From positions 1 through 56,678 of the IMG/VR virus record IMGVR_UViG_3300005830_000062: a DNA stretch of 56,678 nucleotides; one strand, given 5' to 3'. Shown piece by piece: positions 1 to 56,678 of this stretch. Below the pieces are notes generated by a model. It saw nothing but the letters and a program-made list of their open reading frames with translations, did no database searches and was not told the origin of the DNA. The translations under genes and the position numbers were made by a program. This DNA comes from a virus. Positions within the stretch are counted from its first letter, which is position 1. Every line of letters begins with the position of its first letter.

Positions 1-113
1 CACTCATGGTCGGCCTCGCGGGGTAGCGCGCCAATCTCGTCGAGCGCCATCCGCAGACGGTCGAGGTTGACGGGCCAGCTATCGGTCCCGGCGTCGCTCA
101 CGATGTCCTGACA
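1..113. repeat. Terminal direct repeat, left copy. Indicates circular closure, or a short DTR.
   Basis: nt 1-113 (cactcatggtcggcc...gatgtcctgaca) are identical to nt 56566-56678. Confidence 0.95.
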
Positions 114-311
114 GACGTGGGTCAGGAGAGTTAGCTGGCCCGATAGGCGTTCTATCTCGGCCATCGCCTCGGCCTCGATAGCCATCGACTCTTCCTCGAT
201 GGCGCGGATGGTTGCCGCCAGGTCCATTACGTCGGAGCCGGTCATGGAGGAGCCTCGCTCGGCTGCTGCCGAAAGCAGCCGCTTGCCGAGTGTCGTCCTT
301 GGTTCATTCAT
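1..311 (-). CDS. Small hypothetical protein (102 aa, MNEPRTTLGKRLL...). The last base of its stop codon lies across the circular junction.
   Basis: My own translation of the minus strand. RBS AAGGAGG precedes the ATG at 311. An 8-nt ATGAATGA overlap joins it to the upstream gene. The N-terminus is paralogous to 56249..56572. Confidence 0.6.
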   Translation of the reverse strand, partial: MNEPRTTLGKRLLSAAAERGSSMTGSDVMDLAATIRAIEEESMAIEAEAMAEIERLSGQLTLLTHVCQDIVSDAGTDSWPVNLDRLRMALDEIGALPREADHE

Positions 312-624
312 GGTCGGCCTCCTTGATGGCGGCGGAATGCAGGATCGTCACGATGGCGTTGATGTCGTTGCAGTCGAGGCGACCACACCGGAGGCACGGG
401 TGGTCGTTATACGGCGGCTTGCCGCGCTGCTCGTCCTCGGCATGAAGGGTCCCACTTCTGTAGCCGTCCCTGTAGCCGCACCCATGCACGTCATAGCGCC
501 ACTGGTTGTGCTGGCACACGGTTCCTTGCTGGTGTCGGCAGCCAAGCCCGATCAGCCACTCCGCGAACCTGACGCGCCAGCCGTAGATCGCGGGGTCTGG
601 ATAGCGGTGCTCCTGGTCAGTCAT
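304..624 (-). CDS. Cys/His-rich small protein (106 aa, MTDQEHRY...).
   Basis: C-terminal part of track ORF 304..813. Start reassigned to the ATG at 624, which follows AAGGAGGGCCACCG and shares an ATGA overlap with the upstream stop. The longer N-terminal extension is Arg-rich wrong-looking sequence. Confidence 0.6.
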   Translation of the reverse strand: MTDQEHRYPDPAIYGWRVRFAEWLIGLGCRHQQGTVCQHNQWRYDVHGCGYRDGYRSGTLHAEDEQRGKPPYNDHPCLRCGRLDCNDINAIVTILHSAAIKEADHE

Positions 625-884
625 CGGTGGCCCTCCTTGATGGCGGTGGCGGCGTCCTCCAGGATGGCGGCGCGGGCGAACGCCAACGCGCACTCGTCGC
701 ATGGCGCGACGTGCGGACAATTCAGTACGGCGGCCGGCAGCCGGAGGACGCCCATCGCGGCGTCTTGCAGGAACAGGCGACACCACTCTCGACGGCCCTC
801 GGGCGTGTGCCACGGGCTGTCGAGACCCGCGATGAAAGTGTCGAGAGCGGCCTCGCTCCGAAGGTCGATGCGCGGATCAGTCAT
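621..884 (-). CDS. Small hypothetical protein (87 aa, MTDPRIDL...).
   Basis: Track ORF 621..992 trimmed to the ATG after GGAGGCCACCG. The junction motif is the same as at 624. Confidence 0.55.
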   Translation of the reverse strand: MTDPRIDLRSEAALDTFIAGLDSPWHTPEGRREWCRLFLQDAAMGVLRLPAAVLNCPHVAPCDECALAFARAAILEDAATAIKEGHR

Positions 885-1143
885 CGGTGGCCTCCAAGGC
901 GCGGAATACTGGGTAGTCGCCGTCATAGAGCGGTCGGCAATGGATCGCGTCGTCGGGCCATCGCCGTCCCGGTCGTCCGTTGTCCACGGCAACGCGCGCC
1001 GAGGGCGGGACGCGGTACAGGCTGATGAGTTGACTCTGCCCGATGTAGTGGCGGTCGCCGTCGGTGCGGCTAATGACGACCCCCGGATGCAGGACGTACA
1101 GCGGGTCAGTCATCGGTGGCCTTGGCATCTTCGGTTCACTCAT
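877..1143 (-). CDS. Small hypothetical protein (88 aa). An alternative start at 1113 gives MTDPLYV.
   Basis: Track ORF 877..1257 trimmed. The ATG at 1143 overlaps the stop of 1140..1682 (ATGA). The third copy of the GGCCACCGATGACTGA junction lies at 1106-1121. Confidence 0.5.
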   Translation of the reverse strand: MSEPKMPRPPMTDPLYVLHPGVVISRTDGDRHYIGQSQLISLYRVPPSARVAVDNGRPGRRWPDDAIHCRPLYDGDYPVFRALEATDD

Positions 1144-1682
1144 TGTGTTTCCATCGTCATCTCTTCGCGATTGGGGAAATCCTCGCGAATGTATTTCCAA
1201 AGTCTGCTTCTTACATGGTGTGCCCAAGCCGGTACTCCATCGAACTCCTTCTCGCAATAGCAGGTTACTCGCCCGGTATCCCTATCCTCGAGCATTGGAT
1301 AGTGCGAAGCCAGAAGCCACTTACTGCCAAGCTTGAGCTGACTGTCGGATAGATCTGGGGCCTCCGGCGAAGTCGAAAGCGGCAAAGGTTGCGGTTCCTC
1401 ATCGGCCATGACGGTGTTCAACTGGTCCCCACGGGGGAGGCCCATCGCCATCTGCCACATATAGACAGCATGGGCAGCGACGTGCCACAGGTTGTCTGGG
1501 CGCTTCTTCTCCCGGAGGAAGTAATGATGGAGCAGGTCCTCGACGACGAGCTCTACTGCCTCCGGCTTGTTCTGCAGCGGCGATAGCCCGCGCAGCTTGG
1601 TCATGAGAAGATCAATGCTCGGTCTAAATTTTGGATTGCTCGCATCCTCACTAAACGTAGGTTGGAATGCCGCCCGTCTCAC
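1140..1682 (-). CDS. Hypothetical early protein (180 aa).
   Basis: Track ORF. GTG start overlaps the stop of the upstream small ORF (GTGA). Composition shifts from about 66% GC to about 50% GC at its 3' end. Confidence 0.6.
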   Translation of the reverse strand: MRRAAFQPTFSEDASNPKFRPSIDLLMTKLRGLSPLQNKPEAVELVVEDLLHHYFLREKKRPDNLWHVAAHAVYMWQMAMGLPRGDQLNTVMADEEPQPLPLSTSPEAPDLSDSQLKLGSKWLLASHYPMLEDRDTGRVTCYCEKEFDGVPAWAHHVRSRLWKYIREDFPNREEMTMETQ

Positions 1683-1846
1683 GTGTTCCTAGTCCTCCTG
1701 AGATTCAGTGCCACCACAATGATGAAGATGGAAATGGCGAGGATCGCCGTCATGCCGCCCAGTTGAAGCTTCTCCTGCCAGTGCTCCCCGCCCACAGCTA
1801 CAAACAGGGAGAGTGCCCAGGATTCAAGATCATTCAGCGGCGCCAT
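1679..1846 (-). CDS. Small membrane protein (55 aa). Not in the ORF track.
   Basis: My own translation: MAPLNDLESWALSLFVAVGGEHWQEKLQLGGMTAILAISIFIIVVALNLRRTRNT. GAGG lies upstream. One C-terminal TM helix. It fills an otherwise empty gap. Confidence 0.45.
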   Translation of the reverse strand: MAPLNDLESWALSLFVAVGGEHWQEKLQLGGMTAILAISIFIIVVALNLRRTRNT

Positions 1847-2169
1847 CCCCACTTACCTCTGCGCTTTCTCCTCGACCGTTCGCGAAGCATCTGTTTGACG
1901 ATGGGGTAGTGGCGGATGGCGAAATGGACTTCGCTGTCAGTTCCCTCGAAGGCCAGATTGTCCAGTCGTGCCGCTTCTAGGGATCGTGCAGACCAGCGGA
2001 TGGATCTGGATTGCCGAGCTGCATTGGCCTCGCTAAGGATAAGTTTACGGCCATTGCGGAATGCAAATAGGAGGACATTCTCAAGATGCGTATCTGTCAT
2101 CTCTCTAGCCCGAAGGGCTCTGCCGTCCTCCGTGAACCAACGCGGTTCTGGCTCTGGGACGAAGTTCAT
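1834..2169 (-). CDS. Hypothetical protein (111 aa).
   Basis: Track ORF, abutting the neighbouring genes. Confidence 0.55.
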   Translation of the reverse strand: MNFVPEPEPRWFTEDGRALRAREMTDTHLENVLLFAFRNGRKLILSEANAARQSRSIRWSARSLEAARLDNLAFEGTDSEVHFAIRHYPIVKQMLRERSRRKRRGKWGWRR

Positions 2170-2423
2170 TACTCCTCCAGGGCCTCGTCAAACTCTTTCT
2201 TCAACCGACGTACCGCTCGCTGTGCCCGGTCGGCTTTATCGATCGCCTCGTCCACGTTCTGAGTGAGGCGGTCGTCGACCTCCCCAAGCTTGAGGAAGGC
2301 GTCGTCGATCAGACCCTCTAGGAATTTGAGCTTTCTAATGACCTTCCGGCGGAAGTCATCCCATTCCTCACGACTGATACCGTTCTCGGCACCAATCTCG
2401 TAGGATACTTTGGCTTCGCTCAT
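2169..2423 (-). CDS. Hypothetical coiled-coil protein (84 aa).
   Basis: Track ORF. 4-nt overlap with the upstream gene. Confidence 0.6.
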   Translation of the reverse strand: MSEAKVSYEIGAENGISREEWDDFRRKVIRKLKFLEGLIDDAFLKLGEVDDRLTQNVDEAIDKADRAQRAVRRLKKEFDEALEE

Positions 2424-2746
2424 TTCTTCCTCTTCTTATCCTTCTTCCTACGCAATTCATAGCCCTGCGTATCGAGATGGTCGAGGAATGCGCCGGCCCA
2501 AATCAGATCATGTACCTGAATATCGCGGTCGTTGTCATTACTCAATTCCGTGATGGCCAGCACTGTGGCAACGACCTTGTGGTCATCATATCCTAGATGT
2601 CCAGCGAGCCCGTCCTCCACTGTCTTGTCTTCTTCTTGACGGCAATCCTCGAGGAGCTCGAGTACGTCCGCTTGACGTTCCATCATGGTTCGGAGCAAAT
2701 CCTTCACCCTCCTGTATCTAGGTAGGACGGTCTTGTCCCTGTCCAT
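2420..2746 (-). CDS. Hypothetical protein (108 aa). Start uncertain.
   Basis: Track ORF. The ATG at 2746 lies only 1-2 nt from the -10 hexamer and has no SD, so an internal start (M21/M22) is possible. Confidence 0.5.
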   Translation of the reverse strand: MDRDKTVLPRYRRVKDLLRTMMERQADVLELLEDCRQEEDKTVEDGLAGHLGYDDHKVVATVLAITELSNDNDRDIQVHDLIWAGAFLDHLDTQGYELRRKKDKKRKK

Positions 2747-2747
2747 T

Positions 2748-2777
2748 ATTATATAATACAGGAGCGGGGTTTGTCAA
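2748..2777 (-). promoter_or_regulatory. Sigma70-type promoter, TTGACA-N18-TATAAT.
   Basis: Minus strand: TTGACAaaccccgctcctgtattaTATAAT. The -35-proximal AAACC is shared with the other family members. Confidence 0.55.
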
Positions 2778-2782
2778 ACGAA

Positions 2783-4717
2783 CTACTCCTGAGGAGGAGG
2801 CTCCTGCTCAGGCAGCCAGTACACGGTGGGTTTATTTCTACCGCCTCCTTTCCTTGCCATTAGGATCTTGGCCCGGACAAGACGACCGGCTATCTCAACG
2901 AAGTCAGGACGGCGATATCCAGAAGCGGCAACGAGCTCAGGAGTGGTAGAGGGGCCGGCTCCAGCGATCAGATCGAGGATCAATTGCTCCTTGGTGCCTA
3001 CCTTGGTGTTCTCCTCGAACTCGACCTCATAGGTGTAGTTCTTTATCGTGTCGATATTGAACTTGAGCTTGAGGGCTCTGCCGGAAGGTGCCGCCTTGAA
3101 CTCCCTCTCAACGATGACCCGATCGATTCTTTCCTGGTCTTCCTCTATCACGGGCATTACATGCAGGGCACTTTCTAGCCACGCGTGGAAAGCGAAGCTC
3201 CCGTACATGTGTTGAGCGAATCTTTCTCCATCCTCGCTCTTGCCCTTGTTCCAATGGTGGACGATAGATACGGAGCATCCGAATTCCTCCCGCCACATCT
3301 TGACGGATTGAAGAACGGCACTGACTTCGTTCGCCTTATACTCATCGATCCCCTGTCCTAGCATGACAATCAGGGGATCGAGGATAACCATGACCGGGTT
3401 GATTTCTGCGATTAGCTTGCGAACCTGGGCTACTTTCTCTGGTGCGCCTAGGCTGAAGCTTTGTAGGTTGATAATGTGAAGAGGATAATCGGGATACTCA
3501 ATCTTCAGAAAATCTGATCTCTCTTCTGTAACTTTTGGAAGCATCCCTTTTGCTTTTGCGATCAGCCTGAGTCGTTCCTGTAGTACCGCTGCCGGATCCT
3601 CTTCCTGGACCAGAAGTACTGGACCGGGATTCCTAACGGGATACCGACCGAGGAAGGGAGCTCCAGATACGAGAGATAGGGCCAGATCTAACGCGATCCA
3701 AGTCTTGTAGGACTTAGATCGTCCCGATATAAATCCGACCGAAGAGTCTACCCAAGCCTCATCTATCAGCCACCTCAGATGAGTTGGGATCTGCATGAAG
3801 GCTCCCCATTCCTGGACCTTCATGTCCTCGATTTCTTCCAGCTGGGGGACTTCACGGGGTTTCTTTGCCCGTTCAGCGACGGCGGCAACAGCTGAAGAAA
3901 CCTGTTTCAGGAGCTGAGAGTGTTCGTCCCTTCGTCCAGCGAACTTATTCCAAGTACTTCGTTGGATGATATGAAGGACAATCTCGGGGCTTACGCCGAA
4001 GCGCACCAGGTCCCGCGTCAGCTTCTGTAGCTCGAGGCTTCTATCTCCATTTGGTTCTTGGAAAAGCCGTTTTCTAAAACCGACAGGTAACGCCGTGATC
4101 GCCATTTGGATCACCGGCTCGTCAATCTCAGTCCATTCCGAGCCATTCAACTCGGCTGGAGTTTCTCCGTTAACTGGAGGATAAGCGCCTTTTACTTCTT
4201 CGACAGAATAAGCGCGAGTTCTAGCCCATAGAAGCTTGACTTCCGGCGCTGACTCGTATTTGAAGTTATGCGTACCGGGAATGCGAAGAACCTGGGTGAG
4301 GTCCCATCCTCCTTTATCTCCACCATCCGCATAAGCAATTCTCTTTGATAAGGCTGCAGCGTCGTTAGGGTCGACTTCAGTAGTAAGGAACCAGAGTGCG
4401 TGATATCGTCCCGGCGAGCTTTCCCAGGCAACAGATGGTTTGAGCCGACACGAGTTCGGGTCGACGGGATCCAAGTCAGCCCACAGGACGTTCGTCGGGA
4501 GTGCATTCTCCTTCTTTCTATGAGGCTGTGAGAATACTACTGGACAGAAATACTGGTCTGCTCGCCCTTGCGGTTCTGGCAGTTGTGGCAGGGAACCCGT
4601 GTAAGGAATTCCAGGACGTTCATGCCACTTGTCCGGCTGTTCTTTGTACGGCAGAAAGACATAGCCATTCCTGTCACCCCAAACCGCGGCGAGCAGACGC
4701 TCAACGCGTCCCTCCAC
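2783..4717 (-). CDS. Bifunctional primase-polymerase / RepA-like (RecA-fold) helicase with a C-terminal wHTH.
   Basis: Prim-pol motifs LWADLD, SSPGRYHALW, RIPGTHNFK. P-loop GFISGRSKSYKTW. Walker B VMVILDPL. Confidence 0.8.
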   Translation of the reverse strand: MEGRVERLLAAVWGDRNGYVFLPYKEQPDKWHERPGIPYTGSLPQLPEPQGRADQYFCPVVFSQPHRKKENALPTNVLWADLDPVDPNSCRLKPSVAWESSPGRYHALWFLTTEVDPNDAAALSKRIAYADGGDKGGWDLTQVLRIPGTHNFKYESAPEVKLLWARTRAYSVEEVKGAYPPVNGETPAELNGSEWTEIDEPVIQMAITALPVGFRKRLFQEPNGDRSLELQKLTRDLVRFGVSPEIVLHIIQRSTWNKFAGRRDEHSQLLKQVSSAVAAVAERAKKPREVPQLEEIEDMKVQEWGAFMQIPTHLRWLIDEAWVDSSVGFISGRSKSYKTWIALDLALSLVSGAPFLGRYPVRNPGPVLLVQEEDPAAVLQERLRLIAKAKGMLPKVTEERSDFLKIEYPDYPLHIINLQSFSLGAPEKVAQVRKLIAEINPVMVILDPLIVMLGQGIDEYKANEVSAVLQSVKMWREEFGCSVSIVHHWNKGKSEDGERFAQHMYGSFAFHAWLESALHVMPVIEEDQERIDRVIVEREFKAAPSGRALKLKFNIDTIKNYTYEVEFEENTKVGTKEQLILDLIAGAGPSTTPELVAASGYRRPDFVEIAGRLVRAKILMARKGGGRNKPTVYWLPEQEPPPQE

Positions 4718-4729
4718 CTCGGATCAGGT

Positions 4730-4945
4730 CTAAGAAGACGCGGCGGCTGGTTGTTCACCATGCCGGGCTAAGCGCCGCTGATACCAATCACTCTGCTTAG
4801 CCTCCTCTACCGCATCGTCGGTAATTACCCAGTTCCAGTCTAACTTTCGAGCTCGGATATCGTTTCGTCGGATCCGTCGGATAACCTCCTGGTGCGGTAA
4901 TCCGAGCATCTCCCCGACCATCCTGGCCGAATAGATCTTAGCCAT
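4730..4945 (-). CDS. Excisionase/MerR-like HTH DNA-binding protein (71 aa).
   Basis: ARMVGEMLGLPHQEVIRRIRRNDIRARKL helix-turn-helix pattern. RBS GAGGAG. First gene after the minus-arm promoter. Confidence 0.55.
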   Translation of the reverse strand: MAKIYSARMVGEMLGLPHQEVIRRIRRNDIRARKLDWNWVITDDAVEEAKQSDWYQRRLARHGEQPAAASS

Positions 4946-5000
4946 CTAACTCCTCGTACGCGTGGTCAATATTCCGCGCAATGGTCGCGGTCCATTCTGT

Positions 5001-5029
5001 ATTATATTATTCCAAGATGCCCTTGTCAA
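5001..5029 (-). promoter_or_regulatory. Sigma70-type promoter, TTGACA-N17-TATAAT (start of the minus arm).
   Basis: Minus strand: TTGACAagggcatcttggaataaTATAAT, in the divergent intergenic region. Confidence 0.65.
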
Positions 5030-5048
5030 TAGGGCAAAATCTACCACC

Positions 5049-5077
5049 TTGACAGGAGATCCGTGATGTCTTAATAT
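5049..5077 (+). promoter_or_regulatory. Sigma70-type promoter, TTGACA-N17-TAATAT (start of the plus arm).
   Basis: TTGACAggagatccgtgatgtctTAATAT, about 70 nt upstream of the first plus-strand gene. Confidence 0.65.
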
Positions 5078-5150
5078 ATTACTGCGGCCGACCGGGACCG
5101 AGTGACTCCCCCCTCTCTTCTGTCCCTCGGCCGCACAGGTAGGGGTGAAG

Positions 5151-5579
5151 ATGACCAACGGTTGGAACGTAGTTTGGTTCGAGCACGGGAAGAAGTACGT
5201 TCGCCACTTCGACGGCGAGCGACCCCGTGAAAGTGGGGCCATCGACTTTGGGAAGGAACTGCAAGGTCGTGGCCTCACAGATGTGCATATCGTGTCCAGA
5301 AGGAAAGCCTTCGCCCCGCCCATCAAACAAAGGCTAGGACCCCCCGGCCACCTGTGGTGCCCATTCTGTCTGAAATGGAGAGAGTTTGTAGAAAGGGCTG
5401 TCCGCTTTCCAGATGGTGTGGTCAGTCCATTAGAATGGCGATGCCCCATCTGTACTATTAGTATCAATGAATATTGGATCAGGAGATATAACCCATCGAT
5501 GGTGGAACGACTTTCCCACAGAGCTAGGGTGAAGGTACCTAGTGAGAAGCAGATACGAAAGGTTACGAGGCGGCGATGA
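5151..5579 (+). CDS. Zn-ribbon protein (142 aa).
   Basis: Track ORF 5145..5579, with ATG at 5151 preferred. Contains CPFC...CPIC. Confidence 0.6.
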   Translation: MTNGWNVVWFEHGKKYVRHFDGERPRESGAIDFGKELQGRGLTDVHIVSRRKAFAPPIKQRLGPPGHLWCPFCLKWREFVERAVRFPDGVVSPLEWRCPICTISINEYWIRRYNPSMVERLSHRARVKVPSEKQIRKVTRRR

Positions 5580-5797
5580 CTGACGAGAAAAGGTTCTGCG
5601 CCCTCTGTGATCAGTCGGTGAGACTGGTCAACAAGTCAGATAAGATTTGGGGTAAGGGAGAGAATGCGGGGGTATTCATCCATGTCAAATCATCGGAACA
5701 CGGGGTACCCGGCTGCGGTCGGCAGTTCCTGAGGGAACATCAGACATACACTGAGGGCGACAGTGATCTCAATCCCCCAAGTGAAACCCAGTACTAA
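5576..5797 (+). CDS. Small Cys-containing protein (73 aa).
   Basis: Track ORF. ATGA overlap with the upstream gene. CALC motif. Confidence 0.5.
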   Translation: MTDEKRFCALCDQSVRLVNKSDKIWGKGENAGVFIHVKSSEHGVPGCGRQFLREHQTYTEGDSDLNPPSETQY

Positions 5798-7229
5798 ACT
5801 GAAGTACACTTATAAGACTGAACCCTTCTCCCATCAAAAGAAGGCTCTTAAGAAGCTTTTCGAACTGGATGGGATCGGGGCTCTTCTTATGGAGATGGGT
5901 ACCGGAAAGACGAAGGTTGCGATTGATTGGGCGGGAATCGGCTTCTACAATTGGGGATTACGAAAAGTTCTTGTCGTCGCTCCTCTCTCGGTGCTCGGCG
6001 TGTGGCCGAGGCAGATCCGCCAACATTCGGGTGCTCCCGCACGGATCATACGGCTCGACGGTTCGAGTAGTAATCGAATACGGATGCTACAACGTATTCT
6101 GTTGGCGGAGGCATCTGGACCGAACGACGCTATCCGCTACCTTATCATTAACTACGAAGGAATATGGCGTGAAGACAATAACGGAGTTTCTATTGAAGAA
6201 CTCCTTAAGCGATGGCGACCGGATCTTGTTATCTTCGACGAGTCGCATAGGCTAAAGAGCCCGACTTCTAGGCAGAGTAAGTCGGCTTATCGAATCTCGA
6301 AGGAATCTAAACAGAGGTTGCTTCTTACCGGGACTCCAATCACAAAAGCCCCCCTGGATATCTTCGGTCAATTTAAATCGATGGATGATAGAATCTTCGG
6401 GACTAATTGGTTCTACTTCAAGAACCTCTATGGTGTGTGGGGCGGCTTTGGTCGGTATCAACTGAAGGGCTACCGCAACCTGAAAGAGCTGACGGCTAAG
6501 GTAAGAGCACACTCTTTCCGCATCAAGAAGGAACAGTGTCTAGATCTACCCCCTAAACTGTTCGAAACTGTCCCCGTGACACTTCCAGACAGTATTATGA
6601 AACTCTATAAGCAGATGGCAGAAGAGATGATCATCGAGATCGAGGAGACTCACGCCACAGCTGCCATCGTTTTGGTGAAGCTTCTCCGACTTTCTCAGAT
6701 TACTAACGGCTTCGTCAAGGATGTAGACGGAAATATCCGTATTTTGGATAGTTCCAAGTTGAATACCTGCCTAGATCTACTGGACGATCTTCTAGAAGAG
6801 GATCATAAGGTAGTTATTTTCGCAAGATTCAAATCAGATATGGAGAGAATCTCAGATCAACTAGATAAGCGTAAGGTAGATTACGTAATACTGTCCGGAA
6901 GTGTCCCCGGTAACAAACGGGACAGTTTAGTGGAGAGATTCCATCGTGATCCGAAGTTACGAGTATTCATCGCACAAATACAAGCGGGTTCGCTTGGCAT
7001 CGATCTCACTCCAGCCAGTGCCGCTATCTTTTACAGTTTGGACTACAATGCTGCGAACTACTGGCAAGCCCAGGATCGACTACACCGTCATGGTCAGAAT
7101 CGGAAAGTTACGTACTATCATCTCATCGCTCCCCGCACCATTGATCAGGTGGTTCTTTCCGTTTTGAAGGCTAAAGGGAACTTGGCTGAGGCTATTATCC
7201 ACAATCCGAGAAGGCTACTTGAAATCTGA
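5763..7229 (+). CDS. SNF2-family (SF2) DNA helicase/translocase.
   Basis: Motifs MEMGTGKT (I), FDESHRLK (II), LLLTGTPI (III), QAQDRLHRHGQ (VI). Confidence 0.85.
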   Translation: MISIPQVKPSTKLKYTYKTEPFSHQKKALKKLFELDGIGALLMEMGTGKTKVAIDWAGIGFYNWGLRKVLVVAPLSVLGVWPRQIRQHSGAPARIIRLDGSSSNRIRMLQRILLAEASGPNDAIRYLIINYEGIWREDNNGVSIEELLKRWRPDLVIFDESHRLKSPTSRQSKSAYRISKESKQRLLLTGTPITKAPLDIFGQFKSMDDRIFGTNWFYFKNLYGVWGGFGRYQLKGYRNLKELTAKVRAHSFRIKKEQCLDLPPKLFETVPVTLPDSIMKLYKQMAEEMIIEIEETHATAAIVLVKLLRLSQITNGFVKDVDGNIRILDSSKLNTCLDLLDDLLEEDHKVVIFARFKSDMERISDQLDKRKVDYVILSGSVPGNKRDSLVERFHRDPKLRVFIAQIQAGSLGIDLTPASAAIFYSLDYNAANYWQAQDRLHRHGQNRKVTYYHLIAPRTIDQVVLSVLKAKGNLAEAIIHNPRRLLEI

Positions 7230-7232
7230 CCC

Positions 7233-7261
7233 TTTACAAGGAAAACTATATGTCATATAAT
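7233..7261 (+). promoter_or_regulatory. Sigma70-type promoter, TTTACA-N17-TATAAT.
   Basis: Lies in the 50-nt gap between the SNF2 stop and the kinase gene. Confidence 0.55.
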
Positions 7262-7279
7262 ATGTAGGTAGGAGGGAAA

Positions 7280-7816
7280 ATGGCTAGGCAGAAGAAGAGG
7301 ATCATCGTCGAAGGGGTCGATGGCTCTGGTAAGACCACCCTCGTAGATGCTTTGATAGACCGGATAGGCAATATGAAGTTGGTCAGGAATGTTCATGGGC
7401 CTGACCAAGATTTCGATACCTGGTGGAAACAAATTCTCCTGGCACCACCAGACGGGCAGACTCCTATCCATGACAGGTTTTTCTATTCTGAGCTGGTATA
7501 CGGACCAGTAATCCGGGGAACGATAAATGCTGATCTTAATCTAGTACTTGATATCCAGAAGTTGCTGGCTAATGAGGCTCTTCTAATCTACGCCCGTCCA
7601 GATATTCGAAGGCTGGAGTTAGGCGCGAAAGTCAATGAACAGATGGAAGGAGTACACGAGAGATTCATTCAACTTCTCGAGCTGTATGACCAGACGATGG
7701 CTATCGAAGCTGTTCACTTCGGAAACAGATTCGTGCAATATGTCTGGTATCGGGATAATGAGCTCGAGAGAGTGGAGGGAATCGTAAGGAGATACATAGC
7801 TGGTGGCCTATCATGA
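7280..7816 (+). CDS. Thymidylate-kinase-like dNMP kinase.
   Basis: P-loop IIVEGVDGSGKTTL and a DRFFYSELVYG segment, as in the Tmk family. Confidence 0.7.
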   Translation: MARQKKRIIVEGVDGSGKTTLVDALIDRIGNMKLVRNVHGPDQDFDTWWKQILLAPPDGQTPIHDRFFYSELVYGPVIRGTINADLNLVLDIQKLLANEALLIYARPDIRRLELGAKVNEQMEGVHERFIQLLELYDQTMAIEAVHFGNRFVQYVWYRDNELERVEGIVRRYIAGGLS

Positions 7817-8282
7817 GTTACTTCGATTCATTGGTACACTTATATCTACAATTGCTCTGCTCTTGGGGTTCCAATACTCACCAAACACAACCATTTACGA
7901 CTTCCATACACCAACTGGCACTAAACCAAGCCATTCGTTTGCACCGGTACGTGTGCCCAACCCAACACCACAAGTTCATTCTAGGGCTATAGCATCATGG
8001 CACAGGGATTCACGAGTAAGTTGGTATGGGCCAGGGTTCTATGGTAAACGAACCGCCTGCGGCAAAACTCTCACCAAAACAATCCTCGGGGTCGCGCATA
8101 GGACGCTACCGTGTGGAACTCTCGTTACTTTCAGGTGGAAAGGAGTCCAAGTCACGGTTCCTGTTATCGATCGAGGTCCCTTCACTAAAGGTAGGACTTG
8201 GGATCTGTCAGGCGGTCTCTGTGTATATCTTTCGCATTGCTTCACAGGGCCAATCGAATGGAGATTGAATGAACATAACTGA
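7803..8282 (+). CDS. Membrane-anchored RlpA-like double-psi beta-barrel (lytic transglycosylase-like) protein.
   Basis: N-terminal TM (LISTIALLLGF). Then SWYGPGFYGKRTACGKTL...GVAHRTLPCGTLV...VPVIDRGPF, typical of the RlpA/DPBB family. Confidence 0.65.
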   Translation: MAYHELLRFIGTLISTIALLLGFQYSPNTTIYDFHTPTGTKPSHSFAPVRVPNPTPQVHSRAIASWHRDSRVSWYGPGFYGKRTACGKTLTKTILGVAHRTLPCGTLVTFRWKGVQVTVPVIDRGPFTKGRTWDLSGGLCVYLSHCFTGPIEWRLNEHN

Positions 8283-8733
8283 CATCAAGGCTGAGGCCCC
8301 CGAACTCTTCAAGGCGGACGGTGTTCGAGTAAGAGATATGCTCGAACTGATGTTTGAACGACAGTATCAACTAGAACTCAAATACGAGCAGATTGAGTTA
8401 GATAACGGGTTCTTCGTCCCAGATAATCTTAGAAGTCTTACCCCATTAGATCTGAACAACGCGAAAAATCAAGACTTCCTCAAAAACGCAGCTTACCGAA
8501 TGATTGAGGAACTCTCCGAGGCGACTAACACACTGAAGAACAAGCCTTGGAAAGTAACCCAGATTATCACCGACGAAGTACATTTCATCGAGGAAATGGC
8601 GGACGCCACCCATTTCTTCATCAGAATGTGGCTTTACATCTTCGGCAATCCTACTGATGCCGCAGAAGCTATGTATCGTACCTATTTCAAGAAATCTGAA
8701 GTTAACAAGTTCCGTCAGGAGTCGAATTACTAA
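8269..8733 (+). CDS. MazG-like all-alpha NTP pyrophosphohydrolase.
   Basis: IEELSEATN and FIEEMADATHF acidic metal-binding motifs. Confidence 0.6.
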   Translation: MNITDIKAEAPELFKADGVRVRDMLELMFERQYQLELKYEQIELDNGFFVPDNLRSLTPLDLNNAKNQDFLKNAAYRMIEELSEATNTLKNKPWKVTQIITDEVHFIEEMADATHFFIRMWLYIFGNPTDAAEAMYRTYFKKSEVNKFRQESNY

Positions 8734-8990
8734 TGAGCATGGGCAGCCGCAAGATCTACGTCCCCATGCCACAGAGCGAGATGTATCGTCGCACTCTGAA
8801 TCGGGACGAGCTTGTCAATAAATATGGAGAATCTACTGTTCTAAGAGCCGAGATTTCAGTCATTCTGAATCTCCTAATGATCACGAAGATCATCCATCCG
8901 TCAGAATTCGTGGATGCTATGGTCAGTCAATGTGAAAGAATTGAAGACGAGCGACGCAAGGAAGCTCGTTTGGAGGCCGACAGAGGGTGA
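8733..8990 (+). CDS. Hypothetical protein (85 aa).
   Basis: Track ORF with 1-4 nt overlaps on both sides. Confidence 0.5.
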   Translation: MSMGSRKIYVPMPQSEMYRRTLNRDELVNKYGESTVLRAEISVILNLLMITKIIHPSEFVDAMVSQCERIEDERRKEARLEADRG

Positions 8991-9892
8991 TAATCAAAAC
9001 CTTCCCCGACATCCGTGCCCTGTGGGAGGGAGCCTACTTCGGGATGTTAGAAGATCGTCCCGGATATATCGACTACTACCAGCGTAATATCCTTCACTCT
9101 CACCAAAATCACCTAATCGCCAAGAGTGCCGTATTTGATTTCGATCTTGGGGATATCGGCCTCACGCCTACTAAGTGGTCGAAGTTCACCGGGCAGTATG
9201 TGGATGTTGAACAGCTCCATGCCTGGGTGAATAACGCGATGAATGTGAAGACCTATGACGCACTCTGGACCTTCAAGATCGTCCCGCCTAATTTTGATGG
9301 TAAGAAAGCAGTGCATCAATGGGGTAACTGCCTGCTGGGTTTCAGTTTTCGGAGACAGCCCAAACCACCAACTCTCACGTTATATACTCGGGCTCAATCC
9401 CTCGGATTTTCTGGGGTGGCTGATTACGCTCTATGTGATTTCGTTGCCAGAAAGCTCGCTGAGCGGATGGGAATTGCCCAGTCCAGTATCCGACTCCAGA
9501 TCTACTGCCCCAATTTCATCATCAAAACTGTAGAAACTGTTCATACTCTTCATAAGTTTGGAAGACTCCAAGAATTCATGGAGGCTGAGGGCCGAGTACC
9601 AGATGCCGTCCGATACTACTACAACTATATGACGAGGGATGAAGAGGATATCAAATGGAGAGCTGCTAGGAGAATGCGGACTAAGTTCCTGAATGCCCAA
9701 GATGATATCTATAGGTCCTTCCCGGTGAAGGATCTAACCATCAAAGGCTGGCATGGGCATACCAGAATCAATCGCCAGATGACTTCAAGAGAAGTCTCCA
9801 AATTGGTTCTGACAGGAGAAGGCCGCCGAGTCCCAGAACCGTTGGAAATCCAGGAGGATGCACCGGGTGAGGATTTACTCATCGTTCCCTGA
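8987..9892 (+). CDS. Divergent thymidylate-synthase-fold protein (301 aa).
   Basis: WGNCLLGFSF...TLTLYTRAQSLGFSGVADYALCDFVARKLAERMG aligns by eye to the ThyA core PCH..QF...YQRS.D..LG.PFNI.SYALL. Cys is retained but QRSxD is degenerate. Confidence 0.45.
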   Translation: MIIKTFPDIRALWEGAYFGMLEDRPGYIDYYQRNILHSHQNHLIAKSAVFDFDLGDIGLTPTKWSKFTGQYVDVEQLHAWVNNAMNVKTYDALWTFKIVPPNFDGKKAVHQWGNCLLGFSFRRQPKPPTLTLYTRAQSLGFSGVADYALCDFVARKLAERMGIAQSSIRLQIYCPNFIIKTVETVHTLHKFGRLQEFMEAEGRVPDAVRYYYNYMTRDEEDIKWRAARRMRTKFLNAQDDIYRSFPVKDLTIKGWHGHTRINRQMTSREVSKLVLTGEGRRVPEPLEIQEDAPGEDLLIVP

Positions 9893-10544
9893 CGCCCTAA
9901 ATGAACTCAAGCGAGATATCGCTGAGCTTGGGATTAAGGTTCATCCACAGACGATGCAGGATAAGAACATCGCGGATGATCCTGACTACGAGACAATGGA
10001 ATACAACAACATGATCTACACGGTTACCCAGCCGAGACTGAAAGACCTTCATGATCATGTTAAAACTCTGGATTGGTGCGAGGCCGAGTGGATAGAGAGA
10101 TTAAGCTTCATCGGTCCAGGGAAGGCTAGCGCTTGGCAACTTCGACCAGAGGTCTGGGAAGAATTTGCTGAAAGAGGTTTCGACTACACCTACGGACAAA
10201 GATATGCTGACTCCCTATGGCGGATCATCTCAGAACTTAGGGATCATCCGGACTCTCGACAACTTTTCATGTCAGTCTGGGATCCAGTTGTTGACATCGC
10301 TCGACTTGGAAATCGTCGAGTTCCTTGTTCATTAGGGTATTGGTTCCTCCTACGCCAAGGCAAACTTCATATCACCTATCTTCAGCGATCGGCTGACTAT
10401 TTCACACATCTGGCCAATGATCTGTACTTGACTAGAAGGTTGCAAGAATTTGTTGCGGAGGAGATAGGGGCTTCGCCGGGGAATTTCACCCATTGGATTG
10501 GTTCCCTGCACGTCTACAAAAAGGACGTGGCGGATGTCTTCTAG
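9858..10544 (+). CDS. Thymidylate synthase / pyrimidine hydroxymethylase family enzyme (228 aa).
   Basis: SRQLFMSVWDP, RVPCSLGYWF, YLQRSADYFTHLANDLYLT and GSLHVY match the ThyA/dCMP-HMase signature. A GTG at 9867 is an alternative start. Confidence 0.75.
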   Translation: MHRVRIYSSFPDALNELKRDIAELGIKVHPQTMQDKNIADDPDYETMEYNNMIYTVTQPRLKDLHDHVKTLDWCEAEWIERLSFIGPGKASAWQLRPEVWEEFAERGFDYTYGQRYADSLWRIISELRDHPDSRQLFMSVWDPVVDIARLGNRRVPCSLGYWFLLRQGKLHITYLQRSADYFTHLANDLYLTRRLQEFVAEEIGASPGNFTHWIGSLHVYKKDVADVF

Positions 10545-10968
10545 AATATCGAGAGATGAACTTCTTATCAGGATTGCAGACATCGTGGCAGGTCGTGGAA
10601 CCTGCAACCGGGCCGCGGTCGGAGCAGTTATCTCTATGGGCGGCCGGATCATCTCTACTGGATATGTCGGAGCCCCCTCTGGGCTACCCCACTGTACTTC
10701 AGTTGGATGTGACCCATCGAACTCTACTGGTTGCTTACGGACCGTTCACGCAGAAGCAAACGCTATTGCTTTCGCCGCCCGCAATGGAATCGCTACTGGA
10801 GATGCTGAACTCCATTGTACTCATAGCCCGTGCAACAGTTGTGCCAAACTCATTATCAACTCGGGAATCAGACGAGTTGTCTTTGACTCTGAATACCGCG
10901 ACAGAGAACCTCTTAAGTTACTTGAAATGGCTGGAATCCAGGTAGTAAAGCATGTCCCTGAACACTGA
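10534..10968 (+). CDS. dCMP deaminase (zinc cytidine/deoxycytidylate deaminase family).
   Basis: VHAEANAI and THSPCNSCAKLI motifs. Start moved to the ATG at 10534, overlapping the upstream stop. Confidence 0.85.
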   Translation: MSSRISRDELLIRIADIVAGRGTCNRAAVGAVISMGGRIISTGYVGAPSGLPHCTSVGCDPSNSTGCLRTVHAEANAIAFAARNGIATGDAELHCTHSPCNSCAKLIINSGIRRVVFDSEYRDREPLKLLEMAGIQVVKHVPEH

Positions 10969-13366
10969 GGCTCGAGAAAAGGTTTGGCTTCCTGTAAGAG
11001 AAGCAGACTGCGTTCGCTGTAACCTCCACAGGGGAGCGAAAACTATTTGTCTTCTGGGTGATGGGCCAGTCCCAAGCAAGGTGATGCTAGTGGGGGAGGC
11101 CCCTGGTGCACGTGAAGATGATGTGGAAAGGCCATTTTCCGGAGTTGCAGGCCAGTATCTGGACCGCATCCTATCAGAAGTCGGATTACCCAGAGATTCG
11201 GTTTACATCACCAATGCGGTTCGTTGCCGACCGCCGGACAATCGGACTCCCACGAAAACAGAGCTCAAGGCTTGCTCAGTTTTCATGCAGCGTGAACTTG
11301 AAATTGTTGATCCTAGCCATATCCTTCTCCTTGGAAATGCGGCGCTACAAGCCCTGACTGGTAAGACTGGGATCATGACCAAACATGGGATCTCAGTCAA
11401 GATAGGTAACCGGATTTTCTTCCCCACAGTCCACCCGGCCGCTGTGCTACGAAACCCGGCTCACGAGGGTATCTTCAAGGCCGACCTACTGGCATTTGCC
11501 CGCCTTGTCCGTGGAGTAGATTCCCGCCCGGAAACTCAAACGGCGCTAATTCGCAGCTCAAAGGGGCTCGCGAAACTTTGCTCAATGCTAGCGGCTGTGG
11601 ATACTCCTATCTCCTTTGATGTGGAGACGGGAACGAAGGAGATGGATAGAGATGAAGGTGGTCTTCAGCCTTGGGCTCCTGATGGGGTTATTCATACAGT
11701 TTCGTTTTCTTGGGAAGAAGGAAGATCGTATGTCGTGTCCCTGGAACACCCAGCTACCGAATGGGACATCCCCATCGAGAGAGTATACGCTGCCCTTGAC
11801 GTAGCTCTAGCTGGCAAGAAGATGGTCGGACACAACATCAAGTTCGACTGTCAGTGGATGGCGGCGAAGGGGGTCCATCTCTATGCTCATTTCGATACCA
11901 AGCTCGCTGCTCATCTCCTTGACGAAAATCGACCTCAGGGTCTTAAACCTCTATCTAGATCTTATCTCGGAGCTGACGAGTACGAAGCCGGAATCTCCTT
12001 TACTGGATCTGCTACCTCACTTACGCGACTTGCGATTTACAACGGTAAGGATACAGATTACACCCTTAGATTATACCACATCTTTAGAGACGAACTAAAG
12101 AAGAACCAACGACTGGCGCGGCTTTTCATGAAATTGACCATGCCCGCCTGTCGAGCTTTCATTGAGTTTGAAACTACTGGCTTCCCGATCAATATAGAAC
12201 GACTCAGAGAACGCCACAAGGAGATTAAAGCCAAGATCGTAGAAATAGAGGATAAGCTACTCTCCTTCGTTCCCGAGGAGAAAAGGGGTATCGCCAACTT
12301 CCGCTCTGTGGTCTTCCTCGGTTGGTTCTTCTTCGATCATCTTGGACTCCCGGTTATCATCACAACTAAGACTGGAAGACCGTCCACAGCAGAGCCAGTA
12401 CTCCTCCAACTTCGTAAGAAGCATAAAGCGGTTGACCTTCTAATGGAGCTGCGGAAGTGGCAGAAATATGAATCGACGTATACTCGAAACTGGCTCACTC
12501 GAGTTGGAATTGCTCGCAAGCCACGACTTTACACCTCTTACAATCTTTCGGGGACCGTCACTGGGCGCCTCTCCTCTGATATGCAACAGGTGCCAAGGGA
12601 CGTATACATTCGATCTATCATCGGCACCAAGCCAGGATGGAAATTTATTGAGGCTGACTTTTCTCAGATCGAACTACGCATTGCTGCTATGTTTTCCCGG
12701 GACCCCGCGCTCACGAGAGCGTTCAAAACAGGAGGTGACCCGCATCGTGAAACAGCGGCAAAGGTCCTCGGAAAAGCCCCGGACCTAATCTCTAAAGAAG
12801 AAAGGAAGATGGCGAAAGCCGTTAACTTCGGGTTCCTCTACGGAATGGGGGCTAGAAAGTTCAAGACCTACGCGGACGAGAAGTATGACGTGCAGGTTTC
12901 AATGGAAGAAGCTTACCGATACAGAGAAGCCTTCTTCGAGCAATACCGAGGATTACCTGCTTGGCATGAAAGGCAACGTCGTCTTGTACGAAATCTTCAG
13001 GCAGTCAATTCTCCGCTCGGGCGTATCCGCCACCTTCCCACCATCTTGTCAACTGACGAGGAGATACAGGCTCAAGCAGAACGTGATGCTATTAACTCAC
13101 CCGTTCAGGGCATGGCATCTGACCTCACAGTCCTATCAATGGTCTATCTACATCAACGACTCGATCCGCGTAAAGCTAGAATCATAGGTAATGTGCATGA
13201 TTCGATTCTCCTTGAAGCAAGAGAAGCTTATGCCGAGGAGACGGCCAATATTGTAAAAGAAGTGATGGAGAATTTGCCTCTTAAGAAGCTCTTTGGATAT
13301 TCTCCATCTATTCCCATTGAAGCAGAAGTTACAATCAGTCAACATTGGGGAGAGGTTGAACCTTGA
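10952..13366 (+). CDS. polA: Family-A DNA polymerase with 3'-5' exonuclease and an N-terminal family-4 UDG-like domain.
   Basis: UDG motifs GEAPGAREDDVERPFSGVAG and HPAAVLRNP. Exo motif FDVETG. Pol motifs DFSQIELRIAA, KAVNFGFLYGMG, NVHDSILLE. Confidence 0.9.
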   Translation: MSLNTEAREKVWLPVREADCVRCNLHRGAKTICLLGDGPVPSKVMLVGEAPGAREDDVERPFSGVAGQYLDRILSEVGLPRDSVYITNAVRCRPPDNRTPTKTELKACSVFMQRELEIVDPSHILLLGNAALQALTGKTGIMTKHGISVKIGNRIFFPTVHPAAVLRNPAHEGIFKADLLAFARLVRGVDSRPETQTALIRSSKGLAKLCSMLAAVDTPISFDVETGTKEMDRDEGGLQPWAPDGVIHTVSFSWEEGRSYVVSLEHPATEWDIPIERVYAALDVALAGKKMVGHNIKFDCQWMAAKGVHLYAHFDTKLAAHLLDENRPQGLKPLSRSYLGADEYEAGISFTGSATSLTRLAIYNGKDTDYTLRLYHIFRDELKKNQRLARLFMKLTMPACRAFIEFETTGFPINIERLRERHKEIKAKIVEIEDKLLSFVPEEKRGIANFRSVVFLGWFFFDHLGLPVIITTKTGRPSTAEPVLLQLRKKHKAVDLLMELRKWQKYESTYTRNWLTRVGIARKPRLYTSYNLSGTVTGRLSSDMQQVPRDVYIRSIIGTKPGWKFIEADFSQIELRIAAMFSRDPALTRAFKTGGDPHRETAAKVLGKAPDLISKEERKMAKAVNFGFLYGMGARKFKTYADEKYDVQVSMEEAYRYREAFFEQYRGLPAWHERQRRLVRNLQAVNSPLGRIRHLPTILSTDEEIQAQAERDAINSPVQGMASDLTVLSMVYLHQRLDPRKARIIGNVHDSILLEAREAYAEETANIVKEVMENLPLKKLFGYSPSIPIEAEVTISQHWGEVEP

Positions 13367-13392
13367 CAGCGGAGGCCTAGGTATATTATAAT
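13363..13392 (+). promoter_or_regulatory. Sigma70-type promoter, TTGACA-N18-TATAAT.
   Basis: The polA TGA stop is embedded in the -35 hexamer. RBS AGGAGG and GTG of the next gene follow. Confidence 0.6.
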
Positions 13393-13411
13393 AGATAGGT
13401 CAGGAGGCACG

Positions 13412-14455
13412 GTGGCAGATCTTATTGACGTTAACTTCAACCAATCACGACTGAAATATTTCAACCGTTGCCCAAAGCAGTATGAATACAAATACATCCA
13501 ACTTCTAGAGCCTAAGAAGAAACAAAGACCTCTCTTCTTAGGTTCTTGGGTTCATGCCGCCTTGGAAACCTACTATACTCAGGGTGATTGGAAGGTTGGT
13601 CATCTTCAATACGTCAATGAATGGAATAAGCTATTCGAAGAAGAGCGACTAGCCCTGAGAACTAGAGGGAAGACAGTCGGTCCGCCTCTGCCACAGGTGG
13701 TGGAGAGGATTATGAAGTCCTATCTCTGGTACTACCGTAATGATGGCTGGGAACCATATCTGGTAGAACAGGTTCTTGAAGTTCCAACCCCTCTTCGTGT
13801 AAATGGAAAACAGTTCATTTTCAAGGGGCGATTGGACCTGATTGTCAGGGACGAGGAAGACCTCCTGTGGCTAGTAGATCACAAGACTGCTAGTCAGATT
13901 CCGATGCCGACCTCATTCCATGCGATGGACCCACAGTTAATGCTCTATCCTTGGGCAGCTAAAATACAGTATGATCTAGATATTGCTGGAGTAATCTACA
14001 ACTACGTAAAGAGTAAGCCTCCATCCATCCCTCAGATCAATAAAGACGGATCCATCAGTCGTAGAAAGATTGTTACTGACTATCCGACTCTATTGAGATT
14101 TCTAAAACAACACAATAGGGATCCTAGGGACTACATCGAAATTCTCCGGCCGATGGCCCGGAAGTCAGAATTCTTACGGAGATACAAACTTCCACGAGAG
14201 CCTGTAGTTACTAAAGAAATCCTGCTTGATACCCTATCGGTGGTCAAGAGGATCGATGAGACTAGGCGATTTACCAGAACGATTACTCGAGATTGCGTCA
14301 GATGTGCCTACCATGATCTTTGTCGGTCAGAACTGAATGGGTTCGATACCAAGATTATGAGGGACCAGATGTTCGTTATCTCAGAGGAGGATTACGTAAG
14401 TGGCAGTGACTCTGGAACCGTCCTCGAAGACGACGACGAAAACGACGAGGGATGA
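13412..14455 (+). CDS. PD-(D/E)XK exonuclease, Cas4/RecB-like, with a Cys cluster.
   Basis: GRLDLIVRDEEDLLWLVDHKT nuclease core. N-terminal C (FNRCP) plus CVRCAYHDLC. Confidence 0.75.
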   Translation: MADLIDVNFNQSRLKYFNRCPKQYEYKYIQLLEPKKKQRPLFLGSWVHAALETYYTQGDWKVGHLQYVNEWNKLFEEERLALRTRGKTVGPPLPQVVERIMKSYLWYYRNDGWEPYLVEQVLEVPTPLRVNGKQFIFKGRLDLIVRDEEDLLWLVDHKTASQIPMPTSFHAMDPQLMLYPWAAKIQYDLDIAGVIYNYVKSKPPSIPQINKDGSISRRKIVTDYPTLLRFLKQHNRDPRDYIEILRPMARKSEFLRRYKLPREPVVTKEILLDTLSVVKRIDETRRFTRTITRDCVRCAYHDLCRSELNGFDTKIMRDQMFVISEEDYVSGSDSGTVLEDDDENDEG

Positions 14456-15221
14456 GTCAGCAACGAAGGCGGCTACTAGAATCACTCCTGTAGATAAGAT
14501 CGATGACAAGTACTTCAAGATGTGCCTTTATGGGAGAAATAAGGTCGGGAAAACCGTCTTCTCCTGCAGTTCTGAATTGAAGACTTTGATCATTGATTGC
14601 AATGAGAAAGGCTACGCTTCTGTCAGGGGGAAGCCGAATGTAGATATCTATGAAGTAACTCGCTGGGAAGAAATCGATCCTATCTACTGGTATCTTCGCA
14701 GTGGTAAGCACGACTATCAGGTTATAGTTTTAGATACCATCACGATGTTAGCATCTATCGGAATGAAATGGGTACTCAAGGACGATCTCGATAGAGATAT
14801 GACACGGGATCCATTGACTCCAGATAGGCGGAGCTATCTCAAGCTTGGGGAGATGCTCAAAGATGCTATCATCAAGTTCAGAAACCTACCTTACCACATA
14901 ATCTTCAATGCTCAGGAGAAGACTTCCACAGACGACGATGAGGAAGGGAACACTCTTATTGAAACACACCCTGAATTGTCGCCGGCTCCCAGGTCGGTTC
15001 TTCTCTCGGCAACTAATATCATCGGACGTATCTACGTGAGGGAGGTAGAGGTCAAAGGTAAGAAAGTTATGGAACGGAGGATGCTCTTAGGATCATTCCC
15101 CAAGTACGTTTCTGGTAATAGGTTCCATGAGCTCAGAGCAATTGAGCGGAACCCAACCCTCCAGGATTTCCTGGATCGAGTATACGGAGGCAAGGATGCC
15201 AGCCCCGAAAGTCCCGAGTAA
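14400..15221 (+). CDS. RecA-like AAA_24 (Sak4-like) ATPase.
   Basis: P-loop LYGRNKVGKT. VIVLDTIT Walker B. GAGGAGG lies 9 nt before the GTG. Confidence 0.65.
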   Translation: MAVTLEPSSKTTTKTTRDESATKAATRITPVDKIDDKYFKMCLYGRNKVGKTVFSCSSELKTLIIDCNEKGYASVRGKPNVDIYEVTRWEEIDPIYWYLRSGKHDYQVIVLDTITMLASIGMKWVLKDDLDRDMTRDPLTPDRRSYLKLGEMLKDAIIKFRNLPYHIIFNAQEKTSTDDDEEGNTLIETHPELSPAPRSVLLSATNIIGRIYVREVEVKGKKVMERRMLLGSFPKYVSGNRFHELRAIERNPTLQDFLDRVYGGKDASPESPE

Positions 15222-15726
15222 GCTTAGCATTGACTTCTCTAACGTCGAAGATCGACGCGAGGGCGGCAAGGCAGCTCATGTCCCGCCGGGAGATTATCTC
15301 GTTCAGGTCGTCGGTTGTGAACTGAAGACCAAGAAGGATGACGAGACCTCCAAATATCTCAGCTGGAGACTCCAGATCGTAACGCCCGAGAAGTACAAGG
15401 GGGCGGGGACAATCTGGCATACCACTAGCCTCAAGCCCGAGGCCCTGTGGAATCTCCGCAATTTCCTCGAGGATCTGGGTATCTCAGTTCCTAAGAAGTC
15501 AGTGGACGTTCCCATCCAGGCTATCGTCGCCAAGAAGTTGATCATTGGGGTGACTCTGGATGATGACACTTACAACGAAAAGACGAAGTCGAAGGTCCAA
15601 GCGACTTTCAAGAAGGCTGATTACGAAGGGACCAGTGAAGACGAGGAGACTTCTGACGGGGGCTCCGCCGAGCTCGACGCGGAAGACGAGGAAGACCTCG
15701 AGGAACTGGATGTAGACGACATCTAG
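15196..15726 (+). CDS. DUF669-like putative ssDNA-binding protein with an acidic tail.
   Basis: Internal ATG of track ORF 15127..15726. Its position after AAA_24 is a conserved pairing. C-terminus is DAEDEEDLEELDVDDI. Confidence 0.5.
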   Translation: MPAPKVPSKLSIDFSNVEDRREGGKAAHVPPGDYLVQVVGCELKTKKDDETSKYLSWRLQIVTPEKYKGAGTIWHTTSLKPEALWNLRNFLEDLGISVPKKSVDVPIQAIVAKKLIIGVTLDDDTYNEKTKSKVQATFKKADYEGTSEDEETSDGGSAELDAEDEEDLEELDVDDI

Positions 15727-15810
15727 GCCGGAGTGGTGGAACGGCAGACACAACGGACTTAAAATCCGTCGGCGAAAGCCATGAGGGTTCGAGTCCCTCC
15801 TCCGGTACCA
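15727..15810 (+). tRNA. tRNA-Leu (anticodon UAA), class II, CCA encoded.
   Basis: Hand-folded cloverleaf. Acceptor GCCGGAG/CTCCGGT. Anticodon arm ACGGA-CTTAAAA-TCCGT. Long variable arm GGCgaaaGCC. T arm GAGGG-TTCGAGT-CCCTC. Confidence 0.9.
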
Positions 15811-15811
15811 T

Positions 15812-15887
15812 AGGGGAGTAGCTCAGTGGTTAGAGCACCTGTCTTATACACAGTTGGTCCTGGGTTCGAATCCCAGCTCCCCTACCA
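15812..15887 (+). tRNA. tRNA-Ile (anticodon UAU), CCA encoded.
   Basis: Acceptor AGGGGAG/CTCCCCT. D arm GCTC-AGTGGTTA-GAGC. Anticodon loop CTTATAC. T arm CTGGG-TTCGAAT-CCCAG. Confidence 0.85.
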
Positions 15888-16223
15888 ATGAACACACGAA
15901 AACCGCCCCTAGAGAGCAGGATCGTCAAGAAAGTTCTTGAGGCCCTACGCGCTAGGGGCGGCTTCTGGGCAAAAACTCATGGCAGTCCAGTCGTTACAAG
16001 AGGACTCCCAGATATCATTGGCTGCTATAAAGGTCGGTATATAGCCTTTGAGGTAAAAAGAGATTCCTCCGGGAAACCTACCTTGTTGCAAGAATACCGG
16101 ATGAAAGAGATCAGGGCCGCGGGCGGCATCGCGACCCTGATCCACTCAGTCGAGCAGGCACTTGCCGTCATCGACCGGCTTGACGAGCTCCAGGAGGCCC
16201 GAGCCCGTAAGCGTAATTCTTAG
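15888..16223 (+). CDS. VRR-NUC domain nuclease (possible junction resolvase).
   Basis: GLPDIIGCYKGRYIAFEVK, the D...E.K core of VRR-NUC. Its ATG directly abuts the tRNA CCA. Confidence 0.75.
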   Translation: MNTRKPPLESRIVKKVLEALRARGGFWAKTHGSPVVTRGLPDIIGCYKGRYIAFEVKRDSSGKPTLLQEYRMKEIRAAGGIATLIHSVEQALAVIDRLDELQEARARKRNS

Positions 16224-16265
16224 CAGCCCTTGGAGCCGCTGTGCCGCTTCTTCTTCTTAGCCATC

Positions 16266-16508
16266 TTACTTGGTAAGATTAGCTACGGTAGCGGGGGAAT
16301 AGACAATGAACCGACCGACGATCAGTGCGATCATGGGCCACAGGAGGCCTGGAGGATCGACACCGAGCCAGGTCTGAACCAGCTCGTTGACGTTATCCGA
16401 GATGAGTCCCTGCCCGTTTGCGAAGGCAACGGCTCCGAGGATAAAGGTCAATACAGCACCGATCCAAACCAAAGGTTCTCGTTGGAACGCGTTCCAAATA
16501 GCTGACAT
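16266..16508 (-). CDS. Small two-TM membrane protein (lysis-cassette member).
   Basis: Track ORF with hydrophobic stretches. Last gene of the minus arm. Confidence 0.5.
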   Translation of the reverse strand: MSAIWNAFQREPLVWIGAVLTFILGAVAFANGQGLISDNVNELVQTWLGVDPPGLLWPMIALIVGRFIVYSPATVANLTK

Positions 16509-16520
16509 TCTCTCCCTCTC

Positions 16521-17366
16521 CTAGACGCTTCCACTCCACGTGGTCTTCCCATCAACAGTCACGGCAACAGTATGCTTGGTATCGCCACCGCCATATGGCT
16601 TGATATCTTTCGCGGCCGTCTTCCGGGCTCGCATGATCTGCTTGACTGACTGAGAAGTAACGGTGACTGCGTAATCAGAACCAACGGCGTATGGGCTATA
16701 AAGATCGTTGCCGCCTACGTAGATCTGAGTCAGTTTCTTGGTGCCAGTCTCGGCATCATAGAGGGGTGTCCCGATCGCCAGATCCAAGGTCCTGGGAGTC
16801 GGGTCATCAATCTTGACCACGTCGGATGCCTCCTGTAAGAATTCTCCCTCCCTAGCAACTGATGCATGAATTGTACCGAGTCCTAGGGCATAAGCTTTTA
16901 CAATCCCTTCCTCGATATATTCTCCCTTGTAAGTTCCTCTGCCGAGGGGATCCATCCACCACAGTTTACCATCTCTGTGGCGTTCGATATATACAGCGTG
17001 TGCGGAATCATTCCCCTTGGCGGCAAATTTTGGATCCCACCTTATATAGTGTGCTGGAAGTCGGCTATACAATCCTTGAAGCAGTGCCCCGGAATCTGGC
17101 GCCAGCTCAACTATGAAAGCACTCCAGGTCAAGGGGGCTCGCCGGAATACGAAACCATAGCGAGCTTTGGTGCCTCGGTCTACGTCGTTCAGATTACTGC
17201 CGCCGACCAAATCACCGCTCGCTGCCCTCAGAGCTTCTCTTTCCGCCCTAGTCGCTGGATACTTGTTAAGAGTTGCCTCGTTAGCAAGCATCAGGGCACT
17301 GCACCAAGAACAGTCAGTCCAATACTTCTCATCAGTTTCTGTTACGAATACCGGAGTAATGCTCAT
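16521..17366 (-). CDS. Putative endolysin (cysteine-peptidase-like N-terminal domain).
   Basis: Track ORF 16521..17489 trimmed to the ATG at 17366 (ATGA overlap). TDCSWCSALM and DSAHAVY form a Cys/His pair. It is flanked by membrane proteins. Confidence 0.4.
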   Translation of the reverse strand: MSITPVFVTETDEKYWTDCSWCSALMLANEATLNKYPATRAEREALRAASGDLVGGSNLNDVDRGTKARYGFVFRRAPLTWSAFIVELAPDSGALLQGLYSRLPAHYIRWDPKFAAKGNDSAHAVYIERHRDGKLWWMDPLGRGTYKGEYIEEGIVKAYALGLGTIHASVAREGEFLQEASDVVKIDDPTPRTLDLAIGTPLYDAETGTKKLTQIYVGGNDLYSPYAVGSDYAVTVTSQSVKQIMRARKTAAKDIKPYGGGDTKHTVAVTVDGKTTWSGSV

Positions 17367-17695
17367 TCTGATGTCTCTCGCCAAACTACTAGGAGGAGGG
17401 CCGCAACTATGAAGACTCTCAATGCGGTCAGAGCAATCCTGAAAGCCGAGTCTTCCCATCCGTATCCAGTAGGGGAAGATCCAACCCAAACTCTTAGACC
17501 AGATAGAAGAGTAGCCGATATCGCCGCTACCAAGACGAAAGTTACAAGTTTATCATTTTCATCAGATAAACCTGACGGCCTGTTCACCAGTCTGAAAGTG
17601 ATCAGGGCTATGACTAGGGCAACGGCAGATAGGACTGTTACTACAGCACCATAGCCAGAGCCTAGAAACACCTCTCCTTCTGTACTCATTATCAC
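17363..17695 (-). CDS. Holin-like multi-TM protein (110 aa).
   Basis: Three hydrophobic segments. Adjacent to the putative endolysin. Confidence 0.5.
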   Translation of the reverse strand: MIMSTEGEVFLGSGYGAVVTVLSAVALVIALITFRLVNRPSGLSDENDKLVTFVLVAAISATLLSGLRVWVGSSPTGYGWEDSAFRIALTALRVFIVAALLLVVWRETSE

Positions 17696-17940
17696 TATCC
17701 CCTCGGTCTCTTCGCCTGATCGATCCCAAGGGCAAGCAATAAAGCTCCTATCAGGGATCCTAACATCAAATCAGATATATGGAAATTAGGATTTATAAAC
17801 AACCTCCCTCCTATATCTGAGATGGTGACAAAGATAACTAGTAAAGAGAGAATTATAACGACTACCAACCTCAGCCTAGGATCTGGTTTGGTCTTTTCGT
17901 TTTCTTCGTCTTCTTCCATTGCCCCCTCACACGGTTCCAC
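17695..17940 (-). CDS. Two-TM membrane protein (81 aa).
   Basis: Acidic N-terminus followed by two TM helices. Part of the lysis cluster. Confidence 0.5.
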   Translation of the reverse strand: MEPCEGAMEEDEENEKTKPDPRLRLVVVIILSLLVIFVTISDIGGRLFINPNFHISDLMLGSLIGALLLALGIDQAKRPRG

Positions 17941-18045
17941 CGTTTATATCTAATCTCATCTGAGCCCAGTTAGGATTGGAGCCCCAACTACCGTGTAATC
18001 CGGAGTCAATAGCTCGTCTTTGAAAACCTTTGGGGGTTTTTTCTT

Positions 18046-18957
18046 CTAACATATCTTAAGATGATCAAAAGTTCGATTCATTGTTTGACCATTCTGTAGT
18101 TCATTTGTGAAATCCCACAAGATACACTCGCTAACGTCAGTCTCTGGTATTCCATCTACTAAATCTATCAACCACTCAATTGGTTCACCAGATGATTCTT
18201 CCCAAATCTTCAATCGACTATATTCACCTGAATAGAATTCAACTTTTAGGATATACCACTCATTCACTCTTATGGATCCGAAAGGAAATGGTGTATTATC
18301 TGATGATACACTACGAAGAGATAATGAGGCCATACTATCAGAAATAGGATTCCAACCTTGATTTAAGTTAAGTTGAATCCTAATCTGTTGTTCAAATCCA
18401 GGCCCATACCATAAGAATCGAACAGTATCTAATCCATTAGAGATAATAGCATCCTGTTTGAATCGTGTTAGAAATTGAAACTGATTTAGTTTTAAAGGTG
18501 GGGGTACTTCATTAGATGTATCAAAAAAGCCATATTGAGTTCGATTAGTTGAGGTGAAATCAACTACAAATTCTGCACCATTTGTATAGCCATCTACATA
18601 GCCAGTACCAGTTCCCCAATTCCAATCATAATTATCTGGTGTAGTTGCAACTAATCCAACTCCTAGACGATCAAAACTGTCGAACATGCATGATAATCCT
18701 CGATTACCTAAAGTAAGGATTTCTACCTGTCCCCGATTAGAATGAATAACAACTGGAGTTCCCTCTGGAAAGACTCGACGACCCCCAAAATCTCCAGCTG
18801 CTACTTTTGCTTTGATCGCGGCTGAAGTAGAAGTTCTAGCCATCGTAACTAGAACATATTGACCAATTCCATCATAAGGTTCTGCCAAATAAGCACGATG
18901 TAATCGATTAGGAATCTGTAATCGTTCGACAATTGAAGCAAGACTAGAACTACTCAT
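18046..18957 (-). CDS. Putative receptor-binding / tail fiber protein (303 aa).
   Basis: Last structural gene. AT-rich. Its N-terminal ~85 aa are homologous to the preceding 88-aa protein. Confidence 0.45.
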   Translation of the reverse strand: MSSSSLASIVERLQIPNRLHRAYLAEPYDGIGQYVLVTMARTSTSAAIKAKVAAGDFGGRRVFPEGTPVVIHSNRGQVEILTLGNRGLSCMFDSFDRLGVGLVATTPDNYDWNWGTGTGYVDGYTNGAEFVVDFTSTNRTQYGFFDTSNEVPPPLKLNQFQFLTRFKQDAIISNGLDTVRFLWYGPGFEQQIRIQLNLNQGWNPISDSMASLSLRSVSSDNTPFPFGSIRVNEWYILKVEFYSGEYSRLKIWEESSGEPIEWLIDLVDGIPETDVSECILWDFTNELQNGQTMNRTFDHLKIC

Positions 18958-19220
18958 TTCATTCCTAATGAAAGAATCTCAACCTGACCTCTATAAACAA
19001 ATACACTAACTGGAGTACCTACTGGAATAATCTGCCCAGTTCCAAAATCACCAGATGCGACTTTGGCTTTAACTCCAGCAGATGTAGAAGTTCTAGCAAA
19101 GGTTACTAATACATATTGACCGATTCCATCATAGTCCTCACCAAGATAGGCTCGGTGAATACGGTGCTGATTTGTTTGAGTACTGAGTTCAGTTAATCGC
19201 CTTGATGGTTGTATCTTCAT
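18954..19220 (-). CDS. Small tail-associated protein, paralog of the N-terminal domain of 18046..18957.
   Basis: Shared string HRAYL.E.YDGIGQYVLVT.ARTSTSA..KAKVA.GDFG...GTPV...RGQVEIL.LG. Confidence 0.5.
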   Translation of the reverse strand: MKIQPSRRLTELSTQTNQHRIHRAYLGEDYDGIGQYVLVTFARTSTSAGVKAKVASGDFGTGQIIPVGTPVSVFVYRGQVEILSLGMK

Positions 19221-21781
19221 GGGATTAGGCTATTATCAAGAGTAAGAAGTTGACGAGGTTCTTTGGATTGATTAATCCGAATAGACATTCCTTCAATTCT
19301 TACAATTGTAGTATTACCCAGATTATCAACCCACTCAATAGCATCCATCCTATTCAAATCGAAGAATAGGATAACTGTTCCACCAGGGGCAACTCCAATT
19401 TGACCTCGTCTGATTTCTTCTCTAGTTCTATCTTTTACAGAATCCCAATCTAGAAGTTCAGGCAAATCATAATAACCCACAATCTGCCTATCTCGAGATT
19501 GAGTATCTACTTCATCTACTTCTATCCAGGTATGTTCATTTCCATCAACTACAGCTAGATTAATTCTACGATTAGCCTCATCAGTATGTTCCGTAGAAAT
19601 GATACGATCCTGAATTTTCTTAACTGGAGTCTTGTCAGTGAAACGTCCGATCTGGATAAAACCATTTTTCCAAATCATTTGAAGTTTTTCAGTTTCTAGC
19701 GCCGTCTTTAAAGCTACTGCTGGACTGGGAATATCTGTCTGTGGACCCCAGATGATTGCATATGCTTTAGATTCTGCATTTCCAACTACTACATCATGAT
19801 AATCTCCCATTGATAAAGCAGTACGGATTAGATCCTCCATTGTCAGATTAGCTTCCCAATCAGTAAGTGTGAAATTAGAAATCTTGTAACTTGTCGCATT
19901 AAAACCTACATAACCAGGTTTGACATGTTCAGGATCTACTAGTTTACTATCTAATTTCAGATCATCATTATAGTAGATCTTATAAGCCCCATAAACTATA
20001 TCAACTTTAATTTTATGATTAGATGTTGACGTAATAGAAGTAGAGTCTAGGTTAGTAGAAACACCATTCTTTACCTGAGCAAGAAAGATAGTAGAACCAG
20101 ATATATAAACCTTCATATAATTGAGAGAGTTTACATATCTGAAGATCACAGTAGGAGTTCCTGTAACCCCAGACAAAGTAACTTCTATATTCGGATTATG
20201 ACCTTTCCAGCCAGTATACAAACAAATACCGCGAGATTGAAGACGATAATCTGTTGTCTCTAGAGGTGCAGAATCAGTTTCAAAGAAGTAGTTGAATGAT
20301 TTATTCCTTTTACCATCAGCCCAATCTTCCCAAAGAGTTTTACCTAGGAAATTGTAAGTATCTCTAAGTGAATTAGATAAACGATCCCAAACATCACCGA
20401 CTTGAACCCTTAGTCGACTAGATTCACCTTCTATCGAACGAGTAATTCTTCTAACCCACCAATCATTGAAATCAAAAAACTCAAACTGACCAGTTGTAGT
20501 TTTGATACCTACTTGAATTTTAGTACGTCTATCAGAAAGTGAAAGAATGTTATCGTTTACACCTAGTGGGTTTGAGACAGTATACTCACCATTACCTACT
20601 TGATTATCTGAAGGCATTTCCATGTTAACTTCTGGAACGAAGTTAGTTAAATCATACGTAACTGAAGATAATGGACGATACCAGACTTCACTATTACCAA
20701 CTAAGTAAACGTAAGATCCGGATTCGAAAACATACCAACCATGAAGACCTGAGATACCAGTATGAACTGGTTCTGACCAGTGATACAGGTCCTTAGATCG
20801 TTGCCATATAAGAGGGGAGTAGGTATCTGAGATAAGTTGATAATTTTCATCAACATGGTGTTCATTAGAGAATAGATACCAATACCCATCAGATAATAGA
20901 AACATCCTCGGGTAATTAAGTTCGTTATGACCCCAATCACTACCTACACCCCGAATTAGAGATAACGGTTCTGGTCGTGTAGTGGCACCATAGGTAGTAC
21001 TGGGAAGATAAGATATGACAATACTATCACCACGAGACTTTGCTCTGGGATCTGAAAACATTCCTATGCTTTGAAGTCGATAAAGTTTGGAGTTGATTAT
21101 ATAGCCCCAGATGGTAGTTCTATACCATTCATAGTTTAAGATATCGCTTGCTGGAGTGACCGAGTTGATATTCTCTGTGTAATATAAATCAAGAGTACGT
21201 CCGCCATGATTAGAAGTCTTCAATAAACGAAGATACATCATTCCGTTTGTGCCACCTTCTACTGGATAGATAGTGACACAATCTGCAGTTGGGTTCCAAA
21301 CTAAAGCATTATCTCGGTAAACACTTCCATCTGATTTAGAATGGTAAATGGTATAAGTACTAGCTCCTGTTGCAACTACTGCTACAGCTATATGATCACC
21401 AGAATAGAGTAATGACCAACTATTCCACTGAGCAGCTAAAGTAGGATCTGTAATAGTTTGAACATAGAGTTGGCGATCAGATTCTGATCCATCACCAACT
21501 CTTGCTCGAATGATATTACCATTTCCTAATAGTAAAGCTGAAGATTGTGCTCTATAAGATTGGGATAGAATACTAGTAACAGGCCCACCAGTAACGAAAT
21601 CTTTCTGTCTGATTTCAGTACCGGTTAGTTTTACCCATTGGTTTAGATTCTCATCGATAATAGAGATCTTTAATCCGGTTTCCCTGCTCCTTAATTCTTG
21701 GGCTGCTAATAGTTCAGCAGAAAAAGCCCCATAAGTACCAGCAGCCCCATATAAAACCGATGTTCCGTACTTTGTTGGCAT
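19217..21781 (-). CDS. Large distal tail / baseplate protein (854 aa).
   Basis: Size and position downstream of the tape measure and small tail proteins. Very AT-rich. Confidence 0.5.
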   Translation of the reverse strand: MPTKYGTSVLYGAAGTYGAFSAELLAAQELRSRETGLKISIIDENLNQWVKLTGTEIRQKDFVTGGPVTSILSQSYRAQSSALLLGNGNIIRARVGDGSESDRQLYVQTITDPTLAAQWNSWSLLYSGDHIAVAVVATGASTYTIYHSKSDGSVYRDNALVWNPTADCVTIYPVEGGTNGMMYLRLLKTSNHGGRTLDLYYTENINSVTPASDILNYEWYRTTIWGYIINSKLYRLQSIGMFSDPRAKSRGDSIVISYLPSTTYGATTRPEPLSLIRGVGSDWGHNELNYPRMFLLSDGYWYLFSNEHHVDENYQLISDTYSPLIWQRSKDLYHWSEPVHTGISGLHGWYVFESGSYVYLVGNSEVWYRPLSSVTYDLTNFVPEVNMEMPSDNQVGNGEYTVSNPLGVNDNILSLSDRRTKIQVGIKTTTGQFEFFDFNDWWVRRITRSIEGESSRLRVQVGDVWDRLSNSLRDTYNFLGKTLWEDWADGKRNKSFNYFFETDSAPLETTDYRLQSRGICLYTGWKGHNPNIEVTLSGVTGTPTVIFRYVNSLNYMKVYISGSTIFLAQVKNGVSTNLDSTSITSTSNHKIKVDIVYGAYKIYYNDDLKLDSKLVDPEHVKPGYVGFNATSYKISNFTLTDWEANLTMEDLIRTALSMGDYHDVVVGNAESKAYAIIWGPQTDIPSPAVALKTALETEKLQMIWKNGFIQIGRFTDKTPVKKIQDRIISTEHTDEANRRINLAVVDGNEHTWIEVDEVDTQSRDRQIVGYYDLPELLDWDSVKDRTREEIRRGQIGVAPGGTVILFFDLNRMDAIEWVDNLGNTTIVRIEGMSIRINQSKEPRQLLTLDNSLIP

Positions 21782-22464
21782 TATAATCGCTCGCGGAAAG
21801 TAAAGACAATAGAAAGATCTTGACCTGGATCATTAGAACCGACAGCATCTACATCAACGACAATCTGAACCCCAGACGGATAAGTAATATAGTTAGGACT
21901 AGCATGAGACCAAACTCTAATTCCGGCATTGAAGATAGGACGTAATCCGGGTGAAGCAGCATATAATGAAGTAGGTCCGAAGTTTATATCCAAAGCAGTA
22001 GTAGCACCAGATGGTGCACGACGTAATCTTGCATCAATACTTTGAATAGATAAACTTTTACCGAATGAGAAGGGAGAACCTAATGAAGCCCCATTTGGAA
22101 GAGATCCTTGATAGTACCACGGAATAACTTGTAGACCATGAACATCAGCATCCATTAAATGATCATATAAATTAGCCCCTCCCACAGGAAGGGCACCAGA
22201 GGGGAGAGTTATGGCAGTTGGATTGATTCTTGGGCCTTGTCCACTAGCTCCATCATGTTTATGCGCCCCTGTGGGATTTCCAAGCCGATAATCTAGTGTA
22301 GTTGCAACTGAGGAGCTATCTATCCCAATTTTCTTTTCGATTGCCTTGATAGCTTCCTTGATATTGTTATGATGATCATCTATAATCGCAGTTACGGTAT
22401 CGGTGACGTCGAAAAGTTCGGTATCTGTGTCCAATACGCTTGGGAAGTTAGTATTGCCAGCCAT
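21781..22464 (-). CDS. Tail fiber-like protein (227 aa).
   Basis: The N-terminus FPSVLDTDTELFDVTD...HHNNIKEAIKAIEKKIG resembles common phage fiber N-termini. Position is consistent. Confidence 0.4.
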   Translation of the reverse strand: MAGNTNFPSVLDTDTELFDVTDTVTAIIDDHHNNIKEAIKAIEKKIGIDSSSVATTLDYRLGNPTGAHKHDGASGQGPRINPTAITLPSGALPVGGANLYDHLMDADVHGLQVIPWYYQGSLPNGASLGSPFSFGKSLSIQSIDARLRRAPSGATTALDINFGPTSLYAASPGLRPIFNAGIRVWSHASPNYITYPSGVQIVVDVDAVGSNDPGQDLSIVFTFRERL

Positions 22465-22466
22465 GA

Positions 22467-22910
22467 TTACTGTCCTTCCTCAAACTGGACCACTACTTCA
22501 TATTCAACAGTATCCCCCGCTTCTCGGGGAAACACTCTGAAATTATGTTCAAGTGAAGTGTCAGACCAGTGAATTAGGTAAGTTCCTTCTGGAGCCTTCA
22601 TTCCCAATACACCAGGATGATTCCACATCTCTCGTAGTTGTGAGTATTGGGTAGCAGCAATTACTCCAAGTCGATCTAGAAATTTAGTCTCACAGGCGAT
22701 AGAAAAAGGTGACCACTTACGAAAACCTGGGCCGTTGTCGTAAATATACTTGAACTTACCGTTCTGATTCTTCACTACATCATACTGAACATATCTCTCT
22801 TCAGTGGGAGGCTTGTAATCTTTAGTGAAGAAAGAATAAGTAGCCGCTGCTGTGGCACCAGATGGACCGACATAGGTTGCATGGGAAAGTATCAACAAGT
22901 TTTGATTCAT
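22467..22910 (-). CDS. Distal tail protein candidate (147 aa).
   Basis: Lies immediately after the tape measure gene with a 4-nt overlap. Confidence 0.4.
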   Translation of the reverse strand: MNQNLLILSHATYVGPSGATAAATYSFFTKDYKPPTEERYVQYDVVKNQNGKFKYIYDNGPGFRKWSPFSIACETKFLDRLGVIAATQYSQLREMWNHPGVLGMKAPEGTYLIHWSDTSLEHNFRVFPREAGDTVEYEVVVQFEEGQ

Positions 22911-25402
22911 GTTCGAAGCGCCTCCTGCACCGCCTCTTTCACTAACCGCTTGAACTTATACGTATCTCTCAATGGATCCACAGAGCCATAGAGGTTGAAG
23001 GGTCCAATCTGTTCTGCCGCCATTTGTGAATCTCTCAAGGCTTGGGTCACGCGATTAGAAAGGATAACCCCAAGTTCAGTTCCGCCTTCTCCCACCTTGA
23101 CATTCTGTCCGAATGGTGAACTGGAGTTGTTCAATGGGATGATCCCGCCCTGCTGGAAACCGTGGAACTGGCCGGCAAGATTAGCGAGGTCATGGATCGC
23201 ATTAGAACTGTAAATAGATTGCGCTCTATAAGCAGCGGCTAAGGTGGAATCGATACCCTTCAATAACTGAGCCAACTGCTTTGGAGTCATCAAACCACTA
23301 GCAATAAGAGCGGTTCCGAAGGCTTTCAAGAAAGCTTTAGCAGAAAGCTGACCCTGGATCAATCCGCTGGTCTTGTAGATATCCTGAATTGATCTAACAT
23401 AGCTGAACTGCATCCGAACTTTAGCTTGATTTTCTGCACTAGCCGTCAGAACTGCTTTCTTAGCCGCTTCGTTGAATGCGGCCTGTTCAGCTAGCAGTGC
23501 CTTCTTCTTAGCCTCTAGAGCTTTCCTATCGGCTTCTCGGCTCGCCTCAAGTTGCTTCTGGAGGTTCTTCAAATAGGAGCTGGTGCCTGATTGCCTCAGA
23601 GCTTCTTTCTTTTGTTCGGCCAATTCAGCAAGTTGGACTTCGTCCTGAACGGCATCCTTCTGATCATTGAGTTTGTCGATCAGGGCTTGGCGTTCTAGGT
23701 CTTGCTGTTCAGCCAGCATGTTGCGATTTTCCTGGGCTCTCCGTTCCAGGAAGTCGCCGATACTTTCACCTTCTTGTCGCCGGAGTGTCTTGGACATCCG
23801 GTACTGAAGATCAAGTAACTGGTTGAGGCGAGACTGCTCGGCACCCTCTTTCTGAAGGGCATTGATCTTGGCATTTATAGCTTCGAGAAGGAACTTACCG
23901 GAATACTTCTCTAGATCTATATTCTTGCCAAGAAGTCGCAACCTCTGTCGCAGGAGAATTAGTGCTCGTTCCTCCGCGATATTCCTCAGAGCCGCAGCTC
24001 GGCTAGCGCCACCCCCGCCACCCCCACCAAAAGCGGCATCCAACTTAGCTTGGAGGGCTCTGGTTCTAGCAGACTCCCCGGAGCCGAGATTCTCAATAGC
24101 AGTATCTGTGGCCGCTGATCTAGACGCAACCACAGAGGCGACAGCTGCGGAAAGAGCTTCTTCAGCAATGGTAGCTCGTGAGGCGTCCGCCGCCATCTGA
24201 GCCTGAGCTGCTGCTGCTTGAAGGGCGGCATCTCTTAATTCTCGAAGCTGAGATTCTAGTCTCTGGGTTACTGCCTCTTCGAGAGTTATATCACCGATGT
24301 AAGTCTGAACTGCGGTAGAGGCACCGCGATATCCGCCCTGAACTCGAACCAGTATATTATGAAGAGTACCCTCCTGTCGGGCCTCTTCCGTGATTACCTC
24401 TGCGACCTTCTTCCGAAGATCAGCTTCTACGCCCTTCTGATTGACCAGTAGATCTAGGATTTTCTTTTCTTGTTCTAGTTTCTCTATGAGTCGCTGCTGT
24501 GCCGCGGCTTCACCTAGAACTCCAGTCAACTGACCAGCGAGAGCTTTATCTGAAACTCCAAAGTTAGCTACGATTTCGCTAGCGGCCTGAAGATCAGAGA
24601 TAGTTTTGGCATCGGCCAACTTCAGGACTTCGTCAGCCAACTCTTTCAGAGATTCTCTGGCATGGCGAGAAGGATCAATTAGATCCTGAATGGCTGAACC
24701 AATATTCTCTAGAGCAGTTTGAGCGAGGGTGAAGCCGATACCAAGAACAGCGCCACCGAAGATACCGCCGATAGCACCTACAGCCAAACCAGCGAGTCTT
24801 GGAGCAAAGCCAGCTCTAACCTGTTGAAGTCTGGTAAGCTGATGTTCCTGTCCTACTAGTCGTTTGTTTCTTTCGACAGTGGCTTTCTGGTATCTTTCAC
24901 TCCTGCTTTCAAGAACTGATTCTCTTTCCCTAAGTTTAGAACGGTTGAGAACTAGTTCTGTTTCTTTCGCAGTGAGCCCGACTGATCGAAGACCAGCAGC
25001 TAAAGTCGTTCGGAGAGTAGCTGCTTCCGCTTTGGCAGTTTTACTTCGTGATGATTCTTTGGCTTCTAGTACCTTGAGTTCTTTTCGTTGGCTCGCATCT
25101 AGCCGACCCCGCATAATAAGATCGGCTTGTTGGAGTTTATGACGGACCTGTCCTAATTCTGTCTGGCGCTTCTTTTCGTAGATATTGGCATTGTTCTGAG
25201 CGTGCTCAATCTGCCTAATATCATTTTGAAGCTGATCGACCTCTTTACCATCATATGTAGTAAGGAACTCAACGAAGATCCGCAGAGCGCCAGCAGCTGT
25301 ACCTCGGGCGCCACCAACTGCGCCGAGTGAAGTAGTCGCTACCGAAGATTGTCCTAGTTTTGGATTGCTTCTGGTCGAGAAAGTCACCGCGCCCTCAGCC
25401 AA
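22907..25402 (-). CDS. Tape measure protein (831 aa).
   Basis: Long Ala/Gln/Leu/Lys-rich coiled-coil sequence with a Gly tract. Lies after the chaperone gene. TTG start. Confidence 0.85.
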   Translation of the reverse strand: MAEGAVTFSTRSNPKLGQSSVATTSLGAVGGARGTAAGALRIFVEFLTTYDGKEVDQLQNDIRQIEHAQNNANIYEKKRQTELGQVRHKLQQADLIMRGRLDASQRKELKVLEAKESSRSKTAKAEAATLRTTLAAGLRSVGLTAKETELVLNRSKLRERESVLESRSERYQKATVERNKRLVGQEHQLTRLQQVRAGFAPRLAGLAVGAIGGIFGGAVLGIGFTLAQTALENIGSAIQDLIDPSRHARESLKELADEVLKLADAKTISDLQAASEIVANFGVSDKALAGQLTGVLGEAAAQQRLIEKLEQEKKILDLLVNQKGVEADLRKKVAEVITEEARQEGTLHNILVRVQGGYRGASTAVQTYIGDITLEEAVTQRLESQLRELRDAALQAAAAQAQMAADASRATIAEEALSAAVASVVASRSAATDTAIENLGSGESARTRALQAKLDAAFGGGGGGGASRAAALRNIAEERALILLRQRLRLLGKNIDLEKYSGKFLLEAINAKINALQKEGAEQSRLNQLLDLQYRMSKTLRRQEGESIGDFLERRAQENRNMLAEQQDLERQALIDKLNDQKDAVQDEVQLAELAEQKKEALRQSGTSSYLKNLQKQLEASREADRKALEAKKKALLAEQAAFNEAAKKAVLTASAENQAKVRMQFSYVRSIQDIYKTSGLIQGQLSAKAFLKAFGTALIASGLMTPKQLAQLLKGIDSTLAAAYRAQSIYSSNAIHDLANLAGQFHGFQQGGIIPLNNSSSPFGQNVKVGEGGTELGVILSNRVTQALRDSQMAAEQIGPFNLYGSVDPLRDTYKFKRLVKEAVQEALRT

Positions 25403-25547
25403 TCCTTATTCGGAAGGTCTTCTATTTCAACAGCAGTTTCAGCATCCTCTGCCGCTGAAGCAGCTTCATTATAAGCAGCCACAGGGTTGGGCGCCTTGAG
25501 TGAAAGCTCCCAATTCCTCTTATCCCATGTGGCCCGTTCTATTTCAC
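25384..25547 (-). other. -1 frame extension of the tail assembly chaperone (putative G-T type frameshift product).
   Basis: The -1 frame is open from upstream of 25680 through the chaperone stop (25548) to a TGA at 25384. It contains no ATG. Confidence 0.35.
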
Positions 25548-26078
25548 CTAGGATAAAGAGGAGTTCTCCGTAGGTGAGATCTCTGATAGTATCTCGGTCG
25601 AGTCCGCTGATGAGGAGTCTGGCCCAGATTCTGTCTTCTGAGTATTTTCCTCCCCCGGCAGTAGATCTGAAAGAATCCCAGAAAGAACTGTCGGGGTCGT
25701 CGAGTTTGGGTCTACGAGAGCCTTGACCTGTTCTAGTTCATTTACATCGCAGATGGCGATAAGAATCTCGACAACTTGATTCATGAAAAGGGGCTCCGCC
25801 ATTGCGGTTTCAAAAGCCCCAGCATCTAAACCAATCTGCAACAGCTGAACTGGGTCGGTGAACTTTTCTCCCAACTTTGCTTGAAGTTGAGGGATGTTAG
25901 TATCAGGCTCTACGTAGATCTTAACTGCGTCGTTTAGAATAGTAACATGCTGCTGAATGACTTCGTTACCAAAGTCATTCCGGCGTTCCCAAGGCAATGG
26001 AGCCACGACGATGATCCTATCGCCTCCAAGATCAACCTCGATTGGCTCCCGCCTAAACGCCTGCCGCCTCTCACCCAT
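25548..26078 (-). CDS. Tail assembly chaperone (gpG-like).
   Basis: Position between the tail tube and tape measure genes. Acidic C-terminus. Confidence 0.55.
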   Translation of the reverse strand: MGERRQAFRREPIEVDLGGDRIIVVAPLPWERRNDFGNEVIQQHVTILNDAVKIYVEPDTNIPQLQAKLGEKFTDPVQLLQIGLDAGAFETAMAEPLFMNQVVEILIAICDVNELEQVKALVDPNSTTPTVLSGILSDLLPGEENTQKTESGPDSSSADSTEILSEISPTENSSLS

Positions 26079-26090
26079 TTGAAGTTACCC

Positions 26091-26717
26091 CTACGTGTGA
26101 TCGAAGAGGGCGCCGAACGCCACCTCCGGATTGATGGTGGTAGCAATCTCCGGGAAGGCGCGAAGCTCGAAGGGCGGGCTCGCGGGATCCGTCTTGTCGA
26201 ACCGGAAGGCTTTCTCACCGCCTGAGACAGCCGCACGTCGGAAGACGAATGCGAAAACTTTCCCATTGGTGGCCTTCGGGAAGACTACAGCCCAGCGTCG
26301 TTCCTGGGTCTTGTTGTCACTATCATCCAGTGGGCGATAGGTCTGTGTAGCGGCTGTGCCAACCACGCTGGCAACACCCATATCCATCGCAACTGATAAC
26401 TGACTGGTGTCGATCATGACTTCAGCTAACTGAGTCGTGATCGTATAAGACCGGTCCGTGATGTCCTGATCATAAGCTCCAAGGATCTGATCGACATCAT
26501 CTCGGACTGCGATATCCAAGTTCTTGTTGACGTTTACCCCACCACGGGTGAGACCGAATGAAACCCAGCTGGCTCCTGGAGCTCCAGTACTGGGATTGAT
26601 TACATTCTCAATAAGAGTGGGGAACCCAACAGAGGCGTCTGCGTAGAGAATCTTCGCCGGTCCCCGAAGCGTCTTAAGGAGATCGATCGAATTCTCGAGG
26701 ATCTGACGCTGAGTCAC
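26091..26717 (-). CDS. Major tail (tube) protein candidate (208 aa).
   Basis: Gene order and size. Called by position only. Confidence 0.5.
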   Translation of the reverse strand: MTQRQILENSIDLLKTLRGPAKILYADASVGFPTLIENVINPSTGAPGASWVSFGLTRGGVNVNKNLDIAVRDDVDQILGAYDQDITDRSYTITTQLAEVMIDTSQLSVAMDMGVASVVGTAATQTYRPLDDSDNKTQERRWAVVFPKATNGKVFAFVFRRAAVSGGEKAFRFDKTDPASPPFELRAFPEIATTINPEVAFGALFDHT

Positions 26718-26727
26718 CTGTTCCTCC

Positions 26728-27318
26728 TTAGGAGATGCTAGATGTAATGGCCTTCTGGACGGCGGCTTCCATATCCCTCACGAAAAGGGCTCCCTCCTGT
26801 TCTGCTACTTCACTAATCACATCCCTGGGGAAGCCACCTGATCTTTTGCCCCACAGGACTTCTTTGACGTAGATACCTGAGCCTGGGCGACTCCCAGTAA
26901 ACTTTCCCGCTTCTCCCCGCGTGTACCTCCTTGCCAGTGAATTGGGGAATGGGATCCTCAACATCTTAGTATTTCTGGCCCGGATCGTAAAGGGTCCCAC
27001 TGGGAATCTCTTGAAGTAGCCGCCCAGCATAGCTGTTACGTATCTAAGCTCTCGCCTATCCTGGATATAGAACTTGACTTCAGCGCCTTCTGGACGGTTG
27101 AATGTTTTGAAGGTAATTCCCTGAGCTAACATCCCCGTGGCCCAAGCGCTGGTATACTCAGCTTCCATTTCGGCCTTGAATCTGAATACCGTTTGCTTGG
27201 CCCGTTCTCTTATCGCCTCCCGCAGTTCTTTGAGGGCTGCTGGAGTGAGTCGTCGCGCAGACGCTATTGCTTCATCAGCTCCAGTTACCTGAATGGTAAC
27301 TGACATCAACTCAGGCAT
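26728..27318 (-). CDS. Tail completion / head-tail joining protein candidate.
   Basis: Position only. Confidence 0.35.
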   Translation of the reverse strand: MPELMSVTIQVTGADEAIASARRLTPAALKELREAIRERAKQTVFRFKAEMEAEYTSAWATGMLAQGITFKTFNRPEGAEVKFYIQDRRELRYVTAMLGGYFKRFPVGPFTIRARNTKMLRIPFPNSLARRYTRGEAGKFTGSRPGSGIYVKEVLWGKRSGGFPRDVISEVAEQEGALFVRDMEAAVQKAITSSIS

Positions 27319-27850
27319 GATCTGATGGGCCCCCTTCGCTCACCACCCATATCAGATCAATTCTAAATCCAGCAATCCAATATTCTCGCCCATCCTGTTC
27401 GTCTACTAATTCAGCCCCAGAGAAAGCCGCGCCAGCGAAACCTAATTCTCTGATACTGAAATCATTACCCAGAGCACTAACAGTTTGATGCATATATTGA
27501 TGGGCTTTGACGAACGTTTCTACAGCCTGCTCATGGCGTTTGATTGCATCATTGACGGACTCTTCACTCATGCCGGAGAGTACTCCAGCGATATGTCCAT
27601 CATAAGTATAGAGCCATAACCCTTCGTTGGTTTCACCCGCGAAGGCTTTCGAGATGATATCTACCGCATAGGCGGGCATCTCATTGAGCTTAGCGTTATA
27701 GACTCCACCTACCAGATTAGCTGTCTCGATGCTCTTAGGAGGTTCTAGATGAACACTATCTCCATAAACGGCTGAAACTTGAGTCAGATAAGTGATGATA
27801 TGACTACGGAGATGGTCGGCGGTGATATCAGCAATTTCTTCCTGATACAT
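27311..27850 (-). CDS. Head-tail joining protein candidate.
   Basis: Position only. Confidence 0.35.
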   Translation of the reverse strand: MYQEEIADITADHLRSHIITYLTQVSAVYGDSVHLEPPKSIETANLVGGVYNAKLNEMPAYAVDIISKAFAGETNEGLWLYTYDGHIAGVLSGMSEESVNDAIKRHEQAVETFVKAHQYMHQTVSALGNDFSIRELGFAGAAFSGAELVDEQDGREYWIAGFRIDLIWVVSEGGPSDHA

Positions 27851-27853
27851 CAG

Positions 27854-28435
27854 CTAACTCTCTCTAATCAAATCTTGAGCAGTAATCTCTTGATAAGAGA
27901 ACTCATTCCAAGCAAGCTCAGTCAAACCTTCTGCTGGGATGGAAGCTCCAATGTCACCTTCCATCTCTATAAGGGCTTTGGCTGTGTTTCTGAGTTCTCT
28001 GGCGGTGACTGAGGTGTCGAGGGTAACAGCTCCGAGACCTCCACCGCCCGCCAACGACTGGCGTTGGGCGACTTTGGATGCATCTGCTGCAATAGCAAGT
28101 AGCACCTTCGCCGCCGCGATTGTTGTATTGCCGCCTGCCGCATCGACAAAGTATTGAATCTCGGCATCACTGAATATGCTCCAATAGTAGGTGAAGTCTA
28201 CTTGAGCACTAGCTGCCGGAGTGACAGTGAAGGTCACTATCCCCTGATCTGCATCTAACGTCCAGTCAGTGTTGATTGCCCCACTGACTCTTACTTCCAG
28301 AGTGGGACTGGTGGAGATATTCCTATGACCTAGTTTGAAATACTTCTGAAGTCCATCACCTTTAGCAGTCTCTCTGGTGATCAGACTCTTATCTGAAGTA
28401 AGTAATCTGACAGCATCAATATCTCCAAGGGTCAT
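27854..28435 (-). CDS. Head-tail adaptor candidate.
   Basis: Position only. Confidence 0.35.
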   Translation of the reverse strand: MTLGDIDAVRLLTSDKSLITRETAKGDGLQKYFKLGHRNISTSPTLEVRVSGAINTDWTLDADQGIVTFTVTPAASAQVDFTYYWSIFSDAEIQYFVDAAGGNTTIAAAKVLLAIAADASKVAQRQSLAGGGGLGAVTLDTSVTARELRNTAKALIEMEGDIGASIPAEGLTELAWNEFSYQEITAQDLIRES

Positions 28436-30147
28436 GAGCTTTGCCCTTCGTTACGCTTGGGACTTCCCCAACTCTCTTGAATAGATGGGAATCCGCCATC
28501 CCTTGTACTTCCGAAGGTTGGCGAAGCATTCAACCAGTACCAGTTACCCCCAACCGCAACAAGAGGCTCGAAGACAATCCCCTGCTGAGTAATCAAGCCC
28601 ACAAGGATGATGGAGGCCTGAACCATCTCCGGTTCAAAAACTTGTCCCAGGTTCTCAATAAGCGGCGGCTGTGGACCGGCAATCAGGACGGTAGGGGCGA
28701 AAATCTGAGGTACCTGGGTAATCAGAGTCAGGGCGACTTGGGTATTGACGGAGGGGGCGAATAGTTGAACGCCGCTGGGAATCAACCCCAACTGAACTTG
28801 CTGTGCAATTATAGGATCGAAGGTGGTTCCTAGCTGTTGAATAAGAGTTGGCTGTATTGATCTGAGAATATTCGGGTCGAAGGTGACGCCCAGTTGCTGG
28901 ATCAAGCCTAATCCAAGAGGAGCATTGAGACTTGGTGCGAACACCTGGCCCAATTGACTGATCAGCTGTGGAGCGATAGCCCCAGCAACAATACTAGGTG
29001 TGAAGACCTGACCAGACTGATCTATCAGAGGTATTTGAACTTGCTGGAGAATATCTGGGGCGAAGAGCTGACCTAATTGTGAGATTAGAGCAGCCTGAAC
29101 TTGTTGATTAACCTGAGGGCTGAAGACAGTCCCCAACTGACTGATCAGCCCAAGTTGAACCTGTTGAGCCACAGATGGGGCGAATGGGGATCCAAGCTGT
29201 TGGATAAGATCTGGGGTAACAAACTGAGCTTGAAGAATAGTAGGATCGAAGACTACTCCCAAGTTAGTGATCTGACCCAGGTCTATAACATTGCCTGTAG
29301 ATGGAGCGAAGACCACCCCGAGCTGAGAAATAAGATCTGGAGTTACAAACTGGGCGCCGATGACCGTGGGTGTGAAAGTTATACCAAGTTGACTAATCAG
29401 GCCCAACTGGACCTGCTGATTGATTTGCGGCGCAAATACCGAGCCCAGTTGTGAGATTAATCCGAGTTGAACCTGTTGATTGATTTGCGGACTGAAGACG
29501 GTGCCAAGTTGAGTTACCAACCCCAATTGAATCTGTTGGTTGATTTGGGGACTGAAAACCAGACCTAAGTTAGAGATTAGGTCTGGTTTAAGTTGGCCTT
29601 GTAGAACCGTCGGCTCCAGGGCAATCCCGAGTTGCTGGATAAGAGCTGGATCCACCGCCTGGGGAACTAAGACGGTAGGATCAAAGGTTACTCCCAACTG
29701 GCTGATTAACCCAGGATCAACTTGCTGATTGATTTGGGGTGCGAATAGTGAACCGAGATTAGAAATCAGATCCGGATAAATGATCTGTGCCTGCAGAAGA
29801 CTTGGTTCTAAAGCAGTACCAAGTTGAGAGATGAGGCTCGGTAGAACTTGCTGGTTAACTTGGGGAGCGAAAGTAGTCCCTAGCTGGCTGATAAGATTAG
29901 GATATATGATCTGTGCCTGAAGTAAACTAGGTGTTAAAACAGAACCTAAATTAGAAATCAGTCCGGGATCTACTCGCTGATTGATTTGTGGGGCGAAGAT
30001 AGAGGGAGTCTGTGTGATTAGTCCAACATCAACTTGTTGATTGATTTGGGGAGCAAAAACTACACCAAGATTAGAAATGAGTCCCATCGGCCCCACAGTT
30101 TGTGGGCCTGGTGCTCCCCCACTCTGAAGTAGAGTTAGAAGAGTCAC
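28432..30147 (-). CDS. Tandem-repeat protein (571 aa) built of 25 units of 20-22 aa.
   Basis: Consensus unit LISQLGxVFAPQINQQVxLG, read 25 times in the track translation. The C-terminal ~45 aa are non-repetitive. Confidence 0.8.
   Translation of the reverse strand: MTLLTLLQSGGAPGPQTVGPMGLISNLGVVFAPQINQQVDVGLITQTPSIFAPQINQRVDPGLISNLGSVLTPSLLQAQIIYPNLISQLGTTFAPQVNQQVLPSLISQLGTALEPSLLQAQIIYPDLISNLGSLFAPQINQQVDPGLISQLGVTFDPTVLVPQAVDPALIQQLGIALEPTVLQGQLKPDLISNLGLVFSPQINQQIQLGLVTQLGTVFSPQINQQVQLGLISQLGSVFAPQINQQVQLGLISQLGITFTPTVIGAQFVTPDLISQLGVVFAPSTGNVIDLGQITNLGVVFDPTILQAQFVTPDLIQQLGSPFAPSVAQQVQLGLISQLGTVFSPQVNQQVQAALISQLGQLFAPDILQQVQIPLIDQSGQVFTPSIVAGAIAPQLISQLGQVFAPSLNAPLGLGLIQQLGVTFDPNILRSIQPTLIQQLGTTFDPIIAQQVQLGLIPSGVQLFAPSVNTQVALTLITQVPQIFAPTVLIAGPQPPLIENLGQVFEPEMVQASIILVGLITQQGIVFEPLVAVGGNWYWLNASPTFGSTRDGGFPSIQESWGSPKRNEGQSS
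28570..30087 (-). repeat. Diverged in-frame tandem repeat of 60-66 nt, about 25 copies.
   Basis: Recurrent ttgatttg(g/c)gg...gaa(g/a)ac blocks on the plus strand. The protein shows the matching periodicity. Confidence 0.8.
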
Positions 30148-30842
30148 AACTTAGATCCAATCATTAGTCGAGCAAGAGGATTGCCGCCAGCTGAAAGATC
30201 GGCTAGATTTATATCATCAACCTTAAAGTTCTTGGAAGATGAACTATCTACGTTCTGTAGAGTAAGTTGGAGTATACCAGCATTCTGAGCGTTGCCGCCC
30301 GGCGCAGTATCAGTATATTCTCGACTCCATGTTCCTGGTTCTGCATCTCCGTCTTTCCACAATCGGTAGCGACAAATAACATCAGAACCACTGTTTTCTA
30401 ATTGCCATCTAATACGAACATGGTCGCTGGTAGTAATACCTGTGAGAATACCGGTGATTGTATCAAGTGTTGTGGGTGTTCCGCCTAGATTTCGGCGGAG
30501 TGAAAGCCCGATACTCCCTGTGCTTCCAAATTGAATCTGGAACCGGTAGTAATCATTTCCAGCATTCTGATATCGAGTTTCGATGCGACAATAGGCGATA
30601 TTGCCTGCTTCAGTGAAATCATCGACTAAAACTCTCAATACGCCTTCTTGATCAGCTACCGCCGTCATAGAATCAAGTCTGGCGGCTCTGTTTGTACTAG
30701 CTGCTGTACTACAAATACCTTCAGACCCATCTACAGAGAACTCAGCAGTTCCATTAACTGTCCAAGCTCCGCCAGTGTCGGCCGTACCCCACTGATTGGT
30801 ACCCAGTGTTCTGGTAAAGGTATCTGTAGCGTAGTTCGTCAT
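30144..30842 (-). CDS. Hypothetical virion-associated protein, possibly a lectin/jelly-roll fold (232 aa).
   Basis: Beta-rich Thr/Gly/Ser sequence. Position in the accessory block. Fold is a guess. Confidence 0.35.
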   Translation of the reverse strand: MTNYATDTFTRTLGTNQWGTADTGGAWTVNGTAEFSVDGSEGICSTAASTNRAARLDSMTAVADQEGVLRVLVDDFTEAGNIAYCRIETRYQNAGNDYYRFQIQFGSTGSIGLSLRRNLGGTPTTLDTITGILTGITTSDHVRIRWQLENSGSDVICRYRLWKDGDAEPGTWSREYTDTAPGGNAQNAGILQLTLQNVDSSSSKNFKVDDINLADLSAGGNPLARLMIGSKL

Positions 30843-31543
30843 GTCGGGTAATAACCTCCCCCGACGAATGGAAAGCCTTCTGCGGGAGTAGGAGCAGAAG
30901 CTTCCCTGACTGCGATGACAGCCCAGGCGCCGTCATCTGAACTCTGCGTCCACGCGAACGTGGTCAGGGCCGCCCCGGTGCCGGTGTATAGGGCCGTCCG
31001 CCGGTTGATGACCGAGACGAAGTTGCCGAAGTCCTGGGAGTGCGACCGGGTGAGGCTGGCGTTGTCGGTGATGGACGACAGCGCGTTCTCGCCGGAGTAC
31101 AGGCCGCCGTAGAGCGCGACTACCGAGCCGCTCGGGATCGTCAGAGATGTCGTGATATTACTGATCGAGGTGCTACTGCCCTCGTCATATCCAATGTTAA
31201 TTCCGCCCGGCACCACCTCAGAGTAACCTGTCGCGCTCGTTCCATCGAACGCGGTCGCGATGTAAGCAGTCGAGCCGCTACGGGTAATTTCAACCGTTTG
31301 CGCTCCGGTTCCTGGAGCATCTATCCACCAGACCGACGTCGTGCCGGACTCGCCGCTCGTGTTGGCGCCGGTGGCGATCCGCGCCATCGAGACCCCGCCC
31401 CATGTGACGTCGGAGGTTTCCTCAACCGCTCCACCTGAAATGACGACGACGCCGTACGCCTTGTTGGCAGTGGTGGGCGACGACCAGTTGCGGGTCCCGG
31501 TTCCCGACGCGAGGTTTGTGGAGCTTCCGAGGGCGATAGTCAT
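30839..31543 (-). CDS. Hypothetical Gly/Ser/Thr-rich protein (234 aa) encoded in a high-GC island.
   Basis: Track ORF. Local GC is clearly higher than the flanks. Confidence 0.45.
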   Translation of the reverse strand: MTIALGSSTNLASGTGTRNWSSPTTANKAYGVVVISGGAVEETSDVTWGGVSMARIATGANTSGESGTTSVWWIDAPGTGAQTVEITRSGSTAYIATAFDGTSATGYSEVVPGGINIGYDEGSSTSISNITTSLTIPSGSVVALYGGLYSGENALSSITDNASLTRSHSQDFGNFVSVINRRTALYTGTGAALTTFAWTQSSDDGAWAVIAVREASAPTPAEGFPFVGGGYYPT

Positions 31544-31546
31544 CGC

Positions 31547-32863
31547 TTAGGACACCAGGTAGTACCAAACGGTGACGGTTAACGGGTTGATTGCCGCTGA
31601 GGTGGTGATCCGAAGATCAGCATCAGCTGCTCCAATGAAAGGCCCCGTCATTACAACACCGGGTTTATTGGTGCTACTTGGCGCAAACTCACCATCGAAG
31701 ATGGCCGGGGTAGTACCCCGTGAATAAGCACCAGTTCCTAAGTAGAGCTGCACCGCCCCTGCTGTGGTACCGCCGGCCTGAATCTGAACACCGGTTACAA
31801 CGATCTGTTGAGAAGCGGAGGCTGTCACCATCAAAGCGCTTGTTAGAGTTGATGTAAACTGAGCAGTGAATGAAGCTAGCTGCCAAGGAGAGCTATTCAA
31901 TCCAACATGTGGAGCATTAGCTACAACTAAAGCTCCACGTCGGTTCGCCCAGAGACCGACCATATCACCATCAGCTGACATAGCCGTCGGTTGCGCAGTG
32001 CTAGCTCTGGCTCCACTAAAGAGAGGATTACCGGCAGCGGGAACATCTACGGCAACTGGACCTACTACCTGAGCATTGAACAATGATGCGGTTGCCTGAT
32101 CAACTGTCAGAGAGCCAGCATTATCCGTTACCGGCCATGGACCTGTTCCTGCGTTGGCCGTGACCGTACCACTGACCGGCTGAGTCGCCTGCCAGAACGT
32201 ACCAGTGACCGGAACTCCACTCTGGTTAGAAGCAATCGCGACCGGCATCGAGGCAGCCATAGTAGCCTGCCCGAGGGCTGTTGGGATGCCGGGAGAATCT
32301 ACTGTCAATGAATCAGCATTATCTGTAACTGGCCACGGGCCGGTTCCGGCGTCTGCGACTATGTTTCCATCATGTTTAGTCCAAAGAGCGCCTCGGTTGT
32401 TAACTCGCAAACCGATCGCATCATCTTCAACTGGGGTTAGGGTAGCAAGTGCATCATCTCGTCGAGCTACAACTAGAGTACCGGTACCAGTAGTACCTAG
32501 AGCTGAATCCTCTGCGTACTGAGTACCGGTCGAAACGGCAGCCCCAGCCGTATCTCTAATGATAACGTTCAGGGCACCGTTCAGGGAAGCCCACAGGCCG
32601 ACAGCATCCCCATCAGCTGAAACGGCGGTGGGGAGGGCGGTAGAACCCCTGGCTCCAACATAGAGAGGATTCCCGGCCACAGCCGCGTCTGCAGCAGCTG
32701 GCCCCTGTGCCCAGAGTCCGCCAGTAGAATCGCCGTTAAGATCTACAGCTGTTCCGTCGGCGCCTAATGAAACCTTTACTCGTTGATACAGGACGCCGGG
32801 GCCTACATCGTCCGCCGCGATGGTGGCCCCAGATCCTGGAGTATATCCAACGTCATCAGCCAC
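31547..32863 (-). CDS. Fiber-like Gly/Ala/Thr-rich protein with an internal duplication (438 aa).
   Basis: AGNPL(Y/F).GAR.ST..PTA.SADGD.VGLWA...GAL.V occurs twice. (D/N)AGTGPWPVTDNA.SLTVD occurs twice. Confidence 0.5.
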   Translation of the reverse strand: MADDVGYTPGSGATIAADDVGPGVLYQRVKVSLGADGTAVDLNGDSTGGLWAQGPAAADAAVAGNPLYVGARGSTALPTAVSADGDAVGLWASLNGALNVIIRDTAGAAVSTGTQYAEDSALGTTGTGTLVVARRDDALATLTPVEDDAIGLRVNNRGALWTKHDGNIVADAGTGPWPVTDNADSLTVDSPGIPTALGQATMAASMPVAIASNQSGVPVTGTFWQATQPVSGTVTANAGTGPWPVTDNAGSLTVDQATASLFNAQVVGPVAVDVPAAGNPLFSGARASTAQPTAMSADGDMVGLWANRRGALVVANAPHVGLNSSPWQLASFTAQFTSTLTSALMVTASASQQIVVTGVQIQAGGTTAGAVQLYLGTGAYSRGTTPAIFDGEFAPSSTNKPGVVMTGPFIGAADADLRITTSAAINPLTVTVWYYLVS

Positions 32864-32866
32864 GAG

Positions 32867-33034
32867 CTATTCCTCTGGCTTTTGTTCTGGCTGTTTCTCT
32901 ATTTTTGAGTTCTCGAGAGCTTGATTTAACCGGCGAATCTCTTCTTGAAGAGCGTTCATCTGGCTACGAATTACTTCTAATTCTACAGTAGCCCGCCCAA
33001 GGAGATAGATCGCGTCGTCCGCCTTGATTTCCAT
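32867..33034 (-). CDS. Small coiled-coil protein (55 aa).
   Basis: Track ORF 32867..33085 trimmed to the ATG 1 nt after the upstream stop. Confidence 0.45.
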   Translation of the reverse strand: MEIKADDAIYLLGRATVELEVIRSQMNALQEEIRRLNQALENSKIEKQPEQKPEE

Positions 33035-33035
33035 T

Positions 33036-33461
33036 TTAGATCTGGAAGATTCCCGACCCGTTCCACTGAACAGTAACATCGGCACTATTCGGGGTGAGAG
33101 GAAGTCCAGTCGCGGTATCCCAGAAAGCGATTAGGTCTGAGGTACCTTCTGTTCCAGTATCCTTGAAGAGGATAAGACTTTCGGACTGATCACCTGTAAG
33201 GGCGGTGAAGACAGTATCAGCCGCATCTGCTACGCCGGCTCCAAGAGTACCAATCGTCTTGGATCCTAATGTTGGGCAAGTAGCAATCGCAGGAACACGG
33301 GCAGCTGAGAGGATATCTGAAATAAACTGATCAGTAGCCGCGACTGGTGTATCGTCTGCATGATCGACGAACATCGCCTTGATAGTGTCGGTATCGAAGT
33401 CACAGTGCGTACCGACACCAATGATGTTCTCTCGATATTTGCGGAAAAGGGCGTTCGCCAT
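33036..33461 (-). CDS. Hypothetical virion-associated protein (141 aa).
   Basis: Track ORF in the structural operon. Confidence 0.45.
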   Translation of the reverse strand: MANALFRKYRENIIGVGTHCDFDTDTIKAMFVDHADDTPVAATDQFISDILSAARVPAIATCPTLGSKTIGTLGAGVADAADTVFTALTGDQSESLILFKDTGTEGTSDLIAFWDTATGLPLTPNSADVTVQWNGSGIFQI

Positions 33462-33464
33462 TTC

Positions 33465-33692
33465 TTATTCCTCTTCCTTATCGACTAAACGGGCGGCCTT
33501 CAGATCGTCAAGAACAGCGAGCTCGGCATCACCTACAGGCCCGAGCCGGACAAGAGCGAGTTTCTTGTCTATCTCAAACTGAATCTCCTGAAGTTCGTTC
33601 ATGAACTTGCTATCAGATTCAGCTCGGGCTTGCATGACCTTCTGTTGAGCTTTAATCAGCCCATCTAAATCAAATGTGGTATAGTTAGCCAC
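33465..33692 (-). CDS. Small coiled-coil protein (75 aa).
   Basis: Track ORF. Confidence 0.45.
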   Translation of the reverse strand: MANYTTFDLDGLIKAQQKVMQARAESDSKFMNELQEIQFEIDKKLALVRLGPVGDAELAVLDDLKAARLVDKEEE

Positions 33693-34008
33693 TTCTGATC
33701 TCCTTGCCGGTCTGTCCTACAATATGGATGGATCCGGTTGTGAAACCCATTCTAAGAATTTGAGGGGGCGGTTTCTTAACTTCGTTACTCAATGAGAATG
33801 GTTGACCGGGGATTTTCTGAAGGAAATCCCATATCTCTGGAGAGACGATTGCAGCCCCCTCCCCATCTAAATTGATGTGATAAGTTTTATGTGTGTGAGT
33901 TCTGTGGCACTGGCCACATTCATAAGGTGTTCTATAGGGTCGATCCCCGGCGACTAGAGTGAATACACAGGTTGTTTCTACTGGGTGTGTTATCCTAATC
34001 CCGGGCAT
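33685..34008 (-). CDS. Hypothetical protein (107 aa) with a CGQCHRTHTH motif.
   Basis: Track ORF overlapping both neighbours by a few nt. Confidence 0.45.
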   Translation of the reverse strand: MPGIRITHPVETTCVFTLVAGDRPYRTPYECGQCHRTHTHKTYHINLDGEGAAIVSPEIWDFLQKIPGQPFSLSNEVKKPPPQILRMGFTTGSIHIVGQTGKEIRSG

Positions 34009-36970
34009 CAGATTTACCTAAGAAAAGCCGACTCCAAGTACTGGCAACCCCAATCCAACTTATGGCTGGGGTATTCAGTTTCACCTTTTTGTGGAGATGG
34101 GCTCTTTCCTTCAGTGGAGTACTTAGTATCTGTATCACAGCTTTCGCATATAGCTCCTGAACTTCCGGGTTCCTAACATCTTCTGAAAGAATGATCCCAG
34201 AACTAACTGTCTCTTTCAAGGCTGCTAAATGATTAGTTACTGGAATGGCCCCGCCCAATTGAGCTTCTATGGCTGTGATGCAGTAAGTCTCAGTGAAGTA
34301 AGTCGGATAAAGCCAAACCGAAGATTTCTGAAATGCTTCAGCTAGTTCCTTTTGGTTAACTCTACCATGTTGAACTACCCCGGCGGTGTTGGCTTGTGCT
34401 TCTAATACTCGTTTCTTGAAATCGGCCAGATGGGGATACATAGGCGTAAACTTGTCTATGTTATTCCATCCATAGTAAAGATGCAATTCAGCTTCGGGAA
34501 TTGCTTCTATTACCTTCGGCCAGATTGATTCTAAGATAATATCTAATCCCCTATCCTGGGACGAGGAATAGATAACCCGCAGCGGATCCCTTTTCACCGC
34601 CTTATCGAACCGGCTGAAATCTATCCCATTGGGAATGATTACCAGCTTATTTGGATCCAAGAAAGGGTAGAACTTGAGCATGTAATTACGGTGCCACTCA
34701 CTGAGAACGACGATGTGATCAAACCGGTCCGCACGTTCTTTGGTGAGACGATCACCGCAGTCGGTATCGTGCATCCACAGGATGAATCGCTTCGTGTGGA
34801 TATCCCAGTCAGCAATTTCTGGCATTCTCCAGGCGATATACAGATCCGACCTCTCTTCCGGGTCGTATCTTGAGGTATCACGGTAAGCGACTCCGTTGTA
34901 GTATCCCGGGGCATCGATGTTAGAATAAACGACCGGAAGATGGCCTTGCTCAGCAAATCCTTCAGCAAGTTTTATGATGGCAGTCTCAGAGCCACCTAAC
35001 CCGCCCGTTTCGAAGACCTTGGGATTCCAGGTCTCGGGGCTTCCCATCGCTCCTATGACTATCTTCTTATCGTATGTAGCCTGAGGCTTATAGTCACAGA
35101 ACAGCCACCCAGTTCCTTGGAAATGAGGAACTTTGTATAGACTCCAGATCCGTCCTCTTGGGGCGATTAGGGCTTCAAGGTCTCTCTCATCGAAGATCCT
35201 TACATGTCCCTTCGGCTCTAATCTATCCCACTCAGGAATTCTACCTCTTTCCCAGGATAGATAAGGAGTCGTAATCGCTATATGTTTAGCGGTCTTTTCT
35301 ACATCCGCGAGAACAAGCGCCGGGTCTACAACGTGTTCTATTACTTCGAAGAAGAGAGCCAGATCCGCTCTTTCTTCTTCCCAGGCTCCGATTTCATCAA
35401 CATTAGAGACCTCGAAACGAGCTTCCACTCCCCATTCTTTCGCTCGTAACGTAGCCAGCTCAATACATCTCGGGTCGAGGTCGTACCCTTTGACCGGGAC
35501 GCCGGTTTCTTTGGCAAGTGGGAGGGTGATGAAGCCATCAGAGCAACCCCAATCTATAATAGATTTGGCTCCGATTCTTTTGGCTACTTCTATGGCAAAT
35601 TTCAAACGAGGAAAGTTAACCCAAGCTGGATCATTAATGGCTTCTTCTGCCATCGGAGTCCAATGTGGATTTCCGGTGTAGAAATCTGCCATCGCCTTTG
35701 GATCAAAGAGATGGGAAGTCTGGAAGAGAGTTCGTTCTCTAGTCTCCTTGATCTTTGGATGATCTTCTATATGCTTAGGTAAAGCATCATAGAGTTTCCG
35801 GGCCTTCACCCATTCGTCATTTCTACCGAGTTGCTCCCTTACTAGAAGGAAAGCATCTACCACTCGTTGGAGATAGATTTCGTTTCTCAGTAGATTGATT
35901 TGTTCACCAATGGTGTCATCTGGGCGAATTTCGTATGCCTTAGAATAGTTTGCAAGAGACATCTCGTAATCACCGAGATGGGCATACGCGCCCGCGAGAA
36001 CAACTAACGGAAAGAGTGTGTAATCCAGAGGATTGACGATCAGCATGGTGTCTGGAGCTGGCTTAGTAGCTCCAGCTTTTGTCATCTCAATTACAGCTCG
36101 ATAGTTTCCCATCGCGCTGTAAGTCTCCGCAAGTCCATACCAAGCATCTGGCCATTCCGGACAGATCTGAATCGCCAAATTGTCTGTATCTATAGCCTTA
36201 GAGAATTCCCCAGAAACCCGATACATGTCAGCGATTCTGTGCATCATCTGGTAGCGTTCTTCTCGCCATCCAGAGAGCTTCACAAATCTCTGACCGTGAA
36301 GAATGGCCTCTTTGAGATTACCCCGCCCGGCATTCTCCGTACAGAGATAACCCAGAATCCTTGGATCGGGATTTGGTTCTTGTTCCGCTAGTTGATCATA
36401 GAGGATATTGAGATTGCGATCTATCTCATGCTTATCCGGCGGTTTATGATGACGAACGAAGATATTATCAACTAGTTTGGATTTAGCCGCATCAAAGTTT
36501 AGTGGAACCAGAGTTTCGTGAACTTTACCTACCCATCTCCAGCCCTTGAACTCCAATTCGTCCTGAAGACGAACAACCCGTTCTCGAACGAGATAGCAGA
36601 TACAATTATCATTCTCATCACGGGCATAATCATAGCCCATGTAGAAACTATCGAGATTAGGATGAGAACGGAGTAGTTGGCGGATATTCTCACCGCCAAC
36701 CAACTCATCGTCTCCATCTAACCACAGGAAATAGTCTCCTGTGGCTCGATCTAGAACTAGATTTCTGGCCTCTGAGAAATCGTTAGTCCACTCGATCGGA
36801 AAGATCTTGTCAGTGAATTCTCGAGCGATTTGCTCGGTGTCGTCGGTGGACTCCCCTCCAAGACCGATTACGATCTCATCTACAAAGGGAGCCACCGACT
36901 CTAAACACCGACGAAGTGTCCTACCCTCGTTACGAACAATCATACCGAGGGTGATGGAGAAGTTATCCAC
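33995..36970 (-). CDS. Four-domain enzyme: GT2 glycosyltransferase, TPR, class I SAM methyltransferase, GT4-like glycosyltransferase (991 aa).
   Basis: GT2: SITLGMIVRNE...LWLDGDDE. TPR: AWYGLAETYSAMGNY, AYAHLGDYEMSLANYSKAYEIRPDD. MT: IIDWGCSDGF...LFFEVIEHV. GT-B: GGLGGSETAIIKLAEGFAEQGH. Confidence 0.75.
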   Translation of the reverse strand: MDNFSITLGMIVRNEGRTLRRCLESVAPFVDEIVIGLGGESTDDTEQIAREFTDKIFPIEWTNDFSEARNLVLDRATGDYFLWLDGDDELVGGENIRQLLRSHPNLDSFYMGYDYARDENDNCICYLVRERVVRLQDELEFKGWRWVGKVHETLVPLNFDAAKSKLVDNIFVRHHKPPDKHEIDRNLNILYDQLAEQEPNPDPRILGYLCTENAGRGNLKEAILHGQRFVKLSGWREERYQMMHRIADMYRVSGEFSKAIDTDNLAIQICPEWPDAWYGLAETYSAMGNYRAVIEMTKAGATKPAPDTMLIVNPLDYTLFPLVVLAGAYAHLGDYEMSLANYSKAYEIRPDDTIGEQINLLRNEIYLQRVVDAFLLVREQLGRNDEWVKARKLYDALPKHIEDHPKIKETRERTLFQTSHLFDPKAMADFYTGNPHWTPMAEEAINDPAWVNFPRLKFAIEVAKRIGAKSIIDWGCSDGFITLPLAKETGVPVKGYDLDPRCIELATLRAKEWGVEARFEVSNVDEIGAWEEERADLALFFEVIEHVVDPALVLADVEKTAKHIAITTPYLSWERGRIPEWDRLEPKGHVRIFDERDLEALIAPRGRIWSLYKVPHFQGTGWLFCDYKPQATYDKKIVIGAMGSPETWNPKVFETGGLGGSETAIIKLAEGFAEQGHLPVVYSNIDAPGYYNGVAYRDTSRYDPEERSDLYIAWRMPEIADWDIHTKRFILWMHDTDCGDRLTKERADRFDHIVVLSEWHRNYMLKFYPFLDPNKLVIIPNGIDFSRFDKAVKRDPLRVIYSSSQDRGLDIILESIWPKVIEAIPEAELHLYYGWNNIDKFTPMYPHLADFKKRVLEAQANTAGVVQHGRVNQKELAEAFQKSSVWLYPTYFTETYCITAIEAQLGGAIPVTNHLAALKETVSSGIILSEDVRNPEVQELYAKAVIQILSTPLKERAHLHKKVKLNTPAISWIGVASTWSRLFLGKSDARD

Positions 36971-36993
36971 CGCCGCCTACCTGATCCTTTCTA

Positions 36994-37010
36994 GTACCTC
37001 CAAGAGGTAC
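36994..37010 (-). promoter_or_regulatory. Stem-loop between the capsid gene and the GT fusion (possible attenuator).
   Basis: GTACCTC-nnn-GAGGTAC, a perfect 7-bp stem in a 56-nt gap. No U tract. Confidence 0.3.
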
Positions 37011-37026
37011 GGAGGAGAGTCACGAA

Positions 37027-38073
37027 TTACGTGACGATTGCACCGATGATCCCGCGCCACTCGATCGGCTTGAACTGGAAGTCGTGGCGGATCTTATACT
37101 TGACTTCATCGAAATCGAACGAATACGGGTCATTTCCACCGAGAACGGCCCGAACGCCCGGATCCTTCAGCCCAACGAACGGAGTGGTGTTTCCGTTGAG
37201 AGTGATGAAGGCCAGAGGCGAAAGGCTACCCGTCGGATCGGAAAGGACGTAGTAGTTGTTCGCGTCCGTGAAGAACGGTTCAATGACGATGTTACTGAAG
37301 TGACCCCTCATCAGGTTCGCTTCAAGCTGAGACGATGCGTTCGGCAGCAGCTCGTTCTCATTGATAGCACGAGCCACGAACCGAAGTTCCGTCGGAATCA
37401 GAAGAGTCCGGTTTCCAGGAGTGACGATGGTATAACCCTCATCATCCGTGAAATCGTCGAACTTCAGGTCCAATGTCTGAAGGTTAACCGCACCTTCTGC
37501 AGTCGCCGCCAAAGCTGTGGTAACGATATTGCCGTGGTTGGCGCTGATCAGGGCATTCCCGTCGAACATCGTCGGGTTGCTCTGAAGAGCGGTGATAGCA
37601 GCTCGCTTGCTCATCGTACGAGCAAGAGCCTCGGCGAGCAGTCGCGGCAGTTCAGAGATCTGGTTCAGCCGGTCAGAAATGATCAGCTGCCGGGTCACAC
37701 TGAATGCAGCGCCCCACTCCTTGAGGCGAACCTTCTCCGCCGGGAACTCGCGAATTGCGATCTCATCGTACGGAGCGTTGAGGCCACGCTCGGGAATATC
37801 CTCAAAGCGGCCGAAGCGGCTAGAGGTATATTCCTCGAAGTCCTCAAGATCTACCTGACGTGTATACTGGTTCCAAACGCCCTGGACTTCCTCGAATCGA
37901 GAAAGGAAGCTGTGTCGAACGAGCTTTCCGAGATATGTCGGAAAGTCGCTGGTCGACATCGCCTCCTGAGCGTCCAGCAAACCAGCATCGGCGGATTCCT
38001 TCGCTTCAACGTATGCGTCGAAGAGTCGGATGCGCTTACCAACTGGCAGTCCGAGCGGATTGACAGGCGGCAC
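37027..38073 (-). CDS. Major capsid protein candidate (348 aa).
   Basis: Size and position after the scaffold and decoration-like genes. No motif verified. Confidence 0.55.
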   Translation of the reverse strand: MPPVNPLGLPVGKRIRLFDAYVEAKESADAGLLDAQEAMSTSDFPTYLGKLVRHSFLSRFEEVQGVWNQYTRQVDLEDFEEYTSSRFGRFEDIPERGLNAPYDEIAIREFPAEKVRLKEWGAAFSVTRQLIISDRLNQISELPRLLAEALARTMSKRAAITALQSNPTMFDGNALISANHGNIVTTALAATAEGAVNLQTLDLKFDDFTDDEGYTIVTPGNRTLLIPTELRFVARAINENELLPNASSQLEANLMRGHFSNIVIEPFFTDANNYYVLSDPTGSLSPLAFITLNGNTTPFVGLKDPGVRAVLGGNDPYSFDFDEVKYKIRHDFQFKPIEWRGIIGAIVT

Positions 38074-38090
38074 TTTATCCCTCCTCTGTT

Positions 38091-38483
38091 CTAGTACTGA
38101 TTCTCAGGGCCGAAGAGAACAACACGAACCTGGGTAGCCCCAGCCACAGCTGTTGCCCAAGTACGACCGATCGCCACAGCAGAAGCCGCGAGGGAGGCCG
38201 TGTTATGGAACAGCTGAAGTGTCGTTGCCTGAGTGATCGGCACTGAATAGATCTTCTTGCCTGCGTAGATAAGCGAGGCGTCGAAGAGGTTACCCTTCAG
38301 ATCCCAGACCCCGTCGAGAATCTGAACAACCGGACGGTCAGCCGCAGTAGGAGCAGATGAGAAAGCGGCGTCATCCTGGACGACTCCGTAGTACCCATCC
38401 TTGTAAACCAAATCTCCGGCCATATGACCGAGAGTTGGTGTCCACTGGCGCCGGCGACCGGCATTGACGAAAGTGCGGGCCAT
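38091..38483 (-). CDS. Head decoration-like protein (130 aa).
   Basis: A small beta-rich protein between the scaffold and capsid genes, the usual place for DUF2190-type decoration proteins. Confidence 0.4.
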   Translation of the reverse strand: MARTFVNAGRRRQWTPTLGHMAGDLVYKDGYYGVVQDDAAFSSAPTAADRPVVQILDGVWDLKGNLFDASLIYAGKKIYSVPITQATTLQLFHNTASLAASAVAIGRTWATAVAGATQVRVVLFGPENQY

Positions 38484-38515
38484 CTTTTAAGCTCCTTGAA
38501 GCAACTCTAGTGGCT

Positions 38516-39679
38516 CTACTTCTTGTCCTTGTCAGCTTCCTTCTTGATACCGAAGGTCGCTTCCACGGACTCCATCACGCTGACGGTGGAACGGCTCTCA
38601 CCGCCACTGCCTTCAGAAGCACCCATCCCAACGATCTTAGGACCGGCGCCGGCTTCCTTGAGTTCAGCCTTGGCGTCCTCAACGGACTCCTTCACGCTGT
38701 CCTCATCATACTCAAGAGCGTCTGCGAAGAGGTTGATGAGCCGAGCCTGAGTCCGAGCCGGAAGCCCTGACTTCGAGACATACTCTCGAACCCTCTTAGT
38801 CGTCGCATCCTTCTGAGATGCCTTCTTGGTCATCTCGTCCTGAATGCTCTGGACCTGCTCCTGAACCAGCTTCTCGATCTGCTCTGCAGTCAAAGAAACT
38901 CCTTCTGTGCTATCCTTCTTATCCTCGGTGCCCTCTCCATCGTCATCAGAATCTTCACTCTCCTTGGCGAGCTCAGTACGTAACTGAGCAATCACCTGGG
39001 GAGCGTTCTCCCGAATCTGATCGAGAGTGACCTCGTTCCACTCCACGTCTTCTGCTCCTTCGCTCTCCTTGGCAAATGAGATGACCTCACCACCAGCTGA
39101 TGGGTAGACTACCCAATCAACTGAATGAACGCCGACTATCTCCTGAACGTCCTCGATAGTCTGTAAACCTTCTTTTACATACCCAACCCGGATCCGATGA
39201 TTGGCAGAAACCCCCATATAAGGCTTCGCTCGCTGAGCGTAGTCGAAGAAATCCTTATTGAAGAATTCTACCTTACCAATGATCGCATCCCGCTTAGGAT
39301 CGTAGGTGGTCTCTTCCACAGCCGAGACCATCTCCTGAAGTGATCGCTTCAGGGGCGGCTGATTGCTGTGGTTAACGAACATACGAACCCCATTATAGAT
39401 CCCTTCCTTAGCGGCTTTCCGCAAAGTAGTAGATCGATAATTCCTGGGATTCTTGGCTCGTCCAGCTTTGATGATGACGACACTGGCACTCATCTTGCCA
39501 GTTTCTTCATCGGTATGGAAGGTGGCTTCCGAGGCGTCAACTACTTCAGAGGCAAGAATCGGTCCCATACCCTCCTCTTCTGTGGCTCGCATGATCGTAG
39601 CGCAATAAGCTTTAGGATCAGACTTGCCTGAGTTCTTTCTGACACAGTCAGCGAAGTTTTTGTACCCAGCGAATGGCAT
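38516..39679 (-). CDS. Scaffold / prohead maturation protein (387 aa).
   Basis: N-terminal YKNFADCVRKN...DPKAYCATI box seen in phage scaffold/protease fusions. Acidic coiled-coil C-terminal half. Confidence 0.45.
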   Translation of the reverse strand: MPFAGYKNFADCVRKNSGKSDPKAYCATIMRATEEEGMGPILASEVVDASEATFHTDEETGKMSASVVIIKAGRAKNPRNYRSTTLRKAAKEGIYNGVRMFVNHSNQPPLKRSLQEMVSAVEETTYDPKRDAIIGKVEFFNKDFFDYAQRAKPYMGVSANHRIRVGYVKEGLQTIEDVQEIVGVHSVDWVVYPSAGGEVISFAKESEGAEDVEWNEVTLDQIRENAPQVIAQLRTELAKESEDSDDDGEGTEDKKDSTEGVSLTAEQIEKLVQEQVQSIQDEMTKKASQKDATTKRVREYVSKSGLPARTQARLINLFADALEYDEDSVKESVEDAKAELKEAGAGPKIVGMGASEGSGGESRSTVSVMESVEATFGIKKEADKDKK

Positions 39680-39694
39680 CTTCTTTCCTCCGGA

Positions 39695-39913
39695 TTAAAC
39701 CTCCGGTTCAACGTACTTCGGATACCAGGGGCCGTGGATACGACGGATAGCACCCTTCTTGGTGAGCTGGTACTTCCCACCATTAGAAGTAGCAAAGACG
39801 AGGGTCTTCAGGTTGTAACTGATGATATCCTCGTCGATATATCCAGAACGAGAAAGGAAAACAGCCATAGGAGTATTGCGGCTCTTAGGCTTAGGGGCCG
39901 GTTCAGCAACCAT
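39695..39913 (-). CDS. Small protein (72 aa), paralog of 39924..40154.
   Basis: Track ORF trimmed to the ATG after AAGGAGG. Shared pattern FL...GY...D..S....T..F.T.NGG.Y.....G.I..I.GP. Confidence 0.5.
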   Translation of the reverse strand: MVAEPAPKPKSRNTPMAVFLSRSGYIDEDIISYNLKTLVFATSNGGKYQLTKKGAIRRIHGPWYPKYVEPEV

Positions 39914-39923
39914 TTCAGCCTCC

Positions 39924-40154
39924 TTAGATTTCGAGTCGGTCCTCAACCCCAACTGGCGGACCGCTGATATGATCGATATTCCCATCTTCACTCACGCGAT
40001 ATGTGCCGCCATTCCTAGTGAGGAAGGTACGGGTTTCATAACTCAACGAAAGGACATCTCCTGAGCCATATCCGGTAGCTTCAAGAAACTGCCGGCGGAG
40101 CTCTTCTTGCCCCTCATTCAGTCGTGGTTCTTGAAGCAGGGCGGCTAGACCCAT
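39924..40154 (-). CDS. Small protein (76 aa), paralog of 39695..39913.
   Basis: Track ORF with the start at the ATG after GGAGG. Confidence 0.5.
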   Translation of the reverse strand: MGLAALLQEPRLNEGQEELRRQFLEATGYGSGDVLSLSYETRTFLTRNGGTYRVSEDGNIDHISGPPVGVEDRLEI

Positions 40155-40872
40155 GAGCAACCTCCAGTAACAGCCCTCTCATTCTATTGGCGAGCTCCTC
40201 ATTCGGCATTGGGATGCCGGATGCGAGTTCAATCCTACAGCCACAGCGGGTGAGGCCAAGGCAGACAGAACCATCACCAGGAGCTCCGGGCAGAACAGGA
40301 AGTCCAAGCCCGCTGGTCCTTTCTCGCTGATAAGGACCTTCAAATGCAGCTCTTTGACATTCTAGGCAATGTTCTGTGTTTCCCAGTCGCCATCTATAAG
40401 GGCCGGGAGGCATTGCCTCAAGGCGGCCCCGCTCAAAGATTCCCCTGAGTGCCAGAAGATAGAGCCTGGACCTCTGGATGGGGTCCAAAGCGACTGCGTT
40501 AGAGGCCAGATCTTTCCCGAACTGACGAAGAAAACCAGTTTCCTGGCTCAACTCCTCGTCTAAAATCCGGATATCACGATCTGTTAAAGTATAGAATGGG
40601 AAGACACTAATGGCGCCTAGTGCATAGGTAACGAAGTATGCTCTTCGGATGACAGCACGGGAGCTGTTAATGAATCTTTGAACACTAATAGAATTGGAGG
40701 CAACACCATCAGTGAGACGTAAGAGGTCACGACGAAGTCGTCGGCTAGCAGCCAAGAAAGATCGCTCAATGTCTCTTCCGTCAAACGTGCCAAAGGAATC
40801 GCTTGTAGGTTGTAAGAATGGCGCAAAGGGTCGTCGAAACGAACTAAAGGAGTCATGTCGGTTTCGGACCAT
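40114..40872 (-). CDS. Head morphogenesis (MuF/SPP1 gp7-like) protein candidate.
   Basis: Follows the portal gene. Contains a GNTEHCLECQRAAFEGPY Cys box of the kind found in the MuF domain. Confidence 0.45.
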   Translation of the reverse strand: MVRNRHDSFSSFRRPFAPFLQPTSDSFGTFDGRDIERSFLAASRRLRRDLLRLTDGVASNSISVQRFINSSRAVIRRAYFVTYALGAISVFPFYTLTDRDIRILDEELSQETGFLRQFGKDLASNAVALDPIQRSRLYLLALRGIFERGRLEAMPPGPYRWRLGNTEHCLECQRAAFEGPYQRERTSGLGLPVLPGAPGDGSVCLGLTRCGCRIELASGIPMPNEELANRMRGLLLEVAHGSSRPASRTTTE

Positions 40873-42700
40873 TACTTACCTTCTCACCGCGGCCCGCTAC
40901 CAACTTCTTCATATTCGGACCCATCGCGGCGTTTGGAGTTTTTCCAGCCACCGGAGGCTTGTTGCCATTCCCATTCGCGTCATCCGAGTTGTTCAATCCA
41001 TTGAGCAAAGCCTGTTGCTGCTGCTGGCGGAGTACTTCAGCGGCAGCCGCTTCAGCCTCGACCTGGGGCATGAGCCCGTCGATATTAGGAACGCCCATGA
41101 TAGTGAGAACGGCCCGAATGGCCTGTTCACGAACCGTCATGTTATTGGGCGCGATATCCCGAACGATCTGAGCCCAAGAGGTAGTATACTTGACGATGTC
41201 CTGACTGATGATCGGCGGGAAGGAGAATCCAATCCGTTCTAGGACCTCGTGTGTGGCTTCCTCATCCTTCAAAGCCACCATCAGGACGTACTCGAACCAA
41301 TCCTTGTAGAAATCCTCGATGAATTGCTGCCAGTCCTCGTAGGACTTCACCATCGGCAATTCCATCGACTGAGCTGTGGCTAGGTTCGCGTCCCCACCCT
41401 CACCAAAGTAGTGAACCATGGTCCCAACGCCAGCACCGGCTGACATCAGGATCATTCTTGCATCTTCCTTGGCGTTAGCAGCTCCAGTGTCGGTCTTCAT
41501 CCACTCAAGATCGACGGCCTGATTGGAGTCGTAGATGGCTCCAGGGATGGGTCGAGTGAGTTTCCTAATCTCAGTACCGCTATCGCTCCCAGTATCACCA
41601 CCGACGGTCAGACCACCAAACTTACCGCCGAACTGAGCCACAGAGGTGGGTCCGCCCTTGATCTTCCTAACGTAGGATATTGCCTGAGCGGCTGAGTTGA
41701 TAGAAGCCCGGCCTTCCATGAACTCACGGAAAACCCGGAACCATTCCCTAGAGGCGTAAAGCTCTGAAAGTCCCCTCTTGCCTGACTTCGTCCAGAGCTC
41801 GTTGATCATGACATGACGGATCCTAGCCGTCTTGTCGATCTTAGCCGCCGGAATCTTAATATTCTTCTTGATATCAGCCAACATCTCGTCTGTGATGCGG
41901 TAGTCAAGATAATACTTCGATTTGGGCTGGCCTTTTGGTCGATACTGATCAGCCTGTCCGTCGTACTCCATCTCTTGGTACTGACGCTTGTAGTACACCG
42001 GGCGGAGTTTGTTATTCGGATCGTAAATGACCTGAACGATTTCTTCGAGCGGAATCTCGCTTACCTTGACGTAAGGCTCAGCTTCCCCCTCGAAACAAGC
42101 GTAGAACTTCTCCCCATCCGTCACCATCTCATCCAGCATTGTCTGCATGGTATGATGAGTAGTGAAGGCGAGCTTATTGTCCTGATCCTCCCAGAAGGCC
42201 TCAAGGATTTCTCGGCCCTGATCTGTGGCACCAACGATCTGTTCCTGTCGGGAGCGGGCTGCACGTGGAAGCTGCACGAGCTTTGTGGGGGGTGGCGGTA
42301 AGGCCGTCCCACGAGCGGGCTCCAAGTTGTTCCCGACAGGAACAGTCTCGTCCATTTCTGGCGACTCAGATTCTGGTGAAGCCAGAACCCACTGGACCCC
42401 CTTGCCAAGTGTGAATCTAACGACTAGCTTCACTGCCTGCTTGGCAAGGGGGTTGTCGTGGCGCAGTCGGCGGAGTCTCGCAAGAACTTTCTTACGATCC
42501 CCAATGGGAAGGACTTCCGCGATCTGATTGATGTCGAATAAGTTCAGATAGTCAAGATCCTCGATCTGACGCTGCAACAGTGCATTGTCAGACACGAGGT
42601 GTTCCATGGTATCTGCGAGTTCCATCCTCTCGGTCTGGAACTCCTCGATAACATCATCGAGTCCTATTAGGTTTGCGATGGCTTCCTGGATTGTATTCAC
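40853..42700 (-). CDS. Portal protein candidate (615 aa).
   Basis: Size and position directly after terminase. Confidence 0.6.
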   Translation of the reverse strand: MNTIQEAIANLIGLDDVIEEFQTERMELADTMEHLVSDNALLQRQIEDLDYLNLFDINQIAEVLPIGDRKKVLARLRRLRHDNPLAKQAVKLVVRFTLGKGVQWVLASPESESPEMDETVPVGNNLEPARGTALPPPPTKLVQLPRAARSRQEQIVGATDQGREILEAFWEDQDNKLAFTTHHTMQTMLDEMVTDGEKFYACFEGEAEPYVKVSEIPLEEIVQVIYDPNNKLRPVYYKRQYQEMEYDGQADQYRPKGQPKSKYYLDYRITDEMLADIKKNIKIPAAKIDKTARIRHVMINELWTKSGKRGLSELYASREWFRVFREFMEGRASINSAAQAISYVRKIKGGPTSVAQFGGKFGGLTVGGDTGSDSGTEIRKLTRPIPGAIYDSNQAVDLEWMKTDTGAANAKEDARMILMSAGAGVGTMVHYFGEGGDANLATAQSMELPMVKSYEDWQQFIEDFYKDWFEYVLMVALKDEEATHEVLERIGFSFPPIISQDIVKYTTSWAQIVRDIAPNNMTVREQAIRAVLTIMGVPNIDGLMPQVEAEAAAAEVLRQQQQQALLNGLNNSDDANGNGNKPPVAGKTPNAAMGPNMKKLVAGRGEKVSNGPKPT

Positions 42701-42736
42701 GCCATCATCCTTGTAGATCTTTCTCCGCTGCCGCCA

Positions 42737-42937
42737 TTACTGCTCTAGATGGCAAGGTGGAGAGGCGAGGATGAGGTCCGGCTTCCAGGGTAAGTGAGTG
42801 ATGCCCAACTCTCTTACATCAAGCACAAGGTCGACCTCGAACGAGGGATCGAAGTCTACCGTGAAGACCTCATGCCCCGCCTCTCGGAATGGGTTGCTCC
42901 AACCTCCATACCCTGCGAACAGATCCAAGACCTTCAA
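42737..42937 (-). pseudogene. Truncated C5 cytosine DNA methyltransferase (N-terminal 66 aa only).
   Basis: Motif I DLFAGYGGW and motif IV ASPPC are present. A stop follows 4 codons after PPC. Only 36 nt remain before the portal start. Confidence 0.65.
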
Positions 42938-44355
42938 TAATCTAATCCAAGACTGACGTTTGCCCGGAAGTCCGGAATGATTTCATCCCAGTCCACGTGC
43001 TCTATTATCTCAATCTCTGGAGTCTGATTGAAGAGCTCGGGGAAGTTGTTGTAGTACCCGTAACGAACAGCATCCAGTGCGTGGTTATCCACGTCCACAG
43101 GGCGTTCAGTCGGTGAGGATTCTACCCTTTTTCGCGCATCGTCCGGATAATGATAGAGGTTGTGTTCTTTGATGGCATTGACGCATCTCGGATCGTATGT
43201 GATCCTTGGAACCACCAGCGTATCGGTCGACCGGATGGGGTCTCTGAGGAACATATGATGGACCTCGATACCCCGTGTGATGCTCGTCGGTTTCTCGTTT
43301 CTCGTCCTATAGCCGCGAAGTCTCCAAGTAGCAACTGCTTCAGCCGCCGCCTTATCAACGATGACATCGATGTCCTCCGAGGGATTTCCGAAGTCGTTGA
43401 TCAAGTAGGGCCGCCACTTTTCTTCTGCTAGTTTGATTACCTGGGCAGTTGTCTTCTGGGTGACGTAAATCTCATCCAGAACGTGAATTTCCTCTTCCGG
43501 AGTCAACTGAACGAGAAGTGCAGCATAAGGCGCGGTAGAACCTGGGTCGCACCAGACCTGAGTACGGAGCAAAGGATTGTAGTTATGCACCCGAACGTGG
43601 ATGTTCTCATCAAACTCGTAGTAGACGAGGCCACCGTATGCGATGAACTTAGCTTCCCATTCCTGGGCGAACGATTCCGGAGTGCTCGATCGTTTCGCCT
43701 CTTCAATCTCCTCGGGAGGGAGGATTGGGTTCATGCGCGATGGGACGGTCCAGCTCTCCCACCACGCGCTATCCGGGTCATCCCGATCCTGGCCTTTGAG
43801 GAAGAAGTTATAGAACCAGTTGAAGCCGCGCGGCGTGCTCGAGAACAGAGCGCGTCCCTGGCGATCTGCCAATGCCGGGCGGATGTACTGATGCCAAGTC
43901 CGTTCTTTGAGTCGGGCGGCTTCTGCGAGAATAACAAGATCGAGACCTTCTCCAATGAGCTGGTCTGGGTTCTCCTCCGACCGGCACTCGATCATTGAGC
44001 CGTTCTCGAACTGAATGAACAGCTCACGTTCTGACTTACGCCGAACGGGGATATTCTGTAGTTCTACCGCATATCGCCAAACGGTCCGGAACTCTTTCTC
44101 GGCAAGGTCCATCGTCGGACCCACAACCCAGATGTAAGAGCCTGGAACGACGCACTGCGCGAAGGCTTCATGTCCGCCTAGTTTTGATTTTCCAATCCGG
44201 CGCCCGCCATTGAAGATGCGGAATCTAGCCCTCGACCGGTGTACTAGTTCCTGGTATGGTAGTACCTGGATCCCCGTACTGCGGAAAATCCGCGCCATCG
44301 CCGCTGGAGTCAGTATTGAAGAGCGCGTTGAGGATTCCTTCATACTTGGTAACAT
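42934..44355 (-). CDS. terL: Terminase large subunit.
   Basis: Walker A GGRRIGKSKLGG. Size 473 aa. Follows the HTH-type small subunit. The exact start is uncertain (overlap with terS). Confidence 0.8.
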   Translation of the reverse strand: MLPSMKESSTRSSILTPAAMARIFRSTGIQVLPYQELVHRSRARFRIFNGGRRIGKSKLGGHEAFAQCVVPGSYIWVVGPTMDLAEKEFRTVWRYAVELQNIPVRRKSERELFIQFENGSMIECRSEENPDQLIGEGLDLVILAEAARLKERTWHQYIRPALADRQGRALFSSTPRGFNWFYNFFLKGQDRDDPDSAWWESWTVPSRMNPILPPEEIEEAKRSSTPESFAQEWEAKFIAYGGLVYYEFDENIHVRVHNYNPLLRTQVWCDPGSTAPYAALLVQLTPEEEIHVLDEIYVTQKTTAQVIKLAEEKWRPYLINDFGNPSEDIDVIVDKAAAEAVATWRLRGYRTRNEKPTSITRGIEVHHMFLRDPIRSTDTLVVPRITYDPRCVNAIKEHNLYHYPDDARKRVESSPTERPVDVDNHALDAVRYGYYNNFPELFNQTPEIEIIEHVDWDEIIPDFRANVSLGLDY

Positions 44356-44839
44356 TCACATCGCCCTCGACCGTTATCGCCATCCCCTTGCCGCCCTGAG
44401 GTCCTGTTCGATCGAGAATACGAACGAGGTCCATAACTTCCAGATTCACGATGAACGGCTTGGAAGTGCGACGATCCAACTCGCGATAGATCTTACCACG
44501 AATTTTGGAAGCTAGAACGCCTCTCAGCTCTTCAATACGAGTTCTAAACTCTGGGTCCGTATAGTACTTCTTAATCTGCCGGGGGCTAACGCCGGCGTAT
44601 TTCGCAGCGAGCTTCTGCGTAGCTCCAACTGCTAAAGCTTGTGCTGCCATCTCTTGATGCGCCCGCATCGCCGCGTAACGCAACCGGGGCTGCTTGCGGA
44701 AGCCCTCTGCGTAATCCTCGTCGCTCTTCCCCGTAGGGTTCAACAGACGAAGTCCTCGATTAGTGGGTTCCAGTCGGTTCCGGATTTGACTGGTCATCTC
44801 CTCTGGTTCGACCTTGACCAGTTCTTTCCTCGTTGCCAC
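44225..44839 (-). CDS. terS: Terminase small subunit candidate (HTH).
   Basis: ATQKLAAKYAGVSPRQIKKYY HTH. Located immediately upstream of terL. Confidence 0.6.
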   Translation of the reverse strand: MATRKELVKVEPEEMTSQIRNRLEPTNRGLRLLNPTGKSDEDYAEGFRKQPRLRYAAMRAHQEMAAQALAVGATQKLAAKYAGVSPRQIKKYYTDPEFRTRIEELRGVLASKIRGKIYRELDRRTSKPFIVNLEVMDLVRILDRTGPQGGKGMAITVEGDVNVTKYEGILNALFNTDSSGDGADFPQYGDPGTTIPGTSTPVEG

Positions 44840-45455
44840 GTGGAAGATACCCCATCGCTGTCCGAATCGCCTTTGCCATCCTGATATGAATGTTCACTAA
44901 TGAAGTATCGAGTTCAGCGGCGATTTCTGCCTCGGTCCTTCCACTAACTCCTCTCACGAGAACAATCCCTAGCGGAGGTTGATGCCCCATCAGCTTCCAC
45001 AGGGCAGAAGCGATAGGGAAGAGCCGCCATGCCGGGCTAGTATATTGCTCACGCGCGCGAGGGAGTTTGTGATATAGTGACCCCCGTCTCCGACGATATT
45101 CATGAAGAGGCTCATCTTTGTCCGGGGGTTTGAGGCCCATTACCAGATAAAGATGAGCTATGAACTTCGGAGTTGTCTGTGGGTTTCCGTTATCAGCGAG
45201 GGTTTTGAAGAGATGGATCCTGGTCGGGATTTCTGAAGCCCAGCCTTCACGGAAGAAACATAGGCCACAGAGAAGGGGTTGGTCTGGATGATTGCTGATA
45301 AGATAGATCGGGGAATGGGAGCAAACTGTTCTAACCCTGAGGGCTTCATAGGGCAGAGTTTGAAAATAATCTCTTCCCTTAGAATGTTTAGTTTGCTGAT
45401 CTAATCTCTTCCTCGGTCCCTTTGGAAGGTTGATTGAGTTTACCAGGCCCGTCAA
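44760..45455 (-). CDS. HTH regulator with a sigma-70 region-4-like C-terminus (231 aa).
   Basis: VRGVSGRTEAEIAAELDTSLVNIHIRMAKAIRTA. First gene of the late operon. Confidence 0.35.
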   Translation of the reverse strand: MTGLVNSINLPKGPRKRLDQQTKHSKGRDYFQTLPYEALRVRTVCSHSPIYLISNHPDQPLLCGLCFFREGWASEIPTRIHLFKTLADNGNPQTTPKFIAHLYLVMGLKPPDKDEPLHEYRRRRGSLYHKLPRAREQYTSPAWRLFPIASALWKLMGHQPPLGIVLVRGVSGRTEAEIAAELDTSLVNIHIRMAKAIRTAMGYLPRGNEERTGQGRTRGDDQSNPEPTGTH

Positions 45456-45635
45456 CTTGATCCACCCTCTAAGTTCGATGGGGAAGAGATTAGATAAGGA
45501 ATCTCCTTCCCCACCAGTGGAGGTCAGAACCGGTAGCTCCGGAAGTTTTGGGTTCTATCTCTTCCCCGGTATTGTCCGTGGGTTGATGTTGAACCTACTC
45601 TCCTGGCCTAGCCTAGGATCATCAGCTACCCTATC

Positions 45636-45664
45636 ATATTATGTCATCTTGAGGTTTTTGTCAA
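45636..45664 (-). promoter_or_regulatory. Sigma70-type promoter, TTGACA-N17-TAATAT, upstream of the late operon.
   Basis: Minus strand: TTGACAaaaacctcaagatgacaTAATAT. Confidence 0.55.
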
Positions 45665-45693
45665 GGTATGGGATTATCATGTGTTTTCGGAGT

Positions 45694-45718
45694 GAAGAGC
45701 TTAGGGGTTAAGCTCTTC
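45694..45718 (-). terminator. Perfect 10-bp stem hairpin just upstream of the late promoter.
   Basis: GAAGAGCTTA-ggggt-TAAGCTCTTC. No clear U tract. Confidence 0.35.
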
Positions 45719-45981
45719 CCATCTCTTCCCAGATCAAACTTGGGTCTGCCACAGGGAGGCTAACCTCAGATTGATGGGTAAAAGTTTCCCGGCAAGGATC
45801 ACATTTAGTCCACCCTAGTCAATAGACCTCTAGGGGGTATTGGAGATTTCTAGGCTCCTTCTAGGCCCATCACCGAGACATCTGCAATAGCCGTCTGTCC
45901 CTGCCTGGTATAGGGGGAAACACATCTTCAGAAAACATCTACATCTTCTAATCCGGCAACACCGGCTCAGAGGCCATATGG

Positions 45982-46014
45982 GGGACGGGATACTCTAGGG
46001 GAGTATCCCGTCCC
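45982..46014 (-). terminator. GC-rich 14-bp perfect hairpin at the edge of the high-GC island.
   Basis: GGGACGGGATACTC-taggg-GAGTATCCCGTCCC. Lies downstream of the 46175..46501 gene. Confidence 0.4.
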
Positions 46015-46174
46015 GTGCTAGCGGGCTAGCCTGCGACGACCCTGTAGCACGTCCCGCACAATGGGACTCGCGTCCCCTGTGCCGTGGGCCAGAGTCGCCA
46101 CGCTTGGCCTAGCAGCGCGTGGCACGCGGCGCAGCGCGGCGGGAGTCGTCGCGCGATACGCTCGCGCAGACCTG

Positions 46175-46501
46175 TCACGACGCGTCGTCCTGTGGCGCGC
46201 TCTGCGCCACGCTGGCGGGCTTGCGGGTCGTCTTGGGCTTGCGGGTCGTCCCCGTCCCATTCGTCCCGCTACGGCCGACACTGGCGGCCGTGGCGCGTCC
46301 TGCGCGTCCCTTGGCAACGAGCGCGGACACAATGCGCTGATACAGGCGGGCATCGTATAGATGCGCGGTGTACGCGTCGTCCTGATACGCGCTCACGTTA
46401 TCCCGAACCCATGCGCGGACACGCTTGTCCGAGTAGGGGCGTCCTAGTCGCTTGGCGACCTCGCGCGCCGTCTGGCGAGCGGTGTAGGTCTGTCCGGCCA
46501 T
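46175..46501 (-). CDS. Basic hypothetical protein (108 aa) in the high-GC island.
   Basis: Track ORF 46175..46735 trimmed to the ATG after GGGAGG. C-terminus is basic (RKPKTTRKP). Confidence 0.5.
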   Translation of the reverse strand: MAGQTYTARQTAREVAKRLGRPYSDKRVRAWVRDNVSAYQDDAYTAHLYDARLYQRIVSALVAKGRAGRATAASVGRSGTNGTGTTRKPKTTRKPASVAQSAPQDDAS

Positions 46502-46684
46502 TCTGGCCTCCCGTGCTAGTCGCGCCGTCCCATGCGGCGCTGACGGGACGGACCGTAGCACGGTCGCGCGTGGCGTGTCAACGGTCGCGCGATCCAGACG
46601 GACGCGCCGCGCCAGACGGACGGGACCAGACGCGCCGCGCGCAAGCTGCCCATTGACGACTAGGACATTTGGGAAAGTTTGGCG

Positions 46685-46731
46685 GATGCTGGGGATCCTT
46701 AAGGTTGTTTTAGATGTAGAACCGCAGCATC
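46685..46731 (-). repeat. Hairpin-repeat element, copy A (47 nt).
   Basis: GATGCTGGGGATCCTTAAG-N15-GAACCGCAGCATC. The outer 7 nt are inverted repeats. Confidence 0.7.
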
Positions 46732-46795
46732 TCAATGCAGCCCCATATAAACGGATGTTTATATGTGATGATGATTGAGAAGTTTTAGACGGAGG

Positions 46796-47116
46796 CTAGC
46801 GGCGGCAGTAGTCGATTAGTTTGGGAGCCACCCCATCGCAAGCGTAGTTGTCGATTTCGCGGAGGATGATGTCGTCGTAGGCATAGGTTTGATCCTCCAG
46901 TGGCTTAGAGAGGTCGCGGAGGGTTTGTAGTAGATCCCCATCCACCCAGGCGTTGGTGAGGAGGATGGAGAGGTCAAGGGCGGATTGAAGGTAGTCGAGG
47001 CCGTCGTCGCTGTAGCCGATGTTGAGGTCGTGGCAATGGCGGATGTAGTTGGCGGTATATAGAAGTTGTTCTTCCCAAACTTCCTTTGCCTCTACCTCTT
47101 CCTTTGTCATTGTCAT
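46796..47116 (-). CDS. Hypothetical acidic protein (106 aa). A stand-alone cassette.
   Basis: Track ORF with its own promoter (47194-47223), RBS GGGAGG, and hairpin element A downstream. Confidence 0.6.
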   Translation of the reverse strand: MTMTKEEVEAKEVWEEQLLYTANYIRHCHDLNIGYSDDGLDYLQSALDLSILLTNAWVDGDLLQTLRDLSKPLEDQTYAYDDIILREIDNYACDGVAPKLIDYCRR

Positions 47117-47193
47117 TTTGGATGTACCTCCCTATGGTTTTTGGTGGCTATGATGTAGAACCTTTTGTCTGGCCCGTCTGGCCGGTCAATAAT

Positions 47194-47223
47194 ATTATAA
47201 TATATAGAAGTTGGGTTTGTCAA
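47194..47223 (-). promoter_or_regulatory. Sigma70-type promoter, TTGACA-N18-TATAAT.
   Basis: Minus strand: TTGACAaacccaacttctatatatTATAAT. The first 20 nt are identical to the promoter at 52951-52980. Confidence 0.65.
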
Positions 47224-47269
47224 GACGATGTTTCATGGAGGTTTGCCCACGGACAGGGATGTTTACTGG

Positions 47270-47308
47270 GATGCTGCAGTTCGTCTGTCCCGTAGGAACC
47301 GCAGCATC
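47270..47308 (-). repeat. Hairpin-repeat element, copy B (39 nt, 13-bp stem).
   Basis: GATGCTGCAGTTC-N13-GAACCGCAGCATC. The single mismatch is G.U only in the minus-strand RNA. Confidence 0.7.
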
Positions 47309-47359
47309 TGAAGCCCCTAGGTATAAACAACCAAAGCTTTTTACCTAAAATCACATGCT

Positions 47360-47405
47360 GATGCTGGGGATCCTTAAGCGACTTTAGTTTGGGAACCGCA
47401 GCATC
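47360..47405 (-). repeat. Hairpin-repeat element, copy C (46 nt).
   Basis: Shares the first 19 nt and the last 13 nt with copy A. Confidence 0.7.
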
Positions 47406-47518
47406 TTCATCACAACCACAGCCGCAACTTTTCCTCCGGCCCTGTGAAGCTGCGGAACATGGTGTTTGGAGGAGGAGATCTACGTGGCTATTAGGCGGCT
47501 GAGGTTTCAGGAACACAC

Positions 47519-47561
47519 AAAAAGAAGAGGCAGGGGGTGGAGGCTCCCTACCTCTTCTTTT
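47519..47561 (-). terminator. Rho-independent terminator (bidirectional shape).
   Basis: AAAAAGAAGAGGcAGGGGG-loop-CTCCCTaCCTCTTCTTTT. On the minus strand the stem is followed by TTTTTGTGTG. Confidence 0.7.
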
Positions 47562-47705
47562 GGGAAGGAATATGCGGTTACCGTTCGCGGATGGGCTTAG
47601 ACCCAATAATCTTCTAAGCTACGATAGGGTTTGGAAGCTCCTATCCAAGTTCCCGGAAGCCCTGATCAATGAGCCTCGTAACTTGCTTCCCCATCCGTGA
47701 GTAGA

Positions 47706-48197
47706 TTACTCGTCCTCCTCCTCGTCCTCATCCTCCTCGTCGAGGTCGAGGTCAAGATCCTCTCCCTCATCGACCTCGTCCTCAAGATCGGAGAGCTCCT
47801 CCCCCACCTCTTCTGCGGCATTCTCAGTCGCGGCGGACTTCTTGCTCTTCCGGGTCTTCTTCTCCGCCTTCTCAGCGGCTCCGGACTCGAGGAGGGCTCG
47901 GATGTTCTCGATGTTCTCGTCTGTCAGATCGTAGCGGGTGTACTCCTTGTCCGGGAACCCGCCATCCTCTGAACGAAGGATCCGGCGAAGACGAACCGGG
48001 GTGATCCCGAGGATCTCAGCCGCCTCCTTGGTAGACTTCCCGGTGCGGGCAGGCTTCTCAACCTTGGCCTTCCGGGTTCGCTTCTTCTTCGGGGCCTCTT
48101 CCTCTGAAGCCTCAGCCGTTGCCTCCACCTCGTCGAGTTCCTCGAGCTCGTCCTCGGGCTCTTCGACGACGGGGGCTGCGGTCTTCTTCGTTGCCAC
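47706..48197 (-). CDS. Highly charged protein with a central HTH-like segment and poly-acidic tails (163 aa).
   Basis: Track ORF trimmed to the GTG 7 nt after AGGAGG. KEAAEILGITPVRLRRILR core. C-terminus is DLDLDLDEEDEDEEEDE. Confidence 0.6.
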   Translation of the reverse strand: MATKKTAAPVVEEPEDELEELDEVEATAEASEEEAPKKKRTRKAKVEKPARTGKSTKEAAEILGITPVRLRRILRSEDGGFPDKEYTRYDLTDENIENIRALLESGAAEKAEKKTRKSKKSAATENAAEEVGEELSDLEDEVDEGEDLDLDLDEEDEDEEEDE

Positions 48198-48244
48198 CTT
48201 CTGGCCTCCTGTTCCTTGGGACTTCTGTCCCAACTTATGTACCC

Positions 48245-48274
48245 ATTATATTAGCCCGGAGATGGGCTTGTCAA
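48245..48274 (-). promoter_or_regulatory. Sigma70-type promoter, TTGACA-N18-TATAAT.
   Basis: Minus strand: TTGACAagcccatctccgggctaaTATAAT. Confidence 0.6.
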
Positions 48275-48308
48275 GGTGCCTCTTTCTAAGAGGAGTGCTA
48301 GAACTTAT

Positions 48309-48617
48309 CTACCGGCTCACCTCCTCTACTCGCTCAATGATGCTCGGGGGAACTCGGATGTCTGAATGGAAGCGGCCCATAGGACGATCCAATTTGATAA
48401 TCAACTTTGACACCTTCTTCCCAACCACAGTGCCTTGGGCACCTCTAAGGTAGGTTGGGCGAACGGTGGAGACGAACCTAACCCTATCCCCTGACTTCAA
48501 CTCTGCGAAGATCATGGAAGCCAGAGACTTCTTGCGCATCATGGCGTACTGAATGATGTCATCCAGTTCGTCATCATGCAGCCCCTGCCTGATCTGAACT
48601 AGAACATTATCGCTCAC
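48309..48617 (-). CDS. Hypothetical protein (102 aa).
   Basis: Track ORF with a 4-nt overlap. Confidence 0.55.
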   Translation of the reverse strand: MSDNVLVQIRQGLHDDELDDIIQYAMMRKKSLASMIFAELKSGDRVRFVSTVRPTYLRGAQGTVVGKKVSKLIIKLDRPMGRFHSDIRVPPSIIERVEEVSR

Positions 48618-48838
48618 CGATCCCTCCTTGGATCAAACCCTGTCTTCATCTTCTCAATGAAGTCTGCAGCTGGAACTGGATCATTGAACCATCTACTGAT
48701 GAAAGGAGGTCTACCCTCATCAGAGACATGAACCCTAAATCTAATTCCTCCGTTGTCCAGTTCTACCTCCTCTAGCCTGGCAGTTCTTTCAACGAGCCAC
48801 CTTTCCTCCTTCAGTAGCTCTCTAACCTCTCCAGCCAT
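48614..48838 (-). CDS. Hypothetical protein (74 aa).
   Basis: Track ORF. RBS GAAGGAG. Confidence 0.55.
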   Translation of the reverse strand: MAGEVRELLKEERWLVERTARLEEVELDNGGIRFRVHVSDEGRPPFISRWFNDPVPAADFIEKMKTGFDPRRDR

Positions 48839-48849
48839 CTAAACTCCTT

Positions 48850-48954
48850 CTACTGACAAATCTGGGCGGCAAGAAGATGGGCGGAAAAGTACCAGATTGC
48901 CACCACAATGGCTGCCCATGAGAGGACCCTAAAGATCTTCTCGATGTTCTCCAT
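48850..48954 (-). CDS. Possible 34-aa membrane peptide. Not in the ORF track.
   Basis: My own translation: MENIEKIFRVLSWAAIVVAIWYFSAHLLAAQICQ. It fills a gap but has a weak RBS. Confidence 0.3.
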   Translation of the reverse strand: MENIEKIFRVLSWAAIVVAIWYFSAHLLAAQICQ

Positions 48955-49111
48955 GTGCCTCTGCGATCCTTTCTAGGGCTTGAAGGATTAAATCTGCGTC
49001 CTCTTCGTCGGCCCAAGGATAATCTTCCACTAACGCCCAGCCATCCTCCATATTGCCTTGAATATCCCAAACTTCCTGGGCGACCTCTTCGGCCTCTGCT
49101 TTGGTAATCAT
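48929..49111 (-). CDS. Small acidic protein (60 aa).
   Basis: Track ORF. ATGA overlap with the upstream gene. The competing 104-aa ORF is Arg-rich and looks spurious. Confidence 0.5.
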   Translation of the reverse strand: MITKAEAEEVAQEVWDIQGNMEDGWALVEDYPWADEEDADLILQALERIAEAHGEHREDL

Positions 49112-49344
49112 TCGTAGTCATCCCAACTATCCACATAGTCTCTTCCCTCCATGTGAGTAGTTAGGATCAGCCCCCTCCCATAGATCTTGGAACTAACTAT
49201 GGGCTTCCCGCCTCCTTCATCTACTCCCCACCCGTAGTTCACGTTGCTGGCTTGTTCTTCTCCCCACCTCTTCCTGATCACTCCTGCCTGATGGGCAATA
49301 ATGTGATCTTCAATTTCTGCGGGATCCATTTCCTCATTCATCAT
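49108..49344 (-). CDS. Hypothetical protein (78 aa).
   Basis: Track ORF 49108..49488 trimmed to the ATG overlapping the upstream stop (TATGATGAATGA). Confidence 0.5.
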   Translation of the reverse strand: MMNEEMDPAEIEDHIIAHQAGVIRKRWGEEQASNVNYGWGVDEGGGKPIVSSKIYGRGLILTTHMEGRDYVDSWDDYE

Positions 49345-49630
49345 AATCACCAAACTCGCAAGCTCCACAGGGGATGTCGTAGTCAGTGTGGAGGTAAACT
49401 CCGTGGCGGCAGTAGCAGCAGCCTTCCTTCGGGTTGTGGAATACCGCGTGGCTCTGAGTACTGCCGCAGTCAGCCCCTCGAACTCCATGCCTGATGAGGT
49501 ATGCCCGGCATTTCCCTGTCTGAGGATCTGGGTCGTAGTCGTGCATCGACTCTGCCATATCTAGTCGTAGTTCTAGATCGTCAGGGTGTTCGGGACCAAC
49601 ATCTTCTAAATCTCGGCTGAAGTCAAGCAT
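49334..49630 (-). CDS. Cys-rich small protein (98 aa).
   Basis: Track ORF. Contains GKCRAY...CGSTQSH...CCYCRH...CGAC. Confidence 0.55.
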   Translation of the reverse strand: MLDFSRDLEDVGPEHPDDLELRLDMAESMHDYDPDPQTGKCRAYLIRHGVRGADCGSTQSHAVFHNPKEGCCYCRHGVYLHTDYDIPCGACEFGDYDE

Positions 49631-49642
49631 TTCTTTCCTTCT

Positions 49643-49966
49643 CTACTTCTTGTATCCTAACTCTTCCGTCCAGATGAGATCCCAGCGAAGGTCGAACTGG
49701 GAAATCTGCATGGTCATCACCCACTTCTCAGTATCATCCGACCAATAGAAGTGGCTGATTACCAGAGCCGGGCCACCTTCATCCAATGGATCGTTGATGA
49801 GAGTGGTAACTACCCTGTTCGGACCGGGCAGGCCTTCTCGGCAGTAAGTGAACTCTGTGTCGTTGATCGTAGTGATAGTAAGTTCATCTGGGAAGGCTTG
49901 ACCTTCCGCCCAGAGTTCCAACCAGCCCTTGTACTTCTTGACGATCTGATCTTCTATAGTTAGCAT
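49643..49966 (-). CDS. Hypothetical protein (107 aa).
   Basis: Track ORF. Confidence 0.55.
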   Translation of the reverse strand: MLTIEDQIVKKYKGWLELWAEGQAFPDELTITTINDTEFTYCREGLPGPNRVVTTLINDPLDEGGPALVISHFYWSDDTEKWVMTMQISQFDLRWDLIWTEELGYKK

Positions 49967-50178
49967 CCGTGTGCCTTCCTATGAGCCCTGATCACCAGAG
50001 GTGCACATTCGCTTCCAACTCCATAGGCAATGGTAATTGGATCATCGTAGAAAGCTTCAAGAACTTTGTTCAGTTCCGGGCAGTCGGTTTCGTCGGAGGT
50101 GTCCGTGGGATCCTCTTCCCTTTCCTTGGCTGCCAAATCTGCCGCCCTTGCGACGGCTTTCCACCCAGTGAGGATCAT
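49960..50178 (-). CDS. Hypothetical protein (72 aa).
   Basis: Track ORF. RBS AGGAGGAGGAG. Lies downstream of the promoter at 50239-50268. Confidence 0.55.
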   Translation of the reverse strand: MILTGWKAVARAADLAAKEREEDPTDTSDETDCPELNKVLEAFYDDPITIAYGVGSECAPLVIRAHRKAHGC

Positions 50179-50238
50179 CTTCTTCTCCTCCTCCTAAATC
50201 TTCTTCCGGGCAATGGTCGTCCATTGTCCCGTCAATAT

Positions 50239-50268
50239 ATTATATAAGAACTAAGTTTGGTTTGTCAA
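50239..50268 (-). promoter_or_regulatory. Sigma70-type promoter, TTGACA-N18-TATAAT.
   Basis: Minus strand: TTGACAaaccaaacttagttcttaTATAAT. The TGA stop of the upstream gene lies inside the -35 hexamer. Confidence 0.65.
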
Positions 50269-50609
50269 TAGGCAAGTTTAAAATGATCCGATCCCAAAAT
50301 GTGGGCAGTAAACCAAGCTCTAGGAAGAGTTGTATCGTTCCCTTCTACATCAGGTGGACCAACCAGAACTACATTCCCGGCGATGTAGTCATGTTCGAAG
50401 ATGGCTTGGGAGATGTGCGCCAAGTAATCTGCCATCTCGTTCTTGATCAGCCCTTCCAACTTCCCCTGTTCGTTTAGGTACATCACGGCAGATCTATCTG
50501 GGAACATCACGGCTTCCAGATATCCCTCAACCGCATCTGAGATATCCTGGTAGTTTGGTAGTCCGGGATGGATCTCGATCGTAGCCTCTACTGAGATTTT
50601 AACCCACAT
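50265..50609 (-). CDS. Hypothetical protein (114 aa).
   Basis: Track ORF. Confidence 0.55.
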   Translation of the reverse strand: MWVKISVEATIEIHPGLPNYQDISDAVEGYLEAVMFPDRSAVMYLNEQGKLEGLIKNEMADYLAHISQAIFEHDYIAGNVVLVGPPDVEGNDTTLPRAWFTAHILGSDHFKLAY

Positions 50610-50976
50610 CTAGTTTCTCCTCCTCCCAAAGAAGTTCCCAACGATTTGATTTTGGTTTCCTAAGTTTACCACCGTAATGAAACTCTCTAACTACCCTTCC
50701 CCGACTTCGAAGTTCTTTTAGACGTTCATTCTTCATAGCCTCATCATAGAAAACTTCTCGCCTCTTCTCAATTTCTAGAAGCCGCCACTCATTACATGGG
50801 CACTCGGGAAAGAAGCAATTCCCAGAATGAGCTTCGTGTAGTCCAGATCGATGCTGGCATCTACACATTGGATCCACTACATTATGAACAGCTGATTGAA
50901 TGGAGGCTCCACAATAAGAACATTCCCCTCTCCAATGGATTGGAGAATGGTAGGGAACCTCAATCGTCTTCGTCAT
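50599..50976 (-). CDS. Cys/His-rich (Zn-binding-like) protein (125 aa).
   Basis: Track ORF trimmed to M14. Contains CSYCG...CRCQH...HSGNCFFPECPC. Confidence 0.5.
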   Translation of the reverse strand: MTKTIEVPYHSPIHWRGECSYCGASIQSAVHNVVDPMCRCQHRSGLHEAHSGNCFFPECPCNEWRLLEIEKRREVFYDEAMKNERLKELRSRGRVVREFHYGGKLRKPKSNRWELLWEEEKLDVG

Positions 50977-51460
50977 AGAACCGTGGCTCCTCATCGTCGA
51001 TGATTTCATCGGCATGTTCCATGTCGTACTTGTTCTCTAGGTACCAAACTGCCTCCGCGTCTTCATTCCAGTGTGAGTAGTCGGAAACTGGAGGGATATC
51101 ATCCCCTCTTCGCTTCGGCCTATCATGCAGTCTGATGCTATCATCCGGCATTAGATCCCCCGTCGTGGTTCCATCTGGAGTGATTACGGTAACTGGGCCG
51201 AAGTACTCGGTGTAGTATCCATCTGGGCGGGTCCACCACAGGAGGCTCCCATTTGGGAATGGAGGCGTCCGAGGGATCTCGTTCATCCATCTATTGAGCT
51301 TATCTCTCATGGTACTTTCATGAAGATCGGTATCCACCAGAACGAAGGATTGCTGCCATCCTGGCAACTGCCTGACTTCCCTGATCGCCACCATGTCACC
51401 CAACTTCTGATGGCAAATCTCGGAAATATCCTCGTTCCCCTTCACTACCAATTGATACAT
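50960..51460 (-). CDS. Hypothetical protein (166 aa).
   Basis: Track ORF. 1-nt overlap with the ruvB-like gene. Confidence 0.55.
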   Translation of the reverse strand: MYQLVVKGNEDISEICHQKLGDMVAIREVRQLPGWQQSFVLVDTDLHESTMRDKLNRWMNEIPRTPPFPNGSLLWWTRPDGYYTEYFGPVTVITPDGTTTGDLMPDDSIRLHDRPKRRGDDIPPVSDYSHWNEDAEAVWYLENKYDMEHADEIIDDEEPRFYDEDD

Positions 51461-52410
51461 CAGGTCCTCCGCATAGATCTAAAACTGTGAATATGTTCTC
51501 TGCCTGCTTCTGTGATTACCCTCCCATTCCTGATTCTTTCAATCAACCCCGAATACATGAGGTATGGCTCGACGGTGTTCTCCAGAGTTACATCCGCTTG
51601 ACGAAGCCTGGAGGCAATCGAGTCGATGCCGAGCGGTCCAGGCGCCTCCTCCAATACTCTAAGATATTGCCTGTCCAATGTTCTCAATCCTAGTCCATCT
51701 ACCCTGAGTTTCTTCCACAAGATGTTTTGGACGAAGGGCAGATCTGTGATGTCTGAATCGGTATAGAGTTTGAAATCCCTAATCCATTTCAGAAAGTTGT
51801 TCATGTACCTTGGCGTTCCCCGAGCCCGGACGGCGATTACTTCTAGGACTTCGATTGGAATGGAGAGCCCTAGTTTCTCTGAAGTTATTACCCCAATATC
51901 CGCCAATACATCTGGGTCATAGAATTGAAGTTCGAATTGGAGTTGGAACCTATCAATGAATGGTTGGGCGAGTTTTCCCAGATCTGTGGTGGCGCCAATC
52001 ACGGTCAATGGCGGCAATGGAGGCGTCGGAACTGAAACATTTCCGAACTTATAAAGTACTCGGTTGTCCTCCAAAACTGGGTATAGAACTTCTTGGGTTG
52101 GTTTTCTCAAGGCATGAATCTCGTCGATGAAGAAAGCCGTCTTTGGCTCTACCCTCATGATCTTCATGGCCAGTGCCTGAGGATTTCCGACGGTTGAGCC
52201 GATTAGGTCCTCCATCTTGTAGTTCATTTCCCTGGCAATGATCAAGGCTAGTGTTGTCTTCCCCAATCCTGGGGGTCCACTCAATAGAACATGAGCAAGC
52301 GGCTTATCCCTATGTTTTGCAGAGAAGATAGCCGCTGAAAGCTGTTCTTTGATTTGATCCTGTCCAAGGTATTCTTGGAGGCTTTTGGGTCTAAGGTTGT
52401 CAGCCTTCAT
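51460..52410 (-). CDS. ruvB: RuvB-like AAA+ Holliday-junction branch-migration ATPase.
   Basis: LRPKSLQEYLGQDQIKEQL, Walker A GPPGLGKTTLA, Walker B FFIDEIH, sensor RGTPRYMNN, C-terminal VEPYLMYSGLIERIRNGRVIT. Confidence 0.85.
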   Translation of the reverse strand: MKADNLRPKSLQEYLGQDQIKEQLSAAIFSAKHRDKPLAHVLLSGPPGLGKTTLALIIAREMNYKMEDLIGSTVGNPQALAMKIMRVEPKTAFFIDEIHALRKPTQEVLYPVLEDNRVLYKFGNVSVPTPPLPPLTVIGATTDLGKLAQPFIDRFQLQFELQFYDPDVLADIGVITSEKLGLSIPIEVLEVIAVRARGTPRYMNNFLKWIRDFKLYTDSDITDLPFVQNILWKKLRVDGLGLRTLDRQYLRVLEEAPGPLGIDSIASRLRQADVTLENTVEPYLMYSGLIERIRNGRVITEAGREHIHSFRSMRRT

Positions 52411-52418
52411 CCACCCTC

Positions 52419-52625
52419 CTACTTGAAACTAGCGTACCTCCTTGTGTAGCAGCAAGAATGACGGATCATGGAAGCGTGGGGGCATTCCAAGAAAGCTCTA
52501 GCCATCCATCTGCCACAAGTATCACACTGCCTTGTCGGGCTCTCAATCTGAATTGTAGGTTCGCAGTAGTGATCGAAGTGGCGACGAACCTCTTCCGCCA
52601 TATCGATGAGTTTTGCCACTACCAA
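52419..52625 (-). CDS. Cys-rich small protein (68 aa).
   Basis: Track ORF. Contains CDTCGRW...CPH...CC. Confidence 0.5.
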   Translation of the reverse strand: MVVAKLIDMAEEVRRHFDHYCEPTIQIESPTRQCDTCGRWMARAFLECPHASMIRHSCCYTRRYASFK

Positions 52626-52655
52626 CCTCCTGAGTCCGTGGGCTATCCTCGAAGA

Positions 52656-52904
52656 TCATCCCACCAACCATTCCTGAGCCCATTCCTGAAGTTCTTGGTG
52701 AACCTCTCCCGGGAACCCATCCCTGATATCATCCTCCAGATTTACCCAAGAGGCAATGGCTCCTCCGATTAGATCCATCAAGGCTTGGAGTTTCTTCCTC
52801 CCATCTTCTGTATCATCTGGCAGATCAGAACCCGGGCTGAAGGTGAACCCCAATACCTGCAGCCTCTCATTGGTTTCTGCCCTAGTGAGGTAGGGCCGTT
52901 CCAC
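52656..52904 (-). CDS. Hypothetical protein (82 aa).
   Basis: Track ORF. GTG after GGAAGGAGG. Lies downstream of the promoter at 52951-52980. Confidence 0.55.
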   Translation of the reverse strand: MERPYLTRAETNERLQVLGFTFSPGSDLPDDTEDGRKKLQALMDLIGGAIASWVNLEDDIRDGFPGEVHQELQEWAQEWLVG

Positions 52905-52950
52905 CTATGCCTCCTTCCGGCTTTGGACGGTCTGGTCCCGTCCCGACAAT

Positions 52951-52980
52951 ATTATATATTATAGAAGTTGGGTTTGTCAA
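52951..52980 (-). promoter_or_regulatory. Sigma70-type promoter, TTGACA-N18-TATAAT.
   Basis: Minus strand: TTGACAaacccaacttctataataTATAAT, followed by ATTGTCGGGACGGGACC. The upstream stop lies inside the -35 hexamer. Confidence 0.65.
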
Positions 52981-53249
52981 CTCAGGCTCAGGAATCGGTA
53001 CCCAACCGTAATCCGGTAGCTTCTGTAGTTGAATAGGATCTGATCGATCTTCAGAGTGAAGGGAACCTCATCCACAATCGTTCCACGATACATGGGAAGC
53101 TCATGCTTTGCCCAAACTAGGCGAGAGATTTGATCCTTGACGTACTTCCCATTTCGAGTAGCGTGATTGATGAAAAGCTCCTTGGCATCTTCGTCATCTA
53201 CTGTGAACTTTAGATCCTTTTCGATTGGAGGTGTTTCAAACGTCACCAT
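52977..53249 (-). CDS. Hypothetical protein (90 aa).
   Basis: Track ORF. Confidence 0.55.
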   Translation of the reverse strand: MVTFETPPIEKDLKFTVDDEDAKELFINHATRNGKYVKDQISRLVWAKHELPMYRGTIVDEVPFTLKIDQILFNYRSYRITVGYRFLSLS

Positions 53250-53412
53250 TGAGAATCCTCCCCAACTTTGACTGATTTAGGATCTCCCTAACGATCTCTC
53301 CTACAGACTTCTCAGAAAGCCTCGCCACCTCCGTCAGTTGCGATTTTAGAACTGGCGGTACCATCACCACAAGGGGTACCATTCTGCTTTCCTTCAGGGG
53401 TCTGCCCCTCAT
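53236..53412 (-). CDS. Ribbon-helix-helix (Arc/CopG-like) DNA-binding protein (58 aa). Not in the ORF track.
   Basis: My own translation: MRGRPLKESRMVPLVVMVPPVLKSQLTEVARLSEKSVGEIVREILNQSKLGRILNGDV. GGGAGG lies 6 nt upstream. Strand-helix-helix pattern. Confidence 0.55.
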   Translation of the reverse strand: MRGRPLKESRMVPLVVMVPPVLKSQLTEVARLSEKSVGEIVREILNQSKLGRILNGDV

Positions 53413-53479
53413 TCTTTTCCTCCCTCATCAACTCTTCCCTGAGTAGATCGTCCACATGGTAAGGTTAGAACCCAAGTCA

Positions 53480-53773
53480 TCAGATCGATTCCTCCCCTAC
53501 TAACCCATAGACCTGGATGAGGGCAGCATCGTGCCCAGAGAACTTCACGATGAAGTTATCCATGATCTTGTAATCCCCCTTCCAACTTCCGAACCTCTCC
53601 AGAATGAGGATCAACCTGTCTCCATCATCATTGACGATCCATTCTGGATTGAACCCCATCCCTTCCAAATGTTCATTTGCTCGAGCCATTCCATCTTCAC
53701 CCTCCTCCCTGAGAATGAAATGCTCGGCGATTTCCATAGCCAAAGCCATCTTTTCCAGATCTGAGATTGCCAT
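53480..53773 (-). CDS. Hypothetical acidic protein (97 aa). Start uncertain (the track gives 53890).
   Basis: The ATG at 53773 lies 1 nt after the upstream TGA. The longer version would overlap a Cys motif of the upstream gene by 115 nt. Confidence 0.45.
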   Translation of the reverse strand: MAISDLEKMALAMEIAEHFILREEGEDGMARANEHLEGMGFNPEWIVNDDGDRLILILERFGSWKGDYKIMDNFIVKFSGHDAALIQVYGLVGEESI

Positions 53774-53774
53774 G

Positions 53775-54074
53775 TCAGAAGCAGTGATCGCATGTGCAGT
53801 GAGGTCGACCTTCGAACTCGAGAGTTTCAAGGTTGAACCTTCTGGAGTTTGATCCGCAGTCCATACCTCCAACCAGTTTTGGAATCCCATCTAGGATCAC
53901 ATAAGATCGACCGTGGGGTACGATGTTGTGTAGATCGTGGCATGTAGGGCAGTTCCCCAGTTCTTCCTTCCGCTTTTCCTCGTAGATTTTGATGATCCTT
54001 GCATCCGTGGTTGACCATTGTCCCGTCAATATATTATATAAGAACGTGGGCTTTTCTTCCCAACTAGGCAGCAT
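53775..54074 (-). CDS. Zn-ribbon-like protein (99 aa).
   Basis: Track ORF 53775..54119 trimmed to the ATG 6 nt after GGAGGA. Contains CPTCH...HCTCDHC. Confidence 0.5.
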   Translation of the reverse strand: MLPSWEEKPTFLYNILTGQWSTTDARIIKIYEEKRKEELGNCPTCHDLHNIVPHGRSYVILDGIPKLVGGMDCGSNSRRFNLETLEFEGRPHCTCDHCF

Positions 54075-54222
54075 TGAACTTCCTCCGACAAGGGCAGTCG
54101 ATCGTCTCAGTTGATCCATCTCCGTTCTTTACCCGACAGCCTCCCTGATCATGCATCTCTTTCCGATGCCCACATCCAGGGCACCTATTGGCAAGTTTGT
54201 TGTAGTTAGTTGGGGTCCTCAA
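54064..54222 (-). CDS. Zn-ribbon protein (52 aa). Not in the ORF track.
   Basis: TTG 5 nt after AGGAGG. Translation: MRTPTNYNKLANRCPGCGHRKEMHDQGGCRVKNGDGSTETIDCPCRRKFNAA. Confidence 0.5.
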   Translation of the reverse strand: MRTPTNYNKLANRCPGCGHRKEMHDQGGCRVKNGDGSTETIDCPCRRKFNAA

Positions 54223-54231
54223 CTTATCCTC

Positions 54232-54546
54232 CTAGTTCACTGGGCAGATGCAATTGTGTAGAACGTTATGGCAGCCTCCGCACCAGCTATGTGTGATGTA
54301 TAGTTCTACCTCCTGGAGTTTGTTGATTTCTCGGCGGATCTTTTTAGCGGCTGAGTACTTTCCCAGTGCCTCCGCTTGGCATAGGGCGATCCTCAAAGCT
54401 GAAAGATCCTCCAAGTTCTCCTGGAGGCGCCGATTGTGATTGTTTGAAGGCTCGATCTTCTCTAAATCTAACCCTAGCTTTTTCCCTCCCGACTTCTTCT
54501 TCTGTCGGATGAAAGGATTTGGGGATCGAAAGCCTCCTGGCCTCAT
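54232..54546 (-). CDS. Basic protein with a C-terminal Cys cluster (104 aa).
   Basis: Track ORF. Contains WCGGCHNVLHNCICP. Confidence 0.55.
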   Translation of the reverse strand: MRPGGFRSPNPFIRQKKKSGGKKLGLDLEKIEPSNNHNRRLQENLEDLSALRIALCQAEALGKYSAAKKIRREINKLQEVELYITHSWCGGCHNVLHNCICPVN

Positions 54547-54547
54547 C

Positions 54548-54814
54548 TCATCCGTCCGTGGGATCGAAGCCTAGTTGTGCCACGATCTCTTGACGTAGTT
54601 TGACGGTGGCTCCCAATGTTCCTCCAATCATATCCCCGAGGCTGTCATCCCCAGGCTCTACTCCCTTCCCCTTGAGTTCTCTGAGTAGATCTGTTTCGTG
54701 GATGACGTAGACGGCAAGGGCATTGGTAAGTAGTTCCAGTTCCTCAGCCCCCACCTCCAGGTGGAATTTCCAGTTGTAGAATCCGCCTGAATCTTTCTCA
54801 GTGTAGATCTTCAT
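54548..54814 (-). CDS. Hypothetical protein (88 aa).
   Basis: Track ORF 54548..55039 trimmed to MKIYTEKD, because a promoter lies inside the long version. No clear SD. Confidence 0.4.
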   Translation of the reverse strand: MKIYTEKDSGGFYNWKFHLEVGAEELELLTNALAVYVIHETDLLRELKGKGVEPGDDSLGDMIGGTLGATVKLRQEIVAQLGFDPTDG

Positions 54815-54818
54815 TGGG

Positions 54819-54962
54819 CTAGCGGAGGGCTCGGAACTTGTCGGGAACGTTGACGATCCCTGGGCGAAGTGGAGTTTCAATCGGGAGGTGTCGATGTCCC
54901 TTGATCTGGCAACCTGGTTGGTGGCAAACCGGCCAGGTGGCTCGCTTCTTCCCCTTTTCCAT
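54819..54962 (-). CDS. Small protein (47 aa).
   Basis: Internal ATG of track ORF 54819..55052, after AGGAGG. First ORF downstream of the promoter at 55011-55039. Confidence 0.4.
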   Translation of the reverse strand: MEKGKKRATWPVCHQPGCQIKGHRHLPIETPLRPGIVNVPDKFRALR

Positions 54963-55010
54963 TTCCCTGTAGCCTCCTTCTTGGCTTGGTCCGTCCCTTT
55001 GGACAATATA

Positions 55011-55039
55011 ATAATATAATACCACGAAAATCCCGTCAA
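55011..55039 (-). promoter_or_regulatory. Sigma70-type promoter, TTGACG-N17-TATTAT.
   Basis: Minus strand: TTGACGggattttcgtggtattaTATTAT, then TATATTGTCCAAAGGGACGG. The upstream stop lies inside the -35 hexamer. Confidence 0.5.
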
Positions 55040-55263
55040 GGGGCTGTTTCAATCCGTTCCCAGGGTAGTTTCGAGCCCACGGACTCCGGATGTCGCCTAA
55101 ACTTGATCTTGAGAAAACCAGACATCCCCTCGTCGAAGTTTTTTTGAGCCCCGATTGGAACTTCTAGAGCGGGGGGAACCCGGGGGGATGTTTGGGAACC
55201 TTTGTCCGTGGGATCTTTAGATGCTGGGGATTTGACTATAAGAAAAAAATTCTCATCGGCCAA
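55036..55263 (-). CDS. Hypothetical protein (75 aa).
   Basis: Track ORF. Confidence 0.5.
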   Translation of the reverse strand: MADENFFLIVKSPASKDPTDKGSQTSPRVPPALEVPIGAQKNFDEGMSGFLKIKFRRHPESVGSKLPWERIETAP

Positions 55264-55272
55264 ATCAGCTCC

Positions 55273-55548
55273 TTAAGGAACTTTTTTCAGCACCTTCCAA
55301 CAAAGCGGGCAGACAAGTGCTTCAGAAAGAAATTCTCCGTCGAAGTTGCCCTTATGAAATGTGACAAGTTCGACTCTAACCACAGGGGAGCCTGGCGGGT
55401 GCTCTTCGCAATGGTTTACATAGATCGCGTTCTCTCCAAGCCATCTACTTTTATGGATAGGCCTGATCCGCTTCCTCCCACCAGCCGACGTTCTAATCGC
55501 CGAGATGGTATCGTGGTCGGAGTTTCTAACCCAGGCTTTGATCTTCAC
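55273..55548 (-). CDS. Basic small protein (91 aa) adjacent to the ACTGTC site array.
   Basis: Track ORF with a GTG start. Its RBS region overlaps the palindrome ACTGTCTCCAGACAGT. Confidence 0.5.
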   Translation of the reverse strand: MKIKAWVRNSDHDTISAIRTSAGGRKRIRPIHKSRWLGENAIYVNHCEEHPPGSPVVRVELVTFHKGNFDGEFLSEALVCPLCWKVLKKVP

Positions 55549-55553
55549 GCTTT

Positions 55554-55717
55554 ACTGTCTCCAGACAGTTAAATCTCCTGAGCAACGGACGGGACAATAT
55601 ACTGTCTTTGGGTAAGGCCCTATAAGGGGCCATTACCCAGACAGACAGTATATTGTCCGTTTCCGTCCGAAGCTTGAATATACTGTCCCTATACTGTCCC
55701 CCTGTGGTTTAGACAGT
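55554..55717. promoter_or_regulatory. Array of ACTGTC/GACAGT sites including a 67-nt near-perfect palindrome. Candidate operator cluster or replication origin.
   Basis: Sites at 55554-60, 55563-69, 55601-07, 55643-49, 55682-88, 55693-99 and 55711-17. 16-bp arms at 55592-55607 and 55643-55658. Confidence 0.6.
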
Positions 55718-55869
55718 TTATCGGCAGGTTTAGAATACATATACATCAGCTTTGAAGTAGATGTAGTTTCCCGGCGACCAGCCAATCTCAGGCAAATGGT
55801 CTAGTGACACGGGGGTCCCTATAGGGAGGCCACTGATGGTCATCACGCATCGACTAGATGGCCTCTAGA

Positions 55870-56007
55870 TTAGGGCCTGTGGCGCGGTGGTGGCCCGTCA
55901 AGTTCATCAGTTCTGGTGCCAAGAATATAACCGACGATGATAACCCCGAGGAATACCAGCATGAAGACTGTGAAGACCGCGAGAAGATAACATCCCATGA
56001 GTTTCAT
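55870..56007 (-). CDS. Small membrane protein (45 aa). Not in the ORF track.
   Basis: ATGA-coupled to the upstream ORF. Translation: MKLMGCYLLAVFTVFMLVFLGVIIVGYILGTRTDELDGPPPRHRP. Confidence 0.5.
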   Translation of the reverse strand: MKLMGCYLLAVFTVFMLVFLGVIIVGYILGTRTDELDGPPPRHRP

Positions 56008-56123
56008 TCCTTCTTTCCCGGACGGATTAGCTTTCCATTCTTCCGTTCATTTCTACAGACATAGCACATCTCAGAATCATGGTTCTTCGGTCTACCGCAG
56101 ATGGGGCACTGGTTCTTCGCCAT
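56004..56123 (-). CDS. Zn-ribbon peptide (39 aa). Not in the ORF track.
   Basis: AAGGAGG lies 5 nt before the ATG. Translation: MAKNQCPICGRPKNHDSEMCYVCRNERKNGKLIRPGKKE. Confidence 0.55.
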   Translation of the reverse strand: MAKNQCPICGRPKNHDSEMCYVCRNERKNGKLIRPGKKE

Positions 56124-56214
56124 TAGTTCCTCCTTATCAAGTTGATCGTCGGCCAAGAGAAATAGGCGTCCTCCTCAGCTGTGGCGAGGATTGACAGTCG
56201 AATGAGTATGCGTT

Positions 56215-56256
56215 CTAGAAGGGTCGCCTTCCCGCCTCGGTCCTCGGTTCACTCAT
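56215..56256 (-). pseudogene. 13-codon remnant of an MSEPRT-family gene at the high-GC/low-GC boundary.
   Basis: MSEPRTEAGRRPF-stop. Preceded by the same 37-nt junction sequence as the intact copy (36/37 identical). Confidence 0.5.
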
Positions 56257-56572
56257 GGTCGATCTCCTCGTGGTCGATCAGCGCATAGACCTCTTGGTGG
56301 GCGGCGTGGGCACGCAGAATGTCCCGATAGCCGCGACCAAGCGCCTCGGGGGACTCCTCGTCGTACTGCCACTCTCCGCATGAACAGAGCGCGGATGCGT
56401 GCCAGACATCGTTGGGGTGCGGGGGCATCAAGAGCCGATGCACCCCAGACAGCCGCTCCACGTCGAGGCGAGCGGCCTCGTCCTCGATGTCGAGGACGGC
56501 CCCAAAGAAGTCGTCATACTCGCTGATGGTTGCCAGCAGCCGCCTTCCCGCCTTGGTCCTCGGTTCACTCAT
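56249..56572 (-). CDS. Small hypothetical protein (107 aa, MSEPRTKAGRRLL...).
   Basis: Track ORF 56249..56599 trimmed to the ATG that overlaps the upstream stop (ATGAGTGA). Confidence 0.55.
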   Translation of the reverse strand: MSEPRTKAGRRLLATISEYDDFFGAVLDIEDEAARLDVERLSGVHRLLMPPHPNDVWHASALCSCGEWQYDEESPEALGRGYRDILRAHAAHQEVYALIDHEEIDHE

Positions 56573-56678
56573 GGTCGGCCTCGCGGGGTAGCGCGCCAAT
56601 CTCGTCGAGCGCCATCCGCAGACGGTCGAGGTTGACGGGCCAGCTATCGGTCCCGGCGTCGCTCACGATGTCCTGACA
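56566..56678. repeat. Terminal direct repeat, right copy (identical to 1..113).
   Basis: Exact 113-nt match with the window start. Confidence 0.95.

Follow-up and report, generated by a model that had tools for sequence, protein, structure and literature searches.

To our knowledge, experiments have defined the replication origins of few phages. Among those that fuse an AEP-type primase to a helicase, the sole origin proposal we know of is an analogy to an archaeal plasmid. One point of comparison is the IncQ plasmid RSF1010. Its oriV has RepC iterons, in three and a half direct copies of 20 bp, and beside them the inverted repeats ssiA and ssiB, which the RepB' primase and the RepA helicase use. 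Two 40-nt inverted repeats adjacent to the iterons serve as priming sites for RepB', and it binds the six nucleotides 5' to a hairpin (PMC8567376). Another is the pRN1 family of Sulfolobus plasmids. The pRN1 origin is a 100-bp stem-loop, variable in sequence but conserved in structure and flanks, and phage counterparts have been proposed (PMC4234260), among them one in Bordetella phage BIP-1.

Other systems share single elements with these. In iteron plasmids (P1 oriR-repA, pSC101, F, pPS10), repeated sites adjoin the gene for a winged-helix protein, and an inverted site overlaps the promoter or RBS of that gene, leading to autoregulation. In phage repressor/operator systems that act by looping, and in MarR operators, the regulator gene has palindromic sites on its promoter or RBS, with extra sites about 100-250 bp upstream. 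Integron attC sites bracket a variable, bulged stem with short inverted cores and work as folded single-stranded DNA.

Here we analyse a window of 56,678 nt from an uncultured phage (IMGVR_UViG_3300005830_000062) and compare it with related phage lineages, denoted by L-numbers (L009, L012 and so on). In the window, ACTGTC hexamers and their complement GACAGT cluster beside a long palindrome, within a module that recurs across the group (Table 1). Comparison of the sequences indicates that the hexamers are conserved, predicted recognition sites, located in a distal group, at the base of the palindrome and at the start of the next gene. The reading we prefer, and put forward tentatively, is that the module is a cis-acting replication-origin cassette, recognized as DNA and joined to an autoregulated gene for an origin-binding protein or regulator.

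Table 1. Positions in the window of the module, its parts and the genes discussed with it.
Feature	Coordinates	Strand	Remarks
Whole conserved non-coding module	55549..55882		Extends from the 91-aa start codon to the CCACAGG box, where the upstream ORF has its 3' end
Proximal 16-bp palindrome, ACTGTC-N4-GACAGT	55554..55569		ACTGTCTCCAGACAGT; overlaps the RBS of the 91-aa gene
Long palindrome	55581..55674		94 nt, about 37 bp
Distal '2+1' site group	55679..55720	+	TATACTGTCCC twice in an 11-nt register, then CCCTGTGG (55700-55707), then GACAGT (55712-55717)
AT-rich tract and GGGAAACTACAT box	55721..55772		Box on the minus strand, 55761-55772
Upstream boxes	55847..55882	-	CCATCTAGTCGATGC (55847-55861) and CCACAGG (55876-55882)
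Second motif group, in the SNF2 helicase gene	6887..6929	+	AATACTGTCC-GGA-AGTGTCC-N14-GACAGTTTA
91-aa basic Cys/His beta protein	55273..55548	-	Downstream partner; candidate cognate binder or regulated gene
104-aa basic protein	54232..54546	-	Helical hairpin and C-terminal Cys/His knuckle; alternative candidate binder
Primase-helicase	2783..4717	-	RepB'-type primase and RepA/AAA_25 helicase domains, fused; proposed to act on the palindrome

An earlier note on this DNA had listed a dense hexamer array with a 67-nt palindrome, and each of its elements was found again at the same coordinates. ACTGTC starts at positions 55554, 55601, 55682 and 55693 of the module, and GACAGT at 55564, 55644 and 55712. 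A genome-wide count of the motif, which the note had suggested, gave 30 occurrences against 25.7 expected, so that there is no excess over the window as a whole. Seven of the 30 are packed into 164 nt (Poisson probability 7e-12). The densest 164-nt window in 2000 simulated first-order Markov genomes held at most four, which bears out the cluster. TATACTGTCCC is present twice, at 55679-55700. The 9-mer TATACTGTC does occur four times in the module, as had been reported, with one more copy in the window at 20576.

The long palindrome proved larger than first described: the outer arms AGCAACGGACGG/CCGTCCGAAGCT stretch it to the extent given in Table 1. Its reported parts are real. Perfect 16-nt arms lie at 55592-55607 and 55643-55658, and a nested apical hairpin occupies 55609-55639 (pairing 55609-55620/55628-55639); ATATACTGTC/GACAGTATAT stand in the stem immediately inward of the outer arms. 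The description of the region as non-coding also stands. A 321-nt gap (55549-55869) separates two minus-strand ORFs, crossed solely by short overlapping ORFs that are probably spurious. The shorter palindrome, ACTGTCTCCAGACAGT, was correctly placed on an RBS: it contains GGAGA on the minus strand (55559-55563), 10-14 nt ahead of the GTG start (55548) of the 91-aa gene.

On the other side of the array, the AT-rich tract is moderate, about 70% AT over 30-45 nt. The enrichment is clear only in the window, L009 and L025, and the mean is 55-59% AT. The GGGAAACTACAT box is common to the window, L012, L029 and L032. The CCATCTAGTCGATGC and CCACAGG boxes mark the border with a variable upstream gene, and the module as a whole stands where a variable accessory block meets a conserved early one. 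A promoter scan found no minus-strand sigma-70 promoter inside the window's module, and inspection by eye found no conserved promoter in the AT-rich tract of any lineage. Nor did a scan find an intrinsic terminator in the module, whose stems are not consistently followed by a T-run; a canonical bidirectional terminator lies elsewhere in the window, at 47520-47561. Rfam 15 gave no match at E <= 1 on either strand of 54500-56678, and 55200-56200 has no DNA similarity to cultured phages. GC skew, which the earlier note had proposed to compute, was uninformative: it is governed by the direction of transcription and by compositional mosaicism (GC 37-66%), with no clear inflection at the module.

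The palindrome of the window has asymmetric bulges and a 6-nt loop, and it folds at -59.7 kcal/mol on each strand with 0-2 G-U pairs. All 11 of the lineage palindromes that were folded form 28-41 bp. Their fold energies are nearly equal between strands, and G-U pairs number 12 of about 409 on the sense strand and 10 of about 416 on the antisense strand. Against L009 and L025 (group A), 12 of the window's 37 pairs show compensatory changes; the stems of group B have no sequence similarity to one another. Across lineages the palindrome measures 70-110 nt, with one or two hairpins per genome, and its structure is kept while its sequence drifts. We considered a protelomerase tel site or hairpin telomere and rejected it, given the bulges, the 6-nt loop, the lack of a protelomerase in the scanned ORFs and contigs that run through the palindrome and circularise.

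The module lies at the same position in 16 further lineages, making 17 with the window, although their proteins are only 40-65% identical; for RuvB the figure is 49-66% and for the 104-aa protein 42-65%. Only distant relatives (25-41% identity) were found for PolA, capsid and primase-helicase, so a characterised model phage is lacking; a search of 185,579 GTDB reference genomes found no prophage or plasmid relatives. The order of boxes is the same in the 16 relatives, although the upstream gene differs among lineages. Each module comprises a distal hexamer group, the palindrome and often a site at the start of the next gene. The distal group usually has two hexamers in one orientation and one inverted. 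In L029, L010 and L053 the hexamer takes the variant form ACCGTC. Groups of three, about 10-11 or 20-21 nt apart, are found in L012, L010, L017, L022, L020, L025, L009 and L052, in either orientation relative to the genes. Distances from one site to the next fall into two clusters, 9-11 nt and 17-22 nt; no value of 12-16 nt occurs. Phasing of about 10 or 20 bp, together with the occurrence of both orientations, fits proteins lined up on one face of a duplex and not RNA.

Closer to the gene, arrangements differ. The spacing of inverted pairs is variable (4, 13-14, 25 or 37-51 nt). ACTGTC-N4-GACAGT is present in the window, L009 and L017, and covers the RBS in the first two; the remaining lineages have single sites or other spacings. 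A site falls on the RBS, start codon, +1, -10 or -35 in the window, L009, L020, L026, L031, L052 and L053: GACAGT lies at +1 or -10 in L026, L031 and L053, at -35 in L020 (TTGACAGT) and at the ATG in L052. Such placement in at least seven lineages fits autoregulation. The promoters of L012 and L017 carry no site. Group B has a TTGACA-N17-TATAAT promoter between hairpin and gene, for which the window offers no room. Three contigs end less than 1 kb from the module. The window and L009 both close as circles, with overlaps of 113 nt and 127 nt, so we take these ends to be assembly breakpoints and reject a genome terminus near the module.

A second group of motifs lies in the coding sequence of the SNF2 helicase gene. 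Its codons ATA CTG TCY GGA AGT GTY and GAC AGT are invariant in six lineages. Six of nine conserved degenerate codons are identical at this site, compared with 11 of 173 elsewhere in the gene, which indicates that the predicted site group is held by synonymous-site constraint. This copy, the Watson-Crick palindromes that are equal on the two strands, and the orientation independence of the distal group argue for recognition at the level of DNA rather than RNA.

Which protein would occupy the sites? The earlier note had inferred binding sites for a phage protein, acting as a switch or as part of an origin, and had named the 91-aa protein and a ribbon-helix-helix (RHH) ORF at 53236..53412 as candidates. 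Binding sites are favoured by the conservation of the motif in 17 lineages, its spacing at about 10 or 20 bp, its independence of orientation, palindromes built of Watson-Crick pairs only, and the constrained SNF2 copy. The RHH-like ORF does not hold up as their binder: its Pfam match is weak (E = 0.04) and homologues occur in only 2 of 11 relatives examined, which makes it an unlikely candidate. For the 91-aa protein the comparison cuts both ways. In 15 of the 17 lineages the module has its gene immediately downstream; against it, the window's protein lacks a winged helix, and L048 and L051 have the module without a gene of this family.

The 91-aa protein is indeed basic, with a net charge of about +6, and C47, H50, C80 and C83 are invariant in its family. 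Homologues in most relatives are about 200 aa long and add a MarR/IclR-type domain at the C terminus, a single winged helix that matches MarR_2 and HTH_IclR. Neither the 91-aa nor the 104-aa protein has a match in Pfam, PHROG or NCBIfam, and their AlphaFold models (pLDDT 73 and 78, respectively), of which the former is all-beta, have no significant PDB neighbours. Among the ten relatives with fetched DNA across the module region, L048 and L051 included, none lacks a homologue of the 104-aa protein; besides RuvB, it is the sole early-region protein tested that is present in all ten. The primase-helicase matches RepB_primase (E = 3e-9, 37 bits) and AAA_25 (E = 9e-31) in Pfam, and its single PDB sequence match is a weak one to RSF1010 RepA (1g8y, E = 0.005). 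In the window, L009/L047, L048 and L051 the module is found downstream of this gene and on its strand, at a distance of 3-5.5 kb (3.6 kb in the window). The cultured phage PMBT14 encodes a homologous primase-helicase, and no comparable palindrome lies within 9 kb of the PMBT14 gene. No RepC-like initiator was detected in the scanned ORFs, and no integrase, other recombinase, protelomerase or ParB in those of at least 90 aa.

Measured against the systems described at the outset, the module resembles IncQ oriV in that short repeated sites stand beside a large inverted repeat whose strands fold into near-identical hairpins, as possible counterparts of the ssi priming signals, and the phage has RepB'-type primase and RepA-type helicase domains, albeit weakly similar and here fused. 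It differs in that its sites are 6-9 bp long and of mixed orientation; direct, RepC-bound iterons of about 20-22 bp are not part of it. Moreover, the 94-bp palindrome folds as a single hairpin rather than as a pair of 40-nt ssi sites that each form a small hairpin, and the replicon is a tailed phage of 56.6 kb that encodes a PolA of its own. With pRN1 the window's module shares a stem-loop some 100 bp long that keeps its structure rather than its sequence and is set in conserved flanks, and both replicons encode a primase-helicase fusion. However, the pRN1 stem-loop lies only 54 bp downstream of the replicase gene, its helicase is of the SF3 type with a winged helix whereas that of the phage is RecA/RepA-like, and it has neither a phased hexamer array nor a site at the stem base.

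The likeness to iteron plasmids lies in repeated sites adjoining a gene whose product has a winged helix in most relatives, and in the site on its promoter, RBS or start, found in seven lineages including the window. Yet the phage protein is unrelated to Rep/WH1-WH2 initiators in Pfam and NCBIfam, the window's copy has no winged helix, hexamers take the place of 17-22-bp iterons, and iteron cassettes have no long palindrome. The module likewise recalls the operators of phage repressors and MarR proteins, but its half-site spacing varies, a palindrome separates the distal from the proximal sites, and a further group lies within a gene. It shares with attC the short inverted cores around a variable, bulged stem; unlike attC it comes with no integrase, is not part of a cassette array and has another core sequence.

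These comparisons leave rivals to the origin reading, of which purely transcriptional or translational control, though somewhat doubtful, is the strongest. ACTGTC would then mark operators of an autoregulated early or middle regulator, either the adjacent Cys/His protein or the 104-aa protein, with no role in replication; distal and proximal sites would loop over about 100 bp, and the palindrome would serve as an insulator or as a hairpin in RNA processing or stability. A gene for a small DNA-binding protein with its own sites ahead is the classical layout, and the placement of sites on the RBS (window, L009), the further 16-bp palindrome in L017, the GACAGT copies on promoters and starts, the MarR_2 and HTH_IclR matches, the linkage of module to gene and the position at the border of two gene blocks all agree with it. 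What control leaves unexplained is a spacer of 70-110 bp that in every lineage stays a Watson-Crick-only palindrome as its sequence drifts. The hairpin, which has no U-tract, is not a canonical terminator, whereas the phage does have one elsewhere. Several group B promoters (L012, L017) are siteless, constrained sites midway through the SNF2 coding sequence make no evident regulatory sense, the range of inverted-pair spacings is unsuited to one dimeric winged-helix protein, and the window's protein has no such fold.

An RNA leader is improbable. It would rely on alternating ACUGUC and GACAGU segments of the minus-strand transcript forming mutually exclusive hairpins (1:2, 4:5 and 6:7 versus 3:4 and 5:6) that gate the 91-aa RBS, or on the long duplex as an RNase III site like those of T7 early mRNA and the lambda N leader. 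The segments do alternate, a perfect alternative pairing exists (GACAGTATATT/AATATACTGTC, 55644-55654 and 55677-55687), the last hairpin encloses the Shine-Dalgarno sequence, and in the window, with no space for a promoter between hairpin and gene, the 91-aa mRNA must include the hairpin. In group B, however, the promoter downstream of the hairpin places the hairpin outside the leader, so one RNA role cannot suit both groups. Rfam gives no match, neither fold energy nor G-U content shows strand asymmetry, the site group is orientation-independent with spacing of about 10 or 20 bp, and the same motif is constrained in the SNF2 gene, which is transcribed from the opposite strand. We consider it very improbable that the hairpin is an attC-like or cruciform site of recombination or processing, folded as DNA and serving to exchange the variable upstream block, with cutting by Holliday-junction enzymes of the phage or a recombinase; other versions make it a packaging or partition site. 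Short inverted cores around a variable stem with asymmetric bulges do look like attC, upstream genes vary while conservation begins exactly at the CCACAGG box, and the phage encodes RuvB and an Hjc-like protein, its relatives endonuclease VII, an enzyme absent from the window itself. Against this, the ORFs scanned revealed none of the enzymes expected, each genome has one such site and no cassette array, the terminase genes are 11 kb distant, both complete contigs are circular with arbitrary overlaps and so give no sign of physical ends, and integrated or plasmid relatives are absent from the reference genomes.

How might an origin cassette work? A phage protein would sit on the phased ACTGTC sites, most likely the product of the adjacent gene, with its winged helix in most relatives, or alternatively the 104-aa protein. 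Unwinding or supercoiling nearby may then extrude the 94-bp palindrome into identical hairpins on the two strands, each with ACTGTC/GACAGT at its base. On both of them the RepB'/RepA-type primase-helicase could load and prime, bidirectionally, much as RepB' does at the inverted ssiA and ssiB sites and as is proposed for the pRN1 primase-helicase at its 100-bp stem-loop. Through the site on its RBS or promoter, the adjacent gene would be under feedback control of the kind seen in iteron plasmids, and the constrained SNF2 group might be an auxiliary site. Several observations run against the origin reading: the AT-rich tract is weak, GC skew has no inflection and the primase-helicase gene is not adjacent; the sites are 6-9 bp long in mixed orientation, a RepC-like initiator is missing and the RepB'/RepA matches are weak; the window's protein is without a winged helix, L048 and L051 are without the gene and PMBT14 is without the palindrome.

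A stronger claim, which we regard as unlikely, is that these tailed dsDNA phages initiate replication at an extruded hairpin origin in which one hexamer is read in two ways, as phased sites on the duplex and as the foot of a DNA hairpin of about 100 nt shown alike by both strands to the fused RepB'/RepA-type primase-helicase. Phages would then have their own equivalent of IncQ ssi priming and of the stem-loop origin of pRN1, and the site-specific partner would be a Cys/His beta-domain protein of a kind not described before.

The module offers a concrete test case for the proposal drawn from the archaeal plasmid: 17 lineages and three separable parts, namely phased sites, palindrome and proximal site. 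It comes with two candidate partner proteins outside known families, in a phage group represented by no cultured phage. Should the module be regulatory instead, it would still mark the border between variable accessory and conserved early genes, and it would connect DNA recognition with a small Cys/His domain that is new. In annotation, ACTGTC clusters with an adjoining long palindrome can serve as a lineage marker.

Several other candidates were tried and set aside. A polarity switch of the 7-mer CCACAGGG at the module looked striking as an origin marker in L009, L010 and L012, but in the complete window CCACAGGG follows mainly the coding strand (17:7) and the upstream flip is not sustained. 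Conservation of TAAACCACA, considered as a DnaA box, is limited to its CCACAGG part. An exact 16-mer search in IMG/VR returned seven single matches, a number compatible with chance, and these were discarded. The LexA SOS box of gamma- and beta-proteobacteria has the consensus CTGT-N8-ACAG; the corresponding spacings in the module are 6, 15, 17 and 39 nt, never 8, and this assignment was rejected. Half-sites similar to TACTGT/ACAGTA do occur in the module. Between the 91-aa and 104-aa genes, the window and L009 share a promoter only.

The hexamer ACTGTC or its complement GACAGT occurs seven times within 164 nt of the module (Poisson probability 7e-12). The earlier note had called this array dense, and rightly so: we read 55000-56678 directly and searched for the motif, and every element that the note had listed was present. 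The genome as a whole shows no excess of the hexamer (30 copies against 25.7 expected), and the densest 164-nt window in 2000 first-order Markov genomes held at most four copies, against seven in the module. The palindrome at the center of the array had been described as 67 nt long. Its perfect 16-nt arms and nested hairpin stand, but its length does not: once outer arms are counted, it is 94 nt with about 37 bp.

Features of the module and of the surrounding genome (positions in the window).
Feature	Position	Basis or remark
ACTGTC	55554, 55601, 55682, 55693	direct reading and motif search
GACAGT	55564, 55644, 55712	direct reading and motif search
Proximal palindrome ACTGTCTCCAGACAGT	55554-55569	direct reading and motif search
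TATACTGTCCC repeat, two copies	55679-55700	direct reading and motif search
Perfect 16-nt arms around nested hairpin	55592-55607 / 55643-55658	
Full palindrome	55581-55674	
CCACAGG-type word, module copies	55700-55707, 55876-55882	
ACGGGACAAT	50223, 54017, 55589	last copy in left arm of palindrome
Hexamer pairs in SNF2 helicase gene	6567/6588 and 6890/6921	pair 6890/6921 is AATACTGTCCGGAAGTGTCCCCGGTAACAAACGGGACAGTTTA
Near-consensus sigma-70 promoters, TTGACA-N17/18-TATAAT	-35 hexamers 2777, 5029, 47223, 48274, 50268, 52980, 55039	minus strand
Canonical bidirectional terminator	47520-47561	
High-GC island	56200-56678 and 1-1300	
Repeats in high-GC island	280-321, 56225-56266, 56541-56582	
Diverged 41-72-nt repeats	29078-30081	in 571-aa ORF 28432..30147
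tRNA-Leu(TAA) and tRNA-Ile(TAT)	15727-15887	side by side
991-aa ORF	33995-36970	

As assembled, the window represents a whole phage genome, circular and 56,565 bp long: bases 1-113 recur exactly as 56566-56678. With this 113-nt terminal overlap, the contig is either closed into a circle or terminally redundant; a related 56-kb contig has an overlap of 127 nt. Encoded are PolA fused to a UDG domain, a RepB_primase/AAA_25 primase-helicase, an SNF2 helicase, a PD-(D/E)XK nuclease, AAA_24 and DUF669 proteins, a near-canonical RuvB, an Hjc-like protein, and terminase and capsid. Among the ORFs scanned we found no integrase, repressor or phage RNA polymerase. The minus strand carries every gene from 16.5 kb to 56.6 kb and then on through 1-5.4 kb. 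The module gap is 321 nt within this long co-oriented block, directly upstream of a basic 91-aa ORF (55273..55548), and a promoter scan found no sigma-70 promoter inside the module.

Our search turned up no close cultured phage and no relatives among 185,579 reference genomes. With RuvB, a 104-aa early protein, PolA, the primase-helicase and the 91-aa family as anchors, we found 16 further lineages with the module in the same position (L009, L010, L012, L017, L020, L022, L025, L026, L029, L031, L032, L048, L051, L052, L053 and L054). Their proteins are 42-66% identical to those of the window, and intergenic DNA can be aligned only in the closest group (the window, L009 and L025). Every lineage has an ACTGTC/GACAGT cluster here, counting the variant ACCGTC/GACGGT, which makes up some copies and, in L029, all of them. 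Position 3 of the site thus tolerates, or co-evolves to, C. The variant is seen in L029 (2700-2800), L010 (5300) and L053 (994-1010); the perfect palindrome ATACCGT-N6-ACGGTAT in L029 is an example.

The lineages also share an order of elements. In gene orientation, the upstream gene closes with a CCACAGG(G) box; next come a CCATCT(A/G)...CGATG box, the box GGGAAACT, a tract mildly rich in AT, usually three hexamers that often enclose a second CCACAGGG, the long palindrome, in most lineages a TTGACA-N17-TATAAT promoter, and the downstream gene, whose start carries a site in at least seven lineages. The upstream gene varies between lineages: it is a 45-aa membrane-like ORF in the window and elsewhere encodes SLOG (L009), DUF3846 (L012), a C5-methyltransferase (L010) or endonuclease VII (L048, L053). 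The conserved early block therefore has the module as its constant left border. The more distant sub-lineage of L048 (14900-15130) and L051 (17440-17650) has two consecutive ACTGTC...GACAGT-flanked hairpins.

Does the module act as DNA or as RNA? Four results favor DNA. The first is spacing: of the gaps between neighboring strict sites up to 35 nt apart, eight measure 9-11 nt, twelve 17-22 nt, two 25 nt and one 31 nt, and none 12-16 nt. The clustering is suggestive of one or two helical turns, in bins picked after the data were seen. Next, the three-site group (two hexamers in the same orientation and one inverted) lies one way in L012, L010, L020 and L031 and is flipped in the window, L009, L025, L017 and L022. 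The palindromes speak in the same direction. An RNA element under selection on one strand is expected to tolerate G-U pairs on that strand only. Eleven palindromes of 69-109 nt fold into 28-41 bp each; G-U pairs are few (sense, 12 of about 409; antisense, 10 of about 416), and the two strands have almost identical fold energies. Stem sequences have wholly diverged between lineages, and compensatory double changes occur in 12 of 37 stem pairs within group A (the window, L009 and L025). Finally, one RNA role cannot serve the two architectures: the window's hairpin stops 33 nt short of the 91-aa start codon and so must belong to that gene's mRNA, whereas in the group B lineages a promoter sits between hairpin and downstream gene. 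An RNA leader or RNase III site, to which the first architecture would lend itself, is improbable; no U-tract follows the hairpin (terminator scan of the window; stems of relatives inspected) and the module region has no Rfam match. Taken together, the results make it quite probable that proteins bind this array at the DNA level and that the palindrome which it surrounds is functional.

Codon conservation indicates that the motif is recognized in trans at a second place, in the oppositely transcribed SNF2 gene. There AATACTGTCCGGAAGTGTCCCCGGTAACAAACGGGACAGTTTA repeats the layout of 55682-55717: two direct copies 10-11 nt apart and then an inverted one, 30-31 nt in total. The codons ATA CTG TCY GGA AGT GTY and GAC AGT are invariant in six lineages, and flanking synonymous sites vary freely. 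The gene as a whole has 182 conserved degenerate codons, of which only 17 are the same in every one of the six lineages; six of these 17 fall among the nine such codons of the 13-codon site stretch (binomial probability about 4e-5, rising to about 1e-3 once the number of windows to choose from is taken into account). A constrained copy on an opposite-strand gene argues against a purely local RNA-pairing explanation. An ACTGTC-N15-GACAGT pair (6567-6593) lies 323 nt upstream of the constrained site; its ACTGTC half has the same offset in lineages L036 and L039.

Two proteins are candidate partners. A profile search places a member of the 91-aa family immediately after the module in 15 of 17 lineages; it finds no such gene in L048 and L051, whose next conserved gene is the 104-aa homologue. 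The family is very small (9 clusters among 5.8 billion proteins), with an invariant C-x2-H...C-x2-C, and outside the window, L009 and L025 its members have about 200 aa and a C-terminal MarR_2/HTH_IclR-type winged helix. The 104-aa protein begins with a disordered, basic stretch and further comprises a helical hairpin and a Cys/His knuckle; together with RuvB, it alone among the early-region proteins tested has homologues in all ten relatives whose DNA covers the module. Structural models of both candidates have no significant PDB neighbor. An RHH-like ORF, proposed earlier as a possible binder, has homologues in only two relatives and is unlikely to play that part.

What would such an array do? 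Our preferred, still tentative, reading is a replication-origin cassette. Comparison at the sequence level establishes phased, orientation-independent, conserved sites, a Watson-Crick-only palindrome conserved in structure, sites at downstream gene starts and a second constrained group. We infer that a site-specific protein would occupy the phased sites, the palindrome would extrude, the primase-helicase would load and prime on the equivalent hairpins of both strands, and the proximal site would feed back on the adjacent gene. The reading is supported by two precedents. The iterons of RSF1010 are bound by RepC, and unwinding is the work of RepA; RepB' recognizes six nucleotides 5' of a hairpin and primes on a pair of inverted repeats, each 40 nt long (PMC8567376). 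The phage primase-helicase combines the same two domain types as RepB' and RepA, and RSF1010 RepA is the one PDB entry that it matches by sequence. The primase-helicase replicon pRN1 depends on a stem-loop of 100 bp that is conserved in structure and in its flanks but not in sequence; the authors of that study remarked on similar stem-loops in phages (PMC4234260). Against an origin, the AT-rich tract is weak, GC skew computed over the window is uninformative, the primase-helicase gene is 3.6 kb away from the module, hexamers stand in place of iterons, the scanned window ORFs include no RepC, L048 and L051 have no adjacent 91-aa-family gene, and PMBT14 has no such palindrome within 9 kb of its primase-helicase gene.

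A purely transcriptional operator region with looping, possible but somewhat less likely than the origin, accounts well for the gene linkage and for the promoter and RBS sites, but leaves the palindrome and the intragenic SNF2 site unexplained. That the module serves recombination, processing or packaging is very unlikely. Short-repeat arrays beside a palindrome are a known type of phage and plasmid cis-element. What is new is that phased hexamers occur together with a hairpin that has this hexamer at its foot and with a putative autoregulatory proximal site; new too are the conservation of the module across an uncultured lineage, the constrained intragenic copy, and two candidate partners outside any known family.

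Other words recur in this genome. CCACAGGG/CCCTGTGG is its most over-represented 8-mer (11 copies, about 1.4 expected), and the 7-mer CCACAGG has 26 copies against 6.7 expected. Because its flanks are not conserved, CCACAGG looks like a DNA-level signal. CCTGTGG is mostly on the coding strand (17:7), and both module copies point the opposite way; the word is frequent in lineages L010, L044 and L051 and rare in L037 and L049. The word may act like Chi or be a polar signal of another kind. CCACGGAC/GTCCGTGG has nine copies against 1.6 expected, mainly at 45574-55211, with seven of the nine in the early region at 45.5-55.2 kb. The sigma-70 promoters form a near-identical family, TTGACAAACC...TATAAT, several followed by GGAC-rich or ATTGTC/GACAAT/ACCGTC sequences; these and the copies of ACGGGACAAT, exactly three in the window, may be a wider regulated site set for the same factor.

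Composition is strongly mosaic, spanning 37% GC (18-22 kb) to 64% (46-47 kb). The high-GC island, at 66% in a genome of about 50% GC, holds three paralogous gene starts, MSEPRTKAGRR.... The repeats in the 571-aa ORF are diverged, lie in tandem or dispersed, and often keep a register of roughly 60 nt; their product is probably a repetitive tail or fiber protein. The two tRNA genes stand at the end of the plus-strand replication block, and the 991-aa ORF, among structural genes, has GT2 and GT4/GT1 glycosyltransferase, methyltransferase and TPR domains.
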